Shown here: positions 1 through 64,000 of the stretch, in pieces | Position numbering within the stretch: the first letter of the stretch is position 1 | Layout of the letters: the number at the start of each line of letters is the position of its first letter | Source: a virus | DNA length: 64,000 nucleotides | Reading direction: 5' to 3' (one strand) | IMG/VR virus record: IMGVR_UViG_3300037486_000582 | Location: 1 to 64,000 of that record | Notes under the pieces: generated by a model | What the model was told of the DNA's origin: nothing | Database searches by the model: none | What the model saw: the letters and a program-made list of their open reading frames with translations, nothing else | Translations under genes and position numbers: made by a program

Positions 1-530
1 TTGCCCTCACGGCCGCACTGCTGACAGCTCTGCTGCTCCTTGAGGAGCGCCCGGAAGTACGCCTCCGCGGTCCAGCCACGTTCCAGGCCGAACTTCTCGG
101 CAAGGATTCCACCATCGTCTGGCAACGTGACGCCGGCCGCGACGAGGTCGTCGTTGATCTCCATGTCCGTCGCGATGTTCCACAGCGGGAAGAACGCATC
201 GTGGTCCAGCCCCAGGCTGCGGGCCAGCTTCTCTCCGCGCTCGGCATGGCCGCGAATGGGGTGCTGAACCTCGTGGCATAGGACGCCTTCCAGCTCGGAC
301 ACCGACCAGCGGTCCAGCGGTTCCGGGTCCACCAGCATGACGTAGTTCGGCAGGATGCCGACCGTCCCGACCGCGCCGCGTTCGACCCAGACGGGAACGA
401 GCTTCACGAAGCTCGCCCCGTAGTAGCCGAACCGCCGACGCGCCATGTACCGCGCCGTCGACAGCTTCTGCTCCGGGCTGAGCCGCTTCGACTTCTCGAC
501 CGCCGCCCTCCGCTCGTCGCGCCTACTCAT
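1..530 (-). CDS. Putative HExxH metallopeptidase (DUF2201/VWA-associated type), 3'-truncated by the window edge
   Basis: Not in the ORF track because it runs off the edge. ATG at 530 overlaps the upstream stop. Translates MSRRDERRAA...EGVLCHEVQHPIRGH...WNIATDMEINDDL, showing HExxH plus the downstream NxAxDxxIN motif. Confidence 0.75.
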   Translation of the reverse strand, partial: MSRRDERRAAVEKSKRLSPEQKLSTARYMARRRFGYYGASFVKLVPVWVERGAVGTVGILPNYVMLVDPEPLDRWSVSELEGVLCHEVQHPIRGHAERGEKLARSLGLDHDAFFPLWNIATDMEINDDLVAAGVTLPDDGGILAEKFGLERGWTAEAYFRALLKEQQSCQQCGREG

Positions 531-1494
531 GGGCACCCTCCTCCGCTTCCGCCATCAGGATTGCCTGCGCCACGTTGGCCTTGAGCGAGTCGAGCCGCGC
601 GTCGATGTCGTCGAGCTTCGTGTCGAGCAGCTCCGCGTACCTGTCCAGCTTGGCGCGCATCTCGTCGCAGTACCGCACGCGGGTCTGGAGCGCCCGCTTG
701 CCGAGCTCCTCGCCGTCGTTCAGCTCGCGCTCGATGCTGGTCGCGAGCGTCTTTGCCTCCTGCGTCACGGCGTCGAGGATCGCGTCCACGGCGTCCTGCG
801 TCTGCATCGCGGGGAGCTGGAAGATGGCGTGGTCGGAGACGCTTCGAATGACCTCGACCATGCGGTCCCAGACGGGGATCATGTCGCGCGGAAGGAAGTA
901 CACACCGCCCTTGTCCCGCAGCGACACCGCGTTCATCTTGGGCAACAGGTTCGTGAGCCAGTACGAGGTCGCGCCCGGGTCGTGCTCCATGCAGGCGACG
1001 CCGAACTGGCGCTGAACGTCGCGCTGAACGCCTCCGTTGGCCCACCCCGCCGCGTCCAGGTCGATGATGTTGAGCGCCGGGCCGGGCCGGACGTCGAGGA
1101 TCGGCGTTCCAGCCTCCGTCCGCTCGTCGGAGATGGACGCGGTCAGGATCGTCGCGTGCTCCAGGTCGCGGCCGTCCGCCGCCTCGTGGACCAGGGCGAA
1201 CCCATCCACTCCGCGGCCCAGCGGGCGGACGAGCAGCCGCCGCTTGGAGCGCGTGCCCGTCAGCACGGCCATCGTTCGGCGCAACGAGTGAAGCGGGCTC
1301 GGCGGCGAGGGCAGGAGCGCGAGGTCCAGGTCGGCCTCGGTCCACGCGTCCACGAGTACCTCGTGTTCGACGGTTCCGGCGAGCCGCCAGTAGACGACCC
1401 TCCCGGCTACGTTTCCGGCGTCCGCGACGACCACCACCCCGGCGGTCCCGTTCTTGATCTCTTCTCCCGTCATTTCAGCCTCCGTCGGCGCCAC
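523..1494 (-). CDS. DUF6744/DUF3150-like phage protein
   Basis: 323 aa; VVYWRL and SLRDKGGVYFLP motifs with a coiled-coil C-terminus; adjacent to the DUF2201-like gene. Confidence 0.6.
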   Translation of the reverse strand: MAPTEAEMTGEEIKNGTAGVVVVADAGNVAGRVVYWRLAGTVEHEVLVDAWTEADLDLALLPSPPSPLHSLRRTMAVLTGTRSKRRLLVRPLGRGVDGFALVHEAADGRDLEHATILTASISDERTEAGTPILDVRPGPALNIIDLDAAGWANGGVQRDVQRQFGVACMEHDPGATSYWLTNLLPKMNAVSLRDKGGVYFLPRDMIPVWDRMVEVIRSVSDHAIFQLPAMQTQDAVDAILDAVTQEAKTLATSIERELNDGEELGKRALQTRVRYCDEMRAKLDRYAELLDTKLDDIDARLDSLKANVAQAILMAEAEEGAHE

Positions 1495-1612
1495 TCGGCA
1501 CCGAGTTCATTATTGTGCTACGAATGCACCGAACGCAAGGGAAACAATCAACGCACCGTACAGGGAGTGATCCCTCTTCCCCTTCCGCCGCGTTCCGCGC
1601 AATGATCGAAGT

Positions 1613-1816
1613 GTGGAAACGAACACGCGACGTACCGTAGACCTCCTTGCCGCCCGCTTGGAGTGCCTTGCCGTGCCGGTCGGTCAGCCCAGCGTGACCG
1701 CCCTGGCAATCGTCCTCGGGAAGCTCTGTCGGAGATTCGGCGTGGACCCAGGCGAAGCCTTCGCCGTTGCCCGGCTCGCACATTGCGCCTTCGGTGCCGA
1801 GCGGAGGATGAACTGA
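1613..1816 (+). CDS. Small hypothetical protein
   Basis: 67 aa; TGA/ATG overlap with the next gene. Confidence 0.4.
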   Translation: METNTRRTVDLLAARLECLAVPVGQPSVTALAIVLGKLCRRFGVDPGEAFAVARLAHCAFGAERRMN

Positions 1817-2265
1817 TGGGCTCGAGGAGCGCGCGGAAGGGAAAGGTCTGGGAACGGGCGGTCTGTCGGCTGCTCCGCCCCGTCTTCGGCGACGGTGTGC
1901 ACCGCGGCGACCAGCGGCGGCAGGGCGGCTCGGCTCCCGGCGAAGGATGCGACAACGAAGGCACCCCGTTCTGGGTCGAAGCCAAGCACGAGCAGCTATC
2001 GAACCCGCGTGCCGCGCTCCGCCAAGCGCGAACGAAGCAGGCCGAACGGGGCGACCTCCGCCCCGCGGTCGCCATCTGCAAGGACGACAAGCCACCTCCG
2101 GGCTGGAAGGTCGGGCGGGCGCTCGCCCCGCCAACGGTGACGATGGAGCTATCCGACTGGATCGCTCTGGTCGAGGACTGGGTCCGCCTCCGCCGCCTCG
2201 CCGGGGAGCCTGTCCTGGCTCCCGTCGGGAGCGGTGACGTGCGGAACGGCCGGGTCGAGCCGTAG
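1816..2265 (+). CDS. PD-(D/E)xK nuclease, Holliday junction resolvase-like
   Basis: Start moved to ATG 1816: MGSRSARKGKVWERAV...GCD...FWVEAK, the KG..WER / D / ExK pattern of phage Hjc-like resolvases. Confidence 0.7.
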   Translation: MGSRSARKGKVWERAVCRLLRPVFGDGVHRGDQRRQGGSAPGEGCDNEGTPFWVEAKHEQLSNPRAALRQARTKQAERGDLRPAVAICKDDKPPPGWKVGRALAPPTVTMELSDWIALVEDWVRLRRLAGEPVLAPVGSGDVRNGRVEP

Positions 2266-3180
2266 GTACTGCGCGCAGAGCGGGTCCATCTCTTCCGCGC
2301 ATCCCTGGGTACCAGGAACACACCAGAAGGCATTGAGTGTCTCGACTCCCGTAACCCGGGCGAGCCCGCGGCCACACGCCACCGTGTCGTCGCAGGCTCC
2401 GCGCTCGTCCTCGCAGCGCCCGCCCCAGGTGATCGGCCTGACCCCGGGGAAGGGCATGGGCGGCTCGTCCCCGGCAATGAGCCTCTGCGCCAGAGCAGCG
2501 GTGCCTGGGCAGGACCGCCCGTACTGACTTGCCCAGGATGCGTCCGATCCTGGGTAGCTTCGCGGCCGGGTGCAATCGAGCTCGAGCTCGGCCACCCACT
2601 GCGTGCGCCGCGACCGCGGCGGGAGCATCCCTGTGGCGAACCTCTGTGCACGGCGCATCACGGACAGCATCGTCTCTCCGTCGTCGTCGCATTCCGTGAT
2701 CCGCTGCCGGAAGCCCTCCCTGGTGCAGCCCCGGCTGCGGATGTTTCGCAGAACCTGCCAGATTCCAAGGCAGTCGAGTTCGCTTCCGTCCGCCTCGCAC
2801 ATGCAGACCCGGAGCAGCGCCGTCGCCTCTGCCTCCGCCGACTCCTCTTCGGGCACGTTCCACAGGCGAGAGCGCACCTCCGCCGGCGACTCCCACGCCC
2901 ACCGTCGTAGCTGGCGCTCGCGCAGCCGCTTGGCGCGCAAGGCCTCCGCTTCGGCTTCGGCCGCCGCGACCTCCTCCGGGGTTGCCCGCTGTACGTCGGG
3001 AAGGCGCAGCTCCCCGCGGATCGCGTTCACCCTGGCTTCCATGTCGAAGTCGTCGAGGGCGACGCTCCGCGGTACGGACCGCGCCCCGCGGTACGGTCGA
3101 GGTTGCTCGACCGGTGCGGGTTCGGCGCCGCAACCGACTCCGACCAGTATCGTCCAGATCAAGAACATGACAGCCCGCAT
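2149..3180 (-). CDS. Cys-rich lipoprotein, possible SleB/Hydrolase_2-like cell-wall hydrolase
   Basis: SD GGAGG; signal peptide with lipobox-like VGVGC; LLRVCMCEADGSELDCLGIWQVLRNIR resembles the Hydrolase_2 catalytic helix. Confidence 0.5.
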   Translation of the reverse strand: MRAVMFLIWTILVGVGCGAEPAPVEQPRPYRGARSVPRSVALDDFDMEARVNAIRGELRLPDVQRATPEEVAAAEAEAEALRAKRLRERQLRRWAWESPAEVRSRLWNVPEEESAEAEATALLRVCMCEADGSELDCLGIWQVLRNIRSRGCTREGFRQRITECDDDGETMLSVMRRAQRFATGMLPPRSRRTQWVAELELDCTRPRSYPGSDASWASQYGRSCPGTAALAQRLIAGDEPPMPFPGVRPITWGGRCEDERGACDDTVACGRGLARVTGVETLNAFWCVPGTQGCAEEMDPLCAQYLRLDPAVPHVTAPDGSQDRLPGEAAEADPVLDQSDPVG

Positions 3181-3287
3181 GAGGTACCTCCTTGTGTGGG
3201 CTCGGGCGCAAGCCGCGGCCGGTCATTGGGCGGCACGCGCCGTCGGTGCTCGGTGATGGTAGGCTGGGCTGTACACGGAGGCAACCG

Positions 3288-3680
3288 ATGCCCGGGTCGA
3301 ACTGGAAGTCTGTCGAGTGGCGCTGCTCCACGGTGGGGTGCAAGCACGCTGTCCAGCAGCGGTTCCACGTCCCCACCGACGGCGACCCTGGGAAGGCCGA
3401 ACCGCCCGCGCCCTGGACGGTCGCCCAAACGGACGATGGGAGTTGCTTCCTGTGTCCGGACTGCTCGAAACGCCGAGCCGCCGAGGCCGTCGTGGAGGAC
3501 GACCTGACGCTCGCCTACGCGGACGTGCCCCGGGAAGCGGCGGAGGCGCTCTGGGCGTCGCGCCACCTGTGCTTGCGGTGCGCGCACGCCACGGTCTGCC
3601 GTTTCGCCCCGGACGCCGACGGCTCCACCATCCTCGTGACGATTTCTGCGTGCGGGGAGTTCATCGCGGAGCCCAAGTAG
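3288..3680 (+). CDS. Cys-rich zinc-binding hypothetical protein
   Basis: SD GGAGG before ATG 3288; CxxxxC, CPDC and CLRC motifs. Confidence 0.6.
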   Translation: MPGSNWKSVEWRCSTVGCKHAVQQRFHVPTDGDPGKAEPPAPWTVAQTDDGSCFLCPDCSKRRAAEAVVEDDLTLAYADVPREAAEALWASRHLCLRCAHATVCRFAPDADGSTILVTISACGEFIAEPK

Positions 3681-3752
3681 CGGTAGAATCGGAGCCGGCC
3701 GTCGTCGCGTCGATTCCGGGACCTTCCCCCCCGGGTCGGGGCGGCGACGGCT

Positions 3753-4289
3753 TTACCATTCCGGGACTGCCGACAGGGCGTAGGCCGTCAGCGCAACGAG
3801 AGCAGCGGCGGCCACGAACCCGACCACCGTCCAGAGCGCGGGGTGGCGCCACCATGCGCTGGCCCTGTCCTCCGCCGCCTGCCTTCCACGGTCCGCCGCC
3901 GCAAGTGCGGCGACCGCCCTAGCCTCCGCCTCCTCGGACAAACTGACGATCCTGTGGAGCCGTTCGACCTGGTCGTCCCGGAGCTGCAGCCGCTCCCCCA
4001 TCAAGCCGACCCGCTCCCGGAGCAGCGGAAGTTCCTCCAGGTCGGAGAGCATCTCGCGGGCGACGTCCGCGCGGAACCACACACCGGACGCCCCGGCATA
4101 GGTCAAGGTCGCTCGGCGCGGCGACTCCGCCGGCTGCTCCTCGGCGAAACACGCCCCGGCCGCGACCAGGACGATGATGCCGAAGGCGATGGCGAACACG
4201 ACAGCGGCAACCCGCGCCGACGTGCGTGTGTCGGCGAAGACCGCGTTTGCCGCACGGAGCGCCCGCTCCTCATCCCTGGTCAAGCGCAT
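3753..4289 (-). CDS. Putative spanin-like protein (N-terminal signal/TM, coiled coil, C-terminal TM)
   Basis: Hydrophobic segments at both ends with a helical core; last gene of the lysis cassette; TGA/ATG coupled. Confidence 0.5.
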   Translation of the reverse strand: MRLTRDEERALRAANAVFADTRTSARVAAVVFAIAFGIIVLVAAGACFAEEQPAESPRRATLTYAGASGVWFRADVAREMLSDLEELPLLRERVGLMGERLQLRDDQVERLHRIVSLSEEAEARAVAALAAADRGRQAAEDRASAWWRHPALWTVVGFVAAAALVALTAYALSAVPEW

Positions 4290-4636
4290 CAGTACCCGAG
4301 CCTCTCGAACTCCGCGGCAAGCTCGGCGTCCGGAACGTCCGCCTTCTTCCGAGCAGCCGCGATGGCCTGGCGGTTCTCCTCGAGCTTCGTGTCCACGACG
4401 AGGACCGCCGCCGCGTCGTGCTTGTCGGCGGCCAACAGCTCGGCCTTCCGCCCGCGCAGCTCTGCCACCTCGCGCTGTGCGTGCTCGACCGTGACAGCGT
4501 CACGGAGAGAGGATACCCTCCGCTGGTATGCGCCAACGGCGATGGCTGCGCCGATGGCAACCCCAACGACTCCAGCCACCACACCCCACCATCGGCGCAG
4601 CCACCGCCAACCCTTGCGGAGCACACCCGTCGTCAC
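4289..4636 (-). CDS. Putative inner-membrane spanin (Rz-like)
   Basis: 115 aa; basic N-terminus, one TM helix, then coiled coil. Confidence 0.55.
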   Translation of the reverse strand: MTTGVLRKGWRWLRRWWGVVAGVVGVAIGAAIAVGAYQRRVSSLRDAVTVEHAQREVAELRGRKAELLAADKHDAAAVLVVDTKLEENRQAIAAARKKADVPDAELAAEFERLGY

Positions 4637-5064
4637 ACCGGCCCGCCGTTCTCGGACCCGCCGCCTTCCCCGCCGGCCGCCACCTCTCCGCCTCCCTCAC
4701 CACTCCCGTTGTTGATCCCGGTGAGCACGATGCCTCGCTTCTTCGCGAGCCCTTGGATCACGTCGAACGCCCAGCAACTCGCGAGCCCAGCCGCCGCGTA
4801 GTACACGGCACGCCCGGCCAGCGACTCCGCCGCCGGAACCGTCGTCGGCATCCCTGGGATGAGGCCGAGCAGCGCCCCGACCACGAACGGATGCAGGGCG
4901 AGCGTCTTTCGCCCCCACCAGAACAGCCACTGCCAGCGTCCCTTCGCCTCCGCCCGCCTCTTCGTCCAGACTTCCGCCTTGAAGACCTGGACCGTGAGCC
5001 CCGCGACCAGGGCGAACGTGATGAACGGCCAGTGAGCGAGGACGTATTCGTTGACGAACTCCAT
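4633..5064 (-). CDS. Putative holin
   Basis: Start moved to ATG 5064 (SD GGAGG); about three TM segments and a charged C-terminus; next to the endolysin candidate. Confidence 0.6.
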   Translation of the reverse strand: MEFVNEYVLAHWPFITFALVAGLTVQVFKAEVWTKRRAEAKGRWQWLFWWGRKTLALHPFVVGALLGLIPGMPTTVPAAESLAGRAVYYAAAGLASCWAFDVIQGLAKKRGIVLTGINNGSGEGGGEVAAGGEGGGSENGGPV

Positions 5065-5089
5065 CACGCGACCTCCCGCCCCGAGTGTA

Positions 5090-5938
5090 TCAGGCCGGGA
5101 GCGCCCCGGCACCGCGGCGGAGCAGCTCCGCCCACCGGGCGAGCACCCGCCACTGCCCCGGTCCGACGAAGTTCTCCGCCCACCCGATCATTCCGCGGAC
5201 GGGGACCGGGCTGCGCACGAAGTCCATCAGGTGAGCCTCCAGCTCCTCCGGCGTCTTCGGGACGGCCTTCCGGTTGGCGCCGGTCAGCGGCAGCCCGGGG
5301 TCGCGCTTGACGAAGCGGTAGCACCCAAAGCTCGGGACGACTGTGTCGAAGCCGATCTTCGCGTAGTCCGCGAGCCCTTCCAGCACGCGCCCCGCCGGCA
5401 CGTCGTAGAGCTGCGGGCTTCCGTAGTCGCATTCGAGCAGCCGCCCCGCCTTGCCCGGCTTGCCGAAGGCAGCGAAGGGGAAGTTCCGGTGGCCCCGCGG
5501 CAGCCCGTAGGACGTGAGCCCGAGCACGACGGACGGTTCGCCGACCGCGTCGAGTGCCGCTCTCGACTGCCGGAACAGGCGAGTCGCCTCCTCGGTGTGG
5601 CCTTTCAGCCCGAGTTCCGGGTCGAGCAGCCATCCGGCGAGCCCGACGCCCCGGCCGCTGGCCAAGCACATGTCGTCCACGAACTTCTCGACGCGGTCCC
5701 ACCACGGGTAACCCCAGACGTGCGCCCCGATTCCGCAGCAGGCGATGCCGTCGAGCGCGCGCTGGACCGTGGCGGGCGGGTTCATCCAGCGCTCCCCGGC
5801 CCGGTCGTGCCAGGGTCCGGCGACGGCGACCCACGACAGCCCGTTGTCGGAGAACTTCTTTCCGAGCGCCCTGGCGTCGGCGACGGTCTTGATCTTCAGT
5901 GCACGGAGGTAGAGCCCAATCCCGGTTGGTACTGGCAT
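5090..5938 (-). CDS. Putative endolysin, TIM-barrel glycoside hydrolase (GH25-like)
   Basis: 282 aa; HVWGY, WLLDPE (DxE) and SPQLY motifs; located in the lysis cassette. Confidence 0.6.
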   Translation of the reverse strand: MPVPTGIGLYLRALKIKTVADARALGKKFSDNGLSWVAVAGPWHDRAGERWMNPPATVQRALDGIACCGIGAHVWGYPWWDRVEKFVDDMCLASGRGVGLAGWLLDPELGLKGHTEEATRLFRQSRAALDAVGEPSVVLGLTSYGLPRGHRNFPFAAFGKPGKAGRLLECDYGSPQLYDVPAGRVLEGLADYAKIGFDTVVPSFGCYRFVKRDPGLPLTGANRKAVPKTPEELEAHLMDFVRSPVPVRGMIGWAENFVGPGQWRVLARWAELLRRGAGALPA

Positions 5939-5990
5939 GTCCTTCCCCTTCTGCGCCGAGCGTACCGCGCGGGCGGCGCGGCAAGCAAGC

Positions 5991-6260
5991 TCAGTCGTCG
6001 GGCGGGTCCTGGATGAACATGGTTGGCGGCGGGGTCAGCGTTTCGCGGATGTGGCGTTTCATTCGCTCCGGGTCCGCGCTTCGTTCGAGGCTGCTCGTGA
6101 GGCGCTCGGCTTTCTCGCCGACCTCGCGCAGATTCCCCGCGCTCTCCTCGACACAGGCGTCGAGCCAGCGCAGCATCCGCGTCACCTCGGTCATGTCGTC
6201 GTCGAACAGCGCGTCGAAGTCGGGTGCCTCGGCACAGGCGTTCCTGCGTACCATGCTCAC
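5991..6260 (-). CDS. Hypothetical protein
   Basis: 89 aa; SD GGAGG; ATGA overlap. Confidence 0.6.
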   Translation of the reverse strand: MSMVRRNACAEAPDFDALFDDDMTEVTRMLRWLDACVEESAGNLREVGEKAERLTSSLERSADPERMKRHIRETLTPPPTMFIQDPPDD

Positions 6261-6685
6261 CTCCCTCCGTCCGTGATGCGGATCAGGACGTCCACGGCCG
6301 AGCCGAGCTTGCCTACGGTCTGGTCGATGCTGGCGATGTGGCCGATGGTCTTCGTGGTCAGGTCGCGCATTTCAACAACTCGTCGCTCGTGCAAAGCGTC
6401 GAGTCGCATGGCGTAGCTCGAGGCTTCCGCGCGGACCTGCTCGTTCAGCTTCCGCAACTCGATCTCGTGCTTCCTTCGTTGCTCCGCGAGTTCCGCGGTG
6501 AAGCCCTTGAGCAGCGTGGTGCGCTCCTCCTCGAATGCCTTGTATGCGTCCAGCCGCTTCGTCGCCTCGGTCTGGTGGCTGTGCCACATGGCGCGGAACG
6601 CGAAGGCCACCCCGATGAGCGTCAGGAAGTACAGAGCAGCGACGACTCCGGCCTGTTCCAGCACGTTGCTCAGGAAGTCCCACAC
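6257..6685 (-). CDS. Membrane-anchored coiled-coil protein (holin/antiholin-like)
   Basis: N-terminal TM helix followed by coiled coil. Confidence 0.55.
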   Translation of the reverse strand: MWDFLSNVLEQAGVVAALYFLTLIGVAFAFRAMWHSHQTEATKRLDAYKAFEEERTTLLKGFTAELAEQRRKHEIELRKLNEQVRAEASSYAMRLDALHERRVVEMRDLTTKTIGHIASIDQTVGKLGSAVDVLIRITDGGR

Positions 6686-6722
6686 GGCCCCGCTCCATGT
6701 CGACCCCCATGCTTCCAGGCTA

Positions 6723-7190
6723 TCACGTCAGGAGGAGCAGCACAGCAGCGCCGAGAGCCGCCCAGTAGGCGAGGACCAGGAACAGGAACGGCGTCGCGAC
6801 CTTCCAGTCCACGTTCGAGAGATCGGTGTCGTTGACTCGGCGGTACCGCCCGAGCACGCCGACCGTGGAGTTGACGGCCGGGAGCGCGGCCGCGGTCGCA
6901 AGAACCCATCGCGGGGCGTCGCTGGGCCAGAGCGCGAAGCCGGCCGCGACGCCGGCCACGACGAACGCGTCGAGGACGAACGGCGCGACGCGCACGATCG
7001 TCGAAGGCTCCCCGTCGAAGGCCACCCACGCGAAGGCGAAGCGGCCACTCGGCATCCGGTGAGGCCAGGGTTCGAAGGCCACCACGCGGAGCCCAGACGC
7101 CCGGGCGGCGAGCGCGTGTGCGCCTTCGTGCACGACCGACCAGAGCAGGAAGCCCGGGAGAGCAACGGCCAGTGGCACCCACCAGGGCAC
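6723..7190 (-). CDS. Small membrane zinc metalloprotease (M50-like)
   Basis: VVHEGAH (HExxH) in a hydrophobic helix, four TM segments, downstream NDTDL. Confidence 0.6.
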   Translation of the reverse strand: MPWWVPLAVALPGFLLWSVVHEGAHALAARASGLRVVAFEPWPHRMPSGRFAFAWVAFDGEPSTIVRVAPFVLDAFVVAGVAAGFALWPSDAPRWVLATAAALPAVNSTVGVLGRYRRVNDTDLSNVDWKVATPFLFLVLAYWAALGAAVLLLLT

Positions 7191-7193
7191 GGG

Positions 7194-9146
7194 TCAGCTC
7201 ACGTCCCGCTCTGCTCCGCCGATCAGGGAGGTGAGAACGTATGTGCTGCTGAGCTGCACGAAGCGGCCGCCGATGAAACGCAGGATTGGTCCCCACGATC
7301 CGCCAGCCGGGGAGCCGTCCTCCGTGTCCACGCCGACGTAACCCCACGTCGTTCCGCCGTCCATCGTGTACACCTCTCGGTCGACCGCCATGTTTGCGAG
7401 GACCAGCCCGTCGTCCGCGGCGGCGATGCCGTCGGCCGTGTCCGCCGTCGGCATGGCTCCGGGAGATTGGTCGGTCCAGCCGGAACCCGTCGCGGCCGCC
7501 CTCCAGACCTTGCTGCTCTCGCACCCAATCCAGAAGAACCCGCCGACTTCGTCGAAGCAGCAGCAGCGGGCGTCCGACCCGGTGAGCGTGGCGTTCAGCG
7601 TCCAGGTGGCCCCGCTGTTCACGGACCGCCAGGCCTGCCCGTTCCCGCCCGTCCTGACGGCGGCGACCAGGGTTCCGGTGTCCGGGTTCACCGCGAGGTC
7701 CACGACCTCCACCGCACCGCCGGGCGTCGTGGACGCGGCCCACGCGGTGCCGTTCGCGGAGGTGATGATCTTGCCCGCTGCTCCGCCGGCGATGAACTGC
7801 GCGCCGACCGGGTCCCAGATGAGGCTCTCAATCTGGTCGCCGGCTGCGAGCATCCCCGTCGCCGTCCGCTCCGTCAGACCGGCGAGCGTCGTTCCAGTTG
7901 CGATGTACGCCCCGAGAGCAGCCGAGACGCGCCCCGCCACGACCCAGAGGTTCAGCGTCGGGGAGTAGGCGATGGCCCGAATGCGGTCGCACGTTCCGGG
8001 CAGAGCAGCGCCCGCCTGCCACCCGGAGAGCGGACCTTCGTTCGAGTACCGAACTTCTGGCGCGCCAACCGCCTCTGCGACGGCACCCCACTGGTGCGTC
8101 GACGCCGGAGGCGCGCTCATCGCGACCGCCTGCACGTTGACCCCGGCGCCGGAGCTGACCATCGCAGACATCCGGAAGTTCGACGCCCGTGCCTTCGAAC
8201 CAACCGTTCCTGTCCGCTTCAGCATGTCGATGTCGGTGAGGAGCTGGCCGATCTGGTCATAGAGCGACCCGTTCGCGACGGTCGCGAGCCCGACGGTCTG
8301 GCCTTCGATGCCGATCTTGTCGCCGCCGCCGAGCCCGAACGTTCCGACGTCGGCGAGCTTCACGATGATCTCGTCGATGGCCTGTTCCACCGACTCCGGC
8401 ACCGTCAGCGTCGTCCCATCGTGCCACGTCGGGCTCGACGCGTACTCGACGGCGGTCGCGTTGTGCTCCTTCGTGACCGCTGCCTTGTGAGCAGCCAGGT
8501 CGGTGCCGCTCGTGGCGATGGCCGTGGCCAGTGCTTGGACCGCCGCCTCGACGGTTCCGCAGGCGACGGCCGTTCCGGAGGTCGTCTTGATGGCCCACTC
8601 GCGCCGGAGGGTGCTGATGTCCGCGTTGAAGACCTGCGTCGTACCGAAGACGAGACGCACGTCTGCCAAGAGAATCTGGCTGGCTCGGAGCGCCGGCCTC
8701 GTCGCGGTCGGGATGACCGCCTCCGCGCCTTGTACCACACGGAGGGCGAACGAGTCGGTCAACTCGTAGAAGACGGTGTTTCCGTCGCCATCCAGCCGCG
8801 GGTCCGACTGCACCTGGACGTAATCAGCGAAGATGGTCAGCCACTTCTCGTTGCCGGGTGCCGCCACCGCAGTCGGATTGCTGTTCTCGTCCACGGCGCA
8901 GTTCACGTCCTGCGTGCCGGTCCATGTGACGCGGTTCCCGTTCTGGTTGTAGATGGACGCCGGGCCACCGACGTCGACCGTCAGGTTCGGCGTCCCGGCG
9001 TTCTCCGAGACGGCCGCTCCGCTCGTGATGCCGACGACCCCGTTGTCCAGCGCCCAGTCCTTCAGGGCATCCTCGACGGCTGTGAAGGCAGCGTCCAGCT
9101 CCCCTTCGGTGACCTTCTGCCGGAAGAAGAAGTTGAAGCGGTCCAT
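7194..9146 (-). CDS. Tail fibre / receptor-binding protein with C-terminal beta-propeller
   Basis: 650 aa; follows the baseplate genes; Asp-box-like repeats (TSANGTAW, RSVNSGATW, TMDGGTTW). Confidence 0.75.
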   Translation of the reverse strand: MDRFNFFFRQKVTEGELDAAFTAVEDALKDWALDNGVVGITSGAAVSENAGTPNLTVDVGGPASIYNQNGNRVTWTGTQDVNCAVDENSNPTAVAAPGNEKWLTIFADYVQVQSDPRLDGDGNTVFYELTDSFALRVVQGAEAVIPTATRPALRASQILLADVRLVFGTTQVFNADISTLRREWAIKTTSGTAVACGTVEAAVQALATAIATSGTDLAAHKAAVTKEHNATAVEYASSPTWHDGTTLTVPESVEQAIDEIIVKLADVGTFGLGGGDKIGIEGQTVGLATVANGSLYDQIGQLLTDIDMLKRTGTVGSKARASNFRMSAMVSSGAGVNVQAVAMSAPPASTHQWGAVAEAVGAPEVRYSNEGPLSGWQAGAALPGTCDRIRAIAYSPTLNLWVVAGRVSAALGAYIATGTTLAGLTERTATGMLAAGDQIESLIWDPVGAQFIAGGAAGKIITSANGTAWAASTTPGGAVEVVDLAVNPDTGTLVAAVRTGGNGQAWRSVNSGATWTLNATLTGSDARCCCFDEVGGFFWIGCESSKVWRAAATGSGWTDQSPGAMPTADTADGIAAADDGLVLANMAVDREVYTMDGGTTWGYVGVDTEDGSPAGGSWGPILRFIGGRFVQLSSTYVLTSLIGGAERDVS

Positions 9147-9155
9147 GCTTCCCTC

Positions 9156-10925
9156 CTAGTGCAGCCGCCAGTTGCCCGGCGTGCTCGCTCCGCCAAGAGC
9201 GGAGAGGCTCAGCTCGAGGTGGTCGATGACCTCCTCGGTCTGCGGTTCGATGATGCGCCCGAGGTGCGTGTGCGCGGGCTTCATCAGGTCCACGATGTCT
9301 TCGATCCGGTCGCGCTGTTCATCCGTCAGGTTGACCGCCGAGATGATGTCGAACGTGTAGAGCAACCGCCGCTCTCCCGGTCCCAGCACCGCGTAGTTGG
9401 CGGGGATGACGTAGTCGTTCGAGAGCTCCTTGCCCGGGCCGGGCGGTGGGCTTTGGCCGTCCAGGGTTGGGTTGTCGCTCGCGGCAAGCTCCCAGCCATC
9501 GCCGTTGAAGACGTCGACGGTAACGGTGAGGCCGAGCAAGAACAGGATGACCGAGGTGACACCGACCTCCGTCCCCTTGAGCTTGTAGATGTCGATAAGC
9601 ACCCGGAGCAGCCGCCGCTTGTCGACCTCCGTCAGCTCGAGGAAACGGAAGGGGTTGCCCATGTCGGCGAGCATCGCGTCGAGGAAGTCCTCCGGCGCGA
9701 GGTCCGGGTCGAGGATCGTGGACCAGCGGTCGATCTCACACAGGAGCAGCCAGATGACGTCCTGCTTGCAGGCTGCGTACATGGCGAGTTCGCCGGTGAC
9801 GTCCTCCGTCCTGTTCATCTGCGGAAGCAGTTCGAGGTACAAGAACCGCCGGCCGGCCGGAGCACACCCCGGGAGCGACGTGAAGCTCGCACTGTTCGTC
9901 GGCGGGGACACGGCGTTCCCGACCAGGTCCTCGACGGCGACGACCGTGACCTCGTAGATGGACCCGAAGGCGAACTCCACGTTGACCGTCACGTCCACCG
10001 TGAAGGCGTCGACAGCCGCGACGCTGACCGCCACAACGTCCACGGTCGGGACGGAGCCCGGCTCGAACTCGTAGTTCTCCGGGTTCAGCGCGTCGTCGGC
10101 AGCCGCCGCGTCCGTCATCTTCACCGGCTCGGCGAAGACGATTCGGACCACGTCGAGCGTCTGCGGTGTCGCGGTGAGGACGGACGGCGGAGTCTCGTCC
10201 GCGGTGTAGAAGGCGTAGGACTCGGCCAGGCTGCTCACGGCCTCGGCGACGTCGACCTCGACGCGGGAGTCGCTGACGAAGTCCGCGGCCGGGACGATCA
10301 CGATGCGGAGCGTGGCCGCGTCCGGGTTGCTTGTCGTGCCGGAGAACCCGGGCTGGAAGCCGCCCGCCCCGCCGTCGTAGGCCAGGACCAGGTCGATGGC
10401 GACCGTCACCCCGGTCGACGCTGGCGCGGTGCCGTCTCCGTCGTGGAGTTCCAGCGCGACCCCGCCGTCGAGCGGGTGGCCGACCTCTGCCGGCTCGGGC
10501 AGTCGGTTGATGAGCTGCACGACCGGGGCGAAGTCGGTCCCGCTGTGGAGCAGCAGATCAAACGCGAGCCCCGCATTCGCCGTCCCGCCCGTGACCTGGA
10601 CCGAGCCGACCACGCCCCACGAGCCCGTCGTGAGGCGGACCTTGCCTCCGTCCACGGAGGCACTTGCCCCGACGAGCCCGCCCGTCGTCCGGTTGATGCA
10701 GGCGACGACCTCTTCGGCGGTGGCCTCCGTTATGTCGTCGAAGTCCACGGCGGCGAAGGCGACCGTCTGACCCGCCCCTCCGTCGGCCTGGATGACGAGC
10801 GTCTGACCGTCGAGCAGCGCGAACGGCTCGGCATTCCCGGACAGGACCGTTCCATGGACGGCGTCCCCGACGTCCTCGGCAACGAGGTCCAGCGCGATGC
10901 CTGGAAGTGTGACCGTCGTGGCCAT
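9156..10925 (-). CDS. Baseplate wedge protein (P2 gpI-like C-terminus, Ig-like N-terminus)
   Basis: Start moved to ATG 10925 (TGATG overlap); DPDLAPEDFLDAMLADMG, YKLKGT and MKPAHT motifs. Confidence 0.75.
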   Translation of the reverse strand: MATTVTLPGIALDLVAEDVGDAVHGTVLSGNAEPFALLDGQTLVIQADGGAGQTVAFAAVDFDDITEATAEEVVACINRTTGGLVGASASVDGGKVRLTTGSWGVVGSVQVTGGTANAGLAFDLLLHSGTDFAPVVQLINRLPEPAEVGHPLDGGVALELHDGDGTAPASTGVTVAIDLVLAYDGGAGGFQPGFSGTTSNPDAATLRIVIVPAADFVSDSRVEVDVAEAVSSLAESYAFYTADETPPSVLTATPQTLDVVRIVFAEPVKMTDAAAADDALNPENYEFEPGSVPTVDVVAVSVAAVDAFTVDVTVNVEFAFGSIYEVTVVAVEDLVGNAVSPPTNSASFTSLPGCAPAGRRFLYLELLPQMNRTEDVTGELAMYAACKQDVIWLLLCEIDRWSTILDPDLAPEDFLDAMLADMGNPFRFLELTEVDKRRLLRVLIDIYKLKGTEVGVTSVILFLLGLTVTVDVFNGDGWELAASDNPTLDGQSPPPGPGKELSNDYVIPANYAVLGPGERRLLYTFDIISAVNLTDEQRDRIEDIVDLMKPAHTHLGRIIEPQTEEVIDHLELSLSALGGASTPGNWRLH

Positions 10926-11323
10926 CAGGCAGCCTTCAGCTCCAGCCGAAAGGCGAGCGTGTCGCCGCCGCCAGCGGCCACCGTCGGGACGGCGATGTCG
11001 CGCAACGCCAGCGTCCGTGGTTCGGCACGCAAGCGCCTCGTGTAGCGGACCGACCCGTTCAGCCTGGCCGTGAACTCCCATTCCACAGCTGGGCTTGTGG
11101 GAAGCGTGGCTGGGAGCGCGACGTTGACCTGGACACGGACGAGCGCCGCTTGCCCGTCGAAGGTGATTCCGGTCTGGCGCACCTCGACGTAGTCGCCGAT
11201 GTTGAAGCTCCCGCCCTCTCGGCGCGCGTGCCCAAGCTCGAACACGTAGCCCCCGGACATCTCGTTGCTCGGGATGCGCCCCTGGTCTTCAGCGAGGTCG
11301 CGCTGGAATGGCGACAGAGCCAC
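10925..11323 (-). CDS. Hypothetical tail/baseplate-associated protein
   Basis: 132 aa; coupled within the tail operon. Confidence 0.6.
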   Translation of the reverse strand: MALSPFQRDLAEDQGRIPSNEMSGGYVFELGHARREGGSFNIGDYVEVRQTGITFDGQAALVRVQVNVALPATLPTSPAVEWEFTARLNGSVRYTRRLRAEPRTLALRDIAVPTVAAGGGDTLAFRLELKAA

Positions 11324-11332
11324 GGTCCCTCC

Positions 11333-12061
11333 TTACAGCTGGCGGGCGATCTCGAGATGGTCGAAGAACGCGCGCCTCGTCACGTCCTCGACGCGGAACG
11401 CGAACCCGCCCCGGCCACTGGTGAAGGGCGGGCTGCCGGTGTTCACGCCGAGGGCATCGTCCACGAACCCGGCGATGGCTGGGTACTGTGGCCCCTCCAT
11501 CCCTGGGATGAGCGCCCACACAGGCGCCGTCACCGGGTTGACGCCCAGGTCGTTCTGGAAGCACTGGAGCAACACGTCGCCCGTTCCCTGGACGATCATG
11601 TCCAGGCGGAGGTGGTGCCACTCGTCTTCCGAGAAGCTGGCGCTGCTCCGCAGCAAGACGTCGGTCGTCGGCGGATTCGGAACGTCGTCTGGCAGCCCGC
11701 CCACGATGGACCCCTTGCGGAGCACGATGTGGTGCGGGTCGTCGTCGCCGAGGCCGAGCAGGTACCCCTGATCCGTGACCGCACCGCCCTGGAGTCCGCC
11801 GAACAGGAACGGCGCGAAGCCTATCGGCCCGCCGCCGGGAGCGCGCTTGATCGCACCGCGGATCGAGCAGCCCTTGACCATCGGCACGAAGCTCGCCTGG
11901 TTGTTGTGGAGGGCGACGGCGCCGTCCACTATGGCCCGGCTGTTGAAGCCGTAGACGAAGGAGCCGCCTCCGTTGGGCTTCGCCACACCGGCTGTCACAC
12001 CCCGAGCCACGCTCCCGATGCCGAGGCCTCCGGTCAGGAAGGTCCACTCTGATTCAGCCAT
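11333..12061 (-). CDS. Hypothetical tail-associated beta-rich protein
   Basis: 242 aa; WHHLRLD strand pattern suggests a lectin/ConA-like fold. Confidence 0.6.
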   Translation of the reverse strand: MAESEWTFLTGGLGIGSVARGVTAGVAKPNGGGSFVYGFNSRAIVDGAVALHNNQASFVPMVKGCSIRGAIKRAPGGGPIGFAPFLFGGLQGGAVTDQGYLLGLGDDDPHHIVLRKGSIVGGLPDDVPNPPTTDVLLRSSASFSEDEWHHLRLDMIVQGTGDVLLQCFQNDLGVNPVTAPVWALIPGMEGPQYPAIAGFVDDALGVNTGSPPFTSGRGGFAFRVEDVTRRAFFDHLEIARQL

Positions 12062-12070
12062 GGCGTTCTC

Positions 12071-12976
12071 CTACACTCCGGTCAACTCCGTCGCCCACCA
12101 CCAAGTCGTGTCGTGTCTCGCCGAGTGCTGTCCGAAGCCGACGTCCGTCCCGCCGACGATCGTCCCTCCGGCCACCGCCGCGAGCTGGAACGTGTCGGCC
12201 GTCTTGTTCTGGACGACGTACTCGGTCTCCGTGAGGAAGCCGTTCGGCAGCCGGCCTCCGGAGTTCGTGAGCGTGACCGCCCAGCCGTTCTGAAGGCCGT
12301 GTCCGACCTTCGTCCAGACGTCCGTCGCCGGCGCAAAGATGGCGGCGACCAGGTCGAGCAGCGTCCCCTCGAACCCATCGTACCCGGCCACGCTCGTGTA
12401 TCCGATCGCGAAGTAGGCCGGACCAATGTCCGTCAGAAGGCCGACGAACGCCGGGATGAAGTCCTCGTTGTCGCGCCACTCCGTCTCGAACCCGTCGTAG
12501 GGCTGCGGGCTCGACCCGAACGACGCGAAGACGATGTTGTCCCCTGGGATCAACGCCGGGATGAGCTCGTCGCTTACCGTCGGCCACGTCTCGAACCCGT
12601 CGAACGGCGGGTCGTCGATGAGGAACTCGTTGAACATCGCGAACACAAGCGGCAGCGAGTAGTAGGTGAACGGACCCATGCTGGACTCCGGCCAGCCGTT
12701 CTCAAAGTCCTCGCGCGGCCGCCCTCCCGGGGCGCAGAAGAAGGCGGGGTACAGGTCGTCGAAGTAGCTCGCGTACCCTTCGATGACGCCGACGGTGAAG
12801 CCGGCCGGCCACTCGCCTTCGAACGTCTCCTGTCCCCGCGTTGCGGCGTCGGCAACGGCGACGGTGAACTCGGCGTATTCCTCGGCGGTGTAGACCTCGA
12901 CGACGTCCCAGCCTTCGGCTTCTCCGGGTCCGCCGCCCGTCTTCCGCTGCTCGAAATCGCCGTTCGAGATCGACAT
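12071..12976 (-). CDS. Acidic tail-associated protein with FExxW repeats
   Basis: 301 aa; FEGEW, FENGW, FETW, FETEW and FEGT repeats. Confidence 0.65.
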   Translation of the reverse strand: MSISNGDFEQRKTGGGPGEAEGWDVVEVYTAEEYAEFTVAVADAATRGQETFEGEWPAGFTVGVIEGYASYFDDLYPAFFCAPGGRPREDFENGWPESSMGPFTYYSLPLVFAMFNEFLIDDPPFDGFETWPTVSDELIPALIPGDNIVFASFGSSPQPYDGFETEWRDNEDFIPAFVGLLTDIGPAYFAIGYTSVAGYDGFEGTLLDLVAAIFAPATDVWTKVGHGLQNGWAVTLTNSGGRLPNGFLTETEYVVQNKTADTFQLAAVAGGTIVGGTDVGFGQHSARHDTTWWWATELTGV

Positions 12977-12979
12977 CGG

Positions 12980-14497
12980 CTACACCAGCACCCCACCCGT
13001 GTCCCCGTTCAGCAGGACCACGGTTCCCAGCACGGGGAACTGCTGCACCGCGATGGCGACGTCGCGCTGCTCGCCGTTGAGCAGGAAGCTGCCGAGCCGG
13101 TCGCCGACCTTCCGGACCCCGGTCGTGTCGCGAACCACGTCGAAGACGTCGCTCCAGGCGATCTCTCCGGCCGGGTCGCCGTTCGCGTTGCGGTAGTTCA
13201 GGCCGAAGTCCACGGTCAGGTTCGGGCTCCCGTCGTCGTTCTCCAAGGCGAAGAACACGGCGAGGTTCGCCCGGATGGCCGCGTCCACCGTGGCCGGCGC
13301 AGCGCCCTGTGCCAGATAGACCGTGGCCTGGACGTTGACCGTGAGGTACTCGGGGTCGACGACGTCCACGACGAACGTCAGCGTGTGCGGATACGTCGTG
13401 GTGACGGCGGCGAGGACGTCGTCCTTGAGTACTGTGGTCGGGAGCCCGCCTCCAGAGGGGACGACGTGGAGCTTGCCCGCGTTCTCGTCGATGACGGCGC
13501 GTTCGTTGGACGTGAGCATGAGCGCCCGGGCAACACCCGCAACCTGGCGCGCGACGATCTCAAAGTCCTCGCGGGCGACCGTCCTGTTCAGCACCCGGAT
13601 GCTCTCCGGTGCGTTGTACCGAATCTGCTCGACCGTCTCGCGGTTCGCACCTCCGTTGGCCGGGTCGGTGTTCGTCACGGCGGTAAGCGTGACCGGGTTG
13701 CCGAGGTTGTCCGTGTAGTTCCTGTCCGCCTTCTGGATGGCCCCGGCGACGACGTTCCCGTCCCGTCCGCCGCCCGTCTTGTAGCCGACGGTGATGGCCC
13801 CGCTCGGGATGGTGCCGTTGATGCCGTTTCCGAAGGTGATGGTCGCCCGGTCGTTCTCGTCGACCTGGAGGGTGAAGTGTCGGTCCGTGCTCCCGCTGGT
13901 CAGGAAGTTGTCGACCTCCGTGTACGTTCCGTCGGTCGCAGTCACGACGGCCGAGCCGTCCAGATAGGGCGAGTCGCTGAAGACGATGGACTGGTTGGCC
14001 AGACCGTTGCTCGAGAAGACCTCCGAAGCGTTCGCGCTGTGCTCGACCGTGAGGATGATGACGGGCGGGTTCGTTCCGGCAGGCATGGTAACGCCGGCGA
14101 GCAACTGAAACACGACAGGGTCGGTAATCTCCAGGGTTCGGAACGTGTCCCCGGCCGCGAAGGTGACGGAGCCGACGGGCGGCACGGCAAGGGTCACGGT
14201 GACCTCCGCCGCGGCGGCTGCTGCTCCGCCCGGTTCGTAGCCGATGAGCTTCACGAGGCCGAGCAGGTTCTTCCGCAGTTGCGCGGAGGTGATGCGGCTC
14301 TCGTCGGCTTGCCTGTCTTGGTAGAACAGAAGGATGTCGCCAACGAAGGCAAACGATTCCAACAGGATGTTCCCGATGTTCGCGATGTTGAAGTCGGTCC
14401 ACTCCGGGAAGGCTGAGCGCACGAGCGAAATGAGACGCGCCCGCAGGCTGTCGAAGTCCTTGTCCGTGTAGTCGACGTTCTGCCCGAGGAGTGCCAT
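12980..14497 (-). CDS. Baseplate J / gp6-like wedge protein
   Basis: DYTDKDFDSLR, PEWTDFN, FGNGINGTIP and RTVAREDFE motifs. Confidence 0.9.
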   Translation of the reverse strand: MALLGQNVDYTDKDFDSLRARLISLVRSAFPEWTDFNIANIGNILLESFAFVGDILLFYQDRQADESRITSAQLRKNLLGLVKLIGYEPGGAAAAAAEVTVTLAVPPVGSVTFAAGDTFRTLEITDPVVFQLLAGVTMPAGTNPPVIILTVEHSANASEVFSSNGLANQSIVFSDSPYLDGSAVVTATDGTYTEVDNFLTSGSTDRHFTLQVDENDRATITFGNGINGTIPSGAITVGYKTGGGRDGNVVAGAIQKADRNYTDNLGNPVTLTAVTNTDPANGGANRETVEQIRYNAPESIRVLNRTVAREDFEIVARQVAGVARALMLTSNERAVIDENAGKLHVVPSGGGLPTTVLKDDVLAAVTTTYPHTLTFVVDVVDPEYLTVNVQATVYLAQGAAPATVDAAIRANLAVFFALENDDGSPNLTVDFGLNYRNANGDPAGEIAWSDVFDVVRDTTGVRKVGDRLGSFLLNGEQRDVAIAVQQFPVLGTVVLLNGDTGGVLV

Positions 14498-14504
14498 CGG
14501 GGAG

Positions 14505-14515
14505 AGCATACCGCA
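14505..14515 (-). promoter_or_regulatory. Putative late-promoter -10 element TGCGGTATGCT, 7 nt before ATG (leaderless)
   Basis: The identical 11-mer with the same spacing precedes the terminase ATG. Confidence 0.5.
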
Positions 14516-14522
14516 GCCGGAG

Positions 14523-15041
14523 CTACAGAGCGATATCTACCTCGGCTCCGGTGAGGATGACGGCGTTGCCCGGGCGGTTGCTGCTCACGACATCGTACCG
14601 CACGCGGAGGGCCATGGCGACCTCGCCGAGCCCGGGCACGTCCTGCGACTTCACCTCGACTCCGGTGACCCGGACGCGCGGCTCCCACCGACCGATTGCC
14701 TCTGCAACGTAGACGCGGGCCAGCTCCCGGGTCGTCGGATCGTTGTTCCTGTGCCGGATGAGGTACAGGAGGCTTCCGAACTCGGTTCTCCAGCGCACCT
14801 CCCCGCCCGCGTAGTCGCAGTCGCAGCGCGTTCCCAGCACCTGTCCGACGCACGAGGCGATCAGCTTCTGACCGCCGGCCGTGGCCCAGTCGTGCTTGAT
14901 GTCCCGCCGCCATGGTCGGACTGGCCCGAAGCCGAGGAAGTCAGCGAGCCCGCCGGGTGCCGGGCCGGGCGCGAACGTGGGAGCAGCCGGCCCCGGAACC
15001 GCCCCGCCGCCCGCGACTGGGTATGTTGCGTCCCTGCTCAT
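14523..15041 (-). CDS. Baseplate GPW/gp25-family protein
   Basis: VLGT..GEVRWRTEFGSLL and AIGRWEPRVRV motifs. Confidence 0.9.
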   Translation of the reverse strand: MSRDATYPVAGGGAVPGPAAPTFAPGPAPGGLADFLGFGPVRPWRRDIKHDWATAGGQKLIASCVGQVLGTRCDCDYAGGEVRWRTEFGSLLYLIRHRNNDPTTRELARVYVAEAIGRWEPRVRVTGVEVKSQDVPGLGEVAMALRVRYDVVSSNRPGNAVILTGAEVDIAL

Positions 15042-15042
15042 C

Positions 15043-15513
15043 TCAGACCATGTTACCGCTCTTGTCGACCGACCACACGCGAAGCGTGAGTACCATGCCG
15101 GCAGGCCACCCGCCGGCTCGTCGCAAGAAGTACCGGAACCCGTCCGTGATGGCCGTCCTGTAGGAGTGGCCGACGTAGCGAGGCATGAAGCTGCTCCCGT
15201 CGTGGACCAGCTCCACGAGCTCCGTCCCGGACTCGATGATCGCCAGGAACGTGAGCCGCAGGCCGGAGCCCGGATCGGTCACGTCTACGGTGATCGTGCC
15301 CCCCGGCTGCAGGGTCGTCCCCGGCGTCGGGGCGACGAAGGTCACGACAGGCGGGTCCGGGTCCGGGGTTGGCGGAGCTGGGCAGGGATACGGCCAGGGG
15401 TAGACCAACTCCCCGATCGGGTCCGTTTCTGGGTACACCGTGGCAAACCGCGGGTCCCCGTCCAAGAGTGGCCCACCCCCAAGGAACTCCACCAAGTAGA
15501 TAGTTGTCGCCAC
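15043..15513 (-). CDS. Hypothetical protein with Ig-like C-terminus
   Basis: 156 aa; PPVVT...VTD..SG...VDKSGN Ig-like pattern. Confidence 0.6.
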   Translation of the reverse strand: MATTIYLVEFLGGGPLLDGDPRFATVYPETDPIGELVYPWPYPCPAPPTPDPDPPVVTFVAPTPGTTLQPGGTITVDVTDPGSGLRLTFLAIIESGTELVELVHDGSSFMPRYVGHSYRTAITDGFRYFLRRAGGWPAGMVLTLRVWSVDKSGNMV

Positions 15514-15525
15514 GAGTTCCGCCTC

Positions 15526-17526
15526 CTACGGCGCGAGCGCCTCGCCGTCCCACTCCCAGATGACTCCGTAGCCGAGGTGCAAGAAGGCATTCGCGTCGAA
15601 GGTCAGGATCTCGGCCATGTTCGCCCGCCCCTGGTGCTGCCCGAAGTCGCTCTGCCAGTAGCTGCTCTGGCCGACCGCGCCCACCGGGTCGCGCATGACA
15701 ATGAACGGACGCATCCATTCCGTCCCGTCGATTGGGTTGGCCTTCGCCAGCGAGTACAGCTCGGGCTCGTAGTCGTCGCTCGTCCCGAGCCCGAGCCCAA
15801 GCTGGGCGATGCTCAACTCGCAAGCGAGCCCGTCGCCACCGAACCCTGTTCCGCTGTACCCGAACCGTGTTGCGGCTGCGTCGAAGTACAACGCGCTCAC
15901 GGAAGAGAGCACTTCCCACTGAGCCAGAATCGCAAAGGTCTCCTCCGCGCTGTCGAGCCACGCGGGGAGGTCCGTCCGCGTGAAGCCGACCGTGAACGCG
16001 CCGTGCTCGTGCGTGCCATCCGCGTCCATCACCGCGAAGGCGAAGAAGGAGCAGTCCTCGTCGGTCATGACGAAGACGCGACTCTTCGTGTCCGCGGTTC
16101 CGTAGGTGTAATGCCCTCGCCAGGTGTGCATCAGCGGCGTGTTGCCGCCGCCGCTTACGTTCCGCGTCCACGTCGCGCAGCGATTCCGCATACACGACGC
16201 CCCGGTCAGATAGAAGTGCCCGTTCGAGAAGTCGAAGTCCGTGTCCTCAGGAGCAGCCCAGAGTTGCGAGTTCTTCGAGGCCTGGGCGGATGTCTGGTTC
16301 TGACGAAGGAAGAAGCGCCACTTCGACGCGTGGGGCGACTCGACTCCGAACCCAGCCGACTGCTGCCAAAGCGGCATGGTCGAGTTCGGGACGCTCCTGA
16401 TGTGGACGATCCGCCACCGCAATCCAGTAGCTGCCACCAGGACCTTCGTTGACGAGCGGAGGTTCAGCGTGACCTGGCCACCACCCGCATCGCCAGCGAT
16501 CTCGTAGCACCCAGAGTTCTTCGGGTTTGTCGCGTCCCAGACGAACAGGTGCATTCCAACGACGCCACCGTCGCAGATGAACCCGCTCGACACGGAGAAC
16601 CTATCCGGCGCGGCGATGACCCCGGTGGCCTCGCCCGCCGCCCATATCCAGCCTTCGAACAGCGACCTGTGGGCGCTCATCCCCTCGACGTACAGCGTGC
16701 CCGCGCCGCTGGCGACCAAGCGCACATAGCAGCTTCCAGACCCGTTGACGTAGAACGTGAAGCGTTGAAGCTCTGCAGCCCCGCCGCCGGTGGGCAGCAA
16801 CGAGCCGACCGACGCGAAGACCCCGGTTCCGGGGTCGACCTGGACGTCCCAAGCAGGCCCGCCATTCGACGCCAGCACGACGAGCTCGTACCGTCGCTGG
16901 ATTCGATAGGCGACCGTGTAGATGCTCGAGTAGCTCTCCGCGATGCCGGCCGGGTTGTAGAAGACCAGCTTCGTCAGGTTGTCGTCGTCGGGGCCGCCCT
17001 GCTTCAGAATGCGGAAACTGCCATTGTTGCTCGGCCTGACAGAACCGCTGATCGTGATCTGCTGATTCGAGTGCTCGTGATCGAAATACGTGGACCCGCG
17101 GGTCAGCGTCATGAACCCATTGGTCGGGCCGCTCAACGTGTCCCCGTTGGCCGTTGCTGTGACCGTGGGAGCAGTCATAGCCAGTAGAGCAGCGGTCGTG
17201 AAGCCATTGCCCGCCGCGCCGACGACGGCTTTGAGCCGGCGCACCCCCGTCACGACGCCGACCGTCTCCTTTGACAGCGTGCAGGAGCCGTACTGGGAGA
17301 AGAGAGCCGCGTCGACCGCCTGGACGTTGCCATCCTGAACGTGGTTTGGGTTGAGCGCGTGGGTACCCACCTCGCCGTCGCATTCCCACAGCCACTCCCA
17401 TCCGGTTGGCCCGGCGACACGAAGGAAGTGGAACAGCAGCGCGTTCGCTCGGTTGTGGTTGCCGCCCGCGATGTAGTCCTGCGTGTCGGTGAGCAGGACG
17501 TCATGGACCCAGTGCTTCGTTGCCAT
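15526..17526 (-). CDS. Putative tail/virion accessory protein
   Basis: 666 aa, beta-rich; two NxGxY/FxI motifs; in the baseplate region. Confidence 0.6.
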   Translation of the reverse strand: MATKHWVHDVLLTDTQDYIAGGNHNRANALLFHFLRVAGPTGWEWLWECDGEVGTHALNPNHVQDGNVQAVDAALFSQYGSCTLSKETVGVVTGVRRLKAVVGAAGNGFTTAALLAMTAPTVTATANGDTLSGPTNGFMTLTRGSTYFDHEHSNQQITISGSVRPSNNGSFRILKQGGPDDDNLTKLVFYNPAGIAESYSSIYTVAYRIQRRYELVVLASNGGPAWDVQVDPGTGVFASVGSLLPTGGGAAELQRFTFYVNGSGSCYVRLVASGAGTLYVEGMSAHRSLFEGWIWAAGEATGVIAAPDRFSVSSGFICDGGVVGMHLFVWDATNPKNSGCYEIAGDAGGGQVTLNLRSSTKVLVAATGLRWRIVHIRSVPNSTMPLWQQSAGFGVESPHASKWRFFLRQNQTSAQASKNSQLWAAPEDTDFDFSNGHFYLTGASCMRNRCATWTRNVSGGGNTPLMHTWRGHYTYGTADTKSRVFVMTDEDCSFFAFAVMDADGTHEHGAFTVGFTRTDLPAWLDSAEETFAILAQWEVLSSVSALYFDAAATRFGYSGTGFGGDGLACELSIAQLGLGLGTSDDYEPELYSLAKANPIDGTEWMRPFIVMRDPVGAVGQSSYWQSDFGQHQGRANMAEILTFDANAFLHLGYGVIWEWDGEALAP

Positions 17527-17858
17527 CAGCTCCTCCAGGGGAACGGAACGTCGGTCGTGAACCGCAGCGCCGTTTCTCCAGACAGCGTGCGCACCATGAA
17601 CGTCAGCGCGTGTTGACTTGGAGGGTATCCGTCAAAGAGCCAGTCGGCCATCTCCTCCGCCGTTGGCGCGTGCGCGGCTCCACGCCAATCGGTGACGAGC
17701 TCAATTCCGTCGGCCGTGAGCGCCGAGCAACTAGCCAGGATCTCGGCCACGAGGACCTCGTCCGGGAGGTCACGACCCCCAGGGTCGAGGAACTCCATGC
17801 CGTCGAGCAGCGCCTTGAGCGCGTCCGCTGCCGTTTGGATGTCATCAAGCAACGCCAT
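17526..17858 (-). CDS. Hypothetical protein
   Basis: 110 aa; SD GAAGGAGG; TGATG overlap. Confidence 0.65.
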   Translation of the reverse strand: MALLDDIQTAADALKALLDGMEFLDPGGRDLPDEVLVAEILASCSALTADGIELVTDWRGAAHAPTAEEMADWLFDGYPPSQHALTFMVRTLSGETALRFTTDVPFPWRS

Positions 17859-17872
17859 CGGTTCCCTCCTTC

Positions 17873-19003
17873 TCAGAGCGCGCGAAGGGGAAGAGGGTCA
17901 TCTGCGCCAGCTCGCGGCACGATGATTCCAGAGTCAAGGTGCAGCCAGTTCCCCGCTGAGTCGAATGGCCGTTCCCGGTCGTAGAGCTGATAAGTCTGAC
18001 CCAGGATTGGCGGAAACCTGCCTCGCAAGTACGCACCCGTGGCCACGTTATCCATGAAGACCTCGGGGCGTCGGACGGGCGCCTTCTTCCCTCCCAAGAG
18101 CCTGAAGTGGGACTGACGATATGTCTGTGCGCTGTTCCTGTCGTCCCAGGTGCGCCGCAGCCAAGTCAAGAGCCCGTTGATTGGCCCGTCCGCGTGGTCG
18201 AGCATACGCACCGTGAGATTGTTCCCGTAGTCCGCGTGGAGATTCCCGTTCCCAAACACGAACCCAGGACGCACATCGGCAAGCGGTGCTTCATCGAGTT
18301 CGCCCCACCCAAATATGTAGGTTATAGGCGACCCATTGGAGTTCGCGAAGGCATAGATGACGACGTTCTGGCCGTCCGCGTACATGTTGAAGTGGAGCGT
18401 GAAGAGATAGTAGGCGTTGATCGCGGCGTACAAAGCGGACTCTGCTGGCACAGCGATCTTCCCTCTGGGTCTCACATACAAGTTCACGTTTCCAGACGTC
18501 GCAACAACGAAGATGCGCGCTTGCATGTTCGACGGGCTTGGCGCGTTCATGATCGTGTAGTCGGAAGCGATGAGCCAGGTGTCCAGATCAATTACTCTTC
18601 CTGGGATTCCAGTCTCGAGTAGCCATCCAGCAGGCAGCGCCGCGATGGTGGAAATGCGGATGTTGTTCGCGTCGATGCGCTCGGCGATACGGTACATGCC
18701 GCAGTTCTGGTCGTTGGCCGCGAACAGACTGATCATCGCCCCGTTCGTGACCATCGCCGTCGTGAACCGCCCGAGCGGATCGTAGATGACACGCGGGCTT
18801 GCCGGATTCACACGGAACCCGGTAGCGAACCCACCTGGCTCGTCGAGCGTCACGTTGCTCTGCCAGCGACCGCCGCCCTCGTCCGAGGAGAAGGTCCATC
18901 GAGCGACGCGCAGCAGCTCGGCAGCGACGACGGAGAACAGCGTGACACCGCGAAGCGAGGTGACGCTGGGAGCAACAAGGTTTCGGACGTGGATTCCTGC
19001 CAT
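17873..19003 (-). CDS. Putative tail/virion accessory protein, compositionally distinct
   Basis: 376 aa; SD GGAGGAG; visibly more A/T-rich codons than its neighbours. Confidence 0.65.
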   Translation of the reverse strand: MAGIHVRNLVAPSVTSLRGVTLFSVVAAELLRVARWTFSSDEGGGRWQSNVTLDEPGGFATGFRVNPASPRVIYDPLGRFTTAMVTNGAMISLFAANDQNCGMYRIAERIDANNIRISTIAALPAGWLLETGIPGRVIDLDTWLIASDYTIMNAPSPSNMQARIFVVATSGNVNLYVRPRGKIAVPAESALYAAINAYYLFTLHFNMYADGQNVVIYAFANSNGSPITYIFGWGELDEAPLADVRPGFVFGNGNLHADYGNNLTVRMLDHADGPINGLLTWLRRTWDDRNSAQTYRQSHFRLLGGKKAPVRRPEVFMDNVATGAYLRGRFPPILGQTYQLYDRERPFDSAGNWLHLDSGIIVPRAGADDPLPLRAL

Positions 19004-19054
19004 CTCTCTCTCCTCCAGCGCACGGCCAGTCTACCGCGCCCGGTACGCGCGCCC

Positions 19055-19759
19055 CTACACCGGAATGAGCCGACGGATGCCTTCCAGCACGGCGACCAGA
19101 GCAGCGACGGAGTCGGCCGCCTCCTGCACGCTCTCGCCAAGGTCGCCCATGCCTGGGATCTCAGGAGCGCCCGGCACCACGGAGAGGAACGAGTTGAGCA
19201 ACGCGATGATCGCGTCGACCGGCCCGCCGCTCGCCTTGACCCCGGCGAAGTAGGCGTCGAGCTGCTCCCGAGCGCAGGCGGCGGACTGACGCAGCACGTC
19301 CAAGTCCTCGCTCTCGGCGACCGCCTCGGCGTTAGCGATCCGCGCCTCTTGAGCAGCCATTCCGGACAGAAGGCTGCTGAGTCCGGAGAGATACGCCAAC
19401 AGGCAGTCGATGAGGTCCAAGGCCATCAGCGGAACGGACAGGACGGGGACCAGGGACGCGAGCCTGTCGACCTTCTCGATGAGCGTCTGGATGGCGTCTA
19501 CGAGCGCGGCCGGGTTGGCGATCATCTCAGGCACGGCCGTGATACAGTCCATAACCGCCTGAATGGCACCGACGATGTCGAAGATCGGCTGAAGGGGAGC
19601 CATCGCCGAGGACGCCTGGCCCATGAGCGCCCGGGCCAGTTCCAGTGGTTGCGCGTTCAAGCCTGGGTGCGTAGCCGTCACGCGCGCCCCGCCCGGGAAC
19701 CGCACAGACAGCCCCTGATCGTTGACGGGGATGACCGGACACTGGAACGGGGTCGTCAC
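19055..19759 (-). CDS. Hypothetical helical baseplate-region protein
   Basis: 234 aa; SD GGAGG; directly follows the spike gene. Confidence 0.65.
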   Translation of the reverse strand: MTTPFQCPVIPVNDQGLSVRFPGGARVTATHPGLNAQPLELARALMGQASSAMAPLQPIFDIVGAIQAVMDCITAVPEMIANPAALVDAIQTLIEKVDRLASLVPVLSVPLMALDLIDCLLAYLSGLSSLLSGMAAQEARIANAEAVAESEDLDVLRQSAACAREQLDAYFAGVKASGGPVDAIIALLNSFLSVVPGAPEIPGMGDLGESVQEAADSVAALVAVLEGIRRLIPV

Positions 19760-19768
19760 GCTGGCCTC

Positions 19769-20329
19769 CTAGATCGGCTGCCCGTTTGGCAGAACGGGCC
19801 GACCCATGATGGTCACGCCGACCGCGTCGATGTTGACCTGGCCGACCGAACGAATGGTCAGCGCCGAGGTCGCCGAGATGGTCATCGCCCTGGTCAGGCC
19901 GTCGTACTCGATGCCGTCGCCGCTGACCTTGTCCTGGAGGAGCAGCGCAGGCGTCTCCGCGCTGTCGTCGTAGACGATGAGCCACCGCTCCGTCTCGATG
20001 AGTTTGACCTTCGGGGCGTCGGCCGGCGACTTGCTGGTCACGCGGGAGTTGAGCTCGCTCTGTCCCGACGGTGCGTGCGGGTTGCCGGGCGCGTACTGAA
20101 GCTCGTCCACGTCGCCCTGGTGGAACCACACGCAGACCTCGGCCCCGACGTCCGGGACGTCGTAGCCGTGGGCCTGCCGAACTGGAAGCGCCCACCCGGA
20201 GTCGGGCTCGATGAGCCCCGGTACCCGGACGCGGACGCGACCGATCTTCATCGGGTCGTCGTTGGCGACGACAACTCCGCGGTGCATGGCCGTGTAGCGG
20301 AGGTCCCTGTTCCCGTCGTGCTCGTCCAT
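19769..20329 (-). CDS. Baseplate spike protein (gpV / Gp5 OB-fold)
   Basis: GVVVANDDPMKIGRVRVRVP, WALP and PDVGAEVCVWFHQGD motifs. Confidence 0.9.
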   Translation of the reverse strand: MDEHDGNRDLRYTAMHRGVVVANDDPMKIGRVRVRVPGLIEPDSGWALPVRQAHGYDVPDVGAEVCVWFHQGDVDELQYAPGNPHAPSGQSELNSRVTSKSPADAPKVKLIETERWLIVYDDSAETPALLLQDKVSGDGIEYDGLTRAMTISATSALTIRSVGQVNIDAVGVTIMGRPVLPNGQPI

Positions 20330-21786
20330 CAGTGTTGCTCCGCCCGCGGGGCTCGCCCGGTCGGCCGCTCGAACGTCGTCGTCTCGCGTCCTGTCTCGGG
20401 GTCGACCCGCGTGATCGTCTCGAGAGCAGCCGGCTCAGCGTCCGCCGCGCCCGCGCCACCCTGCCCGCCCGGGCCGCCGGTGCCCTCGGCGCCCGCTTCG
20501 CTTCCCGGAGCTTCCTGGTTGTTGGGTCGGCCCGGGTTCCGTTCCGGCGTCGAGAACAGCTCCAGGCCACTCGCCAGCTCGCTTCGCGTGCTGTGCCCGC
20601 CGGTCCCATCGGAGAGGACGGTCAGCTCCATCGTGTACCCGCTCGAGCCGAGCGTGTGCTTCACCTCCTTCACGTAGTACCTGATGGATAGCCGTCGGCC
20701 GAGGCCTTCAAGCTGGATGACGGTCTTGGCGAACTGCATCGGATCGCCGACCGCCTGGAAGGTAGCCTGGACCGCGGTGTGGCGGTGCCGCCGCGCCCGC
20801 CCGGCCGCTTCGCGCTGCGCAACCTGTGGGCTGCTCGTGCTGGTCGGGGCGGTGTCGCTCTGCGCGGTCGCTTCCTGGTGCGCCTCCCGCGACTGAGGAA
20901 GCTCACGCTCCTGACCGGACTCCGGGTCGATGAGCAGCACCAGCTCGTCCAGCCCAGTCAGCAACTGCTCGGCGACCGGCGCAAGGGCGGGCTCCGTTCG
21001 TTCGTTCGGCTGCTCTGTTCCCGTGCTGTCCCCAGTGATGTCTTCCCCGGCGACGGGGTTCCGGCCACGCTGGACGTTCCTCCGCGGCCGGGCGGTCAAG
21101 TCGTTCGTGATGTTGAACGACATGATCTCGCCCATGAACGGGTCGGTGTACCAGCGATAGACGCGGAGCGGCCGCTCGTCGAGTCGGCGCTGGTGGAAGT
21201 GGAAGCCGTCGAAGTCGACGTACCAGACGAAGCCCTCGGCGTCGGCGAGGCGGCGCACGAGCTGGGCGTCGGTCTGCCTTGCCTGCTGGATGCTCGGCAA
21301 GACGGCGCTCGTGTCCTCGATGTCGAGCTGCTCGTCCCGGAACCCGGCGCGAAGGGCGAGCTCGCGGACGACGTCGCTCCGACGGGCGTTCTCCCACCGA
21401 CCGGTCCTGACGATGCGGTTCATCAGGACGGCCTCGGCCTTCGCCTCGATGGTCAGTTGCTGGGCTCCGGTCACCTTCTGGATGACCATGCGCTGATCCG
21501 GACGCATCCGCGCCGGGTAGCCCCAACTCGCGATGATGACGTTCCCTTCCTTCCACACGGGGTCGTCGAAGTTGCGGAGGTCCCAGTTGTCCACCGTCAG
21601 CGAGAGCTTGTCCGCCTTGTCGTCGCTGTCCGTGAACTCGAAGGACAGCACACGAGCAGCCCCGCGGTCGTACAGCGGGCTGCCCGGGGTCTCTCCGTCT
21701 GCAACGGCAACGCGGTGCTCACCGCTCTCGGCTTCGACCGAGACGAAGAACTGAGGCTCGCTCCGCTGGAACGGGCGGAAGGTCAT
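20329..21786 (-). CDS. Baseplate hub / late control gpD-like protein
   Basis: QTDAQLVRRLA..EGF, GDP and YYVKEVKH motifs. Confidence 0.85.
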   Translation of the reverse strand: MTFRPFQRSEPQFFVSVEAESGEHRVAVADGETPGSPLYDRGAARVLSFEFTDSDDKADKLSLTVDNWDLRNFDDPVWKEGNVIIASWGYPARMRPDQRMVIQKVTGAQQLTIEAKAEAVLMNRIVRTGRWENARRSDVVRELALRAGFRDEQLDIEDTSAVLPSIQQARQTDAQLVRRLADAEGFVWYVDFDGFHFHQRRLDERPLRVYRWYTDPFMGEIMSFNITNDLTARPRRNVQRGRNPVAGEDITGDSTGTEQPNERTEPALAPVAEQLLTGLDELVLLIDPESGQERELPQSREAHQEATAQSDTAPTSTSSPQVAQREAAGRARRHRHTAVQATFQAVGDPMQFAKTVIQLEGLGRRLSIRYYVKEVKHTLGSSGYTMELTVLSDGTGGHSTRSELASGLELFSTPERNPGRPNNQEAPGSEAGAEGTGGPGGQGGAGAADAEPAALETITRVDPETGRETTTFERPTGRAPRAEQH

Positions 21787-22130
21787 CCGGTCAGCCTCCG
21801 CTTCTCACCGAACACCTCTCGCTCCACCGTCCGTCGGCTCGGGATGGCCAGGACTGACCCCTCGGTCAACTCCAAGGTCGGGTCGTGAACGCGCTGGGGC
21901 TGGTAGTCAGCGATGACCCACCACAGCCCACTCGGGCGCGGAAGCCCTCGGTAGTACCGAGCAGCAACGCTCTGCAGCGTGTCCCCGGCCCGAACGAGGT
22001 GCGTTCGGTTGTCCGAGAACTGCCGGAAGCCGAAGCACTCCCGGTCGGTGAGGAACCGCCGGTCGTCGTCCAGGTCGGACAGCGCCGTGGCCTCGCTGAA
22101 GGAGTGGCGTGACATGAAACGCGGTGGCAT
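21783..22130 (-). CDS. LysM / tail X-like baseplate protein
   Basis: HLVRAGDTLQSVAARYY...WWVIAD...LAIP. Confidence 0.85.
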   Translation of the reverse strand: MPPRFMSRHSFSEATALSDLDDDRRFLTDRECFGFRQFSDNRTHLVRAGDTLQSVAARYYRGLPRPSGLWWVIADYQPQRVHDPTLELTEGSVLAIPSRRTVEREVFGEKRRLTG

Positions 22131-22133
22131 GGC

Positions 22134-22700
22134 TCAGTCCTCCATCGTCCGCCGAATGCGCGCGTCCGGAGGAACGCCGATGTCCGGCCGCTCGCCAAGC
22201 CGAAGGCTCGTGTCGTCGAAGACGTCGTCACTGCCGATGCGGGTGTCGCGAATCTCCTCGCATTGTACGGTGGCCATGTAGGCGCGGGACCGCATGAACT
22301 TCGTGAACAAGGCGTGCGAGAACTTGACCGACATGATGACGCACGTCATCGCGATCATTCCTGGCCACACGACCAGCACCCTGGGCGGCCCGCCACTGGC
22401 CATGTCCTCGGCTCCGGACTTTGGGTACAGGAGGCTCTTGAGGAACCGCCGAGCGCGCTGAAGCGTCTCGACGTCCCCCCGGCTCTCGGCACGCCAGAAC
22501 AAGTTCAGGGGGAATGCCTCGTTCGTCGTGTTGCTGAACTGGAGGACCTCGTGCGACAGCCCGGGGACGGTCTGCTTCGCGTAGTTCGCGCTGACCGTCT
22601 CCTCGAGCGCGTCCGGATTGAACTGCGCCTCCAACGTGACGCCCGTGGACAGGTTCGTCAGCGTCACCTTCGGGGGCACCCATCTGTCGACGGTCGACAT
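22134..22700 (-). CDS. Tail tube initiator (CIS tube-like)
   Basis: Start moved to ATG 22700; AQFNP and PPRVLVVW motifs. Confidence 0.8.
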   Translation of the reverse strand: MSTVDRWVPPKVTLTNLSTGVTLEAQFNPDALEETVSANYAKQTVPGLSHEVLQFSNTTNEAFPLNLFWRAESRGDVETLQRARRFLKSLLYPKSGAEDMASGGPPRVLVVWPGMIAMTCVIMSVKFSHALFTKFMRSRAYMATVQCEEIRDTRIGSDDVFDDTSLRLGERPDIGVPPDARIRRTMED

Positions 22701-22701
22701 G

Positions 22702-25359
22702 TCAGTCCTCCGCGAACCCCGGCGTCGGGGCACCGGCTGCTGCTGCTCCGCCGCGGGCGGCTCGTGCCGTCGCCCGTGCCAGCACCTCCCCGTCCACGAT
22801 GAGCTGGATCGGGCGGTTCCCCTCCGTCTGGTCCCGCTGGCGTAGTGCGCCGAGGAAGGCTGCGTTCTGGGATTGCATCGCCTGTGCAGCTTGGAGCATG
22901 GCGTTCTGTCCGCCACGCGCTTCCGGGCTGGCGCTGATGGTCGCCATCGCCGTCGGGGCCGGCTCTGCTGCTCGCGGCGCGGTGGCCTTCGCCTGCCTGG
23001 ATGCCTGCGACTGCGCCTGGCCCACCACCTGCGGTGTCGGGATGGACGGAATCGTCGTGATTCCGAGTCCGTTCCGCATGAACGGCGGAAGGGCTTGGAC
23101 CAACGAATTGACGCCGGCGATCATCGCGTTGAGCATGTTGAAGAACTGCCCGCGCGCCCAGTTCCACGAGGCGACGAAGATGAGCGCCGGGTTCTGGATC
23201 ACGAACATCATCCGGTCCCATCCCGCGTTCAGCTCGTTGAACAGCTGGATGCACCAGGTAATGGCGTGGACGAAGGCAATGATCCATCCAAGCGCGATCC
23301 GCAGGCCGGTCGCGATGAGCGGAACGACGATCATCGCGAACTCGCGCCAAGGCGAGACGCCAGTTCGCCCGGCGGTACCCGCCTGCTCCGCGAGCCCGAG
23401 CGCCGTGGTGAGCGCGTTGCCGAGCTCTCGGAAGGCGTTGACGAGGTCGTACCACACCGGGGCAAGGACGGCCGCCGCGATCCGTCCGTAGTGAAGCAAC
23501 CCCTGGAAGAACTGAACGACGCCGCGGACCACATCGATGAGGACGACCAGAGGACGCACGACCCACCTGCCAATGGAGTCCCCCATGTCACGGAAGCCGC
23601 GGCTCGGCGTGCGCGCGAGCTTGCCCAAGGGTTCCGCTGCTCCCATGAGCATTCGCCCCAGCGTACGGAAGGCTTCGACGAGCGCGTTGATGGCCGGGCG
23701 TGCCCGGACGAACCCCTCGGTGATGCCCGTGCGAAAGCCGACCGTGAACTGCTGCACGCGATGGCCGATGCGGTAGAGCCAGATGATGAGCTTCCGCAGC
23801 GTCGGGCTTGCGTCCAGCGACCTGTCCATCGCTTCCGTGAGCCCGCCGCGGGTGAACAGCATCCGGAGTCCGTCGATGCCGAGAGAGACCTGGCGAACGA
23901 AGTCGGTCCAGACGGCGCGGATGTTCCCGATGTTCCGTTGGAACAGCTGGAACAGCCCGTAGAAGGCGGCGGTGGCGGCAAGCGCCCCGGCGATCATCGG
24001 TGCCATGACGGCGACGAGGACGCCAATGACGCCCGCGAGCGTTTCGATGAACGGGATGACCAACGCGATGAGCAGCCCGAGCGTGGCAATCGCTCCGCCG
24101 CCCGTCAGGAGCCCGCCGAACGCGACGATCATCGTAGCCACACCGGTCTTCACGGCGTCGGGCATCGTGTTGAAGACCATGATCCATGCGTTGACGAACG
24201 CGACCACCAGCGAGACGAGCGGAGAGAAGACCCGGGCGAGCGGCTCGCCCATGACCACGGCGAGGGTGGCCATGGACCCACGGAGCAACGTGTTCTGACC
24301 GGCGAACGTGTTGAGCATCCTGTCCCGAAACTGGCCCGCCGCCCCGGCTGCGTTCTCCATCTGCTGGCGCAGCATGGTCACGGCTTCGCCGTTGCGGCGA
24401 ATGGCCCCGGTCGAGTCTCGGATGCCGGCCGCCAGCTGCGTCGAGATGCCCTGGAAGGCGGTCGTGCCGTACCTCCCGAACAGCTCCGTCGCCGCCGACG
24501 CGCGCTCCGCCTCCGACGTGTACCGCGTTCCGAGCGCCGTCTGCGTTTCCATGACGATGTCGAGGAACGGACGGAAGCGCCCCTGTGCGTCGGTCACGCT
24601 GACGCCCAGCTCCTGGAACGCCTCTCGGTTGTTCGCCATCTCCGTGAGAGCAGCGGACACCGACGACGACGCGACGGAGGCCTCGACGCCCGTGTTCCGC
24701 ACGAGTCCGATGGCCGGGAGCATCTCGTTGAGGCTCTGGTGTGCGAGCCCGGCGCCGCGGGAGATGTTGCCGAGAGCGAGTCCGAGGTCGGACGCCTGAA
24801 GTGCGGTGGAGTTCGAGATGGCCAGCAACCTGTCGGTGACCGACGCGGCTTCGGAGGCATCGAGCGAGAAGACGCGCATCGCTGCTCCGAGCGTGCCGGA
24901 CGCTTCTTCGACGGAGATCGCCCCGCCGGCCGCTAGGTCGAGCGCTCCGCCGAGCGCGCTCATCGACTCCTGTGCCGTGTAGCCGAGGGTGGCCAGGTTG
25001 AACAGACCTTCGACTGCCTGGTCCGGGGTGAACTGCGTGGCGATACCCGCCTCGATTGCGCGGTTCCGTAGCTGAGCGAGTTCTTCGGCCGTTGCATTCG
25101 ACGCGCCGGCGACGCGCGAGATGCCCTGTGAGAAGGCGGCACTGGACTGCGCCATGTCCCAAGCACCGCGGAGCAGCCCGAGCCCGGACACCATCGTCGC
25201 AGTGCTGGCGCCGACGGCGACCATCCCCACCTGCATGACCCGGCTCGCCATCCGCGCCCGAGCAGCCTGCCGGTCGAACGCGGTGCCAACCCTGGCCATG
25301 GTCGCCGACGCTTGGTCGCGTGCGGTGAAGATGAAGCCGAGTCCGAGGTTGTTCAGCAT
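22702..25359 (-). CDS. Tail tape measure protein (TP901-type core)
   Basis: 885 aa, Ala-rich and helical; ATQFTPDQAVEG and ALDLAA motifs; TM-like segments. Confidence 0.9.
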   Translation of the reverse strand: MLNNLGLGFIFTARDQASATMARVGTAFDRQAARARMASRVMQVGMVAVGASTATMVSGLGLLRGAWDMAQSSAAFSQGISRVAGASNATAEELAQLRNRAIEAGIATQFTPDQAVEGLFNLATLGYTAQESMSALGGALDLAAGGAISVEEASGTLGAAMRVFSLDASEAASVTDRLLAISNSTALQASDLGLALGNISRGAGLAHQSLNEMLPAIGLVRNTGVEASVASSSVSAALTEMANNREAFQELGVSVTDAQGRFRPFLDIVMETQTALGTRYTSEAERASAATELFGRYGTTAFQGISTQLAAGIRDSTGAIRRNGEAVTMLRQQMENAAGAAGQFRDRMLNTFAGQNTLLRGSMATLAVVMGEPLARVFSPLVSLVVAFVNAWIMVFNTMPDAVKTGVATMIVAFGGLLTGGGAIATLGLLIALVIPFIETLAGVIGVLVAVMAPMIAGALAATAAFYGLFQLFQRNIGNIRAVWTDFVRQVSLGIDGLRMLFTRGGLTEAMDRSLDASPTLRKLIIWLYRIGHRVQQFTVGFRTGITEGFVRARPAINALVEAFRTLGRMLMGAAEPLGKLARTPSRGFRDMGDSIGRWVVRPLVVLIDVVRGVVQFFQGLLHYGRIAAAVLAPVWYDLVNAFRELGNALTTALGLAEQAGTAGRTGVSPWREFAMIVVPLIATGLRIALGWIIAFVHAITWCIQLFNELNAGWDRMMFVIQNPALIFVASWNWARGQFFNMLNAMIAGVNSLVQALPPFMRNGLGITTIPSIPTPQVVGQAQSQASRQAKATAPRAAEPAPTAMATISASPEARGGQNAMLQAAQAMQSQNAAFLGALRQRDQTEGNRPIQLIVDGEVLARATARAARGGAAAAGAPTPGFAED

Positions 25360-25541
25360 GGCCTCTCCTCACGCCCGGCCCGCCTTGGCCTCTGGCGCGT
25401 CGCCAGAGGCTCGCTTTCCAGGGACGGCCCACCGGCCCGAGGGCCAGCCTCCGGCCCGCTGCGCACGAAGGCTGACGTCGCCCCGCCCCGGCGCTCGGTC
25501 AGTGGCTCGAACGTCTGCCCAGGGTACGTCACCTGGTCAGT

Positions 25542-25883
25542 CTACCGCTTCTTGGATGCCCGCTCCACAGCCCGGCGCTCGGCTGCTCGCTGTTCTTCCA
25601 GCCACTCGACGTGGGAGATCGCCTCGCCCATCCCCATCCGCAGGAAGTCGGCATGGGTGAACATGAAGCCGCCGCCGCCATCCGGGTGGTAGCAGAGCGC
25701 CCGACACAGGGCGCGCAGCTCCTCCTCCGTGATGAGCGGGAACAGACCCCAGAAGACCCCGGGCGCAGCCGCTACGACTTCGCCTTCTCCACGGCCGCCC
25801 GCCCGCCCGTCCCGGACTCCATCCGCTTCCTCCGCCGCGGAGTCGCCTTCTTGGGAGCGAACATCCGCGAGAGGTCCAAAGGG
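25542..25883 (-). CDS. Probable -1 frameshift extension of the tail assembly chaperone (GT-like product)
   Basis: Coding-like segment GLFPLITEEELRAL...WLEEQR has no start codon of its own and is in the -1 frame; slippery C CCT TTG at 25883..25877. Confidence 0.5.
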   Translation of the reverse strand, partial: PFGPLADVRSQEGDSAAEEADGVRDGRAGGRGEGEVVAAAPGVFWGLFPLITEEELRALCRALCYHPDGGGGFMFTHADFLRMGMGEAISHVEWLEEQRAAERRAVERASKKR

Positions 25884-26569
25884 AGGTCGACCTCCCACTC
25901 GACTGTGCAGCTTGGGCAGTAAACGTCGAAGCCGGTGTCGATCCCGCCGTCGTGAGCGTCCATCGCGTCCACGAGCGTCTGGACGTCGCCCATGCTCATG
26001 TCCGAGAACCACGCACCGAGCGCCTTCGGGTCGACCCCGGACACGTCGAGGACGCGCTGGCGGAGCATGGCGACGACCAGGTCGCCCTCTCCCAGCCTGA
26101 CCTCCTTGACGGCCTTCACCTGGTCAGCCCCGTTCGCCAGCTTGAACCCGACTACCGTGCCGCCGGGGAGCACACACTCGAATCGGTTCCTCCCGGCGGC
26201 GATGGCAGCCCGGCTCGTGTCGGGAAGCCGGCGGAAAGGCAGCTCGAGCAGCGGCAAGTCCCACACGAAGCGGTGGCCGCACTCCGGGCACCGAAGCTCC
26301 AGCTCCTCCGTCTCGCCGTAGGTGGCGATGCGGATCATGAGCAGCGCCCAGATGCGGTCGCAGACCAGGACGTTCGACCATTCCGGGCCGGTCGCGGCGA
26401 AGTGGTAGGGACCGGCCTCGCTCGTCTCGGTCCAGCACCGTTGAAGGATGCGGTCGGCGGCACGGCCGCTCCTGACCGCCCGACCATCGGCAAGAACTCC
26501 GGCGTCCTCGGCGCGAAGGTGTGTGACCCGGCCGGAGAGCCCGGACGGGCATTCGCAGAGTCGTTCCAT
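25772..26569 (-). CDS. Tail assembly chaperone / T4 gp26-like protein
   Basis: DRIWALLMIRIATYG and two CxxC motifs; between tube and tape measure genes. Confidence 0.8.
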   Translation of the reverse strand: MERLCECPSGLSGRVTHLRAEDAGVLADGRAVRSGRAADRILQRCWTETSEAGPYHFAATGPEWSNVLVCDRIWALLMIRIATYGETEELELRCPECGHRFVWDLPLLELPFRRLPDTSRAAIAAGRNRFECVLPGGTVVGFKLANGADQVKAVKEVRLGEGDLVVAMLRQRVLDVSGVDPKALGAWFSDMSMGDVQTLVDAMDAHDGGIDTGFDVYCPSCTVEWEVDLPLDLSRMFAPKKATPRRRKRMESGTGGRAAVEKAKS

Positions 26570-26649
26570 CGTGTCCTTCCCCTTGCTACGCGGGCTCTAC
26601 CCGCGCAGCCGAGGGTAGCACAGGGAACGCTGGAGGTGGAAGTTCGGCC

Positions 26650-27126
26650 CTACGCCTGGATGAGCTCCGGGAAGTCGTAGACCAGCACGCAGGTTTCGAT
26701 GACGTTCTCGTCCGCCTCGTTATCCCACGCGCCCGCGACGAACCGTTTGATCCATGCGTTGTGCAGACGCCAGCGCCGGAGGACGGTGTTGTCCCGGTCG
26801 TACTGGACCACGTCGATCATCCGCTTGTAGCGGGCGTCGACCTCCCCGCCGTTCGCCGCGATGTTGGCCACCTGGAGCAGCCAGTCGTACAGGTCGCGGT
26901 CCATCGTCGCGCCGCGTTCCAGCGTCACGTCATCGACGGTCGCCAGCCCCGGCGACTTGTCGGGGATGAGCACGCCGCCCTCGCGGTGTTCGACCGTCGC
27001 CAGCTCGATCGCGATATCGCTGCACGTGCGGAACGCTGCGCTCCCGAGCCCGTCCACCTCCACGCGGAACTTGAACCGCTTGTGGAAGGAACGGGGCGTG
27101 CCGATGATCCCTGGGATCGCTGCCAT
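26650..27126 (-). CDS. Tail tube protein (T4 gp19-like)
   Basis: FKFRVEVDG, HREGG, KSPG, VTLERG and RWRLHNAWI motifs. Confidence 0.95.
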   Translation of the reverse strand: MAAIPGIIGTPRSFHKRFKFRVEVDGLGSAAFRTCSDIAIELATVEHREGGVLIPDKSPGLATVDDVTLERGATMDRDLYDWLLQVANIAANGGEVDARYKRMIDVVQYDRDNTVLRRWRLHNAWIKRFVAGAWDNEADENVIETCVLVYDFPELIQA

Positions 27127-27143
27127 AGTTCAGCCTCCTCGAG

Positions 27144-29384
27144 CTACGCGCCCGCCGCCTGCAGCTCCGTCTCCAGCTCCCGGGTGTCCTGGGAGAACCG
27201 AAGGATGACGAAGTCCACGGGCTTGTTCGTGGCCAACCCGATCCGCGCGTGCAGCTTGCGCGCAAACTGCTCGCTCGGCGGGTTGATGCCGTCGCCCACG
27301 TCCACGAAGAAGGACGTCGCCGGGGTCGCGCCTCGGAACGCGCCCTGCTTGAACTGAATGAGCAGGAACGCCGTGATGGCGCGGTCCACGCGACGACGAA
27401 GCTCCGCCGTGTTGTTGGAGTGGCGCGCGAACTGGAGCCCGCCCTTCAGGGACTGCTGGATGTAGATGACGCCTCGCCGCTCGGCGACGCTCGGGAAGTT
27501 GCTGTCCCCGCGCAGCGTCTTCGTGCCGTCGATGAAGAGGGGCAGGCCGGGTCCCGTCGTGAGCGGGTTGATGCGCTTCGGGTACACGATGTCCCGCACC
27601 GCCTCCTGCTTCACGGTGTCCGTCTCGAACCCGACGACCCCGCGCAGAACTCCGCGTTCGACGCCAGCCGGCGGCTGGTAGATGCCGCCCGGGCGGCTGC
27701 CGTCGGTCCGGGCGAAGACGCCCGCGATGTGCCCGGAAGGCGGGACCACGATGCTGTCCACGTCGCCGAAGACGGGCACGCTCGGGTTGACGACCTTGAT
27801 CTGCGGCCAGTAGATGGCCGCGTACTCCGTCAGGTTGAGCAGCCCGGCCGTGACCTCGACGTAGTCGACGATCTCGTCCCTGTCCAGCCCTGCCGGCGGG
27901 TCGATGATGGCGAACGCCTGGCCGTCCCGCGTGTCCTCGCAGTACGTGACCATGGCGTTGTGGACGGCGGAGGTGGGCTGGTCCGGGATCGCGAGCAGCG
28001 CGAGGTCCAACGACTGGTCGAGCACGCGCAGCCCGGTCGGCCCGGCGCTCGACCCGATGAAGTCGTTGTCCACGAGCCCGACCAGGCCATCGTTCCCACC
28101 GACGAGGCTGGAGTACGTGCCGTTCGCCGGCCGCCGCTCGGTCGGGGTACCGCCCGCGCTCTCGTCGGTGACGGCGAGGAGCAGGCTGCCCGTGTTCACG
28201 TTGTTGAGCAACGTCTCGACGTACCGCTCTCCGGCCGTGTCCATCGTCAGGTTCGGCCAGACCTCCACGACGACCCCGGCGTCGAGGAGCTTCAGGTTGA
28301 ACTCCGACACCACGCCGCTCGTCGCCGCCGCGATGACGACCGAGAGGTCGTCCGTGTACGTGCCGTCGTACTTCCCGGTCACGGTCAGCGTGTCCTGAGC
28401 AGCCCCGCTCGTGCCCGAGTGGGTGGCGTTGTCGAGCCCGAGCTCGTCGTCCGCCGTGGACGCCGCGGTCACGGCGACGGAGAACGAAGCACCTGCCGTG
28501 TTCCGCGTGATGCGCGCCGCCCCGCCGTCGTTCGTGACGGTGACGCCGACCACCGCAGCCTCGACGATTGTCTTCACCTCGGCGACGGCCACCGCGTTGA
28601 TGTCGGCGACGTTGCCCGTGCCGGTGGCCGACAGGCCGGTGAAGCCGAGCGCCGCGCAGGCCGTCCCGCCAAACGTGTCGAGGTCGGAGTCGGTGCCGTA
28701 GGTGTCGCTCTTGATGACGACCGCTCCGGCGACCGCTGTGACCTCGACGCCCGTGCACTCCGCGTTGATGACCGCAGCGACCTCGGCTGCCGTGGCCGCC
28801 GCGATGTTGACGAACTCGGCCGTGTTGAAGATGGCCGTCCTGATCGCCCCGCTGTCGACGCGGAAGGTGAGCGCCTGTCCGTCGACCAGCGCGAACGGTT
28901 GCGTTGACGCCCCGGTCACGCTCGCCTGCGTGGCGTTGAACGTGGCGGTCAGCGGCCCGGCTCCGTCCACGGACACGAGCAACGTGTCGCCCGGCGCCAG
29001 GTCGAACGGGCCGACGACCGTTCCCAGCACGGTTCCCTGCGTCGGAGCCCCGGCCGCTGTCTGGATCGTCTCCTCGCCGGCCGCCGAGGTCTTGCTCGCT
29101 GGGGTGTTGATGTCCGTGTAGTGGACGGTCCGCACGAAGTCGAGCACCTGCCCTCCGTTCAGGTAGAACCCCTGGACGGAGTGGTAGGCATCGCCGTTGG
29201 CGATGGCGCCACCGAACACGTCGAACCACTCGTTGAAGCTCGTGCTTCGCACGCGCTCGCCGACCGGCCCGCGCTCGGTGATGCCGACCATCCCGAGGAC
29301 GTTCGTCGGGACGCCCTGAATCTGAGGAACGCGAGCTTCTTCCTCGACGATGATGACCTTGCTCGCGAGCAGCTCCTTGCTCAT
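27144..29384 (-). CDS. Tail sheath protein
   Basis: GITERGP, FAIIDPP, AAIYWP, VPPSGHIAG, RINPL and VAERR motifs. Confidence 0.95.
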   Translation of the reverse strand: MSKELLASKVIIVEEEARVPQIQGVPTNVLGMVGITERGPVGERVRSTSFNEWFDVFGGAIANGDAYHSVQGFYLNGGQVLDFVRTVHYTDINTPASKTSAAGEETIQTAAGAPTQGTVLGTVVGPFDLAPGDTLLVSVDGAGPLTATFNATQASVTGASTQPFALVDGQALTFRVDSGAIRTAIFNTAEFVNIAAATAAEVAAVINAECTGVEVTAVAGAVVIKSDTYGTDSDLDTFGGTACAALGFTGLSATGTGNVADINAVAVAEVKTIVEAAVVGVTVTNDGGAARITRNTAGASFSVAVTAASTADDELGLDNATHSGTSGAAQDTLTVTGKYDGTYTDDLSVVIAAATSGVVSEFNLKLLDAGVVVEVWPNLTMDTAGERYVETLLNNVNTGSLLLAVTDESAGGTPTERRPANGTYSSLVGGNDGLVGLVDNDFIGSSAGPTGLRVLDQSLDLALLAIPDQPTSAVHNAMVTYCEDTRDGQAFAIIDPPAGLDRDEIVDYVEVTAGLLNLTEYAAIYWPQIKVVNPSVPVFGDVDSIVVPPSGHIAGVFARTDGSRPGGIYQPPAGVERGVLRGVVGFETDTVKQEAVRDIVYPKRINPLTTGPGLPLFIDGTKTLRGDSNFPSVAERRGVIYIQQSLKGGLQFARHSNNTAELRRRVDRAITAFLLIQFKQGAFRGATPATSFFVDVGDGINPPSEQFARKLHARIGLATNKPVDFVILRFSQDTRELETELQAAGA

Positions 29385-29386
29385 GG

Positions 29387-29740
29387 TCAGGCCTCCTCGC
29401 CCTTACGCCGCGCGCCGTTCTTGACCTTCGGCTTGGCGGAGGGCTGCTCGGTGGCGCGGACGAGCTCGAGGTCGCCGCGCGCCTTGGCCCGCTTCACGTC
29501 CGGCACAGCCGCGATCTGATCCGGAAGATCTTCGACTCGGCCGCCGGCCGGCAGCGAGATGGACCCGATGAGCGCCTTGTTGGCCTCTCGGATGCCGACC
29601 GCCCCGGTGCGCGGGTTGAGGTCGTGGATTCGGATGACCCGCCGCTGGAACCCGAAGCGTTTCCGCATGAACTCCGGGTGTGCCAGCTGGAGGACCAACC
29701 GACGGCGCGACCTGTTGATTAGGGTCGTTGACATCAGCAA
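29387..29740 (-). CDS. Hypothetical basic protein
   Basis: 117 aa; coupled to both neighbours. Confidence 0.65.
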   Translation of the reverse strand: MLMSTTLINRSRRRLVLQLAHPEFMRKRFGFQRRVIRIHDLNPRTGAVGIREANKALIGSISLPAGGRVEDLPDQIAAVPDVKRAKARGDLELVRATEQPSAKPKVKNGARRKGEEA

Positions 29741-31011
29741 TCACCTCCCGGGCTCGGCCCCTCGTCGTAGGTCTCGCCCAGCTGTTCCACGACTACTGTC
29801 GCCCCAACGACAGCGAGGCCTTCTTGCACATCCTCGACTGTCTGCGTCAGGTCGGCCCCGAGGCTCCCGGCGAACCCGGCCATGTCCTCGATGTCGAACC
29901 CTCGGATGATGACTGTACCGCTGAACGACCTCAAATTCGAGATGTTCGTTCCGGCAGCCGTCGCGAAGTTGCCGTTCGGCGCGAAGTCGAACTCGTACCG
30001 CACGCGTCCGCGCGCCGGATCGGCCGGGTCGCGGTCCAGGTAGATGTAGGGGTTCATGTCCACGAACTGCGTGGACAGCGCCATCAGGTTGAGCAGCTCG
30101 ACGTGGCTGTCGCTGACGCCGGTGACGGCGAAGGTCAGGTCGACCGTGTACGGAGCCGTGTAGAGCAGGACCTCGCCGTCCGGGAGCACGGCTTCCTTGG
30201 TCCCGTTCTCGGAGAAGAAGCGGTTCTCCGCCATGTCCGGTCCGGTGAGCGCGATGCCGGGGAGCGTAGCCAGGTCGGTGACGTTCAGCCCGTCGCCGGT
30301 CTCCGAATCGTACTCGGTGTGGACGCTCAAGACGGTGTTCGGCAACACCTGCCGGCGCCACTCCCGAATGAACTGGCGGACGAGCCTGGTCAGATGAGCT
30401 TCGTCGGCAAGCTGGACCCGCCGGTAGGTGAAGGCGCGCGGAACGGTGACGGACTCGCCGGGGATCGGAACGCCACTGTCGTCCACATTGCGGACGGTCA
30501 GGTCCACCACCCCTTCACCGTGCGCCTTCGACTCGACGACGGCCCCGGCCGACGGCCCCTCTGCTACCAGGACGTCGCCAGCGGCCAGGGTCAACACGGA
30601 CGGCGTGACCAGGGCGACGGTGTACTCGCCGTCGTTGGACGCGGACCGGGCGACCCGGACGAGCTGCCCGGTGCGGAAGCCGTCGCTGCTCCAGCTACCG
30701 ACAGACCGCGTGATGGTCCCGGGCGGCCCGACGACGAAGGTCAGGTTCGGCCCGCCCTGCACGCGGACGACTCCGCCAGAGAGCGGACTCGGCGGAGCGC
30801 CCACGAGCAGCCTGTTGGTCTTCAGCACGCGGACGTTCAGCCCGAGCGTCGTGTCGAACAGCACCTCCACGGTCGGCGCGGCAACTGGCGTGACCCCGGT
30901 CGGGTTCTCCACGACAGACTTCATGCGGAACCCGTCCCCGTAGACCTGGACCAGCATCCGGCCTCCGACTGGAGCCCGAGCAGGAACGACGTTCACGACG
31001 GAAGGGACCAC
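29734..31011 (-). CDS. Tail terminator-like protein with N-terminal IPT/Ig-like domain
   Basis: Position before the sheath gene; IPT-like start PSVVNVVP..GG..V.VYGDGF; LPGIALTG motif. Confidence 0.6.
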   Translation of the reverse strand: MVPSVVNVVPARAPVGGRMLVQVYGDGFRMKSVVENPTGVTPVAAPTVEVLFDTTLGLNVRVLKTNRLLVGAPPSPLSGGVVRVQGGPNLTFVVGPPGTITRSVGSWSSDGFRTGQLVRVARSASNDGEYTVALVTPSVLTLAAGDVLVAEGPSAGAVVESKAHGEGVVDLTVRNVDDSGVPIPGESVTVPRAFTYRRVQLADEAHLTRLVRQFIREWRRQVLPNTVLSVHTEYDSETGDGLNVTDLATLPGIALTGPDMAENRFFSENGTKEAVLPDGEVLLYTAPYTVDLTFAVTGVSDSHVELLNLMALSTQFVDMNPYIYLDRDPADPARGRVRYEFDFAPNGNFATAAGTNISNLRSFSGTVIIRGFDIEDMAGFAGSLGADLTQTVEDVQEGLAVVGATVVVEQLGETYDEGPSPGGDC

Positions 31012-31050
31012 GAGGCGAGTCTACCAGACGAGGCGACCAACGTCCTAGAG

Positions 31051-31788
31051 CTACCCGCCGAGGCTTCCAAGCGGCCCGCCGCCGCCGGACGATGTGATCC
31101 GTGCAAAGGTCGGCATTCCGAAGTCTCTTCCGAGCATGACGGCGACCCGCTGCATAATGGCTGCTCCGGCCTTCTCCCCACCCGGCCCATACAGCGCGTC
31201 GAACGTCGGCTGCATGAACGGCCGGGCAGGGATGACGATGACCAGGATGGCGCCGATGCGGAAGGCGGGTTGCGCCCCGCCGCCACCACTCCGCCGCGCC
31301 GTTGTCCCGCTGAAGCGCCCCTTCGCGTCCCGCGGCGGGCCAGCCACGCGCACCGCCCGAAGGAACGTGCGAAACCAGTGGAACATCGCCTGCGTGATCC
31401 GCATGGTGATGCGGCCGCCCTTCTCGTGCAGCTCGGCAATGTTCGCCAGAGGCTTGCCTCCCTTGCTTCGTGCCGTCCGGTGCACGCCGACGAAGAAGGT
31501 CATGTCGTCGAGCCGGTGTACGGCGATGCTCTGGAACATGGACCCGGTGTCGATGAGCGCCTTCGACGACTTCTTCTTCAGGATCGTGAGCGGGTGCAAC
31601 GGGGTGAACGCCTGCCCGCCCGGCGCCTGCTTGCGGATGCCCTGGACGACCTCGCGGCGGAACGCCTGTGCCTCCTGCGCGACGGCCCGCTGGAACGCCC
31701 GGTGCATGAGCAGCCCGCTCCTGTACTTCCGCGCCAGGACGTGCGCCTTCTCCCAGTCGCCGACGAGCCGGAGCTGAGGAACGCCCAT
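31051..31788 (-). CDS. Neck / virion morphogenesis protein
   Basis: KALIDTGSM, IAELHEKG and IPARPF motifs. Confidence 0.75.
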   Translation of the reverse strand: MGVPQLRLVGDWEKAHVLARKYRSGLLMHRAFQRAVAQEAQAFRREVVQGIRKQAPGGQAFTPLHPLTILKKKSSKALIDTGSMFQSIAVHRLDDMTFFVGVHRTARSKGGKPLANIAELHEKGGRITMRITQAMFHWFRTFLRAVRVAGPPRDAKGRFSGTTARRSGGGGAQPAFRIGAILVIVIPARPFMQPTFDALYGPGGEKAGAAIMQRVAVMLGRDFGMPTFARITSSGGGGPLGSLGG

Positions 31789-32309
31789 CAGGCCACCGCC
31801 CGCGCTCGAGTTTCGAAGACCATGAGGAACAGGTTCCGTTGGGAGCCGACCCAGAACGAGCGTGGCTGAGCTTGGATGCAGTGCAGGCCGGGCGGGTTCG
31901 GCACCGTCTGGATGAGCGCCCCGCTCCTCCTTCGAATGGCGGCCAGGCGATCGTTGACCCGGAGCAGCGGCAACCCGTTGGGGTCCAGCAGGGCGAGCGT
32001 CTCCAGCTCCTTGAAGTGGAGGACGCAGCGCACCTGGCCGGTCGGGCTGCGCCCCGTGCCGAGCATGGACAGCACCTCCCAGGACTCGTCCTCGATCTGA
32101 GCATGAAGCTGAACAACGCTCTCGACGCGGCGAACGGAGCCCCGCGTGCTCGTGTCGGTGGCCGGCGGGACGATGACCGGCTCGTTGAAGTCGTCGTCGT
32201 ACCCGAGCCCCGCGGGGCCGGAGCCGGCGGGGTCCTCCGCCGTGGCGTCCGTATCCAGTCGTGCGATGTCGACCAGGAACGGGTATATCAAGCGGCCACG
32301 GGTCATCAT
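31788..32309 (-). CDS. Head closure / stopper-like protein
   Basis: Start moved to ATG 32309 (SD GGAGG); YDDDFNEP motif; position in the neck module. Confidence 0.6.
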   Translation of the reverse strand: MMTRGRLIYPFLVDIARLDTDATAEDPAGSGPAGLGYDDDFNEPVIVPPATDTSTRGSVRRVESVVQLHAQIEDESWEVLSMLGTGRSPTGQVRCVLHFKELETLALLDPNGLPLLRVNDRLAAIRRRSGALIQTVPNPPGLHCIQAQPRSFWVGSQRNLFLMVFETRARAVA

Positions 32310-32463
32310 TCCTCCCAGCGTGGAGACCAGCCCGGGTGGCTGCGCCGTGCCATGGGACGGCAGTTCACGCTTCCTCGACGACACCCCGGGCAACGTCAGA
32401 GGAGCCCGCCGTGGGCGCCAGCGGGCAACACACCCGGGCCGGCCGCCACGCCCATCCAGGGTA

Positions 32464-33453
32464 TCACACGGAGCGCATCATCGGCTGGCGCCTGTAGCGG
32501 AGGAGGATGGTGTCGATCTCCGGGTCGCCAGTGAAGATGCCGACGCTGGCGCGCCCGGTCGAGGACTTCCCCGGCGCTCCCCACGAGACGGACTGGTCCC
32601 TGGTCTTGTGGGATGTGACCCGCCAGGCGTTCTTGAGGTCTTCGCGCTCGTCCGACTGGCTCATTGGCGGGAGGTTTCGCACGCAGAGCAACTTGCACGC
32701 GTGCCGGATGAGGTCGGGCGTCTTTCCGTTCGACGTCCCGTCGTAGTCCGTGTACCCGAACGTCCCGACGATCCGCACGTTCTTCTGTCCCGGGGTCCAG
32801 ACCTTGAGCCCCGCCTTGAGCAGCACGTCGTCGTCCCGCGGCTGGGCGAGCTCGATCTTCGGGTTGTCGCGGTCGTCCGGACACAGGAGCCGCTGGGTGA
32901 CGTGACGGTTGTAGACCATCACGTCGTTGGCCACTTCCAGCGCCTCGTCGTCGAGCCAGACCTCGCTGACGGCGATGACCGGAAACTCGAGCATCATGGT
33001 CGGCTGGCCGCTTCCGTCCAGCGTGACGTCGAGCGGCCGCGGTTCAAACCAGCGCCCCGTGTACTCCTCGATGTACGTGCTGGCGAGGCGCATCACAGAG
33101 GTCAGGCGGACGTCCGAGTAGGGTGGGTCGGTGAAGCCCTCGTCGCGAAGGTCCTGCACGGTGCAGTACAGCCCGTCCATCCCTTCGCCCTGGATTGGCG
33201 GGCTCGCGGTTCCTTCCGAGCTGGTCGAGCTGTTCCAGTACGCGAAGCGGTACCAATACGAAGGGTCGCCGACCAGGTCGATGTACTCGTACAGGGTCGT
33301 CGGTGAGACGAGGTTGATGCGTGTCAGCGGAACCGTGAGCTCGGTGTACGGGCCGCCCTGCCCGGCCGTGGAGCGATAGACCTTGATTTGGTTGAAGGCG
33401 AGCAACACGTTCGACAGCTCGTTCACGACGATCCGCAGCTTGATCGCGGCCAT
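32464..33453 (-). CDS. Head-tail connector (adaptor) with N-terminal extension
   Basis: YCTVQDLR, ASTYIEEYTGRWF, GTFGY, PDLIRHAC and ILLRYRR motifs. Confidence 0.75.
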   Translation of the reverse strand: MAAIKLRIVVNELSNVLLAFNQIKVYRSTAGQGGPYTELTVPLTRINLVSPTTLYEYIDLVGDPSYWYRFAYWNSSTSSEGTASPPIQGEGMDGLYCTVQDLRDEGFTDPPYSDVRLTSVMRLASTYIEEYTGRWFEPRPLDVTLDGSGQPTMMLEFPVIAVSEVWLDDEALEVANDVMVYNRHVTQRLLCPDDRDNPKIELAQPRDDDVLLKAGLKVWTPGQKNVRIVGTFGYTDYDGTSNGKTPDLIRHACKLLCVRNLPPMSQSDEREDLKNAWRVTSHKTRDQSVSWGAPGKSSTGRASVGIFTGDPEIDTILLRYRRQPMMRSV

Positions 33454-33456
33454 GGC

Positions 33457-33903
33457 TCACACCTCCTTCGCGGACAGCGGGGTCGGCACCAGGTCTACCA
33501 CGTCGGCCCCGGCCGGAGCGAGGTCGAGCGAACTCCATCCTGTCGGCGTCGCCGTAGCTGCTCCGCCGGTGACGACCGTCCCGCAGCCGATTGGGTGCAG
33601 GTCGTTAGCGGCCGCCGGGATAGGCACCAGGTTCAGCGTCTGGTAGAGCAGCGGCGGCTCCGGGTACGGCGACGGCGTCTGCCCGCGCTCCTGGTAGTAG
33701 GCATGAAGCGTGTCGCCAGTGCGAAGTCCCTCGTGAAGCCGGAAGGCGTTGCCGCCAAGCTCGATGAGCCCTTCTGTTCCCGCCCGTTGCGTGAGGAGCC
33801 CGTTGATGTACAGGTACAGCGTCCCCGCGAAGTAGGCGCTCGGGGTGGTGTAGTCGGTCGCCCCGGGGACGACAGCGATCTCTGCAAGGACCGGGTCGCT
33901 CAT
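33457..33903 (-). CDS. Hypothetical virion protein (paralog of the 33900..34133 ORF)
   Basis: Shares AY..GTL..(Y/W).NGLL...R.GDT.HA with the adjacent ORF. Confidence 0.65.
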   Translation of the reverse strand: MSDPVLAEIAVVPGATDYTTPSAYFAGTLYLYINGLLTQRAGTEGLIELGGNAFRLHEGLRTGDTLHAYYQERGQTPSPYPEPPLLYQTLNLVPIPAAANDLHPIGCGTVVTGGAATATPTGWSSLDLAPAGADVVDLVPTPLSAKEV

Positions 33904-34133
33904 GCCTCGATAAACCTGGCATGTATCGTATCACCCGAGCGCGGTGCTTCACGAGTGCGGAAGGACGACGGCCCCGTCTCGTCCCAGCCATCGTCATCGC
34001 CGGCGCGAGCGAGAAGCCCGTTCAGCCACACGCGCAACGTCCCCGTCGCGTACGCCAGGGTCGTCGTGAAGTCGCGGAGCGCCCCATCTGGGACCTCGGG
34101 CGGTTCTTCGACGTGCTCGTCGCCAATGGCCAT
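33900..34133 (-). CDS. Hypothetical virion protein
   Basis: 77 aa; ATGA overlap; same motif as the 33457..33903 ORF. Confidence 0.65.
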   Translation of the reverse strand: MAIGDEHVEEPPEVPDGALRDFTTTLAYATGTLRVWLNGLLARAGDDDGWDETGPSSFRTREAPRSGDTIHARFIEA

Positions 34134-34349
34134 CTAGCCGCCGTTGTCAGGGAGGCTCGGCGGCGGTGCTTCCGACGCCCTGCGCTCGACGTTGTGGAGC
34201 CGAAGCCCGAACTCCCGCACCATCTCCACGGTCACGTCGAGAGAACGCCGCATCACGGCCAGCTGGCGCCCAACTTCTTCCCGCATTTCCCGTACCTCTT
34301 CCAGTATGACCGGAAGGAGGTCGGGGGCCGTCTGCCCGCAGTCGCTCAC
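34134..34349 (-). CDS. Small coiled-coil hypothetical protein
   Basis: 71 aa; GTGA overlap. Confidence 0.55.
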   Translation of the reverse strand: MSDCGQTAPDLLPVILEEVREMREEVGRQLAVMRRSLDVTVEMVREFGLRLHNVERRASEAPPPSLPDNGG

Positions 34350-35236
34350 AGCTTGGCCGCGAACACCGCCGCCACGGCGTCAGCGATGGGCTGCCAGTAG
34401 CTCGAGCGGGCTCCGCTGGGCTGCTCGATCTGCACGCCGCCGCCGGTTGCGGCGAGCCAGTTCACGAGGTTCGCCGGGTCCGTGCCGCCGTAGGGGCCGC
34501 TCGTCACGACCTCGACTTCGTAGTCGGCGCCGACGACGGAATGGATCGCGGCGGCGACCTCGGACTTGAGCGCCAGCGTGGCTGCTCCGCCGACCGCGAT
34601 GGTGTCCTCGCCGTAGCCGTGGAAGCTGACGGCGTAGGCGAAGCCGCGGTCCTTGATCTGGTTCAGGCAGGGGAAGCTCGCCGGATGGACATCGGTCGAG
34701 GTGATGTGCCAGGCCAGGCTCGCCCCGCCGCCGCTGCGCCAGCCCTTGCACCGCCAGGCCGAACACGGCTTCGCCGCCGCCTGCATTTGGGTCAGCACAC
34801 GCTCGGCCTGGTCGTCGGTGTAGTTCTCGATCATGCCACCGTGTGGGGCACAGGCGACGAGGCCGGTGTGACCCGCGCTCGTCTCGGAGAGCCGCTCCAC
34901 GAACTCGCCCTGGTTCTCCGCCTCGGCATCGGTGAGGTCGGAGCGGAGACAGGACGAGTCGCACGAACCGCTGTTGAACGTGCCGCCCGCGTCGGACAGT
35001 CGCTTGCGCGCGTCGAGGCACATCCGGACACGCCGATCCGGGCTCTCCTGTCGCAGCTCGGCGACCGTGTAGAGCGCCTTCAATCCGGTCGTCGGGTGGA
35101 CGATCCTGACCTGATGGCCCAGGCCACGCCCGATTGCCGCGAGCTTCTCGGGGTCCGCCGAGCAGTGCTCGGGCAGGCCCATGAGCTGCGCCTGCGATGA
35201 GTACGCGGTCAGCACGTCACACAAGAACGTTCCCAT
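34346..35236 (-). CDS. Poly-gamma-glutamate hydrolase family protein (PghP/DUF867-like)
   Basis: APHGGMIE, HITST, SFHG and GVQIEQ motifs in the expected order. Confidence 0.8.
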   Translation of the reverse strand: MGTFLCDVLTAYSSQAQLMGLPEHCSADPEKLAAIGRGLGHQVRIVHPTTGLKALYTVAELRQESPDRRVRMCLDARKRLSDAGGTFNSGSCDSSCLRSDLTDAEAENQGEFVERLSETSAGHTGLVACAPHGGMIENYTDDQAERVLTQMQAAAKPCSAWRCKGWRSGGGASLAWHITSTDVHPASFPCLNQIKDRGFAYAVSFHGYGEDTIAVGGAATLALKSEVAAAIHSVVGADYEVEVVTSGPYGGTDPANLVNWLAATGGGVQIEQPSGARSSYWQPIADAVAAVFAAKL

Positions 35237-35245
35237 CGAAACCTC

Positions 35246-36688
35246 CTACTGGCCCGGTTGGCCGGCCAGCCGCCTCCCGGAATACCTCAGCTCGACGAGG
35301 TGAACATGCACGACCAGCGTGCAGGTGTCCTCGGCATGGTCCCCGTCCCGGCGCAGCCACAGCACGAGCATGTCCTTCGCCTTGTTGAACTGCGCCGAGG
35401 GGATCGTGAAGTCAACGGAGAACAGCGTGTCGTTGCCCTTGTCGTTCTCGTTCTGCGTGAACTCGCTCGAGTACGGGTAGCTCGCGGGGAGCACGTCTCC
35501 CGCGCCGACGCACTGCCAGTCGAGGCGCCAGCGGACTCCGGTGTTGCCCGCCGTGCCCGCGAGCGAGCACAGGGCGCACAGCGTCAGGTCTCCGCTGACG
35601 TAGTTCTGCGGTGGGCGACAGGTCCACCGGATGCGACTCTCACCGGCCGCCGCGAAGGTCACGGACGGGACGTCGTTGTTGGAGCTGGTCGCCGCCGACC
35701 CGCCGCGGATGCCGGTGTCCACCGGGAACCCTACCCTGCACGTCCCGACGGCGATGGCCTCGGCCTCCGCGAGCCACAGCGCCCCGTCGTGATCGACCCG
35801 AAGCCGCTCGACGAGGCCACTCCCGCCTGAGCGGAGCATGACCTTCGCTGCCGACTGGCGAACGTCCGTGTCCGGGTCCGACCACAGGACGTGGAGCGCA
35901 CCTGCATCGCGGAGCACGTCGGCGTCGTCCGTGAGCCGCACGAAGAGGCCGGAGCCGAACCCGGCCAGCACCAGTTCGCTCGACCTCCTGGTGATCGAGA
36001 TGAGCGACGAGACGGTGGAGTCGTCGGAGGTGAGCTCTCGCACGTCGAGCTTCTTCACCGACGAGGCCACGACGTCGCCGCCCAGCACGAGCGCGCCCGA
36101 CCGGTCCTCTGAAGGGAGCCCGCCCGATGCTGCGAGCCCCTTGTCGTTGCAGGCGAGCGAGGTCGTTCGCCTGATGCAGCCCACGGACCCTGGAGTCCCT
36201 CCCGACGTTGTGCGGTAAACGCCGTACTTCACCGCTCCCTCGACTGGTTCCCAGGTGACGCGGTTGTAGTTCGTCCCGTTCAGCGTCGCTGCCCCGGTCG
36301 AGATCAGAACCTCAACGCACTCCGGCGTTTCGCCCGTTGGCGAGTACGCCGTAACGGAGTAGCCCCAGGCGGTCGAGCCGGGCGTGCCCTGCGGCGCGAC
36401 CTGTAGCCCGCCGGGTTTCTGGAGCGCGTTGAGCGTGAGCCCGCCCTCCATCACCGGGTCGAGCGGCGTCGCCTCGTGCGCTGCCACGATGCCGTCGAGC
36501 AGCGTCTCGTCTCCACCGGAAAGCGCCGCGTCGAACCAGATGAGACAGACGTCGCCGTCCGTATCCGTCCTGAGGTACTCGGCTGACGAGATCGCTGAGT
36601 CGACGATCTCCTCCGAGAGATGGCTCTCCGAGACGCAGCCTTCCGGGAAGTCGTTGGCGAGGCTGTACTGGTAGCTCGTCTCGGCCAT
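35246..36688 (-). CDS. Hypothetical virion (fibre/decoration-like) protein
   Basis: Start moved to ATG 36688 (TGATG overlap); Fn3-like W.PV.GA.KY.VYR motif. Confidence 0.6.
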   Translation of the reverse strand: MAETSYQYSLANDFPEGCVSESHLSEEIVDSAISSAEYLRTDTDGDVCLIWFDAALSGGDETLLDGIVAAHEATPLDPVMEGGLTLNALQKPGGLQVAPQGTPGSTAWGYSVTAYSPTGETPECVEVLISTGAATLNGTNYNRVTWEPVEGAVKYGVYRTTSGGTPGSVGCIRRTTSLACNDKGLAASGGLPSEDRSGALVLGGDVVASSVKKLDVRELTSDDSTVSSLISITRRSSELVLAGFGSGLFVRLTDDADVLRDAGALHVLWSDPDTDVRQSAAKVMLRSGGSGLVERLRVDHDGALWLAEAEAIAVGTCRVGFPVDTGIRGGSAATSSNNDVPSVTFAAAGESRIRWTCRPPQNYVSGDLTLCALCSLAGTAGNTGVRWRLDWQCVGAGDVLPASYPYSSEFTQNENDKGNDTLFSVDFTIPSAQFNKAKDMLVLWLRRDGDHAEDTCTLVVHVHLVELRYSGRRLAGQPGQ

Positions 36689-37242
36689 CAGGACACCCTC
36701 CACAGGGTCGCTCGGGCGTTCTCCATCGCGACCGAGCCGTTACCGTCCACCTTGCGGACGTCGAAGTCGATGTTCTGCGCTCCGCTGATGCTGCCGAGGT
36801 GGAAGGCGCCTCCCATGAGCGCGCGAGCGTTCGCGACTCCGGGCTTTATCCGACCCTTGGCGAGCGTCACGGAGTCGTTCTGCTGTATCTGTGCTTCGAC
36901 CTGAGCGCCTGCAGACGAACCGTCAGTCCCGATCTCAGCGAAGGCCAAGAGCAGGTAAACGCCCGTGGGCAACGCAGTCGTCGTGAACCGCCACCGCTGC
37001 TGAAACGACGTGGCCGATGTCGTGTAGATTCCGAGGCTCGACGCCTGCCGGTACTCCGTGCCGAAGACAGCACCGGAGCCGCCGTCCCGTGGGTTGAAGA
37101 CGCCCGCGTCGTCCCGCATTCTGAAGGCGCTGCCGACACGCCGGATCTCTCCGATTTCGGTAGGATCGCTACCGCCGTCCCCGAGAAGGATGCCTTCCTC
37201 CTCGATCAGCTCTCCGGGGTGTGCGTCAGGAGTCCTTGGCAC
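36688..37242 (-). CDS. Hypothetical virion protein
   Basis: 184 aa with a beta-sandwich-like C-terminus. Confidence 0.6.
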   Translation of the reverse strand: MPRTPDAHPGELIEEEGILLGDGGSDPTEIGEIRRVGSAFRMRDDAGVFNPRDGGSGAVFGTEYRQASSLGIYTTSATSFQQRWRFTTTALPTGVYLLLAFAEIGTDGSSAGAQVEAQIQQNDSVTLAKGRIKPGVANARALMGGAFHLGSISGAQNIDFDVRKVDGNGSVAMENARATLWRVS

Positions 37243-37798
37243 GAGCCGTCTTCTTGCCGGAGCGGCTGGGCTTCCGCGGAGGCTTCGTCTTCGGCGCCTC
37301 GGCGGGCGTCGCCTCCGCCTGGCGCTGCGCTTTCAGTGTCAGCCCCGGGTGGACGCCCGGCGGGCGCGGTCCACCATGTTCCAGCGGAGCAGCCTCCTCA
37401 CGCCGCGCAGCATCGGCCTTGCCCTGTTCGCGCACGCGCATGTCCACGACCTGTCGAAGCGCCTTCCGCATTCCCTCGACCTCGCCCTCGGCGCGCAGCA
37501 CCGACTGCGCCGCGTTCTCGCCGATGTCGTGGACCTTCCGAGCCGCCGCCATGAGTCGGTCCACGGCGTATTTGCCGGCGGCCACGGGGTCTTCTGGGTC
37601 GAGCGTGACCTTGCCCTCCTTCCATTCGGCGACGACCGCTTGGACGATGGTCTGAATCTCCCGTTGCGTGGCGGCGACGATGGTCGCTGCTCCGCGTGCG
37701 GCATGGATGCGCGCCTCCGCTTCGCGGAGCGCTTCTCTCAGCCCGTTGCCGATCTCGTCGGCGACGAGCACTTTCAGCTCGGCCTTCTCGGTGCTCAT
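37226..37798 (-). CDS. Hypothetical coiled-coil protein
   Basis: 190 aa with a basic tail. Confidence 0.6.
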   Translation of the reverse strand: MSTEKAELKVLVADEIGNGLREALREAEARIHAARGAATIVAATQREIQTIVQAVVAEWKEGKVTLDPEDPVAAGKYAVDRLMAAARKVHDIGENAAQSVLRAEGEVEGMRKALRQVVDMRVREQGKADAARREEAAPLEHGGPRPPGVHPGLTLKAQRQAEATPAEAPKTKPPRKPSRSGKKTARAKDS

Positions 37799-37821
37799 GC
37801 TCTTCCCCTTCTCAGGTCAGC

Positions 37822-39423
37822 TTAGGGAGTCGGCTGGCCCCAAACGACCATGTTGATGTTGTCCGGGTTGTTTCCGCCGCGGAAGCGCAAGACGAACTCC
37901 GCATAGAAGTTGCCGAGCGCCTGCTCTGCGGCGACCGCCGACGGGTACACGTCGTTGTTCGACAGCGCGGTCGCGCCCGGCCGCTGCTTGGTGCCGTTGA
38001 TGAAGATCTCCACGTCCGTGATGAAGCTCAGTCCCTTGTAGCTCGGAAGCACCGCCGAAATGTTCGCCACCGCGTCGCCCTTGATGAGCGTGTCGGCTGG
38101 AATGTCCGCGACGATGACGTTCGCCCAGGCCGTCGCCCGCTCGGTGCTCTGCTTGGCCTGGACGATGGCGTTGAGCAGCGAGACCTCGCCGCCGAACTCG
38201 GCTTCGAAGTTCGTCCACTCGGCCGCGGAGTCGGCCAGGTGGATGCCTTCGATCAGCGACCACCCGACGGGCTTGTAGCCGTCGTCGAAGGACAGGACGG
38301 TGGCGGCTTCCAGCTCCAGGGCACCGGCCGTCGACTCGATAATGCCGTCCTGCACGCCGACGTCGATGGGGCGCGTCCCGCCCGTGTTGGCCGAGATGCC
38401 GTTGTCGAAGTCGTTGAGGATGGCGTCCACGCGGAACAGGTCGACGTCAGCCTCGAACGCAACCGACGTGGTCCCCGCGCCCGAGCCCTCGGTGATGCGG
38501 AACAACGGTTGCTCGGCGTCGTCGCGGATCTCCCAGTACTTGCCCGCCGACTCGATGTCCAGCGTGGCGTTCGTGACAAGGTCGACCGGCGTCGTCCCCT
38601 GGTTGCTGTAGGAGGTCTGGCGCGTGGCCGTGCCCGCCCCGGCGTCCACGAAGTCGTCGCCCAGCCACGCCTCCTCGGGAATGTCCTTGAACGCGTACCG
38701 CTCGACGGGCGCGTAGTCGATGGACAGGCCGTCCATCGTTCCGGCCGCGGCGAGGACGAGGTCGTCGTAGGTGGCGTTCCGCACGACGAACGAGAGCTGC
38801 GCCCGCTGAGTCGTGAGGTTGATCGTGTGGCCGTCGGTGGCGATCTCCGTCTGGATCAGCCCGTACACCTCTCGCCCGGTTGAGTCCTCGATGGGTTCGC
38901 CGGTGGCGGTGTCGACGATGAGGCACAGGTTCATCGGTTGGATGTTGCTGGCTCCGCCGACCTCGGCCAGCGACGGGGCATCGAACGCTCCGGCGACGGA
39001 CGCGACGATGGTACCGCGGGTCGCGACGACACCCACCGCAGCGGTCGTGTTGCCGGGTAGCTCTCCGGTCGCGTTGAGGATGGCGTGCTGAGCGTTGACC
39101 GCGATGGGTCCGACGTTCGCGCCAACGACGGCACGTCGGCGGGCGATGCGCTTGCGCTCGATGTCGTACAGGCTCACGTTCAGGTTCTGCACACCTCGCG
39201 CAGCCGCACCCTCGCCGGGAAACGCAGTCGGAGCCGTGAGCGCCCGCCACCAGTCGGACGACCGAACGTCCCGCAGCTCGTGAAGGTACGACCTGATGTT
39301 GGTCAGGTCGGTCTGTCCGTCCAGCGGGCTCGTTTCGAACGCCGCTTCAGTCGGCGCGATCGAATCGACGTAGCTCTCGCTGTTCCAGAGTTGCGTGTCC
39401 TGCCGTGTCTTCGTCCTCGACAT
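37822..39423 (-). CDS. Hypothetical virion protein
   Basis: 533 aa, acidic and beta-rich; SD GAAGGAG. Confidence 0.65.
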   Translation of the reverse strand: MSRTKTRQDTQLWNSESYVDSIAPTEAAFETSPLDGQTDLTNIRSYLHELRDVRSSDWWRALTAPTAFPGEGAAARGVQNLNVSLYDIERKRIARRRAVVGANVGPIAVNAQHAILNATGELPGNTTAAVGVVATRGTIVASVAGAFDAPSLAEVGGASNIQPMNLCLIVDTATGEPIEDSTGREVYGLIQTEIATDGHTINLTTQRAQLSFVVRNATYDDLVLAAAGTMDGLSIDYAPVERYAFKDIPEEAWLGDDFVDAGAGTATRQTSYSNQGTTPVDLVTNATLDIESAGKYWEIRDDAEQPLFRITEGSGAGTTSVAFEADVDLFRVDAILNDFDNGISANTGGTRPIDVGVQDGIIESTAGALELEAATVLSFDDGYKPVGWSLIEGIHLADSAAEWTNFEAEFGGEVSLLNAIVQAKQSTERATAWANVIVADIPADTLIKGDAVANISAVLPSYKGLSFITDVEIFINGTKQRPGATALSNNDVYPSAVAAEQALGNFYAEFVLRFRGGNNPDNINMVVWGQPTP

Positions 39424-39561
39424 CTGGGCTAGCTCCTTCCTGCTTCCTGCACGCCTTCCCCTGGCTTCGTTGAAGCCAGTCTAGCACTCGGGCTGAGCCG
39501 GTGTCATGTGCGATGAAACACAGGGCGAACGGATTGTGGAAGGCGCGCGGGGACGAGGCGG

Positions 39562-40191
39562 TCAGTCGGCGTCGAAGACTTCGGCCATGAGCGTCTGGAC
39601 CATCTCACGCTTCGCCAGCCGCGTGTCGAGCGAGACGCCGTGCTCGGCGCCGAAGGCGACGATGTCCGCCTTCGTCATCATCGCCCACTCCGGGACGACG
39701 GGCCGCTCCTTCTGACGGACGTGCGCGGACTTCAAGATGCCCTTGTCCGCCGGCTTCGGCGGCTCCGTCACCGAGGCCATCGCCTGCGGCATCATCGCGG
39801 CGACCGCTGCTCGCGCGGCGGTGGCCTCGTCGACCTCCTTCGCACGGAGCCCGTCGAACCTGGACGGGAGGCGCTCGCCTTCCTTCTTGGGCGGCGGGCT
39901 CGGCGCCGGTGGCTGGAACGCGACCATCGCGGCGAGAGCAGCCGCGCCCGGCCCGCCGACCGCCTCGGCCAGCTCCTGTCGCACGATGTCCCGCCACCTC
40001 CCGTCGTCCCGGACGACCTGAAAGAACGGAGCACCGGACCCCTGCTTGAGCGGCTCCACGGTGGACGCGATCGATTCGTCGACCTCGTACCAGCGGTCGG
40101 CCTCGAACAGCTGCCCGCCGAGCGTCAGCCTACGCGCGAGCGCCCCTGTCGCCTTGTGGTACGGCGACAGCCGAATGCGAACCGTTGCCAT
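39562..40191 (-). CDS. Hypothetical protein with Rho-N/HeH-like C-terminal motif
   Basis: MTKADIVAFGAEHGVSLDTRLAKREMVQTL; common downstream of capsid genes. Confidence 0.6.
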   Translation of the reverse strand: MATVRIRLSPYHKATGALARRLTLGGQLFEADRWYEVDESIASTVEPLKQGSGAPFFQVVRDDGRWRDIVRQELAEAVGGPGAAALAAMVAFQPPAPSPPPKKEGERLPSRFDGLRAKEVDEATAARAAVAAMMPQAMASVTEPPKPADKGILKSAHVRQKERPVVPEWAMMTKADIVAFGAEHGVSLDTRLAKREMVQTLMAEVFDAD

Positions 40192-40250
40192 GACTCCTCC
40201 TCTCTGCGGCCGTGGCCGTAGACTTCCCCGAGGTTATTGGGCCACCTGAG

Positions 40251-40637
40251 CTAGCCCTTGATCGTGCGAACCGACGCCGGACGCGGAGCGAGCAGCACAC
40301 GCGCCTTCGTGACGGCGTCCGCCGCCGCGAAGGTCAGCTTGGGCACACCGGCCGTGAACTCGGCCCGCACCTGCCCGGCGGCCGCCGCCGAGTAGGAGAT
40401 GGCCTTCACGCCGACGGAGCCGGCGACCGTCGCCTCGACGGCGATAGGGACGCCCGGAACCGTGAGCTGGAGGACGTGGGTGGCCACGTTCAGCTCTGCG
40501 CTCCAGGCCGACAGGCCACCGGCGAGCTCGCCGAGGTCGTCGGCGACGGCGCGCAGCGTCTCGGCCAGGTCGGGGTCTCCGTGACCGGGCTGGAGCCCGA
40601 CGCCACCGGCCCCGAAGTCCTTCTTGATGGTCGTCAT
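40251..40637 (-). CDS. Putative head decoration protein
   Basis: 128 aa; SD GGAGG; downstream of the capsid gene. Confidence 0.55.
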   Translation of the reverse strand: MTTIKKDFGAGGVGLQPGHGDPDLAETLRAVADDLGELAGGLSAWSAELNVATHVLQLTVPGVPIAVEATVAGSVGVKAISYSAAAAGQVRAEFTAGVPKLTFAAADAVTKARVLLAPRPASVRTIKG

Positions 40638-40646
40638 GGGGACCTC

Positions 40647-40979
40647 CTACTCGCCGATCCAGAGGACGACGACGTTGTCGTGCCCGCTGAGATCGGTCGC
40701 GGGGGCGACCTCCGCCGCCGGTGCTCCGCTGCCGTTGGCGTAGCACTTCAGCGTCGGCGTCCCGGTCACGTCCACGATGCGGAACCACCTGAGGGTGGCG
40801 CCGTCGTAGTGCGGGACGTACGGGCTGTGGATGACCTCGACCCCGTTCGGCAGGTTCGCCTTCACGGAGTATCCGCCCGCGGGGTACGAGCTGTCCGGGC
40901 TGGCGTCGAGCCGGCCAGCCATGATGGGCGCGGAAGGCTGCGAGCCGCCCTGCCGCGTGCTGTTGACGACGAGTGCCAT
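40647..40979 (-). CDS. Putative head decoration protein
   Basis: 110 aa; SYPAGGY and EVAPATDLS motifs. Confidence 0.55.
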   Translation of the reverse strand: MALVVNSTRQGGSQPSAPIMAGRLDASPDSSYPAGGYSVKANLPNGVEVIHSPYVPHYDGATLRWFRIVDVTGTPTLKCYANGSGAPAAEVAPATDLSGHDNVVVLWIGE

Positions 40980-41089
40980 GTCAGACCTCCATCGGTACGG
41001 GGCCGACGCCTATGAAGACGCCGGCCCCGGCCCACTCACTCCCCAAGCAGCGCGGCCGCGGAGCAGTCCGCAACCACGCCGGCCGTGGC

Positions 41090-42022
41090 TCAGACCGCGA
41101 CCACTCCCGTCGCCTTCACGACCGCCGGCTCGTGCGCGAAGCGGAAGTCCACTCGCGCCGTGACGACGATGATGAAGACGCCCGCCGACACGTCGCGGTC
41201 GGTGTCGATGCGGATCTGACGCCACACGCCGAAGAGCATGTTGGCCGGGTCCGTCATCAGGACGACCGTCTCGTTCGTGCCGCCGCCCAGGTTGGTCGGG
41301 AACACGGGCACGCCCATGACCTCGATCCCCTGGAACGGCCGGGACTGGAGCCCCGTGACCTGCTCGTCGCCGAGCAGCGTGGCGCGGTCGCCGAGGTGCT
41401 CCTGGTAGTCGATGTCGGCCTCGTCCGCGGTGAGGAAGCGGAGGGTCCGCTTGTCCCGCCGGAACTCGGACGGCATCGTCTTCAGGATGTCCTTCAGCAC
41501 GGACCGCTGGAGCGTCGCCCCGCCCGCGAGCACGGTGTTCGTCACGGCGCGGACGATGAACCCGTTGAGCGTCTTCAGCAGGTCGTCGGTGGACGAGGTG
41601 TCGCCGTTGAACGCGAGGTCCTCCAGGTCGAGCCCGATGCGCTCGGCCATGGTCGCCCGCACGGTCGACTCGAACGTCCCGCGTTCGATGCTGTCCTCCA
41701 GTGCTTCGAAGCTGATGCGCGTTTCCGCCTTCACCAGCTGAGCGTCCAGCTCCACCTTGGACGTGTCGGGCACGGAGCGCTGGCCCAGAGGCAGCGACTG
41801 CGCCTCCGTTCCCTTGCGCAGCGCGCGGCTGCCGTACCGAATCTTCTCCCTGAGCTCCTTCGGCGCGTTCATGTCGACACGCGTCATCTGCGGCATCACG
41901 ACTGCCTGGTCGATTGCCAGCTGGATGAAGCGGTCGGCCTGGGCGGGCTCGAGAAGACCGCCGGGCGCGAGGTTGGCCAGGAGGAAGTCCGCCTTCTGGA
42001 CGATGTCTCTGTTGTCCTGCAT
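41090..42022 (-). CDS. Major capsid protein (HK97 fold)
   Basis: Start moved to ATG 42022; GGLLEPAQADRFI, LEDSIE, DLEDLAFNGD and MPSEFR motifs. Confidence 0.9.
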   Translation of the reverse strand: MQDNRDIVQKADFLLANLAPGGLLEPAQADRFIQLAIDQAVVMPQMTRVDMNAPKELREKIRYGSRALRKGTEAQSLPLGQRSVPDTSKVELDAQLVKAETRISFEALEDSIERGTFESTVRATMAERIGLDLEDLAFNGDTSSTDDLLKTLNGFIVRAVTNTVLAGGATLQRSVLKDILKTMPSEFRRDKRTLRFLTADEADIDYQEHLGDRATLLGDEQVTGLQSRPFQGIEVMGVPVFPTNLGGGTNETVVLMTDPANMLFGVWRQIRIDTDRDVSAGVFIIVVTARVDFRFAHEPAVVKATGVVAV

Positions 42023-42035
42023 GGCTCCTTCTCCC

Positions 42036-43448
42036 TCACATGATCCACGGTCCGCCGCGGCGCCCGCTGCGAGACCTGTCCGTCGAGCCGTCGCCCTTCC
42101 CCTGCGTCGGCGCCTCACTCCTGCTCGCCGGTGCCTCGGGCGCGGCGGCGAGCGTCCTCTCCATGGTGTCCAGCCGCTTCATGACGGCCGTCATCGGATC
42201 GTCGGTCGGGCCGTCCTTGGCCGCCTTGTCGGCGGTCGGGCCGGAACCGACGTTGCCCAGGTTGCCGCCCTCGCGGGCGGGCGGGCTCGGCTGCGTCTCG
42301 GCGGATCGCTTCGCCGTGTCGGCCGTCGCTGTGACCGGCGTCGCGGCGTCGGCCAGAGCAGCGCCCGGTGTCTCGTCGCCGGCCGTGCCCTCGGTCTGCT
42401 CCAGCATCGCGAAGATGGGGCGGAGCGCGGCGAGGACACGCATGAGGCGCGACGGGCCGACCGCCTTCGACACGGTCTCGAGCTCGTCGTCGGAAAGCCC
42501 GGTGAGCGACTTGGCGACCCCGGCCACCTGATTGCGGATGGACACGAGCTCGTCCGGGGTCGTCGCTTCGGCGATCCGCGTGATGGCCTGGGCGATCACA
42601 GCGAGCTTGTCACCTGCCTCGCTCCCGACCCGCGAGAGCTTGGTGTCCATCTCCTTGTGGGACTCCTGCTCCGCCGGAGCAGCCAGCACCGCCCCCGCCT
42701 CGGCGACGACCGGCGGAGCTACCGCCGTTGCTGTCTCCGTGGCCTTCTCGCTCGTCGCGCTCTCCTTCTCCATCTCGACGGCTCCGCTCGGGGCAGCTCC
42801 AGCCGTCGGCTGCGGATACCGCTCCGCCAGCGCGTTCAGTTGAGCTGCCAGGTTACGGACGGCAGCCAGGGTGGCACCGTCCAGGGTTTCCGCGCCGGAC
42901 GCGCGCTGCGCGATCTCGCTCGCCGTGGCCGCGATCGTGGAGAGCGCCTGCGCCACCGCGCCACCGGCCTTCTCCGCCATCGCCGCCTCTCCCGGCTCTG
43001 CTGCCGCGCCGTCGCTCATGGGCGAAGGATACCGCGAGAGCGCCCCGCGCAGAAGGTCCGAGATCGTCTGGACCTCGGTGGCCAGTTCCGCGGGGACCGG
43101 CTGCGCGTTCGCTTCCGCCGTCTCCTGCGCGCCGCGGATCATGTTGCCGATGGACACGAGGCGCTCCGTCGCCTCGGTGACGACGCGCATCAGCCCTTCC
43201 TTCACCGGCGTCGGGAGCGACAACTCGGCCTTGGCGGTCGGCTGCTCCTCGGCTGCCCTGCTGTCTCCCTCCATGGTCCCTCCGTGCTTCACCACTAGGA
43301 ATCGGCGACGGTTCGCAGCTCGGTCAACCAGCGAGACCTCCTCAACGAGTATCTCGCTGAGCCGGTGCTGTGCTTCCACTGGGTCCAGCCCGAGGAAGAT
43401 GCGCGCCACTTCCAGCGCGTGATCGAGCTTGCTGATGTCCACGAGCAC
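42036..43448 (-). CDS. Capsid scaffold-like protein with an N-terminal protease-type EVSLVDxxAN motif
   Basis: RLSEILVEEVSLVDRAAN followed by an Ala/Glu-rich helical region; immediately precedes the capsid gene. Confidence 0.7.
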   Translation of the reverse strand: MLVDISKLDHALEVARIFLGLDPVEAQHRLSEILVEEVSLVDRAANRRRFLVVKHGGTMEGDSRAAEEQPTAKAELSLPTPVKEGLMRVVTEATERLVSIGNMIRGAQETAEANAQPVPAELATEVQTISDLLRGALSRYPSPMSDGAAAEPGEAAMAEKAGGAVAQALSTIAATASEIAQRASGAETLDGATLAAVRNLAAQLNALAERYPQPTAGAAPSGAVEMEKESATSEKATETATAVAPPVVAEAGAVLAAPAEQESHKEMDTKLSRVGSEAGDKLAVIAQAITRIAEATTPDELVSIRNQVAGVAKSLTGLSDDELETVSKAVGPSRLMRVLAALRPIFAMLEQTEGTAGDETPGAALADAATPVTATADTAKRSAETQPSPPAREGGNLGNVGSGPTADKAAKDGPTDDPMTAVMKRLDTMERTLAAAPEAPASRSEAPTQGKGDGSTDRSRSGRRGGPWIM

Positions 43449-43459
43449 AGACTATACCC

Positions 43460-46400
43460 CTACGGAGCCTCAGGTCCAAGGGCTTCGCGCAACGCGGTTC
43501 CACCCATGCTGTAGCCGGTGAACGCGCCAGCCTTCACCGCAGCCCACACGTCGTCGTTCTTGACACGGGTGGCCAGGAACCACGTTCCCACGGGAAATGA
43601 CTCGCCGCCGTGCTCCTCGACGCGCTTGGAAAGGTAGCTCTCGATGGGGATGACGCCTTCCACGGGCTTCCCCTTGTGCATCACCTTCACCTTCCCGCCA
43701 AAGTGCTCCAGGAACGAATGAGCAGCCTTCTCGACCTCCTTCGCGCTGTAGACGTCGCCCTGCGCGTCGACCTCGTCTGGCACCAGAACGACGCCAAAGA
43801 CGTACCGCTCCTCTGTCTCGGGCGACTCGGCCTTCAGCAGCCGCACCGCGCGCTCGAGCTTGTGGAGCTTCGCGACGGGCTCGCCGCCGCGCACGAGCTC
43901 GCCGGGCCGGAGCAACCCGCGCACGTCCTCAGTCGACGACGGGGCGGCCCCGGGAATAATCTCGAGTGCCTCGGCCGGGCCGAACCACCTGACACGCCGC
44001 GGCGGCCCATCTTCCCAGAGGAGCTCCAGCAACTGGACCAAGATCGTGTCGCCGACGTTCGCGTCGAGCTTCTTGTTCCCGGTGCGCCCCACGGTGACGT
44101 AGGTCTTTCCGTCGTGCTCGACCGGCTCCGCCCACCCTGCGGCGTCACCCGCTGGGATCGGCCCCACGGCCCCGACGAAGTCGTAGACCCCGGGCGAGCC
44201 CTTCACCTCATGCCGGCCGACGACCAGCGCACGCAGCTCGCGTGTCAGCTTCACCTTCGCCCAGAGGTCGTTCTCTCCGCCAAGACTGTACGTGCTCCCG
44301 AACTGCTTGAGCAGCGCGCCTTCGCTCCCCGGCTGAGCCTTCGCCCATTCCATGCTGCGCACGAGCTGGCTTCTGGTCTTGGCCATGCGTCGCGGCGCGA
44401 GGATGAACCGCTCCCCGAGCTTCTGGCCTGCCCACCACCGCTCGAGCAGCCGCCGCCGCTGAGCCAACGGGACGGCCGTGAGGTTCCCTTGTGGACTGAG
44501 GTACAGCGCGTCGAAGACGACGAAGCGCAGGGCGCTGTCGTCGGCTGGCCCGGTCCCGCGAAAGCGCGCCAGCTCCCGCCGTGGCAGGAAGTTACCCTTG
44601 GCGTCCACGCCCATGATCTCGCCGTCGAGGATGAAGTTGCCTCCGACCTTCCGCAAGTCTGCCGTGAGCCCAGGAAGAACGGAGGAGAGGTCGCGCTTCC
44701 TGTCCTCCGTGAAGACAAGCACACCGCCGTCCTCCACGCCGGGAGCCACACCGGCGTCCCAGGACTCAGCAACGGCGCGGAAGCCGTTGTACTTGGGCTC
44801 GACCTGGACTCCGTCACGGACGAGCTGGTCCGTGAAGACGGTCCGCGCCGCGAGGTCGGCGTCGGTGAACGTGGACGTCTCGCGTTTCGCCGGCTTCATC
44901 GGCTGGAACAGGGCTGGCGGACGGAGCAACGTGCGGTCGCCGCCCTTGTCGTCGGTATCGTCGATGTCGGCCGGGTCCCACACCTGTGTTCCATCTGACT
45001 GGACGCGGAATCGCTTCTCGGCCGGCTCCACCGGAGTGCTGCTCACGGTGCCGTTCGCGAGCGCGTGGACGTGCGTGTTGCCGCGCAACGCCGGGCCGCC
45101 GGTGCGCCCAGCGTCGGCGAGGCCGTGGACGTGCGCCTGGCCGCCGCGTTCGGTTGTCGTAACCCCGCCGCCGGGCAGCCGGTGGCTGTGACCTTGTGCC
45201 TCCGTCTGCTTCGGAATGGCGCGCCGCGGGTCGGACCCCGGGCTGAACTGGAACAGGTCTGAGTCGACCTCCTCAGCGACGAGCGTGAACAATCCCTTGA
45301 GCCGCTGACCGCCGAGCCGGAACTTCAGGAACGCGCGCTGGGCGTCGAGGAGGTCGGCGCGACCGCTGTCGATCCGCTGGATGCCGGACGCCGTGTTCTT
45401 CGTATCGTTCAGCGCCAGCCCGGCGACGCGCGTCCCTGGAGCCACGTCGCCTTCGAAGTTGAGCAGCGCGTTGCCGGCCTCCTGTCTGACGCCGGCAATG
45501 ACCTCCTCACCCGAGAGCGGATCGCGCTGGAGCTGGAAGTCCCACACCCCGGAGCCGTCCGGTTTCCCCAGGACCAGGTGCCACACCTGACGACTCGGCG
45601 CCGCACGGACGACGGTCTGTCCCTTCCACCACTGCCAGAGCAGCGCGAAGGGCACGCGCTCCTGTTTCGCGACGGGCTCCGTCTCTTCTTCCTCCGGGTC
45701 GTACCCCTCTCGGAGAACCTTCCGCTCGCTCCTGCGGTACTGGAACTCCCCATCGAGGACGACGTTCTCCTCCGTGAAGAAGCGGGCGTCCACGAGCGCG
45801 TCTCGGATGCGCCGCGCCTCGGCCTCACTGTCCGCGAGCCAGAACCTGTACTCCCGCGGCGTCGCCTGCATGAGCGTCGTAGGCATCCCGCTCTGCCCAA
45901 GCGGGGGCATCGTCTCGTTGTCGACGGAGTGCCGGCGCAACACGCCGGGGAGCAGCACCTTGTTGAACCCGCCCGTCCAGAAGGTTTCGCCCTCCTGCGC
46001 GACGCCTTCCTCCATTGGCTGGTCCCCGCCTTCCAGCATCCGGAAGGTCAGCGTCCCACTGAACTTCGGGTCACCCGTGAGGAAGTACTCGTGCGAGAAC
46101 GGCTTCTGCAGTCCCCACTCCGCCTGCGGTGTCGCCACCTCGACGTAGACCCCGGGCTCGTTCCGCGTCGCCCCGACCCCGCCCGGCTCCACGACGACGT
46201 CGCCGAGGTCAAGCCAGACAGTCGGCTGCCGGCTCTTGGCCGCCGCGAAGATCCGGTCCGGGAGCATCATCGGCTTGGTGTAGCGGCTGCCGGCCACGTC
46301 GAAGGCGTCGGCAATGACGCGCGCCTCGGCAACCGTGTTGACCTCGGGGACGGCCCCAGCCTTCTGGAGCGCCATGGTCCAGCCGACCAGGAAGTCCTTC

Positions 46401-49135
46401 ACCTGCATTCGGAGGTCGGCGTGCAGCGTCTTCCCGCGGAAGTGGAACTGCATCACGGCCGGCCGCTTGCCGGGCGCGTCGGGCCAGTCTTGAAGCGGGT
46501 CGTCCTGCTTCGCTGTGAGTGCCATCTCCTTGACGGTTCGGTCCTCGTGCGGAACGAGGACCAGGTCGTACAAGGCGACGTGGTTCGTGTACGGGCCGCC
46601 CTGCCCCTCCGTGTGGAACTGCACCCGCTGAGAGAGCCGCGGCCCGAGCGCGCGTCCGAGGCGAAACTTGATGACGTGCTCCGTGTCCGCGTCGAACGGG
46701 CCACGAATCAGAAGGTCGATGTCGTTCTCGCTCTTACCCGCGTTGCAGACCGAGCCGACCAGGTAGACGGCCGGCATCCGCAACGCCATCGGCTTCGACA
46801 GGGCGCCGAGAACCTCGGTCAGCGCGACCGGGTCGTCGGCATGGACAGCGGCCCCTCCGGGATAGATGGGGGCGAACTGCCCGTCTCCATCCACGTCGCC
46901 CTTCGACATGCCCCGCCGGAGCAACGCGGTCGTCTCCTCCGCGAGCGGGTCGACCTCGACGGTCTGCACGTTCCGGCGCTCGAGCTCGCGGAGCAGCATG
47001 ATGTGGGCGTTGACCACGTCCTCCCGCGTGACGCCTTCCGCCCTGGTCGTGCGCGGAGGGAAGGCTCGGGCGAACAGCCTGTGAAGCTCCCTGTCCATGG
47101 AGATGAGCTGCCCGTCCGGCTCCGTCGCGAGCGCCTCCGGGCTCGGGTCGGCGACGAACTCCTGAATCGCCTTGAGCGTCCTGTCGCGAAGGGCATCGTC
47201 GATGGTCAACTGCCTGGACTTCTCGACGTCCCTGTCGAAGTCCACCGTGGCGCCGAACCGCCGGCCGCCGGGCGGCTGCTTCAGCCGAAGCGGTGGCTCG
47301 AACAGCACGACCAGGTTCAAGGGCAGGTACCAGATGCTCTGCTCGGTGGCGAACTCCCTGGCCGAGAACTCGTCGACTCCGGCCCGCTGTTCCGCCGTGA
47401 GCTGCGCCATCGAGTCGATCTGCACCGGGTCGTCCTGAGCAACGACAGCCCAGACGTAAGCTCCGTCGAAGTCCGCTGGCGCGACCTCGTTGACGAGCGC
47501 CTGGGGCTGGCCGACGCGGGTCGTGCGCCGCCGCCTGGAGAGCAGCCCGGCCGTCTGCCCAGCCCGCAGCCTTGCGATGAAGTGCTTCGGGTCCGGCACC
47601 TTGAGCGCCGGAAGCTCTCCGCGCGGCGGCTCGGCCTGCCACACCATGACCGGAACGAGCCCGCGCGACGTGATGACCGCCGCTCCAAGTTCCTCGATGT
47701 CGCCGGACTGGGCAAGGGAACAGACCGCCGGGTCCAGGAACGCTGCCTTCCGCGCCTCGCGAACGACGTCCGCCGCGAGGTCGACGTGCGCGCCCTGGGC
47801 ACGCCCCGCAGGGGCAGCCCGAAGCTGAAGCGGTGGGCTGAACGACCGGACGACTGTGGCCGGGATGTAGAAGAGGCTCTCCGCCTTGGCGAAGTACGCC
47901 TTCGTCTGCTCCGCGACGTGAGCAGCGCGGCCGCCGAGGGCTTCGACGGAAGCCACGCGCTCCGCGTCCCCAAGGGTAGCGACTGCCCAGACGAACGAGT
48001 CGGAGAAGCCCAGCGGCTCCAACTCGTTCACGAGCGCCTGCTGGACCCCGGTGCGCCCGCGCATCGCCGTCGAGGAGAGAACGCCGACAGGCAAGCCCTG
48101 GCGTGCACGCTCGAGCAGGAACCGCGGGTTGGGCACACGCAGCGTCGGGAAGGAGCCGGATTCCGCCATGAAGACCTGGACGTCTCGAACGACGACCTGT
48201 GGGCCAGTCGGAACGTTCGTCTCCAGGGGTTCCGGGAAGGCGGCGACAACCTTGACCGGCCAAGCGTACAGCGGAGCAGCACACCAAGACGGCTGCGCCC
48301 CGCACCATTCGGCGCGGATGGCCTGCGTGATCCTGTGCTCGTCTTCGCGGGCAGCGAACTGCTCATCCGAGAGCTCCGCGACGGTGCCAAGTTCAACGAC
48401 GCCGAGCGCTCGCCTCCCGTTGAGCAGCACGTACCGCGCCTCTCCGATGTCGAGCGGGCGGCTCTTGACGAGCAACGTCTTCTCCCCGGACAGGATGGCC
48501 TCGGCCATGGCCATCGGAGAGACGGCAAGCCCAACGGTCGGAAGATCGTCGTCCTGCTTGCCGAGGCCGACGACGACCCCGGGATGGACCGCTTCGGACA
48601 ACGCGCGCAATGCGGAACGCGCAAGGCTCGTCAGGACGGTCGGGCCGAATCGCAGCGTGTGCGTGTGCTCGCCGTCCATCACCGTTCGCGCGCCGGCGAG
48701 CGCGTGCGGGTGAAGCCCGGCCGTCTCGGTGATCAGTTCGACGCCGTCGCCGAGCGCCACGACGTGGCGGTGCCCGCTTCCAGCCGGAGCAGCCGCCCCG
48801 TCCACGATCTGGTGGGCGTGCGGTCCATCGCTGTTCGTCACGAGCATCGCCCCGGCCGGAAGCGTAACCCGTTCGCCGCCGGCCAGGCCGACGATGGTGG
48901 TCCCGCCGAGGTGGAAGACGTGCTGATGGAGCCCGCCCAGGCCGGTCTCCGTCGTGGACGATACGTCGTGGACGTGGGCGCCGGAGGCACACTCGAGATC
49001 GCCGAGCCTGTGCATCATGTCGATCTGCGTGCGCTCCGCGTCCTTCGCGCGTTCAGCGAGCAGCGCCTCGGCGTTCTTCAGCGCCACGTCCATACGACGC
49101 TCGAGCTCCTCTCGCGGTGTGCAGGCAGCCGTCAT
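43460..49135 (-). CDS. Multidomain protein: HxH repeats, 3 ASCH/PUA-like repeats, Pol-beta-type nucleotidyltransferase, 2 LigD phosphoesterase-like domains, ATP-dependent ligase, XkdF-like prohead protease
   Basis: Start moved to ATG 49135 (ATGA overlap), 1,891 aa. Motifs: GSV...NDIDLL; QFHFRGKTLHADLR; EPKYNGFR, LDGEI, FVVFDAL, EGALLK, WAKVK; VFGVVLVPDEVDAQGD...TGYSMGG. Confidence 0.85.
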   Translation of the reverse strand: MTAACTPREELERRMDVALKNAEALLAERAKDAERTQIDMMHRLGDLECASGAHVHDVSSTTETGLGGLHQHVFHLGGTTIVGLAGGERVTLPAGAMLVTNSDGPHAHQIVDGAAAPAGSGHRHVVALGDGVELITETAGLHPHALAGARTVMDGEHTHTLRFGPTVLTSLARSALRALSEAVHPGVVVGLGKQDDDLPTVGLAVSPMAMAEAILSGEKTLLVKSRPLDIGEARYVLLNGRRALGVVELGTVAELSDEQFAAREDEHRITQAIRAEWCGAQPSWCAAPLYAWPVKVVAAFPEPLETNVPTGPQVVVRDVQVFMAESGSFPTLRVPNPRFLLERARQGLPVGVLSSTAMRGRTGVQQALVNELEPLGFSDSFVWAVATLGDAERVASVEALGGRAAHVAEQTKAYFAKAESLFYIPATVVRSFSPPLQLRAAPAGRAQGAHVDLAADVVREARKAAFLDPAVCSLAQSGDIEELGAAVITSRGLVPVMVWQAEPPRGELPALKVPDPKHFIARLRAGQTAGLLSRRRRTTRVGQPQALVNEVAPADFDGAYVWAVVAQDDPVQIDSMAQLTAEQRAGVDEFSAREFATEQSIWYLPLNLVVLFEPPLRLKQPPGGRRFGATVDFDRDVEKSRQLTIDDALRDRTLKAIQEFVADPSPEALATEPDGQLISMDRELHRLFARAFPPRTTRAEGVTREDVVNAHIMLLRELERRNVQTVEVDPLAEETTALLRRGMSKGDVDGDGQFAPIYPGGAAVHADDPVALTEVLGALSKPMALRMPAVYLVGSVCNAGKSENDIDLLIRGPFDADTEHVIKFRLGRALGPRLSQRVQFHTEGQGGPYTNHVALYDLVLVPHEDRTVKEMALTAKQDDPLQDWPDAPGKRPAVMQFHFRGKTLHADLRMQVKDFLVGWTMALQKAGAVPEVNTVAEARVIADAFDVAGSRYTKPMMLPDRIFAAAKSRQPTVWLDLGDVVVEPGGVGATRNEPGVYVEVATPQAEWGLQKPFSHEYFLTGDPKFSGTLTFRMLEGGDQPMEEGVAQEGETFWTGGFNKVLLPGVLRRHSVDNETMPPLGQSGMPTTLMQATPREYRFWLADSEAEARRIRDALVDARFFTEENVVLDGEFQYRRSERKVLREGYDPEEEETEPVAKQERVPFALLWQWWKGQTVVRAAPSRQVWHLVLGKPDGSGVWDFQLQRDPLSGEEVIAGVRQEAGNALLNFEGDVAPGTRVAGLALNDTKNTASGIQRIDSGRADLLDAQRAFLKFRLGGQRLKGLFTLVAEEVDSDLFQFSPGSDPRRAIPKQTEAQGHSHRLPGGGVTTTERGGQAHVHGLADAGRTGGPALRGNTHVHALANGTVSSTPVEPAEKRFRVQSDGTQVWDPADIDDTDDKGGDRTLLRPPALFQPMKPAKRETSTFTDADLAARTVFTDQLVRDGVQVEPKYNGFRAVAESWDAGVAPGVEDGGVLVFTEDRKRDLSSVLPGLTADLRKVGGNFILDGEIMGVDAKGNFLPRRELARFRGTGPADDSALRFVVFDALYLSPQGNLTAVPLAQRRRLLERWWAGQKLGERFILAPRRMAKTRSQLVRSMEWAKAQPGSEGALLKQFGSTYSLGGENDLWAKVKLTRELRALVVGRHEVKGSPGVYDFVGAVGPIPAGDAAGWAEPVEHDGKTYVTVGRTGNKKLDANVGDTILVQLLELLWEDGPPRRVRWFGPAEALEIIPGAAPSSTEDVRGLLRPGELVRGGEPVAKLHKLERAVRLLKAESPETEERYVFGVVLVPDEVDAQGDVYSAKEVEKAAHSFLEHFGGKVKVMHKGKPVEGVIPIESYLSKRVEEHGGESFPVGTWFLATRVKNDDVWAAVKAGAFTGYSMGGTALREALGPEAP

Positions 49136-49479
49136 GTCGTCACCTTCGGCCCCTCCGGTGGACCCCAAGCCCGCTCCGGAGCGGGCGGTTCCCACACGGT
49201 TCCGTCCAGCGTCGCACGCAGCGCCCGCGGAAGCGAGTCCAGCGCACGCTGGGTGCTGTAGTGGAGGTCCACGCGGAGCTTCGCGAACCAGTCGTAGCAG
49301 ATGTTCGCCCTCCGCTTCACCTCGGCCTCCGTCGGAGCAACCGAGACGGTGACGATGAGGCTCGCCGCCCGGTCCTCCACGAAGCTGTTGCGAACGACCC
49401 GCCCGACCGCGGCAAAGACACGGCGCAGAGAGGCCTCGTCCTTCACTAGAGCGACCAGGAACTCGCGCTTCGTTGACAT
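49132..49479 (-). CDS. Hypothetical protein
   Basis: Start moved to ATG 49479 after GGGGAAGG; 115 aa. Confidence 0.6.
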   Translation of the reverse strand: MSTKREFLVALVKDEASLRRVFAAVGRVVRNSFVEDRAASLIVTVSVAPTEAEVKRRANICYDWFAKLRVDLHYSTQRALDSLPRALRATLDGTVWEPPAPERAWGPPEGPKVTT

Positions 49480-49490
49480 CCTTCCCCTCG

Positions 49491-50735
49491 TTACAGGACA
49501 GGGACCGTCGTGCACCGGCAGCTCGCGTGAGCGGGAGGCACCATCGCCCCGCCACCGCTCCCCGCCCCGCCACCGACCGGCCTGTAGACGCCGACTCGGT
49601 CGACGACCCCGAACCCGCGCTGCTGAATCTGTGCGACGGGCGGACCGAGCGGACCGCCGCGCGGAGAGACATGAATTTGGTCCCCGACGACCCTGTACCA
49701 CGCCGACATGTTGACCGCGGCTTCAGGGTCGGGGCTCCGCAGGGCGGCTTCGGTGCGCGTCAGCGACGACTCGACGGGGAACTGCTGGCCGTGTAGCCAA
49801 CGGCACGTCTCACACGTCCGCTCGTCGAGGACAGCCTCCCACGTGTAGGAGTCGATCTCGGCCACGCCGTAACCAACCATCTGTCCGTAGGACCGGGCCT
49901 GGGCGACGGCCGCACTCGCGACGGCGCGGTAGTAGTTCTCGTCCCGTCCAAGAGCAGCACCGCGCATAGCCACGGCGAGGTCTTGTGCGATTTGCCTGTA
50001 GCCGAGCCCCTCGGCGGCACCCTCGCCAACGATGCGCCGAGCAGCCCGGGAGAACCGCTCACTTCGGCGAGCGAACTCGTCGGAGATGAAGACGGACCCG
50101 TTCCGTCCGATTCTCCGGGCGAGCTCCCGTTCGACCGGACTGAACGTGAAGGCCAACCCGCGAGCAGCCGTCGCCCCCAACGCTGACCTCTGGGCGACGG
50201 ACGCCGCAACCTGCTGAAGCTGGCCGAGCGCACCTTCTCGGAAGTCCCGGCTCCCCGGGATGTCCCGTACTGCAGTCGCCAGCATGGCGATGGCGTTGTC
50301 GACCTGAGCCGCGGTCATGGTTGGCCACGGTCGGCGGAGCTGGTCCAGCGCACGACGAAGGGTCCTCCGTGCTGACGCACGGCTGGTGGCCCGGAGAGCG
50401 CGTTCCAAGCGTTCGATGGCCAACGCAAACGCACGACGAGACAGCGGGAGGTCCGCCTTCTCGACGGTCACCGTGTCCTGCTGGAACGGCCAGAGCCAGA
50501 GGCCACTCTGCGTCTGGATGGCGCCACGGTAGACGAGGACATCGCGCTCGGTCGCCTCGGCCAACGCCTTCGCAGCCGGCCCGACCTCCCGGGCATCGGC
50601 GATGCGATGCAGCAGGCCGATCTCTGGAATCGCAATTGCGACCGCACCGCAGGCCGTCAGGGCAGGCGGGTCCGCGAACAGGACGCCCCGTGGGTCGCCC
50701 ACCTCGGTCCAGGGCGGTCCGAGCAACGCGGTCAT
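49491..50735 (-). CDS. Minor head protein, MuF / SPP1 gp7 family
   Basis: WEAVLDERTCETC and PPAHASCRCT motifs. Confidence 0.9.
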   Translation of the reverse strand: MTALLGPPWTEVGDPRGVLFADPPALTACGAVAIAIPEIGLLHRIADAREVGPAAKALAEATERDVLVYRGAIQTQSGLWLWPFQQDTVTVEKADLPLSRRAFALAIERLERALRATSRASARRTLRRALDQLRRPWPTMTAAQVDNAIAMLATAVRDIPGSRDFREGALGQLQQVAASVAQRSALGATAARGLAFTFSPVERELARRIGRNGSVFISDEFARRSERFSRAARRIVGEGAAEGLGYRQIAQDLAVAMRGAALGRDENYYRAVASAAVAQARSYGQMVGYGVAEIDSYTWEAVLDERTCETCRWLHGQQFPVESSLTRTEAALRSPDPEAAVNMSAWYRVVGDQIHVSPRGGPLGPPVAQIQQRGFGVVDRVGVYRPVGGGAGSGGGAMVPPAHASCRCTTVPVL

Positions 50736-50738
50736 CGC

Positions 50739-51194
50739 TCAGACGGCGTCCCTGGGCATCGGAGCTCCGCCGGTCGCGCAGAGCACAACGTCCGTCGCCC
50801 CGGCCGCCACGTAGGCCGTGATACGGAACGCGACCAGGTGTCCGTCCACCGGAACCTGCGCGCTGGCGGCCAGCCCGGTCAAGCCACCGACCGACGTGAG
50901 CGTCTTCCAGCGCCGTCCGAGCGGAGCAGCGGCGTCCGGCGTCGCGACCATTGGCAGGACGTCGACGGACCCGCCGTCCACTGGTGCCCCGGTCGGGCCA
51001 CGGAAGTCGGCGATCAGCCTGACGCTCAGCCACTCTCGAGCATCGAGGATGACGACGTCGGGGCCGAGCTCACCCGCGTTCCTGTTGTCCGGTGTCCAGA
51101 GACCCGACACCGGAGCGTCCGGCGCGTTCCGCGGAGCCCGGACGTCTGTCTTCGCACTCGGACTGTAGAGCCTACGCTTCGTGGGAGCTGTCAT
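50739..51194 (-). CDS. Hypothetical protein
   Basis: 151 aa between portal and MuF genes. Confidence 0.6.
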   Translation of the reverse strand: MTAPTKRRLYSPSAKTDVRAPRNAPDAPVSGLWTPDNRNAGELGPDVVILDAREWLSVRLIADFRGPTGAPVDGGSVDVLPMVATPDAAAPLGRRWKTLTSVGGLTGLAASAQVPVDGHLVAFRITAYVAAGATDVVLCATGGAPMPRDAV

Positions 51195-53058
51195 CTGCGT
51201 CCTCCTCGTGCCCGAGCGGGTTCGAAGCCGCCCGAGCAGCCGCGGCGTCCAGTGCGGCCAGCGCGCTGTCGCCTTCCGTGTGCGTCCTGCGTCGGCCGAG
51301 GGCGAGCCCTTGGTGCGACAAGTTCACGAGGTCTTGCGCCTCGGCGACGTCGAGCCCGGCGACCGCCGGTGGCATGTCCTCCGGTGCGCCCTCCACCGGA
51401 GGGGCGAAGCCGGCGAGCGTGAGCTGGATCGGCTGCTTCGCCCACGGCAGGTCCAGCGGGTCGAGCTCGTGGCCGAGGATGTCGCTCGAAAGGTAGCGTG
51501 CTTCGTTCGGGGTGATTGCCCCGACCTTCGCCAGATCGAGGATGACAGCCGCCACCCGTTCCGGGTCGCGGGTCTGCGGCCCGAGCGAGCGGAAGGTCCA
51601 CATTCGGATGTCGAGCATCGGAAGGATGACCCTGTTCAGCCAGGAGTCGAACTCCTTCCGCTCGGGCTCGAACACCTGCTCGTCGGCAAAGCGCAAACTC
51701 GCGTCGGCCGTGGACTTGTTGAAGTCGCGCACGTCACCGCGGAGCAGCCGGGGCAGGCGGAAGGAGCTGCCGATCTTGTCCACGTTCCGCTCGTCGTACT
51801 TCTGGAACATGGCGTCGCCCTTCTGCACGTCGCCGAGGCGTTCGAACGTGAGCCGCGGGTGCTCGTGCGGCGACATCGGGTCGCCTTCGTCGTCGGCCTC
51901 GATGACCATGATCTTGTGGAAGTTCTCGCGCCCCTTGATGTGGTCGCGGATGAACGTCTCGATCCTGGTCACGCTCTCCGAGCTGAGCCGCCCGCCGGAC
52001 ACGAGCAGCGCCAGCGGCGGAATGGCCTTGTTGTCGAAGTAGGCGAAGTTGACCTCGTCCGACGCCCGGCTGCCGAGGACCGCGAGCAGGTTCCCGATCC
52101 AGCGCGGGACACCGTAGGGCTCGCCAGTCCTGTGAATGCGGAAGTGGACCATCTCGGTCGCCTGGTGCTCGCGACCGCGGGTCTGCTCCGCGAAGACCGC
52201 CAGGTTCGCATAGATGCGCCCAGTCTCTCTGGAGACGACCCGCGGGTCGCCAAACTGCTTGAACCAGATGATCTTTGAACCGACCGCCTGGACGTAGCGG
52301 CGGAAGAACTTCGGCTGGTAGATGACCTCCCAGCCAAGCCCGAGGTGGACGCGGTCGGGTACCATGACAGGAATCTCGTCCAGCGCGGTGCAGCGGACGT
52401 GTGTCGGCGGCACCCCAACGAAGCGACTCACCTCCCCGACGCGGTTCCGAAGGATCTCCCAGAAGCCGTTGCCGACGATCTCAAGGTCCTGTCTCGTGTG
52501 GCGGCGAAGCGTCTCGAAACTCCCGTCTGGGTAGACGCCTTCGAAGAACGAGTCGAGCCGCGCCTTCTCGAACCGCGCTCGGATGCGGAGTGCCTCGACG
52601 GTCTTCGCGACCACCTCGTCCGTCGGAAGGTACTGCTCTGGGTCCTTGACCCGGCTCGCCTGTGCCAGCACGTCCGCGTCGTCCGCCGCGTCTCGGAGGT
52701 CGTCGCTCGCTGCCGTCGATGCCTCCGCCGCGCGCACGCGCTCGACCCACATGGCGTCGCGGACCTTCTCCTCCGCCTCCTCGCCGAACAGGTCGAACCG
52801 AGCAGCGAAGCGGTAGCCGAGGCCGTCGATGTTGGTGACGTACGCCTGGACGTTCTGCGGAAGGGCGCTGCTGTTTTCCCACATCCGCAGAAGGTCGATC
52901 GGATTGTACGGCGGTTCGAGGACACCGGCCTCGCGGAAGATGGACTGAAGCTGGTCCGTGTCCTCGCGAATGGAGACCGGAGCGTGGACGGCTTGTCCGA
53001 GCAGCCGCGCCTTCAGCGTCGCGCGTGGTTCCTTCGGTTCTTCCTGTGCGTCGGCCAT
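51172..53058 (-). CDS. Portal protein (PBSX-like)
   Basis: GNGFWEI, YGVPRW, YFDNKAIP, FRLPRLLRG and ITPNEAR motifs. Confidence 0.9.
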   Translation of the reverse strand: MADAQEEPKEPRATLKARLLGQAVHAPVSIREDTDQLQSIFREAGVLEPPYNPIDLLRMWENSSALPQNVQAYVTNIDGLGYRFAARFDLFGEEAEEKVRDAMWVERVRAAEASTAASDDLRDAADDADVLAQASRVKDPEQYLPTDEVVAKTVEALRIRARFEKARLDSFFEGVYPDGSFETLRRHTRQDLEIVGNGFWEILRNRVGEVSRFVGVPPTHVRCTALDEIPVMVPDRVHLGLGWEVIYQPKFFRRYVQAVGSKIIWFKQFGDPRVVSRETGRIYANLAVFAEQTRGREHQATEMVHFRIHRTGEPYGVPRWIGNLLAVLGSRASDEVNFAYFDNKAIPPLALLVSGGRLSSESVTRIETFIRDHIKGRENFHKIMVIEADDEGDPMSPHEHPRLTFERLGDVQKGDAMFQKYDERNVDKIGSSFRLPRLLRGDVRDFNKSTADASLRFADEQVFEPERKEFDSWLNRVILPMLDIRMWTFRSLGPQTRDPERVAAVILDLAKVGAITPNEARYLSSDILGHELDPLDLPWAKQPIQLTLAGFAPPVEGAPEDMPPAVAGLDVAEAQDLVNLSHQGLALGRRRTHTEGDSALAALDAAAARAASNPLGHEEDADDSSHEA

Positions 53059-53096
53059 GGAGGGACGTTACCACGCCACGGCCCGCGCTCCCAGGT

Positions 53097-53477
53097 TCAC
53101 GTTGGCTGTTCGTCGGCGCCCGGTGGCACCGCTGCGCTCTCGGCCGGTGCCACCGCTGGTCCCTGGGCGGGCTCGGCGACGAGCTTCGCCCCGAACGCCT
53201 TGAGCTCCTCCTGGAGCTGGGCGATGCGCTCCTCCTGAAGCTGCTTCGCCCGCGCGACGCCGTTCATGAGTGCTTCGGCCAAGTTCGCTGCCGTCTCGGC
53301 GGACATCGACACGTCCGCGGTCGTCGAGCTGAACTGCATCTTGACCTGGCCTGCCGCGACCCCGACACGGATGTCGATCGCCGGCCGCTTGCCGGAGCCG
53401 TTTCCCGCCGGACGTTGCCTGCCCGGTACGCGCCGCTTCCCGTTGTGCTTGTGGTTGCTCTTGCTCGACATCGTCAT
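53097..53477 (-). CDS. Hypothetical protein
   Basis: Start moved to ATG 53477 after GGGGAAGG; ATGA overlap. Confidence 0.55.
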   Translation of the reverse strand: MTMSSKSNHKHNGKRRVPGRQRPAGNGSGKRPAIDIRVGVAAGQVKMQFSSTTADVSMSAETAANLAEALMNGVARAKQLQEERIAQLQEELKAFGAKLVAEPAQGPAVAPAESAAVPPGADEQPT

Positions 53478-53740
53478 CCTTCCCCGGGCTCCGTGTCGTC
53501 GTCGCGGCCGCTCGCGCCAGACACGCTCACTTCCGAGCAGCCAGCACGCTGCAGCATCAGGTCGGCGGCGCACTCGGCCGAGCAGACGTGGAAGTCTCCA
53601 GCCCACCCTGGGAGACAGGTGGCGGTCCACGGCGACGGGAGCTGCTCGCCGTGCGCGATACCGTCGAACTGGGCCGCCCGCCCGCAGGCGTCGCAGACGA
53701 CCAGACAGTGACCTTGGAAGCCCACGCCAGGAGCATACAC
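53474..53740 (-). CDS. Small zinc-finger protein
   Basis: CDAC...HVCSAEC; start uncertain. Confidence 0.55.
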   Translation of the reverse strand: MYAPGVGFQGHCLVVCDACGRAAQFDGIAHGEQLPSPWTATCLPGWAGDFHVCSAECAADLMLQRAGCSEVSVSGASGRDDDTEPGEG

Positions 53741-53785
53741 GGACCTTGACGCCGGCGCAGCAGGAACGACACAATGAGAGCTCCT

Positions 53786-53831
53786 CCGGGGTCCACGGTG
53801 CCCTTCCCCCCCAGGGCACCGTGGACCCCGG
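53786..53831. repeat. Perfect 19-bp inverted repeat with an 8-nt loop
   Basis: CCGGGGTCCACGGTGCCCT-TCCCCCCC-AGGGCACCGTGGACCCCGG, 6 nt after the terminase stop. Confidence 0.9.
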
Positions 53832-53837
53832 TTTCGC

Positions 53838-55424
53838 TCATCCGATGGCGCGAACTCCAGACGACGACGATGAAGACGCCCGCCGGCCGGTGTCGCGACG
53901 GAGTTTCCGCTCGTACATGCGCGCCGCTTCCCGCGCGATCCAGGAGGCCATGAGCCGGTCGCCGGTGTGACCTTGCGGGTCGTAGGCCAGCATGTCGTCG
54001 ATCCAGTCGGCGACGCCCCTGGCGACGCGCCGGGAACCGACTTCGCAGGGGATGAGCCACCGGGAAGCCGCCATCTCCGCGGCGAGGCTCTCGACGCCGT
54101 ACTCCGGGGACAGCTTGTTGCGGCCCGTGGTGAAAGCGCGGACGCGCATCCCAGGAGCGCGTTCCCTGACCCACTGGACGAGGAAGTCCTGAGCAGCGTT
54201 GTTCTCCACGACGACCGTCGAGCGGAAGCGTTCGTTCACCGAGACGACCCGGTCGATGATCTCCGGGCCGCTCCACCGCCCCGCCTGAACCTCCAGCACT
54301 TGGCGCATCCCATTTGGCCAGAGCAGCAGCGTGAACAAGGCGCTCTTGCCGGACCCCGGCCGTGCGCTGATCGCGAGGTCGACGCCGGTGATGGTCATGA
54401 AGCCGGCCGGCATCCCGCCCATCTCGAGCAACTCCTCCGTCAGACTCATCTCGGCGGCGAACTCGGGGTCGCGCTCCGCGATGTCTTGCAGACTGCTGTA
54501 CGTCGCGAACCCTTCGCCGAGCGCCAGGCACTGCTCGATCCACGACCGCTGGAACCGCGCGGTGCTCTCGTCGCGCGGCTGGCAGAGCATCTGACGAGAG
54601 AACTCGATCGGCCCGAGCACCTGGGTTCGGACGTGCTCGATCCGGTCCAGCGGCCACCGCTCCGGCCAGGCCAGCTTGCCGTCCTGGTCCAAGACGGGAA
54701 ACCGCATCGAGTGCCACCCCTGGCGCTCCAAGTTGTGGGCCATGTCCTTCGGGTGCCAAGCGTTCGTCAGGAGGCAGACCCACGCACCCTTCGCGAGCCG
54801 CGGGAAGGCGGAAGCGCGAATCCACTCCTCGATCTTGTCCCGCTGGTAGTTGGTGCGTGTGTTGTTCTCGGTCAGGACGTCGTCGATGATGAGCCCGTCG
54901 AGCCGCGCGCCCTGGATGGTTCCTCCCTCCGGCGAGTAGGCTTGCAGGGACGGGTCCTTGATGCCGCCCGGACGCTCCACTTCCAACGAAACGTCGGTCC
55001 AGAGCGTGCCGCGACGAAGGTCTGGGAAGACCTGGTGGAGTATCTGGTTCTCGATGATGTGCTGCTGCGCGGTGCGGATGATCTTCTTTGCCTGGCTCTG
55101 CGTCGCGGACAGAACTGCGTACCGCCGACGCTGGTCCTTCCCGAGCAGCCAGAGGACGCGGGCGATGGCGAGCTGCTGTGTCTTTCCGCTCTCGGGGAAC
55201 GCCCAGATGACCACGTTGCGGTAGCGCTCGATGGCGTAGTGCCAGGCTGCCTGGAAGGGCTTCACCTGGATGTGGTTCCCCGTCTCCTCGTCCCGGAGGA
55301 CCATCTCGCAGAACGCGGGACAGTCCCGCCGCGCCAGACGGAGCATCGCCGCCCACGCAAGCTGCGCCTGCTCACCGATACCATCCGTCGGCGCGTCGCG
55401 CGCCACGCCCGTTCCAATGCCCAT
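53838..55424 (-). CDS. terL: Terminase large subunit
   Basis: Walker A FPESGKT, Walker B LIIDD, nuclease motifs ITGVDLA, VENNAAQ and GDRLMA; start could be 55424, 55436 or 55466. Confidence 0.92.
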   Translation of the reverse strand: MGIGTGVARDAPTDGIGEQAQLAWAAMLRLARRDCPAFCEMVLRDEETGNHIQVKPFQAAWHYAIERYRNVVIWAFPESGKTQQLAIARVLWLLGKDQRRRYAVLSATQSQAKKIIRTAQQHIIENQILHQVFPDLRRGTLWTDVSLEVERPGGIKDPSLQAYSPEGGTIQGARLDGLIIDDVLTENNTRTNYQRDKIEEWIRASAFPRLAKGAWVCLLTNAWHPKDMAHNLERQGWHSMRFPVLDQDGKLAWPERWPLDRIEHVRTQVLGPIEFSRQMLCQPRDESTARFQRSWIEQCLALGEGFATYSSLQDIAERDPEFAAEMSLTEELLEMGGMPAGFMTITGVDLAISARPGSGKSALFTLLLWPNGMRQVLEVQAGRWSGPEIIDRVVSVNERFRSTVVVENNAAQDFLVQWVRERAPGMRVRAFTTGRNKLSPEYGVESLAAEMAASRWLIPCEVGSRRVARGVADWIDDMLAYDPQGHTGDRLMASWIAREAARMYERKLRRDTGRRASSSSSSGVRAIG

Positions 55425-55431
55425 CGGCCCA

Positions 55432-55442
55432 AGCATACCGCA
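55432..55442 (-). promoter_or_regulatory. Putative late-promoter -10 element TGCGGTATGCT, 7 nt before the terL ATG
   Basis: Identical to 14505..14515 with the same spacing. Confidence 0.5.
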
Positions 55443-55500
55443 CTGTGACGCGCGCCGCGACCGCAACGGAAGCGGCGGACGAGCAACGTCCTACAGCCTC

Positions 55501-55630
55501 CGATAAATCGTCCGGGGGATCACACACTATAATCCACTGGCATTATTGGAGAAACACGGACGTCCTCCAGTAATCGTCCTGGGATGTCTTGCAGGATACC
55601 GCCGGGTTTCCTATAAAGGGTGGTGGAGGC
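55501..55630 (+). promoter_or_regulatory. Early promoter cassette copy 1 (sigma70-type)
   Basis: TTGCAG (55589)-17 bp-TATAAA (55612), then GGTGGTGGAGG; two upstream ATCGTCCnGGG boxes; two further copies in the window. Confidence 0.8.
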
Positions 55631-55636
55631 GACGCG

Positions 55637-56038
55637 ATGGGAAAGAAAGACGGGACGCGGGTAGCGAGAGTGGTCGACGCGGGGCACCCGTTGCACGGCC
55701 AGCGGTTCGTGGTCCAGCAGTGGAACAACGGTGCCTGGTACTGCTGGGGCCAGGTAACGTCGTTCAAGAACGGCCACCGCCGCCACGAGGGGTCCTGGCG
55801 TTTCCAGGAGGCGCAGGTCGAAGTCGTCGAGGTCGCGGACTCGGGCGTGGCGCTCTCGATGTCCCTGTTCGAGCAGTGCCGCCAAGACCTCCGCCGCCGC
55901 GGCGCGATGATCTACCGGAACACGATCGTGAAGCCGCCGCACAGCGAGCGGTTTGTGAAGATGGCGCGGGAGCTTGGAATGGCTCTCGAGTCCCTGACGA
56001 CCGATGACGAGCGAACCATAAACGAGATGCTGGAGTAG
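55637..56038 (+). CDS. Hypothetical early protein
   Basis: Start moved to ATG 55637 after the cassette SD. Confidence 0.7.
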   Translation: MGKKDGTRVARVVDAGHPLHGQRFVVQQWNNGAWYCWGQVTSFKNGHRRHEGSWRFQEAQVEVVEVADSGVALSMSLFEQCRQDLRRRGAMIYRNTIVKPPHSERFVKMARELGMALESLTTDDERTINEMLE

Positions 56039-56047
56039 GAGACGAAC

Positions 56048-56926
56048 ATGACGAAGGCGAACGAGAACACGAAGGCGATCAAGGTCACGGCGAAGGAGCT
56101 CGCGATCCTTCAGGGCATCGTGAGGAGCGAGTTCCAAGACTTCGGGGCCGGCGGCCCCGTCGGCCAGTACGTCTGGTCATGGAGTGCGACGTCGAACGCG
56201 GGCGATGCGATCAAGAGCCAGCGCAGCGCGGGCGGTGTTGTGGCATCCCTGGTCAAGAAGGGTCTCGCGACCCAGATGGACGAAGGTCGGGACGCGTGCC
56301 TCGCGGTGACCGCGCTCGGCTTTGCCGCCTACCAGGCCAACCTCGCGGTGACCGAGCCCGCCCCGGTTGCCGAGCCCGCCCCGGTTGCCGAGCCCGCCCC
56401 GGTTGCCGAGCCCACCGCCGAGGAGCTGGACGTGATCCGCCGCGCCGTCGAGGACCTCGCCCTGGATGAGCCCGGCACGAGCCCCGTCGACGTCCCGCTG
56501 TATGCGACGATGACCAGCGCGCTCGCGGCGTCCCTGGCCACGAAGGGCTTGGCCGTCGTGACCGAGGTGCGCGCCCGGGACGCCTTCATGGCGATTACCC
56601 AGCGCGGGTACGACGCCGTCGCGGCGACGGTGCGCGTTGCCGCCGCGGTCCCCGCCGAGGAGCCGGCCCCGGTCGAGGTCAAGAGCTATGCCGAGCGCCT
56701 GGCCGCGATCCTCGGGGCCGGCTGCGCCGTGAACACGAACGGTACCCTTCGCGTCGGCGACGCCGCGCTCGCCAAGCTCGAGGAGCTTCTGCCCGGTCAC
56801 GACTACGCGACCAACTTCCCAGAGAGCGGGCTCCTGGAGACCGGGATCAAGATCAACAAGAACAGCATCACCGTCTACCCGATCCGGATCGGAACCTTCC
56901 TCGTCGCGCTCGGGGACCTCTGCTGA
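56048..56926 (+). CDS. Early protein with two winged-helix-like repeats and a C-terminal domain shared with 63094..63687
   Basis: Repeated TAxEL...ASLxxKGLA...xT..G; EPAPVA linker; AVNTNGTLRVG domain. Confidence 0.7.
   Translation: MTKANENTKAIKVTAKELAILQGIVRSEFQDFGAGGPVGQYVWSWSATSNAGDAIKSQRSAGGVVASLVKKGLATQMDEGRDACLAVTALGFAAYQANLAVTEPAPVAEPAPVAEPAPVAEPTAEELDVIRRAVEDLALDEPGTSPVDVPLYATMTSALAASLATKGLAVVTEVRARDAFMAITQRGYDAVAATVRVAAAVPAEEPAPVEVKSYAERLAAILGAGCAVNTNGTLRVGDAALAKLEELLPGHDYATNFPESGLLETGIKINKNSITVYPIRIGTFLVALGDLC
56352..56413 (+). repeat. In-frame 18-bp tandem repeat (~3.4 copies) encoding EPAPVA
   Basis: CCGAGCCCGCCCCGGTTG three times plus a partial copy. Confidence 0.9.
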
Positions 56927-57208
56927 CCGGCCGCGGCGCTCCTCCCTTTCGCCTCCCAGACCACACCCAGACGCCCCGCCGCCCGACCCGGGCCGGCGTC
57001 CGTCACGCCGACCGAGATGAGCACGGCTGCCGCCCCCAGCGCCGAGCACGACCAACCAGGTCTAGTCGGGGTCGTCCGCCCCCAGCCTCGGAGCGACATG
57101 GCCGCACCAGGCGACCTTGGCGCTGGGGGCCACCGCCCTAGCTCGAGCCGGCCAGTATCGCTTGGCGTGGCCAAGCTGCTCCGGTGCGGACGAGTCGCGT
57201 CGGCGGCC

Positions 57209-58228
57209 CTACTGCCACCCGAGGGCTTGGACCAGAAGGGGTGCCACGACCGCCGGCGAGTGCGCAGCCAGCGTGCGCCCCGCCCCGTCGGCGAGCACGG
57301 CCGTGTCGGAGGCAGAAGGCGGCGAGGACAGGAGCCGGGCGAGCGCCTCCGACGACCCGACCGAAAGGCAGTTGACGCCCGGGGCAAGCTCGCCACCCGG
57401 GCGCAGCCAGCCGTCGTGTACGACCAGAGCCGCGCCCGCGTCCCAGGCCTCAAAGAACGTGTACTGCGTCCCTCCGCCGTCGTCTCGGATGGTGCTCATG
57501 TCGACGACGTACTCGGCCTGCCCCGCGATGAGAAGGGGAGCGTCGGCCGTCTTCGGAAACCGCCCGCGGTAGTACCGCGCCTCCCAGCCCGGGCAAGCCT
57601 TCTCGAGCTTGTGGAAGGCGTACAGCCTGTTGACTGCGCCGTAGATGTGGCAGCGGCCGCGGTCGCCCGGCGGCAGCGCGTCGAAGGCTGGGACGACAAG
57701 GTGCGTCCCCTTGTCGAAGTCGACCCTGGACAGGGTAACCGCCCGCTCGGACCGCGGGTGCTGGCTGCTCACCGCCCGGCGGACGTAGGGGTGTGGAACG
57801 AAGGTAACCCGACTGACACCTCGGCGCCGGACGTTCTCCACGTTCGTCGGCCGGATGACCACGACGCGGCGGCGGTGCCGCTCGATGCACTCCATGAGCG
57901 GCGGGGTCATCTCGGTCGGGTCGTGGAGGATGATGTCGGCCCCGGCACGGAGCAGCGCCTCCGTTGCCTCGGCGTGCGTCCGCCAGTACGAACAGGTGAT
58001 GAGTCCCTGTCCCGCCGCCTTCAGGTCGCGGAGCATCGTGTCGAGCGACGTGGAGAAGGCACGGACGCCGTGACTCCACGGCTTGTCGCCTCGCGCGTCC
58101 CGCTTGGCGAGTCGGTAGAGCATGGGGCAGTGGCCGGTGCGCTCGAGCGCAAGGGCAAGGTGGGCCGTGTAGGACACGAAGCCGCCGAACGCCACGTCGG
58201 TCAGGTAGAACAGGGGCGCGACCGTCAC
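57209..58228 (-). CDS. GT-B fold glycosyltransferase, putative DNA-modifying
   Basis: Start moved to GTG 58228; GGFVSYTAHL, ILHD, SRVDFDKG and DGGGTQYTFFEA motifs. Confidence 0.75.
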   Translation of the reverse strand: MTVAPLFYLTDVAFGGFVSYTAHLALALERTGHCPMLYRLAKRDARGDKPWSHGVRAFSTSLDTMLRDLKAAGQGLITCSYWRTHAEATEALLRAGADIILHDPTEMTPPLMECIERHRRRVVVIRPTNVENVRRRGVSRVTFVPHPYVRRAVSSQHPRSERAVTLSRVDFDKGTHLVVPAFDALPPGDRGRCHIYGAVNRLYAFHKLEKACPGWEARYYRGRFPKTADAPLLIAGQAEYVVDMSTIRDDGGGTQYTFFEAWDAGAALVVHDGWLRPGGELAPGVNCLSVGSSEALARLLSSPPSASDTAVLADGAGRTLAAHSPAVVAPLLVQALGWQ

Positions 58229-58239
58229 GGAACCCTCCC

Positions 58240-59511
58240 CTACGCCCGCTCGGCGTTCCAGTAGTAGATCAAGTCGCCGTTCTCGTCCTTGCCCTCCGGC
58301 CGGATGACGCCTTCGAAGTAGCGGTATGGGGAGCGCCCGCGGTTCGGATTGTTCCAGAGCCAGTGCAGGAGGTCGTACATGGACTGGTGCCAGATCTTCG
58401 ACGCGCCTTCCACCGTGCCCCAGTTGAGGACGCGGGCGCGGATGTTCTTGAGCAGCCTCAAGTCCTTCTCGAAGTCGCTCCAACGGACTGAGCCGTTTCT
58501 GCGAGCCAGGACGAGCGCCTCGGTGAACTGGCCTCGGCTGTAGTTCCAGGTCGGGGGCAACCCGCAGCAGGAGCCGTTCGCGCAGCGCTCCTTGAAGTGG
58601 GCGTCCGAGACGTAGAAGCGCAAGCCGACCTCCTTGCACAGCTCCTCCATCCGGTCGATGACGGGCCGCTTCACGTTCCGGTTGAGCCGCATGTAACCGC
58701 GCATCGCCGAGTACCGCTTGTAGAAGGCGTACAGGTCGAAGCCGGCGAGCTTCGACATCTCGTGGAAGTGGAGCCGCCCGCCCGGGCTGCGCTCCTCCAT
58801 GCAGAAGTACTCGGTGCTGAGCGCCGTCGCCCCGGCACTGGCCGCGTCACGGATGAGTTGCTCGTAGGTCGCGTCGCTGATCCCAGGGATGAAGGGGCGT
58901 AGCCGAAGGGTCACGCCACCCTTGTTCAGCTTGGCGTACTTCTCCATCGCCCGGAGGCGCTCCATTGGGCTCGGCACACCCTTCTCGACCTTCCGGGCGA
59001 GTTCCTGGTCGCCCGTGACGATCGAGATCTTCATGTTCCAGTTGTCCTGACCTCGGAAGATGTCCGTGTACCGCTCGTCGTCGAGCCACCAGGTCCCCTT
59101 CGTGCTGAAGCAGATGGGGTAGTCGAGGTCGCGCCAGAACCGGAGCAGCTCCAACCCAACGCCGTACCGCTTCTCGAACGGGCAGAACGGGTCGGACAAC
59201 CCGCCCCACTGAAGGACCTTCCGCGCCCGGATGAAGTCGGTGAAGCGATGGTCCGTGGTCGGGTCGAGCCACAGCCGCATGACCCGGTCGACGTTGACGG
59301 GGACGGCCTCGTGGCTCCAATACTTGTCCTTGCACTTCCCGACCCCGCGGGAGAACTGCGAGAAGCAGTACAGGCAGAAGTACCCGCACACGCTGTACTG
59401 GTCGAAGGTGACCGGCATCGAGCAGTCGGCGACCTCCGCGGAGCAGCGCGGCGAATCGTAGAACCGCTGAAGCCGTGCCTTCGGCCGGCCGTCACTCGTT
59501 TCCGCTGCCAT
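58240..59511 (-). CDS. Radical SAM protein (spore photoproduct lyase-like)
   Basis: Start moved to ATG 59511; CGYFCLYC (CxxxCxxC), GGLSDPF, STKG, LRLRPFIPG and SCCG motifs. Confidence 0.85.
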   Translation of the reverse strand: MAAETSDGRPKARLQRFYDSPRCSAEVADCSMPVTFDQYSVCGYFCLYCFSQFSRGVGKCKDKYWSHEAVPVNVDRVMRLWLDPTTDHRFTDFIRARKVLQWGGLSDPFCPFEKRYGVGLELLRFWRDLDYPICFSTKGTWWLDDERYTDIFRGQDNWNMKISIVTGDQELARKVEKGVPSPMERLRAMEKYAKLNKGGVTLRLRPFIPGISDATYEQLIRDAASAGATALSTEYFCMEERSPGGRLHFHEMSKLAGFDLYAFYKRYSAMRGYMRLNRNVKRPVIDRMEELCKEVGLRFYVSDAHFKERCANGSCCGLPPTWNYSRGQFTEALVLARRNGSVRWSDFEKDLRLLKNIRARVLNWGTVEGASKIWHQSMYDLLHWLWNNPNRGRSPYRYFEGVIRPEGKDENGDLIYYWNAERA

Positions 59512-60253
59512 GCTGCGTCCCAGCGCCACGCCCGGCGACCTCGTCGGCCATCCGCTGAAGCTCCTGCACAGGGTAGATGATGCGGTTCGTGCGGAAGGGC
59601 ACGCCGAAGCACCTCTCCAGCCACGTCCGCTCCGCCTCGCCCTTGAAGACGATGATGAGCCGTTCGCTCTGGAGTGAGTCGTCCTCGGCATCGAGCGGCG
59701 GAAGCGGGTCCGGGCGGAGCCCGGAGTCCTGCGTCCGAGACAGCCGACCATAGTCGATGCCTCCGGGCGCGTTGGGCTGGTCGGGCACCTGGAAGGTGAC
59801 CGGGGCGAGCAACTCGTCGATGTTCAGGTCCGGGATGCGGGTGCTCTCGATGATCGCCTGGACCTCGTCCTCGCTCATCCCCATCCCGCTGAAGAACGTG
59901 GTCTCGGGGTTCCAGTCGGCATAGCGGCTGTTGAGCTGGAGCAGCTTCGCGGCTGCGTCTTGACGGTCCTTCGCCCGGACCTCGACGTAGACGATGGGCG
60001 GGATGGTCCAGCCTTCCTGCTCCAGCGACCGCAGCGCGGCACACGTCTGGTGTCCGTCGAGGATCAGCGGCGAGCCCTCCTCGTCGCGCCACACGAACTT
60101 CGGCACGAACTGGCCGTAGCTCGTGAGACTGGACTTCAGCTTGGCGAGCGCCTCCTCGTCCAGCGGCTTCTTCAGGTCGCCCTGGAAGTCGCGGAGTTCC
60201 GTGTACGGAATGGTCGGTAGGCTGTGTGGGTTGTCGATCTGCAGCGTAGGCAT
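59492..60253 (-). CDS. ParB/Srx-like N-terminal domain protein
   Basis: KLKSSLTSYGQFVP and ILDGHQT motifs; acidic linker. Confidence 0.8.
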   Translation of the reverse strand: MPTLQIDNPHSLPTIPYTELRDFQGDLKKPLDEEALAKLKSSLTSYGQFVPKFVWRDEEGSPLILDGHQTCAALRSLEQEGWTIPPIVYVEVRAKDRQDAAAKLLQLNSRYADWNPETTFFSGMGMSEDEVQAIIESTRIPDLNIDELLAPVTFQVPDQPNAPGGIDYGRLSRTQDSGLRPDPLPPLDAEDDSLQSERLIIVFKGEAERTWLERCFGVPFRTNRIIYPVQELQRMADEVAGRGAGTQHGSGNE

Positions 60254-60332
60254 GGGCTCTGTTCCTTCCCCTTATCCGCCCTCGCGGGCGGGAACGGGGT
60301 TCATCATAGAACAGGAAGCGCGGGCGGGGAAG

Positions 60333-60596
60333 CTAGGCGGTGAAGGTCTGGAAGGAGCAGGCGGGGCGGCTGGAGTCGACGCGGAAGCCTTCCGCGCCGT
60401 ACTGCGCGCACTGCCACCACCCGGTCAGTGCCGAGTTGCGGCGAAGCGAAGCGCCGCACTGAGGGCAGCACCCAGTCGCCACGACCGTCTGAGCCTCGGC
60501 CTGGAGCCGGGCGATGTACGCGGCGTGGCACTTGTTGCAGCGAGTCGCGTACCGGCTCATCACACGTCCACAGGCACAACGATTCCTGGTTGCCAT
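60333..60596 (-). CDS. Small zinc-finger protein
   Basis: CAC, CNKC and CPQC motifs; SD GGAGG. Confidence 0.65.
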   Translation of the reverse strand: MATRNRCACGRVMSRYATRCNKCHAAYIARLQAEAQTVVATGCCPQCGASLRRNSALTGWWQCAQYGAEGFRVDSSRPACSFQTFTA

Positions 60597-60597
60597 C

Positions 60598-61008
60598 TCA
60601 GACCTCCTCGTCCATTCCCTGTTCGCGCTTCTGCTCGTCGGTCATCGCCGCCGCGCCGCAGGCGCAGCAGACCTCGCCGTCCCACCAGCGTTCGCAGTGC
60701 GTATCGCCCGGCCGGGCAGGGCACCGCTCCTCGGGCTCCCACGCGCTGTCCGGGTCGTCGTCCGCGGCCGCCGCCGCGTCAGCCTCGGCGGCGGTCTTCT
60801 GGGCGTGCGGCCCGTCGGCCTCGAGCGGCAGGCAGTCGGTGAAGAGGGCGAGCAGATCGCCGCTGACGACCAGGTGGCCGTCGGCGTCCACGCTCGCGTC
60901 GCGGTCCAACTCGGCAATGTCGGCGGGAGCGTCGGTGTCGCATCCGACGATCTCTGCCACGCATGCGATCTCCCTCGGGTCCGTCACGGTCAGCTCGTTT
61001 CGCGTCAT
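60598..61008 (-). CDS. Acidic hypothetical early protein
   Basis: Start moved to ATG 61008 after cassette copy 2. Confidence 0.7.
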   Translation of the reverse strand: MTRNELTVTDPREIACVAEIVGCDTDAPADIAELDRDASVDADGHLVVSGDLLALFTDCLPLEADGPHAQKTAAEADAAAAADDDPDSAWEPEERCPARPGDTHCERWWDGEVCCACGAAAMTDEQKREQGMDEEV

Positions 61009-61011
61009 CTT

Positions 61012-61139
61012 CAGCCTCCACCACCCTTTATAGGAAACCCGCGGGTTTCCCACAACACATCCCGGGACGATTATCTGGAGGCTTGCCAGTTCGCCCTGTG
61101 TTTCCGCAGGATTATTAGGAGTGATCCCCCGGACGATTT
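61012..61139 (-). promoter_or_regulatory. Early promoter cassette copy 2
   Basis: TTGTGG (61055)-17 bp-TATAAA (61032); perfect palindrome GGAAACCCGCGGGTTTCC at 61033..61050. Confidence 0.8.
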
Positions 61140-61175
61140 CTGGATGCGCACCGGAGCCGCGCGACGTGGAGGAAG

Positions 61176-62528
61176 TCAGACGGTGGGGAGCGGGGTCACG
61201 GCCACGTCCTCGACGATGACCGCCTGAAGCTCGCGGCGCGATCCCGCCGTGAAGCACCGCCCGTCAGACAGCGTGGCGGAGAAGGCGCCGTCGTTCAGCG
61301 CCCAGGAGCCGATGACCGCCTTCGTGGCGTCGTCGGTGACGTCTCCGTCGCGGGACAGGATGGCCCAGAACCCAGCCGGCTTCGACGACGTGCCGCGGGT
61401 CAGCTTCTCACCGTCCCGGACGTTGAGCCCGAGCAGCCGCGCCAGCGCAGCCAGCGCCGGACCGGTCACGTTCACGCTGACGACACCGGCCGTCGCGCCG
61501 GTGCCGAGCGCCCCGGCGACCGCGGCGAGCAACGCGGCGGTGTCGACCAGGCCACCCATCGGGTTCAGGATGACGACGGCGCCGTCGCGCGCCAGCTCGC
61601 CGGAGGCGTTCATGGCGGCGACGATCTGCTCGAACCCAGCCCGCTGGACCTTGGAAGCCACACCAACGAGCCGCGCGAGCTCCGAGCCCGGCCGGCCCCG
61701 GCCGTCCGCGAGAACGAGAGCCATCCTGTCGCAGACGCCTGCGCTGCGGAGGGCTGCCGCTGCAGCCGAGGCCTCGGCCGGAGCGACGCCGTTCGTCGCG
61801 GGCTCCGGCGCCTTCTTCGGCTTGGCCGCGGGCGCGGCGACGGGTTCGGCCTTCGGGGTCCGCGCCTTCCCGGTCCGGCGCTTCGCGACCGTGGCGCCCA
61901 GGGTGGCCTGGACGGCGGGCGGCTCGTCCGCCTCGAGCGCGATGGGCTGGCCGGCCTCCTCGCGCATGAACGAGAGCGCCTCGGGCGAAGGGGCGTCCGC
62001 CGCGGGCTTGCCGCACCGGATGCAGAAGCCGTCCGCGTCCCGGTTGTGGCTCTGGTCGTCGCAGAAGGCGCAGAGGTCGATGGCGGGCGGCTCGGTGGCG
62101 ACGGGCACCAGCACGCCGGCGTGCTCGGCCTTCTGTGCGGCGGTCGTGACCACGAGCGCCCAGCTCACGCGAGGGACGCGCGTCGCGCGGGCGACGAGCC
62201 CTTCGGCCTCCATCTGCTCGAGCGCGTAGCGGATGCGATGCCCGGGAACAGCTGCCATGAGCGACTCCCCGGCGGTGTGGGCCACGGTCGCGGTCGGCAT
62301 CGGGGCTTCGGCCCGGCTCAGCACGACGGCGATGGCGTTGCGGATCGCGGTGGTGTCGATCTTCTGGGTTCCCTGCGTCATGGTCCTAGCCTCCCTCTCG
62401 CAACCGCCCGTGGCGGCCAGCTCGGCGGCGGTCCCGTCGCCGCCAGTTGCCTCATTGAGCGAAGCCGCGACCATCGCAGCCTCGTTGCTCTCGAACTCGG
62501 TCCCTGTCCCGAAGCGGCTCACGGTCAC
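61176..62528 (-). CDS. Early protein with winged-helix-like segments and a zinc ribbon
   Basis: IRYALEQMEAEGLV and CAFC...CIRC motifs; start is GTG 62528 (overlap) or ATG 62381 (SD GGAGG). Confidence 0.6.
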   Translation of the reverse strand: MTVSRFGTGTEFESNEAAMVAASLNEATGGDGTAAELAATGGCEREARTMTQGTQKIDTTAIRNAIAVVLSRAEAPMPTATVAHTAGESLMAAVPGHRIRYALEQMEAEGLVARATRVPRVSWALVVTTAAQKAEHAGVLVPVATEPPAIDLCAFCDDQSHNRDADGFCIRCGKPAADAPSPEALSFMREEAGQPIALEADEPPAVQATLGATVAKRRTGKARTPKAEPVAAPAAKPKKAPEPATNGVAPAEASAAAAALRSAGVCDRMALVLADGRGRPGSELARLVGVASKVQRAGFEQIVAAMNASGELARDGAVVILNPMGGLVDTAALLAAVAGALGTGATAGVVSVNVTGPALAALARLLGLNVRDGEKLTRGTSSKPAGFWAILSRDGDVTDDATKAVIGSWALNDGAFSATLSDGRCFTAGSRRELQAVIVEDVAVTPLPTV

Positions 62529-63064
62529 TTCCCCGCCCCGACGATGGCGCGGATCGCCGCGAGAATCGCGGTCGCCTGCCACTCCTCCACGTCCATGTCG
62601 ACCAGGACGGCGAGCTGGCCGGTGCCCTTCCGCGCGACCGCCCGGGCTGTCGAGGTCGCGGACGCCGTCTCGTTGATCCGCGCCGCGACCTGGAGCCCCG
62701 CCGCCTCGCGGCCGTCGCGCTCGGCCCGCCTCCGCGCCGCGGCCAGCTCGGCCCGGGCGTAGGCGCCGATCGCTTCGACGATCTTCGCGACGTTGAGCCC
62801 GGTCTTGCCCTCGGGGAACTGCCGGACGTCCCCGTGAGCGCCCAGCTTCGCGCGGACCTTGCCGTTGGGGCTGGAGTAGAGCGCCCCGCCCGAGTACTCC
62901 AGGCCGACCTCGAACGGGACGCGCTGGCCGTTCACGACCAGGTACAGTCCCTTGTCCTCGACGCTCGCCTCCGCCGCCGTGAGCGCCGCGACGATCTCGG
63001 CCCGTGCCGCCGCCGCCTTCGCCAGCCCCGCCTCGGTCCTCTGCTGCCTCGTGATGGTGTTCAT
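62525..63064 (-). CDS. Hypothetical early protein
   Basis: Start moved to ATG 63064 (SD GGAGGA). Confidence 0.65.
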   Translation of the reverse strand: MNTITRQQRTEAGLAKAAAARAEIVAALTAAEASVEDKGLYLVVNGQRVPFEVGLEYSGGALYSSPNGKVRAKLGAHGDVRQFPEGKTGLNVAKIVEAIGAYARAELAAARRRAERDGREAAGLQVAARINETASATSTARAVARKGTGQLAVLVDMDVEEWQATAILAAIRAIVGAGK

Positions 63065-63093
63065 GGTGTCCTCCTGTTCCTCTCTTGCCTTGC

Positions 63094-63687
63094 CTACCAG
63101 CACTCCTCGGGGTCCAGCTCCGTCGTCGACTCGCCCGTGGAGCGCGGCCCGATGTAGTCGCCGTAGAAGTGATCGCCGTTGGCCGGCTTCACGGTGATGA
63201 CCGTCCGGCGGTTCCAGTACTCGCGGCGGTCCTCGATCGACACGATGATGCCGTCCTGCTCGATGTCGCTCTTGAACCCGACCAGGTCGCCGACGCCCAC
63301 GACGCGCGCCCCGCGGTCGATGATGACGGTCGGACCGGTCGAGGCGGCGGGCGTCGCCTTCGCGCCCGGGAACGCCTTCGCGGTCGTCTTCGGCGCCTTC
63401 GGAACGGAGAAGCCCGGGGCGGGCGTCTCGGAGCGGATCACGACCGGGGCGTCCTTCATGGCGAGCGCGGCGACGTAGGGGAACGAGGTCGGGTCGATGG
63501 TGACGCTGTTGGTGTTCACGCGCACGCCGACGTAGTCGGCATAGCCCGGGGCGAGCTCGGCCAGGCGCGCGAGCGCCGCGTTGCCGACCCGGAGGGTGCC
63601 GTTCGTGTTCACGGCTGTCCCGCTCGCTCCCAGGAGTTCAGCCAGAACCGCCGCCGCCTTCGCCGTCTTCTCGTTTCGCTTCGCCAT
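63094..63687 (-). CDS. Early protein with N-terminal AVNTNGTLRVG domain and SH3-like C-terminus
   Basis: First gene after cassette copy 3; VGVGDLVGFKSDIEQDGII motif. Confidence 0.7.
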   Translation of the reverse strand: MAKRNEKTAKAAAVLAELLGASGTAVNTNGTLRVGNAALARLAELAPGYADYVGVRVNTNSVTIDPTSFPYVAALAMKDAPVVIRSETPAPGFSVPKAPKTTAKAFPGAKATPAASTGPTVIIDRGARVVGVGDLVGFKSDIEQDGIIVSIEDRREYWNRRTVITVKPANGDHFYGDYIGPRSTGESTTELDPEECW

Positions 63688-63691
63688 TCTC

Positions 63692-63823
63692 AGCCTCCAC
63701 CACCATTTATAGGAAACCCGCCGGTTTCCCGCAAGACATCCGGGGCCGATTGTTGGAACCGCCCTGGTTTCGCAAATGCTTTCGGCAACTTGTGTGGGTG
63801 ATCCCCAGGACGATTTATCGGAG
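63692..63823 (-). promoter_or_regulatory. Early promoter cassette copy 3
   Basis: TTGCGG (63734)-17 bp-TATAAA (63711), then GGTGGTGGAGG; near-palindromic spacer. Confidence 0.8.
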
Positions 63824-64000
63824 TGGAATGACGGTCAGCGCGTCCGCTGGACACGGCGCGTGCCGCGGGCGGGTGCCGGTGCGACGGACCGCCGAGCGAT
63901 GTCCCCGGCCTCCGCGGACGCGGTACTGACGTCGGCGCCACGCCTCCGTGCCGCGGACAGTCCGGCCCGAACCGCAGCCAGAACGACCCGAGCAACACCA

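Follow-up and report, generated by a model that had tools for sequence, protein, structure and literature searches.

The window, that is the whole stretch of 64,000 nucleotides that was analysed, comes from the complete genome (about 108 kb) of an uncultured phage. It includes a head module with the order portal, MuF, small ORF, polyprotein, scaffold and capsid, formed by the following genes:

51172..53058 (-), portal protein (phrog_12, 8e-29; Pfam PF04860)
49491..50735 (-), MuF-like minor head protein (Pfam PF04233, 1.6e-9)
49132..49479 (-), conserved 115-aa ORF, present in 16 related loci; its stop overlaps the polyprotein start (ATGA)
43460..49135 (-), polyprotein gene, 1,891 aa plus stop; homologues with the same architecture at 37-80% identity
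42036..43448 (-), scaffold-like protein with a predicted protease docking/release site in its N-terminal motif (residues 23-54, about 43287-43382)
41090..42118 (-), major capsid protein of the HK97 fold family (phrog_1623, 1e-81; Pfam PF05065)

The 1,891-aa ORF described in the initial annotation at 43460-49135 was borne out and lies on the minus strand. Its placement between MuF and scaffold was right in that it occupies the protease slot, but the conserved 115-aa ORF, for which Pfam and PHROG searches gave no family, separates it from MuF. The polyprotein frame is open upstream as far as 49672, with an Arg/Gly-rich stretch, and the starts of the homologues cluster near the ATG at 49135. The longer ORF from ATG 49672 (2,070 aa) was rejected, as the extension is compositionally non-coding and overlaps the end of MuF and, in a different frame, the conserved small ORF. 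A polyprotein-scaffold fusion by frameshift or readthrough was rejected because a TAG in the scaffold frame precedes the scaffold GTG by 3 nt. An assembly chimera, against which the initial annotation had warned, is ruled out by the same architecture in 15 protein clusters and more than 20 independent viral contigs, which also answers its proposal to look for this architecture in other genomes.

The polyprotein was divided into the following regions, most of them assigned by profile, motif or predicted fold:

48611..49018 (-), N-terminal HxH repeat module, residues ~40-175; weakly YmaF-like, in some relatives only
48131..48553 (-), variable domain 'ASCH_A', residues ~195-335; ASCH-like by motif only
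47696..48118 (-), R1, residues ~340-480; paralogue of R2
47216..47623 (-), R2, predicted ASCH/PUA-like domain, residues ~505-640; conserved across the family
46901..47173 (-), helical domain with a conserved RED..NA motif, residues ~655-745
46538..46828 (-), predicted minimal Pol-beta-type nucleotidyltransferase (NTase), residues ~770-866
45950..46483 (-), PE1, residues ~885-1062; predicted to have the fold of the LigD-type 3'-phosphoesterase, metal motif retained
45752..45949 (-), conserved helical linker domain, residues 1063-1128; motifs MPPLGxSxMP and RDALV, pLDDT >90
45227..45658 (-), PE2, second predicted LigD-PE fold with the metal ligands lost, residues ~1160-1303
45020..45223 (-), second HxH repeat stretch, variable, residues ~1305-1372
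44201..44998 (-), conserved pre-ligase segment and ATP-dependent ligase nucleotidyltransferase domain, residues ~1380-1645
43916..44200 (-), putative OB-like C-terminal ligase region, residues 1646-1740
43463..43822 (-), XkdF-type prohead serine protease domain, residues 1772-1891; His1820, Ser1876

The ligase domain was recognised by Pfam PF01068 (6e-16, residues 1440-1629; 59.3 bits against a cut-off of 26.2), by profile comparison with PDB ligases (7e-14) and by the NCBIfam LigD-type ligases (2e-13), and its best matches were DNA and NHEJ ligases. From the ligase motif set described initially, motifs I, III, IIIa, IV and V were recovered (K1448, with its codon at 44792-44794; D1504/E1506; F1541/D1542; E1605/G1606/K1610; K1627/K1629), but motif I is KxNG, not KxDG. 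Asn1450 of this motif is invariant in the protease-fused lineage, and KxDG is retained in eight unfused relatives. The motif I Asp is of importance for catalysis in the Chlorella virus ligase and not in LigIV (PMC6035275). By profile and motifs the domain is classed as a predicted ATP-dependent DNA ligase. The OB-like tail proposed for it shows a pattern resemblance (GRTGN, RWFGP), but hhalign of residues 1646-1740 to LigD OB regions gave no significant match. The polyprotein ligase is the sole DNA ligase of the genome, and no NAD-dependent ligase was found in the complete 108-kb sequence. The genome search for Ku, 5'-kinase and AEP polymerase found none of them, an AEP-type polymerase domain was absent from the Pfam and NCBIfam matches of the polyprotein, and of integrase and Ku, looked for as support for circularisation, neither was found.

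In their AlphaFold models both PE1 and PE2 have the LigD 3'-phosphoesterase fold. PE1 matched 3p4h_A (Z 13.6, rmsd 1.8 A, 113 of 118 residues) and 3n9b_A (Z 11.1, rmsd 2.6 A over 120 residues), and its top seven Foldseek matches were all LigD PE with probability 1.0. The motif reported initially as LigD 3'-phosphoesterase-like, Q896-R909, lies at 46409-46450, and in hhalign Q896, H898, H905, D907 and R909 align with Q.H..H.D.R of 16 canonical LigD PE domains (E 3.6e-5). These correspond to the LigD metal/phosphate site, which we take to be Gln40, His42, His48, Asp50 and Arg52 (P. aeruginosa numbering). H905 and D907 are present in all 38 relatives, H898 and R909 each in 37. Where LigD has DHPxxY, PE1 reads RQPxxW (Q970, W974), so that by manual alignment only the equivalents of His84 and Tyr88 are absent; a conserved H1015-E1016-Y1017 stands on a later strand.

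PE2, described initially as a degenerate second copy, gave Z scores of 15.9 with 3p4h_A (rmsd 2.0 A over 115 residues) and 14.5 with 3n9b_A (rmsd 2.3 A over 117 residues). It aligned with canonical PE domains by hhalign (E 1.7e-5) and with 3p43 in the profile search against the PDB (2e-4). Its ligand positions in the present lineage are Q/W/V/H/V, so that the catalytic ligands are lost, and PE2 of some unfused relatives retains H..H.D.R. Pfam LigD_N gave no match above its cut-off (E 0.092 in one of 15 members), nor any match in a six-frame search of the genome, and TIGR02777 none above its curated cut-off (E 0.085, falling on PE2).

The Pol-beta-type motif of the initial annotation was found again as G794, S795, D805 and D807, at about 46715-46756, together with D857. 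The motif G[SG]x9 [NG]DxD is conserved in 36 relatives, with a third D/E in 31 of these. The best fold matches of this region, apart from PE, were all MNTs (Foldseek probability 0.85) and weak: 8xeh_E (Z 5.7, rmsd 3.3 A over 72 residues), 1no5_B (Z 5.7, rmsd 3.3 A over 71 residues) and 1wot (Z 5.7, rmsd 3.0 A over 82 residues). The Pfam search of the polyprotein gave no NTase family match. One relative, P0010, has an intein inserted in the NTase domain; inteins typically occupy conserved functional sites.

R2 is predicted to have an ASCH fold, its model matching 6kir_A (Z 9.6, rmsd 3.4 A over 115 residues) and 5guq_A (Z 9.2, rmsd 3.4 A over 121 residues), with Foldseek probability 1.0 for ASCH; the Pfam search for ASCH in R2 was without match. 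R1 aligned with R2 by hhalign (probability 98%, E 9e-14) and is therefore presumably also ASCH-like, while the match of ASCH_A to R2 was weak (E 0.005). Pfam and PHROGs searches of the ASCH_A and R1 regions gave nothing. In the relative L018 a copy of ASCH_A is joined to the N-terminus of the portal protein. The comparison with profiles and structures domain by domain, as suggested initially, was thus positive for ligase, protease, PE1, PE2 and R2, but the NTase fold stayed weak.

The C-terminal domain had been called an XkdF-like protease, and this was confirmed by Pfam PF14550 (Peptidase_S78_2; 8e-26, residues 1772-1883, 91 bits where the cut-off is 24, spanning positions 8-124 of the 126-position profile) and phrog_3017 (1e-29). 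His1820 and Ser1876 are conserved among the relatives, and no prohead protease other than this domain, which sits in the protease slot, was found in the head module. That the catalytic Ser would be encoded in the next gene was considered and rejected, as both residues lie within the polyprotein and are conserved, and the opening motif of the scaffold gene is a post-protease motif. The polyprotein ends about 10 residues past the protease; a spacer of 11 nt, in which the scaffold frame has a stop, then leads to the next gene, which has this motif at its start. The motif is found directly after the protease also in psiM100 ORF12, and its tblastn search against cultured phages gave no match.

Complex prediction placed the protease domain on the scaffold N-terminal motif with an ipSAE of 0.62, the best control reaching 0.00. 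Among solved complexes 58 of 80 reach this mark, and among mismatched pairs two of 110; these counts are only rough because our own alignments were supplied. At least 68% of the contacts agreed between the runs, and partner pLDDT was at least 50. In the predicted interface scaffold residues 23-51 contact protease strand 1779-1783, the His1820 region and residues 1870-1887, including Ser1876. The result may merely mirror two halves of what is elsewhere a single chain. Each low-pLDDT linker of the polyprotein has a Lys that 12 or more of 15 relatives share (K639, K876, K1139/K1157, K1374, K1768), and the conserved Lys in every disordered linker suggests that the protein would process itself at these sites.

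About 700 protein clusters match the polyprotein strongly, all the relatives being from metagenomes, and the cassette was found in none of the cultured phages of a 50,697-record collection. The order portal, MuF, polyprotein, scaffold and capsid is invariant, recurring in more than 20 viral contigs. Among 159 representatives the protease is present in 90, always as the last domain and on both cassette orders, and the ATP-dependent ligase in 126; D12-class N6-adenine DNA methyltransferase (Dam-type) domains occur in 35 (about 22%). Several relatives are without the ligase domain and have the NTase, PE and protease. Where the NTase/ligase/PE cassette is unfused, it is still in the head module in all eight locus groups examined, either following TerL/portal or immediately ahead of a separate protease and the capsid gene. 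The catalytic residues of PE1, NTase and ligase are kept across 25-38 relatives, down to about 27% identity.

The polyprotein resembles bacterial LigD (PDB 3n9b, 3p4h, 1vs0) in joining a PE fold, an ATP-dependent ligase and a putative nucleotide-adding enzyme in one polypeptide, and in retaining the Gln-His...His-Asp-Arg site in PE1. It differs in having a predicted minimal Pol-beta-type NTase where LigD has an archaeo-eukaryotic primase-type POL, in its two PE barrels, of which one is inactive, and in the motifs KxNG and RQPxxW, the latter, by manual alignment, for DHPxxY. Unlike LigD, it is encoded by a viral gene in a head operon and is fused to a protease, and no Ku was found. Pitcher et al. 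are said to have described in 2006 that the mycobacteriophages Omega and Corndog encode Ku and circularise their genomes via host LigD. NHEJ-type end joining at the start of infection would be common to these phages and the present one, but Omega and Corndog bring Ku and borrow the host LigD, whereas the present family would bring ligase, PE and NTase and has no Ku.

The internal proteins IPI-III and Alt of T4 and those of the Dar antirestriction system of P1 enter the procapsid during assembly, where the prohead protease trims them, and pass into the cell with the DNA to act before phage gene expression. Their targeting relies on a short N-terminal peptide or on ordered Dar protein interactions, whereas in the polyprotein the protease domain is proposed as the covalent anchor. 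Also the cargo differs, being nuclease inhibitor, ADP-ribosyltransferase and methylase-helicase in T4 and P1 and a predicted repair kit in the polyprotein. ORF12 of the Methanothermobacter phage psiM100 has a similar XkdF-type protease, the motif [IV]S[IL]VD..A...[FY]L..K and an acidic helical scaffold region, but there they form a single chain, which in the present phage is split, with about 1,770 cargo residues N-terminal to the protease. Protease-scaffold fusions are known also from lambda C/Nu3, P2 gpO and herpesvirus UL26.

A close counterpart in organisation was found in the polyvalent phage proteins with a C-terminal assemblin-like peptidase, for which packaging and delivery have been predicted (Iyer et al. 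2017, PMC5512222). In both cases a giant multi-domain chain with unrelated activities is encoded in the head module of portal-terminase phages, an assemblin-like peptidase stands at the extreme C-terminus, and Dam-type methylases occur in relatives. The polyprotein thus has what defines the polyvalent proteins, several unrelated catalytic domains in one chain, a head-module context and a C-terminal peptidase; it differs from them in that MuF is a separate gene in the present phage. ATP-dependent DNA ligase, LigD phosphoesterase and ASCH are not among the polyvalent domains in the text of Iyer et al. (PMC5512222), where the Pol-beta NTases are taken to modify proteins in conjugative elements of firmicutes. 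The role of the protease as a packaging tag, as put forward in the initial annotation, is supported indirectly by the protease slot, the constant last position of the domain, the place of the cassette in head modules, the docking prediction and the polyvalent precedent. As to the claim of an undescribed system, the cargo was not found in the literature searched, but the general packaging strategy is already published (Iyer et al. 2017); the search for virion-packaged ligase or LigD-PE in phages gave nothing relevant.

We consider it about an even chance that the gene encodes a capsid-targeted polyvalent polyprotein with a LigD-like cargo for healing and sealing DNA ends. Packaging of the enzymes into the capsid is likely; their ejection with the DNA and a role in DNA repair are the more conjectural part. 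During head assembly the protease domain would dock on the conserved scaffold N-terminal motif and bring the entire 205-kDa chain into the procapsid, where it would cleave the disordered Lys-bearing linkers and free domain-sized enzymes that are retained in the head. At infection these would exit with the DNA, and before phage gene expression PE1 would trim blocked 3' ends, the NTase would add nucleotides and the ligase would seal breaks or join the genome ends, with PE2 and the ASCH domains as putative nucleic-acid-binding modules. A more specific version is put forward tentatively and is on the whole doubtful: virions would hold an end-joining kit that is self-contained and works without Ku or host ligase, its own ligase possibly being pre-adenylylated, and the incoming genome would be closed or mended before expression. 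As the protease-scaffold junction is split, the release-site motif at the scaffold N-terminus is therefore proposed to recruit the cargo-protease chain to the procapsid and to position it for activation, in a form of trans-complementation.

An unlikely alternative is that the enzymes are not delivered and act in the producing cell or at packaging, as the phage's own ligase and end-processing set, sealing nicks and trimming ends of replicated or concatemeric DNA, with the protease fusion serving only timing, dosage or procapsid location. The only DNA ligase of a complete 108-kb genome could indeed be its replication or recombination ligase, and a place in the head module suits action at the packaging site as well as delivery. 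One would, however, not expect a replication ligase to be attached to a protease that becomes part of the procapsid and is active inside it, several relatives lose the ligase while retaining NTase, PE and protease, and the frequent co-fusion of Dam methylases, together with the polyvalent precedent, points to incoming DNA. The same methylases, DNA-acting and fused in 22% of the relatives, speak against a delivered RNA-repair kit, which would mend host tRNAs or other RNAs by healing and sealing the cuts made by anticodon nucleases or HEPN-type defence RNases, in the manner of T4 Pnkp and Rnl1. Such a kit is quite improbable: the ligase matches DNA and NHEJ profiles with no RNA-ligase family among the matches, and the polyprotein is without the polynucleotide 5'-kinase domain that is required to seal 5'-OH ends left by metal-independent RNases. 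It would agree with the first prediction of ASCH as RNA-binding and with one ASCH protein being a ribonuclease (fold matches 5guq and 9kyf), with minimal NTases partnering HEPN RNases (fold matches 8xeh and 7ae2) and with the non-canonical motif I, a feature shared with T4 Rnl2, which has His there. LigD PE, according to what is reported from the Shuman laboratory, acts beside ribonucleotides, which also counts in its favour.

A counter-defence set directed at nucleotide signals or proteins is very improbable. PE1, its fold being that of a phosphodiesterase, would break down immune messengers that are cyclic or 2'-5'-linked, and a host protein would be nucleotidylated by the MNT-like NTase, in line with the protein-modifying role given to the polyvalent minimal Pol-beta NTases by Iyer et al. 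This would leave unexplained both the near-constant ATP-dependent ligase partner (126 of 159) and the conserved PE2 binding copy, and no evidence specific to it was found. That the upstream domains are mainly structural, forming an internal head or core protein with relic enzyme folds, is barely conceivable, even if the active site of PE2 is already lost and large internal head proteins are known from other phages such as phiKZ and SPN3US; the catalytic residues of PE1, NTase and ligase persist down to about 27% identity, and an intein has entered the NTase domain of P0010.

If the polyprotein is packaged and ejected as in the DNA end-healing reading, many uncultured phages and some archaeal viruses would import enzymes of their own for healing and sealing DNA ends. 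With these they could counteract restriction, CRISPR or exonuclease attack, or close the genome independently of the host, a role that was not found in the literature searched. The approximately 700 clusters form a large unstudied family of compact ligase/phosphoesterase/NTase enzymes with unusual active-site variants (KxNG, RQPxxW and the pair of active and inactive PE), and the split protease/scaffold junction offers a testable mechanism for loading foreign proteins into capsids.

The remaining regions of the polyprotein gave less specific matches. In the helical domain (residues ~655-745) E705, D706, N709 and A710 are invariant; its reading as HEPN (R-x6-H) was rejected, as the His is not conserved and the fold matches are merely generic helical. 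The HxH repeats were not accepted as YmaF, for which the N-terminal module gave weak leads alone (Pfam E 0.085, Atlas lead 0.76); this module is carried by six of the 15 relatives.

The 1,891-aa polyprotein ORF read at 43460-49135 (-) in the initial annotation was accepted. The minus-strand frame is open from 49672 to 43460 and the ORF inside it starts with the ATG at 49135. A start farther upstream, toward 49672, was rejected because the extension overlaps a conserved 115-aa ORF of another frame, and the accepted start also agrees with the homologues, whose starts fall a few residues ahead of the same N-terminal motif. The neighbouring genes and the domain preceding the nucleotidyltransferase (NTase) are as follows:

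53557-55356 (-), 599-aa ORF upstream of the portal, in the expected place of the large terminase
51172-53058 (-), portal
49491-50735 (-), MuF
49132-49479 (-), conserved 115-aa small ORF between MuF and the polyprotein
46901-47173 (-), helical domain preceding the NTase, polyprotein residues 655-745
42036-43448 (-), scaffold-like protein, helical and Ala/Glu-rich
41090-42118 (-), HK97-type capsid protein

For the 599-aa ORF, neither PHROG nor Pfam gave a family match at the thresholds applied. The stop of the 115-aa ORF overlaps the polyprotein start codon (ATGA), which suggests translational coupling of the two. Its homologues occupy the same position in 16 related loci, and no family was found for it in Pfam or PHROG. 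At one related phage locus, L039, the homologue shares an open frame with the end of MuF. The whole viral contig is a single contig of 108,577 bp, the first 64 kb of which form the window. It carries a 176-bp terminal direct repeat at 1-176 and 108402-108577 (175 of the 176 positions identical, with one mismatch), its completeness is 100% (CheckV) and the record is labelled 'linear' in IMG/VR. The contig is probably a complete genome whose repeated ends are either a short terminal repeat or the overlap of a circular assembly.

Two domains of the polyprotein were identified by Pfam: a prohead protease of the XkdF type (8e-26) and the adenylation domain of an ATP-dependent DNA ligase (6e-16). 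PHROGs and NCBIfam agreed with both assignments, the best NCBIfam matches being LigD-type NHEJ ligases. When 25-38 relatives were compared, the protease residues His1820 and Ser1876, ligase motifs I (Lys), III, IIIa, IV and V, and the NTase carboxylates were all retained, and the site of the first phosphoesterase barrel was essentially invariant. Ligase motif I reads KxNG in the protease-fused lineage, whereas it is KxDG in eight unfused relatives. The OB-like tail suspected after the ligase was not confirmed.

The middle of the polyprotein was folded as two overlapping stretches with family alignments, giving predicted models of residues 759-1305 (pLDDT 81.8) and 495-1065 (without the second barrel, PE2; pLDDT 77). 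Both LigD-type phosphoesterase copies expected from motifs, an intact and a degenerate one, were recovered as folds. PE2 (about 1160-1303) can be superposed on LigD phosphoesterases of archaea and Pseudomonas (Z 15.9, 2.0 Å over 115 residues with 3p4h_A; Z 14.5 with 3n9b_A), and the first barrel, PE1 (about 885-1062), gave in the PE2-less model Z 13.6 and 1.8 Å over 113 residues with 3p4h_A and Z 11.1 with 3n9b_A. In both Foldseek model searches the top seven matches were without exception LigD phosphoesterase structures. In hhalign comparison with 16 canonical myxobacterial LigD phosphoesterase domains, PE1 residues Q896, H898, H905, D907 and R909 aligned to the Q.H..H.D.R site (E 3.6e-5), and PE2 aligned over 115 columns (E 1.7e-5) with its ligands substituted. 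Judged from sequence, PE2 appears to be dead in the lineage of the window phage; the PE2 of some unfused relatives retains H..H.D.R.

The NTase carries the motif residues G794-S, D805-x-D807 and D857, and its sole fold matches were minimal nucleotidyltransferases of the MNT/HI0073 type, with a weak Z of 5.7. Residues 505-640 form R2, a domain of ASCH/PUA-like type (Z 9.6 and 9.2), of which R1 is a paralogue (hhalign 98%).

The same architecture was found in 15 protein clusters, 35 IMG/VR loci and two Myxococcales MAG contigs, and over 20 loci have the gene order portal, MuF, polyprotein, scaffold, capsid. With a profile built on the NTase-PE1-PE2 region, 1,926 clusters (50% identity) were matched, 703 of them with E ≤ 1e-30. 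Architectures were counted on 159 representatives mapped with custom domain models: NTase, PE1, PE2 and ligase occur together with the protease in 59 and without it in 53. The protease, present in 90 of the 159, is every time the C-terminal-most domain, on both cassette orders, and 35 additionally contain D12-class DNA adenine methylase domains, one or two each. The domains of the unfused cassette run NTase, ligase, PE1, PE2, an arrangement that the archaeal virus ANMV-1 shares, and the cassette is situated either after terminase and portal or immediately ahead of a separate protease and capsid gene. Since it lies within the head module in all eight locus groups examined, the association of the cassette with head morphogenesis is independent of both fusion and phage lineage. 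At another related phage locus (L018:2977-5382) the portal N-terminus bears a fused domain resembling the ASCH_A module of the polyprotein (E 3e-10), a second tie of accessory modules to the capsid interior.

Near its N-terminus the scaffold protein carries a strongly conserved motif, EEVSLVDRAANRRRFLVVK (about residues 33-54; motif region 23-54, window 43287-43382 (-)). The single-chain protease-scaffold protein ORF12 of Methanothermobacter phage psiM100 has the same motif (ISIVDKPAVPKAKYLSIKR; hhalign E 1.6e-3) directly after its XkdF protease domain, followed by an acidic helical region. Protease, motif and scaffold thus form one chain in psiM100, whereas in the window phage the motif starts a separate scaffold gene, and because of this the protease/scaffold junction is divided between two genes in the group of the window phage. 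A frameshift fusion of polyprotein and scaffold is excluded by a stop in the scaffold frame within the 11-nt spacer between the genes.

Scaffold residues 1-150 and the protease domain were modelled as a complex from custom alignments, and the prediction passed with a score of 0.62, against 0.00 for the best control, although halves of a chain that is single elsewhere tend to pass such tests. Among solved complexes 58 of 80 attained that mark, and among mismatched pairs 2 of 110, counts that are rough for this pair because custom alignments were supplied. The runs had at least 68% of contacts in common, with a partner pLDDT of at least 50, and the predicted interface joins scaffold residues 23-51 to three parts of the protease: its first strand, the surroundings of His1820, and the strand plus tail that follow Ser1876. 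As modelled, the docking indicates likeness to the cis arrangement, short of proven binding. Every low-confidence linker of the predicted models contains a conserved Lys, a candidate cleavage site. Cleavage of the chain is predicted to follow K639, K876, K1157, K1374 and K1768.

The fold and motif identity of the cassette and its genomic association are established, and we infer that the polyprotein would be incorporated, processed and ejected, and would act on incoming DNA. As a concrete route, the scaffold could recruit the cargo-protease chain through the predicted docking. The cassette may also act in the producing cell, for which there is room as the polyprotein ligase is the sole ligase of the genome. 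Neither Ku nor an integrase was found in the genome, leaving the idea of circularisation of incoming DNA without extra support. DNA is a likelier substrate than RNA, since the profiles matched by the ligase are those of DNA and NHEJ ligases, relatives carry fused DNA methylases and no 5'-kinase is present.

Iyer et al. 2017 (PMC5512222) described polyvalent phage proteins, some with a C-terminal assemblin-like peptidase expected to process the chain during assembly. The C-terminal peptidase is common to these and the window polyprotein, whereas the ligase, LigD phosphoesterase and ASCH domains belong to the latter; an ATP-dependent DNA ligase, LigD phosphoesterase or ASCH domain is not named in their text. 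Nothing relevant on a packaged ligase or LigD phosphoesterase in phages was found in the literature searched.

Some smaller features were also observed. In the relative P0010, the NTase domain is interrupted between the GGPF and T.HV.LYDL segments by an intein that contains a LAGLIDADG-like endonuclease region, and the same protein additionally encodes a Dam-type methylase. The fourth helix of the helical domain 655-745 begins with an invariant RED..NA motif; the R-x6-H spacing in this domain resembles the HEPN RNase motif, with the His substituted in several relatives. G.H.H repeats are present at the N-terminus (seven, 48611-49018 (-)) and ahead of the ligase (three, 45020-45223 (-)). Such stretches are weakly YmaF-like, differ in position and number between relatives, and may bind metal.

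Follow-up and report, generated by a model that had tools for sequence, protein, structure and literature searches.

The stretch of phage DNA analysed here, 64,000 nucleotides long and referred to as the window, carries adjacent genes for a ParB-like protein, a radical SAM enzyme and a glycosyltransferase (GT). Judging from gene order and sequence relatedness, the radical SAM enzyme stands where cassettes with the most closely related ParB and GT have 5mYOX, a ParB-dependent thymine dioxygenase. We propose, with a probability of about 0.55, that the module does the work of this dioxygenase without oxygen and then glycosylates the product. The three proteins would most likely put sugars on the phage's own thymines. 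That the enzyme, which resembles spore photoproduct lyase (SPL), forms with its ParB the first radical SAM writer of a primary DNA base modification, converting thymine into 5-hydroxymethyluracil (5hmU) without O2 in phages of anaerobes, is a claim for which we consider the odds evenly balanced.

The operon and its products

The window derives from an uncultured phage with a 108,577-bp genome (68% GC) that CheckV rates as 100% complete. GC3 frame analysis and inspection of start codons resolved three minus-strand genes (Table 1) with terL and the portal gene directly downstream. The ParB, radical SAM and GT genes are translationally coupled, and their co-oriented, overlapping or closely spaced arrangement is as an earlier note on this DNA had described. 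The start assigned to the radical SAM gene is supported by an N-terminus shared with the 90%-identical protein P0001. The same note had placed an early promoter ahead of the operon, which we did not recover: a scan of positions 55400 to 61200 for sigma-70-like promoters found none. The nearest promoter- or operator-like element is a repeated cassette that lies further upstream, separated from the ParB gene by two small genes. It combines a TATAAA box with the inverted repeat GGAAACCCGCGGGTTTCC and a ribosome-binding site, and a simple scan also flagged it as terminator-like. From these sequence features the cassette may be the promoter/operator of the unit, of which the gene for the 136-aa protein is probably the first. 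A family search with the two small upstream proteins returned no match. Using hhalign, none of the proteins encoded in 55574-56038, 56048-56926 and 60333-63612 matched any of the accessory-gene profiles above 40% probability, and these neighbours were not counted as pathway members.

Table 1. Genes and repeated element of the operon region, in window coordinates
Feature	Position	Strand	Size	Remarks
GT gene	57209-58228	-	339 aa	GTG start 11 nt past the radical SAM stop; ribosome-binding site GGGGAGGG
Radical SAM gene	58240-59511	-	423 aa	start overlaps the end of the ParB gene by 20 nt
ParB-like gene	59492-60253	-	253 aa	ATG start, preceded by AAGGGGAAGGAA
Small Cys-rich protein	60333-60563	-	76 aa	CxxC pairs; GC3 frame analysis; directly upstream of ParB gene
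136-aa protein	60598-61008	-	136 aa	GC3 frame analysis; preceded by repeated cassette
Repeated cassette	61003-61072	-	70 nt	second copy at 63682-63751, 87% identity between copies (repeat search, family D2)

The earlier assignments of the three products were borne out by profiles, motif and predicted folds. The radical SAM enzyme comprises an SPL-like core (residues ~11-303) and a family-specific, cysteine-rich extension of about 120 aa (~304-423). Its CX3CX2C motif (C42/C46/C49) is invariant in 25 homologues; C30, C237, C315 and C316 are further invariant cysteines, and C310 is conserved in close relatives too. An AF2 model (pLDDT 88) adopts the partial TIM-barrel radical SAM fold and matches SPL, PFL-AE, viperin, RlmN and others at Z 13-19. 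The best structural match is SPL 4fhg (VIA-align Z 19.4, rmsd 3.1 Å over 261 residues; next fold 16.1), also recovered by Foldseek at 1e-6. The likeness spans the whole SPL chain (4fhc/4fhg) at 13-18% identity, whereas the C-terminal domain with its invariant cysteines is an addition of the window enzyme, whose genomic context speaks of modification and not of repair. On the strength of the model, radical chemistry on the DNA thymine methyl group, as in SPL, is plausible for the window enzyme. SPL uses Cys140 as catalytic H-donor together with a Tyr96/Tyr98 radical relay. Sequence profiles match less closely: Pfam PF04055 scores 22.2 bits against a cut-off of 29.5, and NCBIfam matches to the PA0069/Rv2578c families are weak (1e-15), below the cut-offs of both NF033668 (57.4 against 360) and NF038135 (50.3 against 430), which suggests that these families are distant relatives only.

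The model of the GT (AF2, pLDDT 95.8, pTM 0.93) has a two-Rossmann GT-B fold, and Foldseek matched it to at least 500 GT-B enzymes, including HepE, GlgM and MshA (~1e-11) and the DNA-bound T4 alpha-glucosyltransferase (1y6f, TMq 0.72). Invariant residues include G15, G16, H102, D103, R168, D170, K173 and E260, with an N-terminal GG and the motifs HD(PTE), R..D..K and GGGTQY..E, in line with the Gly-rich N-terminal loop and acidic C-terminal motif of GT-B enzymes; Pfam PF13524 scores 22.2, slightly below its cut-off of 25. The protein is thus predicted to be a GT4-like DNA glycosyltransferase. It shares the GT-B fold with the 5mYOX-associated phage DNA glycosyltransferases (bioRxiv 10.1101/2023.12.21.572611) and with T4 alpha- and beta-glucosyltransferases, and its family, like those enzymes, is linked to hydroxymethylpyrimidine-forming enzymes, ParB and terminase. 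It differs from them in being GT4-like and closest to HepE, GlgM and MshA, and DNA as the substrate of the family is suggested by its 5mYOX, ThyA-like and HMUDK neighbours.

The ParB-like protein matches PHROG ParB-like families at 1.8e-6 (phrog_723) to 1e-5, and the cluster of ParBs found beside the radical SAM enzyme in related loci gave an HMM that matches it at 1.4e-10. A Pfam search with the protein gave zero matches; the cluster representative matches PF02195 (ParB/Srx) at 7e-4, under the cut-off. By alignment, the protein appears to begin with a ParB/Srx-like domain, joined through a linker to a small C-terminal domain; an HTH DNA-binding domain is not recognisable. The C-terminal motif is common to radical SAM-linked ParBs, and the position of the GxxR-type motif reads DGHQT, the arginine of relatives being missing, a divergence that counts against the reading proposed here.

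A radical SAM enzyme in the dioxygenase slot

We surveyed gene neighbourhoods, as the earlier note had proposed, mostly within 8 kb on either side of the gene; each family was sampled through its 80 best contigs out of about 330. The usual order in GT-family loci within this sample is ParB, a 291-aa Tet_JBP/5mYOX protein, GT, TerS and TerL, with 5mYOX in 41 and ParB in 38 of the 80; in other loci ThyA-like or HMUDK genes adjoin the GT. In the window and in loci L091, L092 and L100, the order is ParB, radical SAM enzyme, GT, such that the radical SAM enzyme occupies the 5mYOX position. The phage with the most similar TerL and portal, L008, reads ParB, radical SAM enzyme, Glyco_trans_1_2. The relatedness of the flanking genes supports a replacement: the window GT belongs to a clade (support 89) with the GTs of radical SAM-linked L091 and 5mYOX-linked L086, L087 and L088, the N-domain of the window ParB is 38% identical over 95 aa (E 5e-13) to the 5mYOX-linked ParB of L087, and the window ParB groups with those of L087 and L088 in a tree, on a long branch. 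The presence of a radical SAM enzyme in the slot of a TET/JBP oxidase suggests an oxygen-free route to a hydroxymethylated base. A literature search found no description of 5mYOX being replaced in its slot by a radical SAM enzyme.

This organization resembles that of 5mYOX clusters (TET/JBP clade C1; PNAS 2026, PMC13229309) in several respects. In both, the oxidase or radical SAM gene adjoins a cognate ParB gene whose product has a nucleotide-binding-type N-domain and a C-terminal domain but no HTH, and the nearest relatives of the window ParB and GT are those of 5mYOX cassettes. Both kinds of module lie just upstream of terminase genes and share their downstream enzymes (GT-B, TET-associated glycosyltransferase or TAGT, P-loop kinase and the amino acid:DNA transferase AADT). 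Unlike 5mYOX clusters, the window encodes no Fe(II)/2-oxoglutarate O2-dependent dioxygenase and has instead an unrelated SPL-like radical SAM enzyme, whose product is predicted.

Partners of the radical SAM family point in the same direction. ParB lies beside the enzyme in 61 of 80 viral loci (best 80 of about 330) and in 39 of 47 genome loci. Among the same 80 viral loci, a P-loop kinase occurs in 44, an AADT-like protein in 31 (14 of 17 members match PF18724; the family profile found no PDB sequence) and a GNAT in 25; a cytidylyltransferase is also found. TAGTs make up most of a family of short proteins (13 of 20 members match PF20691, and one more TAGT occurs in L072), which also includes six short radical SAM paralogues. 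The same neighbours have been reported for ParB-dependent 5mYOX (PMC13229309), and from this context the partners appear to be 5hmU-tailoring enzymes. Several alternative, mutually exclusive tailoring sets have only ParB and the radical SAM enzyme in common, and the latter is about 55% identical throughout contigs of 28-64% GC, which fits a common first step. SAM synthetase genes, present in 23 of 80 radical SAM loci against 0 of 80 GT loci (best 80 of about 330 each), fit a bulk, stoichiometric use of SAM.

The radical SAM enzyme was never found with 5mYOX, ThyA-like or HMUDK_hel genes in 80 + 80 + 47 loci, mostly within ±8 kb. An apparent co-occurrence with 5mYOX in L099, L101 and L130 proved false, alignment and clean HMMs having shown that the short family is not the true radical SAM family. 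The earlier note had seen no TET/JBP dioxygenase or hydroxymethylase in the window and had proposed to search the rest of the genome for TET or thymidylate-synthase-like genes. That absence extends to the entire phage genome: PF12851 and PF00303 are both absent from six genomes that are 96-100% complete, the window's own included. Pfam Tet_JBP detects phage 5mYOX weakly (29.9 bits for a representative), which tempers this negative result. In the six-frame translation of the window genome, custom HMMs also found no 5mYOX or hydroxymethylase, and the genome has no ThyX and no C5-methyltransferase.

Proposed pathway and competing readings

We envision that the three genes, which immediately precede the packaging genes, hypermodify the DNA after its replication. 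On double-stranded phage DNA, the ParB-like protein, with its nucleotide-binding-type N-domain and small C-terminal domain, would activate or target the radical SAM enzyme, a role modelled on that of ParB for ParB-dependent 5mYOX thymine dioxygenases. The radical SAM enzyme would cleave SAM, and the 5'-deoxyadenosyl radical would take a hydrogen from the thymine C5-methyl group, leaving an allylic thymine radical of the kind handled in the last step of SPL. One-electron oxidation of this radical, possibly via a second Fe-S site at C30, C237, C315 and C316, and capture by water would then yield 5hmU with no involvement of O2. The GT-B enzyme would move a sugar from a nucleotide-sugar to the new hydroxyl, giving a base-J-like glycosyl-5hmU, and a rSAM-SPASM enzyme encoded at genome position 67987-69084 would probably tailor the sugar further. 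The modification could serve restriction evasion; the earlier note had suggested a block of restriction or CRISPR nucleases. We infer the chemical steps, the substrate base and the biological role, and our guess at the electron acceptor and the auxiliary cluster comes from the conserved cysteines. We know of no precedent for a radical SAM enzyme that hydroxylates DNA. The modelled fold, being that of the classic radical SAM enzyme of DNA thymine-methyl chemistry, would favour this explanation. The suggestion of the earlier note that the GT glycosylates an acceptor created without oxygen by the radical SAM enzyme likewise gains support from slot replacement, mutual exclusivity with known acceptor-making genes and the bias towards anaerobes.

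Alternatively, the radical SAM enzyme could be a tailoring enzyme of a DNA-modifying module that obtains its hydroxymethyl acceptor from an unrecognised source, a reading that we consider unlikely. It could then act as an N-alpha-GlyT isomerase, play under anaerobic conditions the part that an FAD-dependent lyase has in PaMx11, or remodel the sugar. The one characterised phage SPL-like radical SAM enzyme, gp53 of Pseudomonas phage M6, is indeed such an isomerase: with aGPT-Pplase and a P-loop kinase on its flanks, it isomerises an amino acid that is already in place instead of performing a first step (NAR 2021, PMC8989533). The present family resembles gp53 in being SPL-like, phage-encoded and found in thymidine hypermodification clusters alongside a kinase and an amino-acid transferase; many relatives of the window enzyme have a kinase, an AADT-like protein and a GNAT as neighbours. 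In anaerobiosis, the radical SAM enzyme YhcC is reported to replace an FAD oxidase that acts on cmnm5U, a chemically equivalent base (PMC13228596). However, AADT and the kinase are absent from the window phage (across its complete genome), L091, L092, L100 and L008, mutually exclusive tailoring sets are all accompanied by the same conserved radical SAM enzyme, and the six nearly or fully complete genomes lack an acceptor-making gene of known type. In M6, a ThyA-like enzyme supplies 5hmU ahead of replication; the genomes examined that carry the radical SAM enzyme have no such gene. The tight ParB pairing of the window enzyme recalls 5mYOX and not gp53, which is not paired with ParB. A gp53-type isomerase would also be expected to resemble gp53 in sequence and to adjoin genes for aGPT-Pplase, a kinase and a PLP decarboxylase, but the window genome encodes neither a kinase nor an AADT. 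Finally, a collection of 50,697 phage records searched by blastn and tblastn with the three genes yielded no usable match, and tblastn of the radical SAM enzyme at E≤10 gave only two weak partial matches, neither of them to an isolated phage; the radical SAM enzyme and the GT appear to be absent from the cultured phages of this collection.

It is also doubtful that ParB and the radical SAM enzyme write a different primary modification (at another position or base, a C-C adduct, or a thio or methyl group) and that the GT uses another acceptor. Radical SAM chemistry is very diverse, the Cys-rich C-terminal extension is unique to the family and missing in SPL, and some loci encode ParB and the radical SAM enzyme with no known tailoring gene. 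Against this, the partners of the family (P-loop kinase, AADT-like protein, TAGT and GT) use 5-hydroxymethylpyrimidine (PMC13229309), and the GT family is otherwise tied to 5mYOX, ThyA-like or HMUDK genes.

A module that does not act on DNA, in which the GT would modify virion or cell envelope, the radical SAM enzyme a protein or small molecule, and ParB would serve packaging, is quite improbable. Such a role would suit an operon adjoining TerS and TerL, a GT4-like enzyme given that lipids and sugars are the usual GT4 substrates, and the capsid-glycosylating GTs known from actinophages. Yet the GT family is set in ParB-5mYOX, ThyA-like and HMUDK contexts, the radical SAM enzyme shares its fold with an enzyme that acts on DNA, and experiments have established that ParB-5mYOX pairs of like architecture oxidise the T of DNA (PMC13229309). 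Virion glycosylation therefore ranks low, as does a true SPL or similar DNA-repair enzyme, which we regard as very improbable: SPL is the best structural match and some sources label relatives "DNA repair photolyase", but no SPL model in Pfam or NCBIfam matches the window protein, the family profile finds no PDB sequence at E≤1, SPL included, the 120-aa Cys-rich domain is extra, the carriers are gut and rumen phages without UV exposure, and linkage to ParB, GTs and kinases lacks repair logic.

Distribution and significance

To our knowledge, hydroxymethylated DNA pyrimidines arise only through a post-replicative O2-dependent Fe/2OG dioxygenase or a pre-replicative ThyA-like hydroxymethylase, and we know of no explanation so far for post-replicative thymine hypermodification in phages of strict anaerobes. 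If correct, an O2-independent thymine-hydroxylating module would represent new enzyme chemistry on DNA, a radical SAM writer, and would allow glycosyl or amino-acid hypermodification to proceed without O2. It would bear on restriction and CRISPR evasion, on host range in gut phage therapy and on sequencing biases, and could provide an anaerobic tool for site-selective installation of 5hmU. It would also explain a family with 2391 metagenomic protein matches at about 55% identity, 332 IMG/VR contigs and 47 GTDB genome loci. Nearly all of the latter belong to strict anaerobes living in gut, rumen or digesters; for the window phage itself, an anaerobic host is conjectural. Carriers include Prevotella/Segatella, Bacteroidales, Clostridia and methanogen assemblies, and Segatella copri strain HDE04 carries the family in its complete chromosome.

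Layout and setting of the operon

The virus record is 108,577 bp long and 100% complete according to CheckV, and the window is its first 64 kb. The genome has a G+C content of 68% and carries nearly all of its genes on the minus strand. Between positions 57209 and 60253, many overlapping ORFs were resolved by GC3 frame analysis and start-codon inspection into three real genes (see the table below), in agreement with the earlier note, which had described three co-oriented, overlapping or closely spaced genes. The identities it had given them were also borne out: ParB-like by PHROG and HMM comparisons, radical SAM by a CX3CX2C motif and a model resembling spore photoproduct lyase (SPL), and glycosyltransferase by a GT-B model. 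The ParB-like and radical SAM genes overlap by 20 nt, and the 11-nt gap before the glycosyltransferase gene holds a ribosome-binding site, GGGGAGGG, an arrangement indicating that the three genes are translationally coupled. The portal protein shares at most 34% identity with portals of Rhizobium and Rhodobacter phages.

Positions of features in the virus record and, where a locus is named, in related loci
Feature	Position	Strand	Remarks
ParB-like gene	59492-60253	-	253 aa
C-terminal part of ParB-like gene	59492-59700	-
Radical SAM gene	58240-59511	-	423 aa
GT-B glycosyltransferase gene	57209-58228	-	339 aa
Plus-strand gene pair	55574-56926	+	between glycosyltransferase and large terminase genes
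Three 18-nt tandem repeats	56346-56416		in plus-strand pair
Large terminase	53838-55406		downstream of operon, past the convergent pair
Portal	51172-53058		downstream of large terminase
Giant ORF	43460-49093	-	1877 aa
CxxC protein gene	60333-60563	-	76 aa
70-nt cassette, first copy	61003-61072		two small genes upstream of ParB-like gene
70-nt cassette, second copy	63682-63751
Radical SAM-SPASM gene	67987-69084	-	beyond window
B12-binding radical SAM gene	84046-85161	+	beyond window
Short radical SAM paralogue, L032	6528-7397
Short radical SAM paralogue, L026	4512-5345
Short radical SAM paralogue, L040	9326-10195
Short radical SAM paralogue, L044	4903-5757
Short radical SAM paralogue, L021	5610-6443
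Short radical SAM paralogue, L050	341-1186

The early promoter that the earlier note had placed upstream of the operon was not confirmed, as a scan of positions 55400-61200 found no sigma-70-type promoter. A 70-nt cassette containing a perfect inverted repeat, GGAAACCCGCGGGTTTCC, a TATAAA box and a ribosome-binding site occurs in two copies that are 87% identical, both directly preceding minus-strand genes. This cassette is probably a phage-specific promoter/operator, and its first copy may be the start of the transcription unit containing the ParB-like gene.

Several other genes lie around the operon. The plus-strand pair, convergent with the operon, looks like an inserted moron pair; one product (122-155 aa) has a weak AAA_33 match, the other (292 aa) contains a Pro/Ala/Glu-rich repeat encoded by the tandem repeats, and neither showed any relation to the accessory-gene profiles. 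Directly upstream of the ParB-like gene, a zinc-ribbon-like protein with paired CxxC motifs matched no family. The giant ORF belongs to the head module, past the portal and MuF genes.

The radical SAM family and its neighbours

In the radical SAM protein, the CX3CX2C motif is invariant, as are C30, C237 and cysteines of a family-specific extension (residues ~304-423), including a CC pair at 315-316. Residues 11-303 of its AF2 model (pLDDT 88) match SPL along its entire chain (Z 19.4, rmsd 3.1 Å over 261 residues; Foldseek 1e-6), the next fold reaching Z 16.1. By profile comparison, the protein is not a sequence member of the SPL or PA0069/Rv2578c families. A protein search returned 2391 hits, and the matches listed are ~410-420 aa long and 53-61% identical. 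The family occurs in 332 IMG/VR contigs, and no member was found among the isolated phages of INPHARED, even at E<=10.

The gene-neighbourhood survey proposed in the earlier note spoke in its favor. Neighbour counts come from clean HMMs run on the 80 best loci of each family (of ~330 radical SAM and ~320 glycosyltransferase contigs), most of which were covered to ±8 kb. Among the best 80 of the 332 radical SAM contigs, a ParB-like gene was present in 61, whereas the thymine dioxygenase 5mYOX (Tet_JBP), ThyA-like proteins and HMUDK_hel were found in none. The other neighbours were a P-loop kinase (44/80), an AADT-like protein, that is, a putative amino acid:DNA transferase (31/80; 14 of 17 members match PF18724), a short family consisting mostly of TET-associated glycosyltransferases (TAGT; 27/80; 13 of 20 members match PF20691) and GNAT (25/80); a further TAGT lies in locus L072, and one neighbour cluster is a cytidylyltransferase. 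The radical SAM gene is nearly always directly upstream of TerS and TerL, and in the 52 loci whose upstream sequence extends for 4 kb or more, several alternative tailoring sets have only ParB and the radical SAM enzyme in common. SAM synthetase (MetK) genes were detected in 23 of the 80 radical SAM loci versus none of the 80 glycosyltransferase/5mYOX loci, a bias suggesting that the phage raises the supply of SAM, which a radical SAM reaction would consume stoichiometrically.

A similar picture emerges from 47 loci of the family in GTDB genomes, in which ParB was found 39 times and 5mYOX never. Almost all come from strict anaerobes, and the carriers include Prevotella/Segatella copri (one of them represented by a complete chromosome), Bacteroidales, Clostridia, Victivallales, Methanobrevibacter and Thermotogota. 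In Segatella copri HDE04 (NZ_CP152346.1), a prophage region at ~1.932-1.950 Mb has the gene order ParB-ParB-kinase-radical SAM-TerS-TerL.

In some loci, a second, short radical SAM paralogue (~280-290 aa) adjoins the main gene; one of these paralogues weakly matches Pfam SPL.

Exchange of the middle gene

The glycosyltransferase model (GT-B fold, pLDDT 95.8) matched GT4 enzymes in Foldseek at ~1e-11, and DNA-bound T4 alpha-glucosyltransferase was also among the matches. Its family occurs in 320 IMG/VR contigs. In the best 80 loci, which contain 5mYOX in 41 cases and ParB in 38, the commonest order is ParB, a 291-aa Tet_JBP protein (5mYOX), glycosyltransferase, TerS and TerL; a ThyA-like gene, HMUDK_hel or a radical SAM-SPASM enzyme is the partner in some of the remaining loci. 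Three loci (L091, L092 and L100) have the order of the window, ParB-radical SAM-glycosyltransferase, and none of the 80 has the radical SAM enzyme and 5mYOX together. L008 is the nearest phage when TerL and portal are compared; there, ParB and the radical SAM gene are followed by another GT-B-like protein.

The ParB-like protein matched PHROG ParB families at 1.8e-6 and an HMM built from the ParB cluster beside relatives of the radical SAM enzyme at 1.4e-10. Its alignment reveals an N-terminal ParB/Srx-type domain, a linker, a small C-terminal domain and no HTH, the same architecture reported for 5mYOX-activating ParBs (PMC13229309). In trees, the window glycosyltransferase falls in a clade with those of radical SAM-linked L091 and 5mYOX-linked L086, L087 and L088, and the window ParB groups with the ParBs of L087 and L088, a grouping to be taken cautiously because of its long branches. 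The ParB N-domains of the window and L087 are 38% identical (E 5e-13). Together, the trees and this identity indicate that the flanking genes are each other's closest relatives while the middle gene differs, which we interpret from these sequence comparisons as a non-orthologous displacement in situ, in which the radical SAM enzyme took the place of 5mYOX or 5mYOX that of the radical SAM enzyme.

ParBs linked to the radical SAM enzyme (L001, L008, L032 and L075) have a common C-terminal motif, approximately R-hIhV-aromatic ... E ... hG ... hY ... EL, unlike the C-terminal domain of 5mYOX-linked ParBs (L086-L088, L109 and L122). The window ParB combines a 5mYOX-type N-domain with a radical SAM-type C-domain, and the C-domain may set partner specificity.

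Proposed chemistry and alternative roles

ParB-like proteins activate cognate 5mYOX enzymes, which convert T to 5-hydroxymethyluracil (5hmU) after replication, and ParB-5mYOX pairs are accompanied by P-loop kinases, AADTs and glycosyltransferases (O'Toole et al., PMC13229309). The module of the window has the same ParB type, position and downstream enzymes and differs solely in carrying an SPL-like radical SAM enzyme where those pairs have the O2-dependent oxidase. Members of the radical SAM family occur mainly in phages of anaerobes. The absence of TET/JBP enzymes and hydroxymethylases pointed out in the earlier note extends beyond the window: profiles found no Tet_JBP, ThyA-like, ThyX, AADT or C5-methyltransferase in the complete genome, and custom HMMs run on its six frames were negative at E<=1. 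Five other viral genomes bearing the radical SAM gene, 96-100% complete, also lack PF12851 and PF00303 matches, Pfam sensitivity for phage 5mYOX being weak.

The simplest reading is that the radical SAM enzyme would make 5hmU, or an equivalently activated thymine methyl, without O2, and that the GT-B enzyme would then glycosylate it. To the extent that sequences can show it, this supports the earlier note, which had suggested an acceptor group made without oxygen and then glycosylated. The 5'-deoxyadenosyl radical would take a hydrogen from the thymine methyl to give the allylic radical known from SPL, whose one-electron oxidation, perhaps via a cluster bound by the additional conserved cysteines, and subsequent addition of water would yield the hydroxymethyl group. 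Replacement of an O2-dependent enzyme by a radical SAM enzyme is a familiar pattern, as with HemN and HemF. A further such replacement is that of MnmC by the radical SAM enzyme YhcC (PMC13228596). Our literature search found no published description of a radical SAM enzyme in the role proposed here, and the module would be a variant of known ParB-dependent thymine hypermodification whose central enzyme chemistry may be new.

The strongest rival is that the radical SAM enzyme acts in tailoring, like M6 gp53, the characterised phage SPL-like N-alpha-GlyT isomerase (PMC8989533). However, the window lacks an amino-acid transferase, the tailoring sets found alongside the radical SAM enzyme are mutually exclusive, no isolated phage in INPHARED encodes a protein detectably similar to the enzyme, and the six genomes of 96-100% completeness contain no acceptor source of a known kind. 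A different primary DNA modification, a non-DNA target of the genes and true SPL repair by the radical SAM enzyme are possible, if less well supported.

The pathway that we favor may involve further enzymes. The genome encodes a radical SAM-SPASM enzyme (family match E 1.9e-107), whose family occurs close to the GT-B gene, frequently as its immediate neighbour, in 18 of the 80 glycosyltransferase loci, and a B12-binding radical SAM enzyme, a homologue of which adjoins the ParB-radical SAM pair in L075. Both probably belong to this pathway as distal members.
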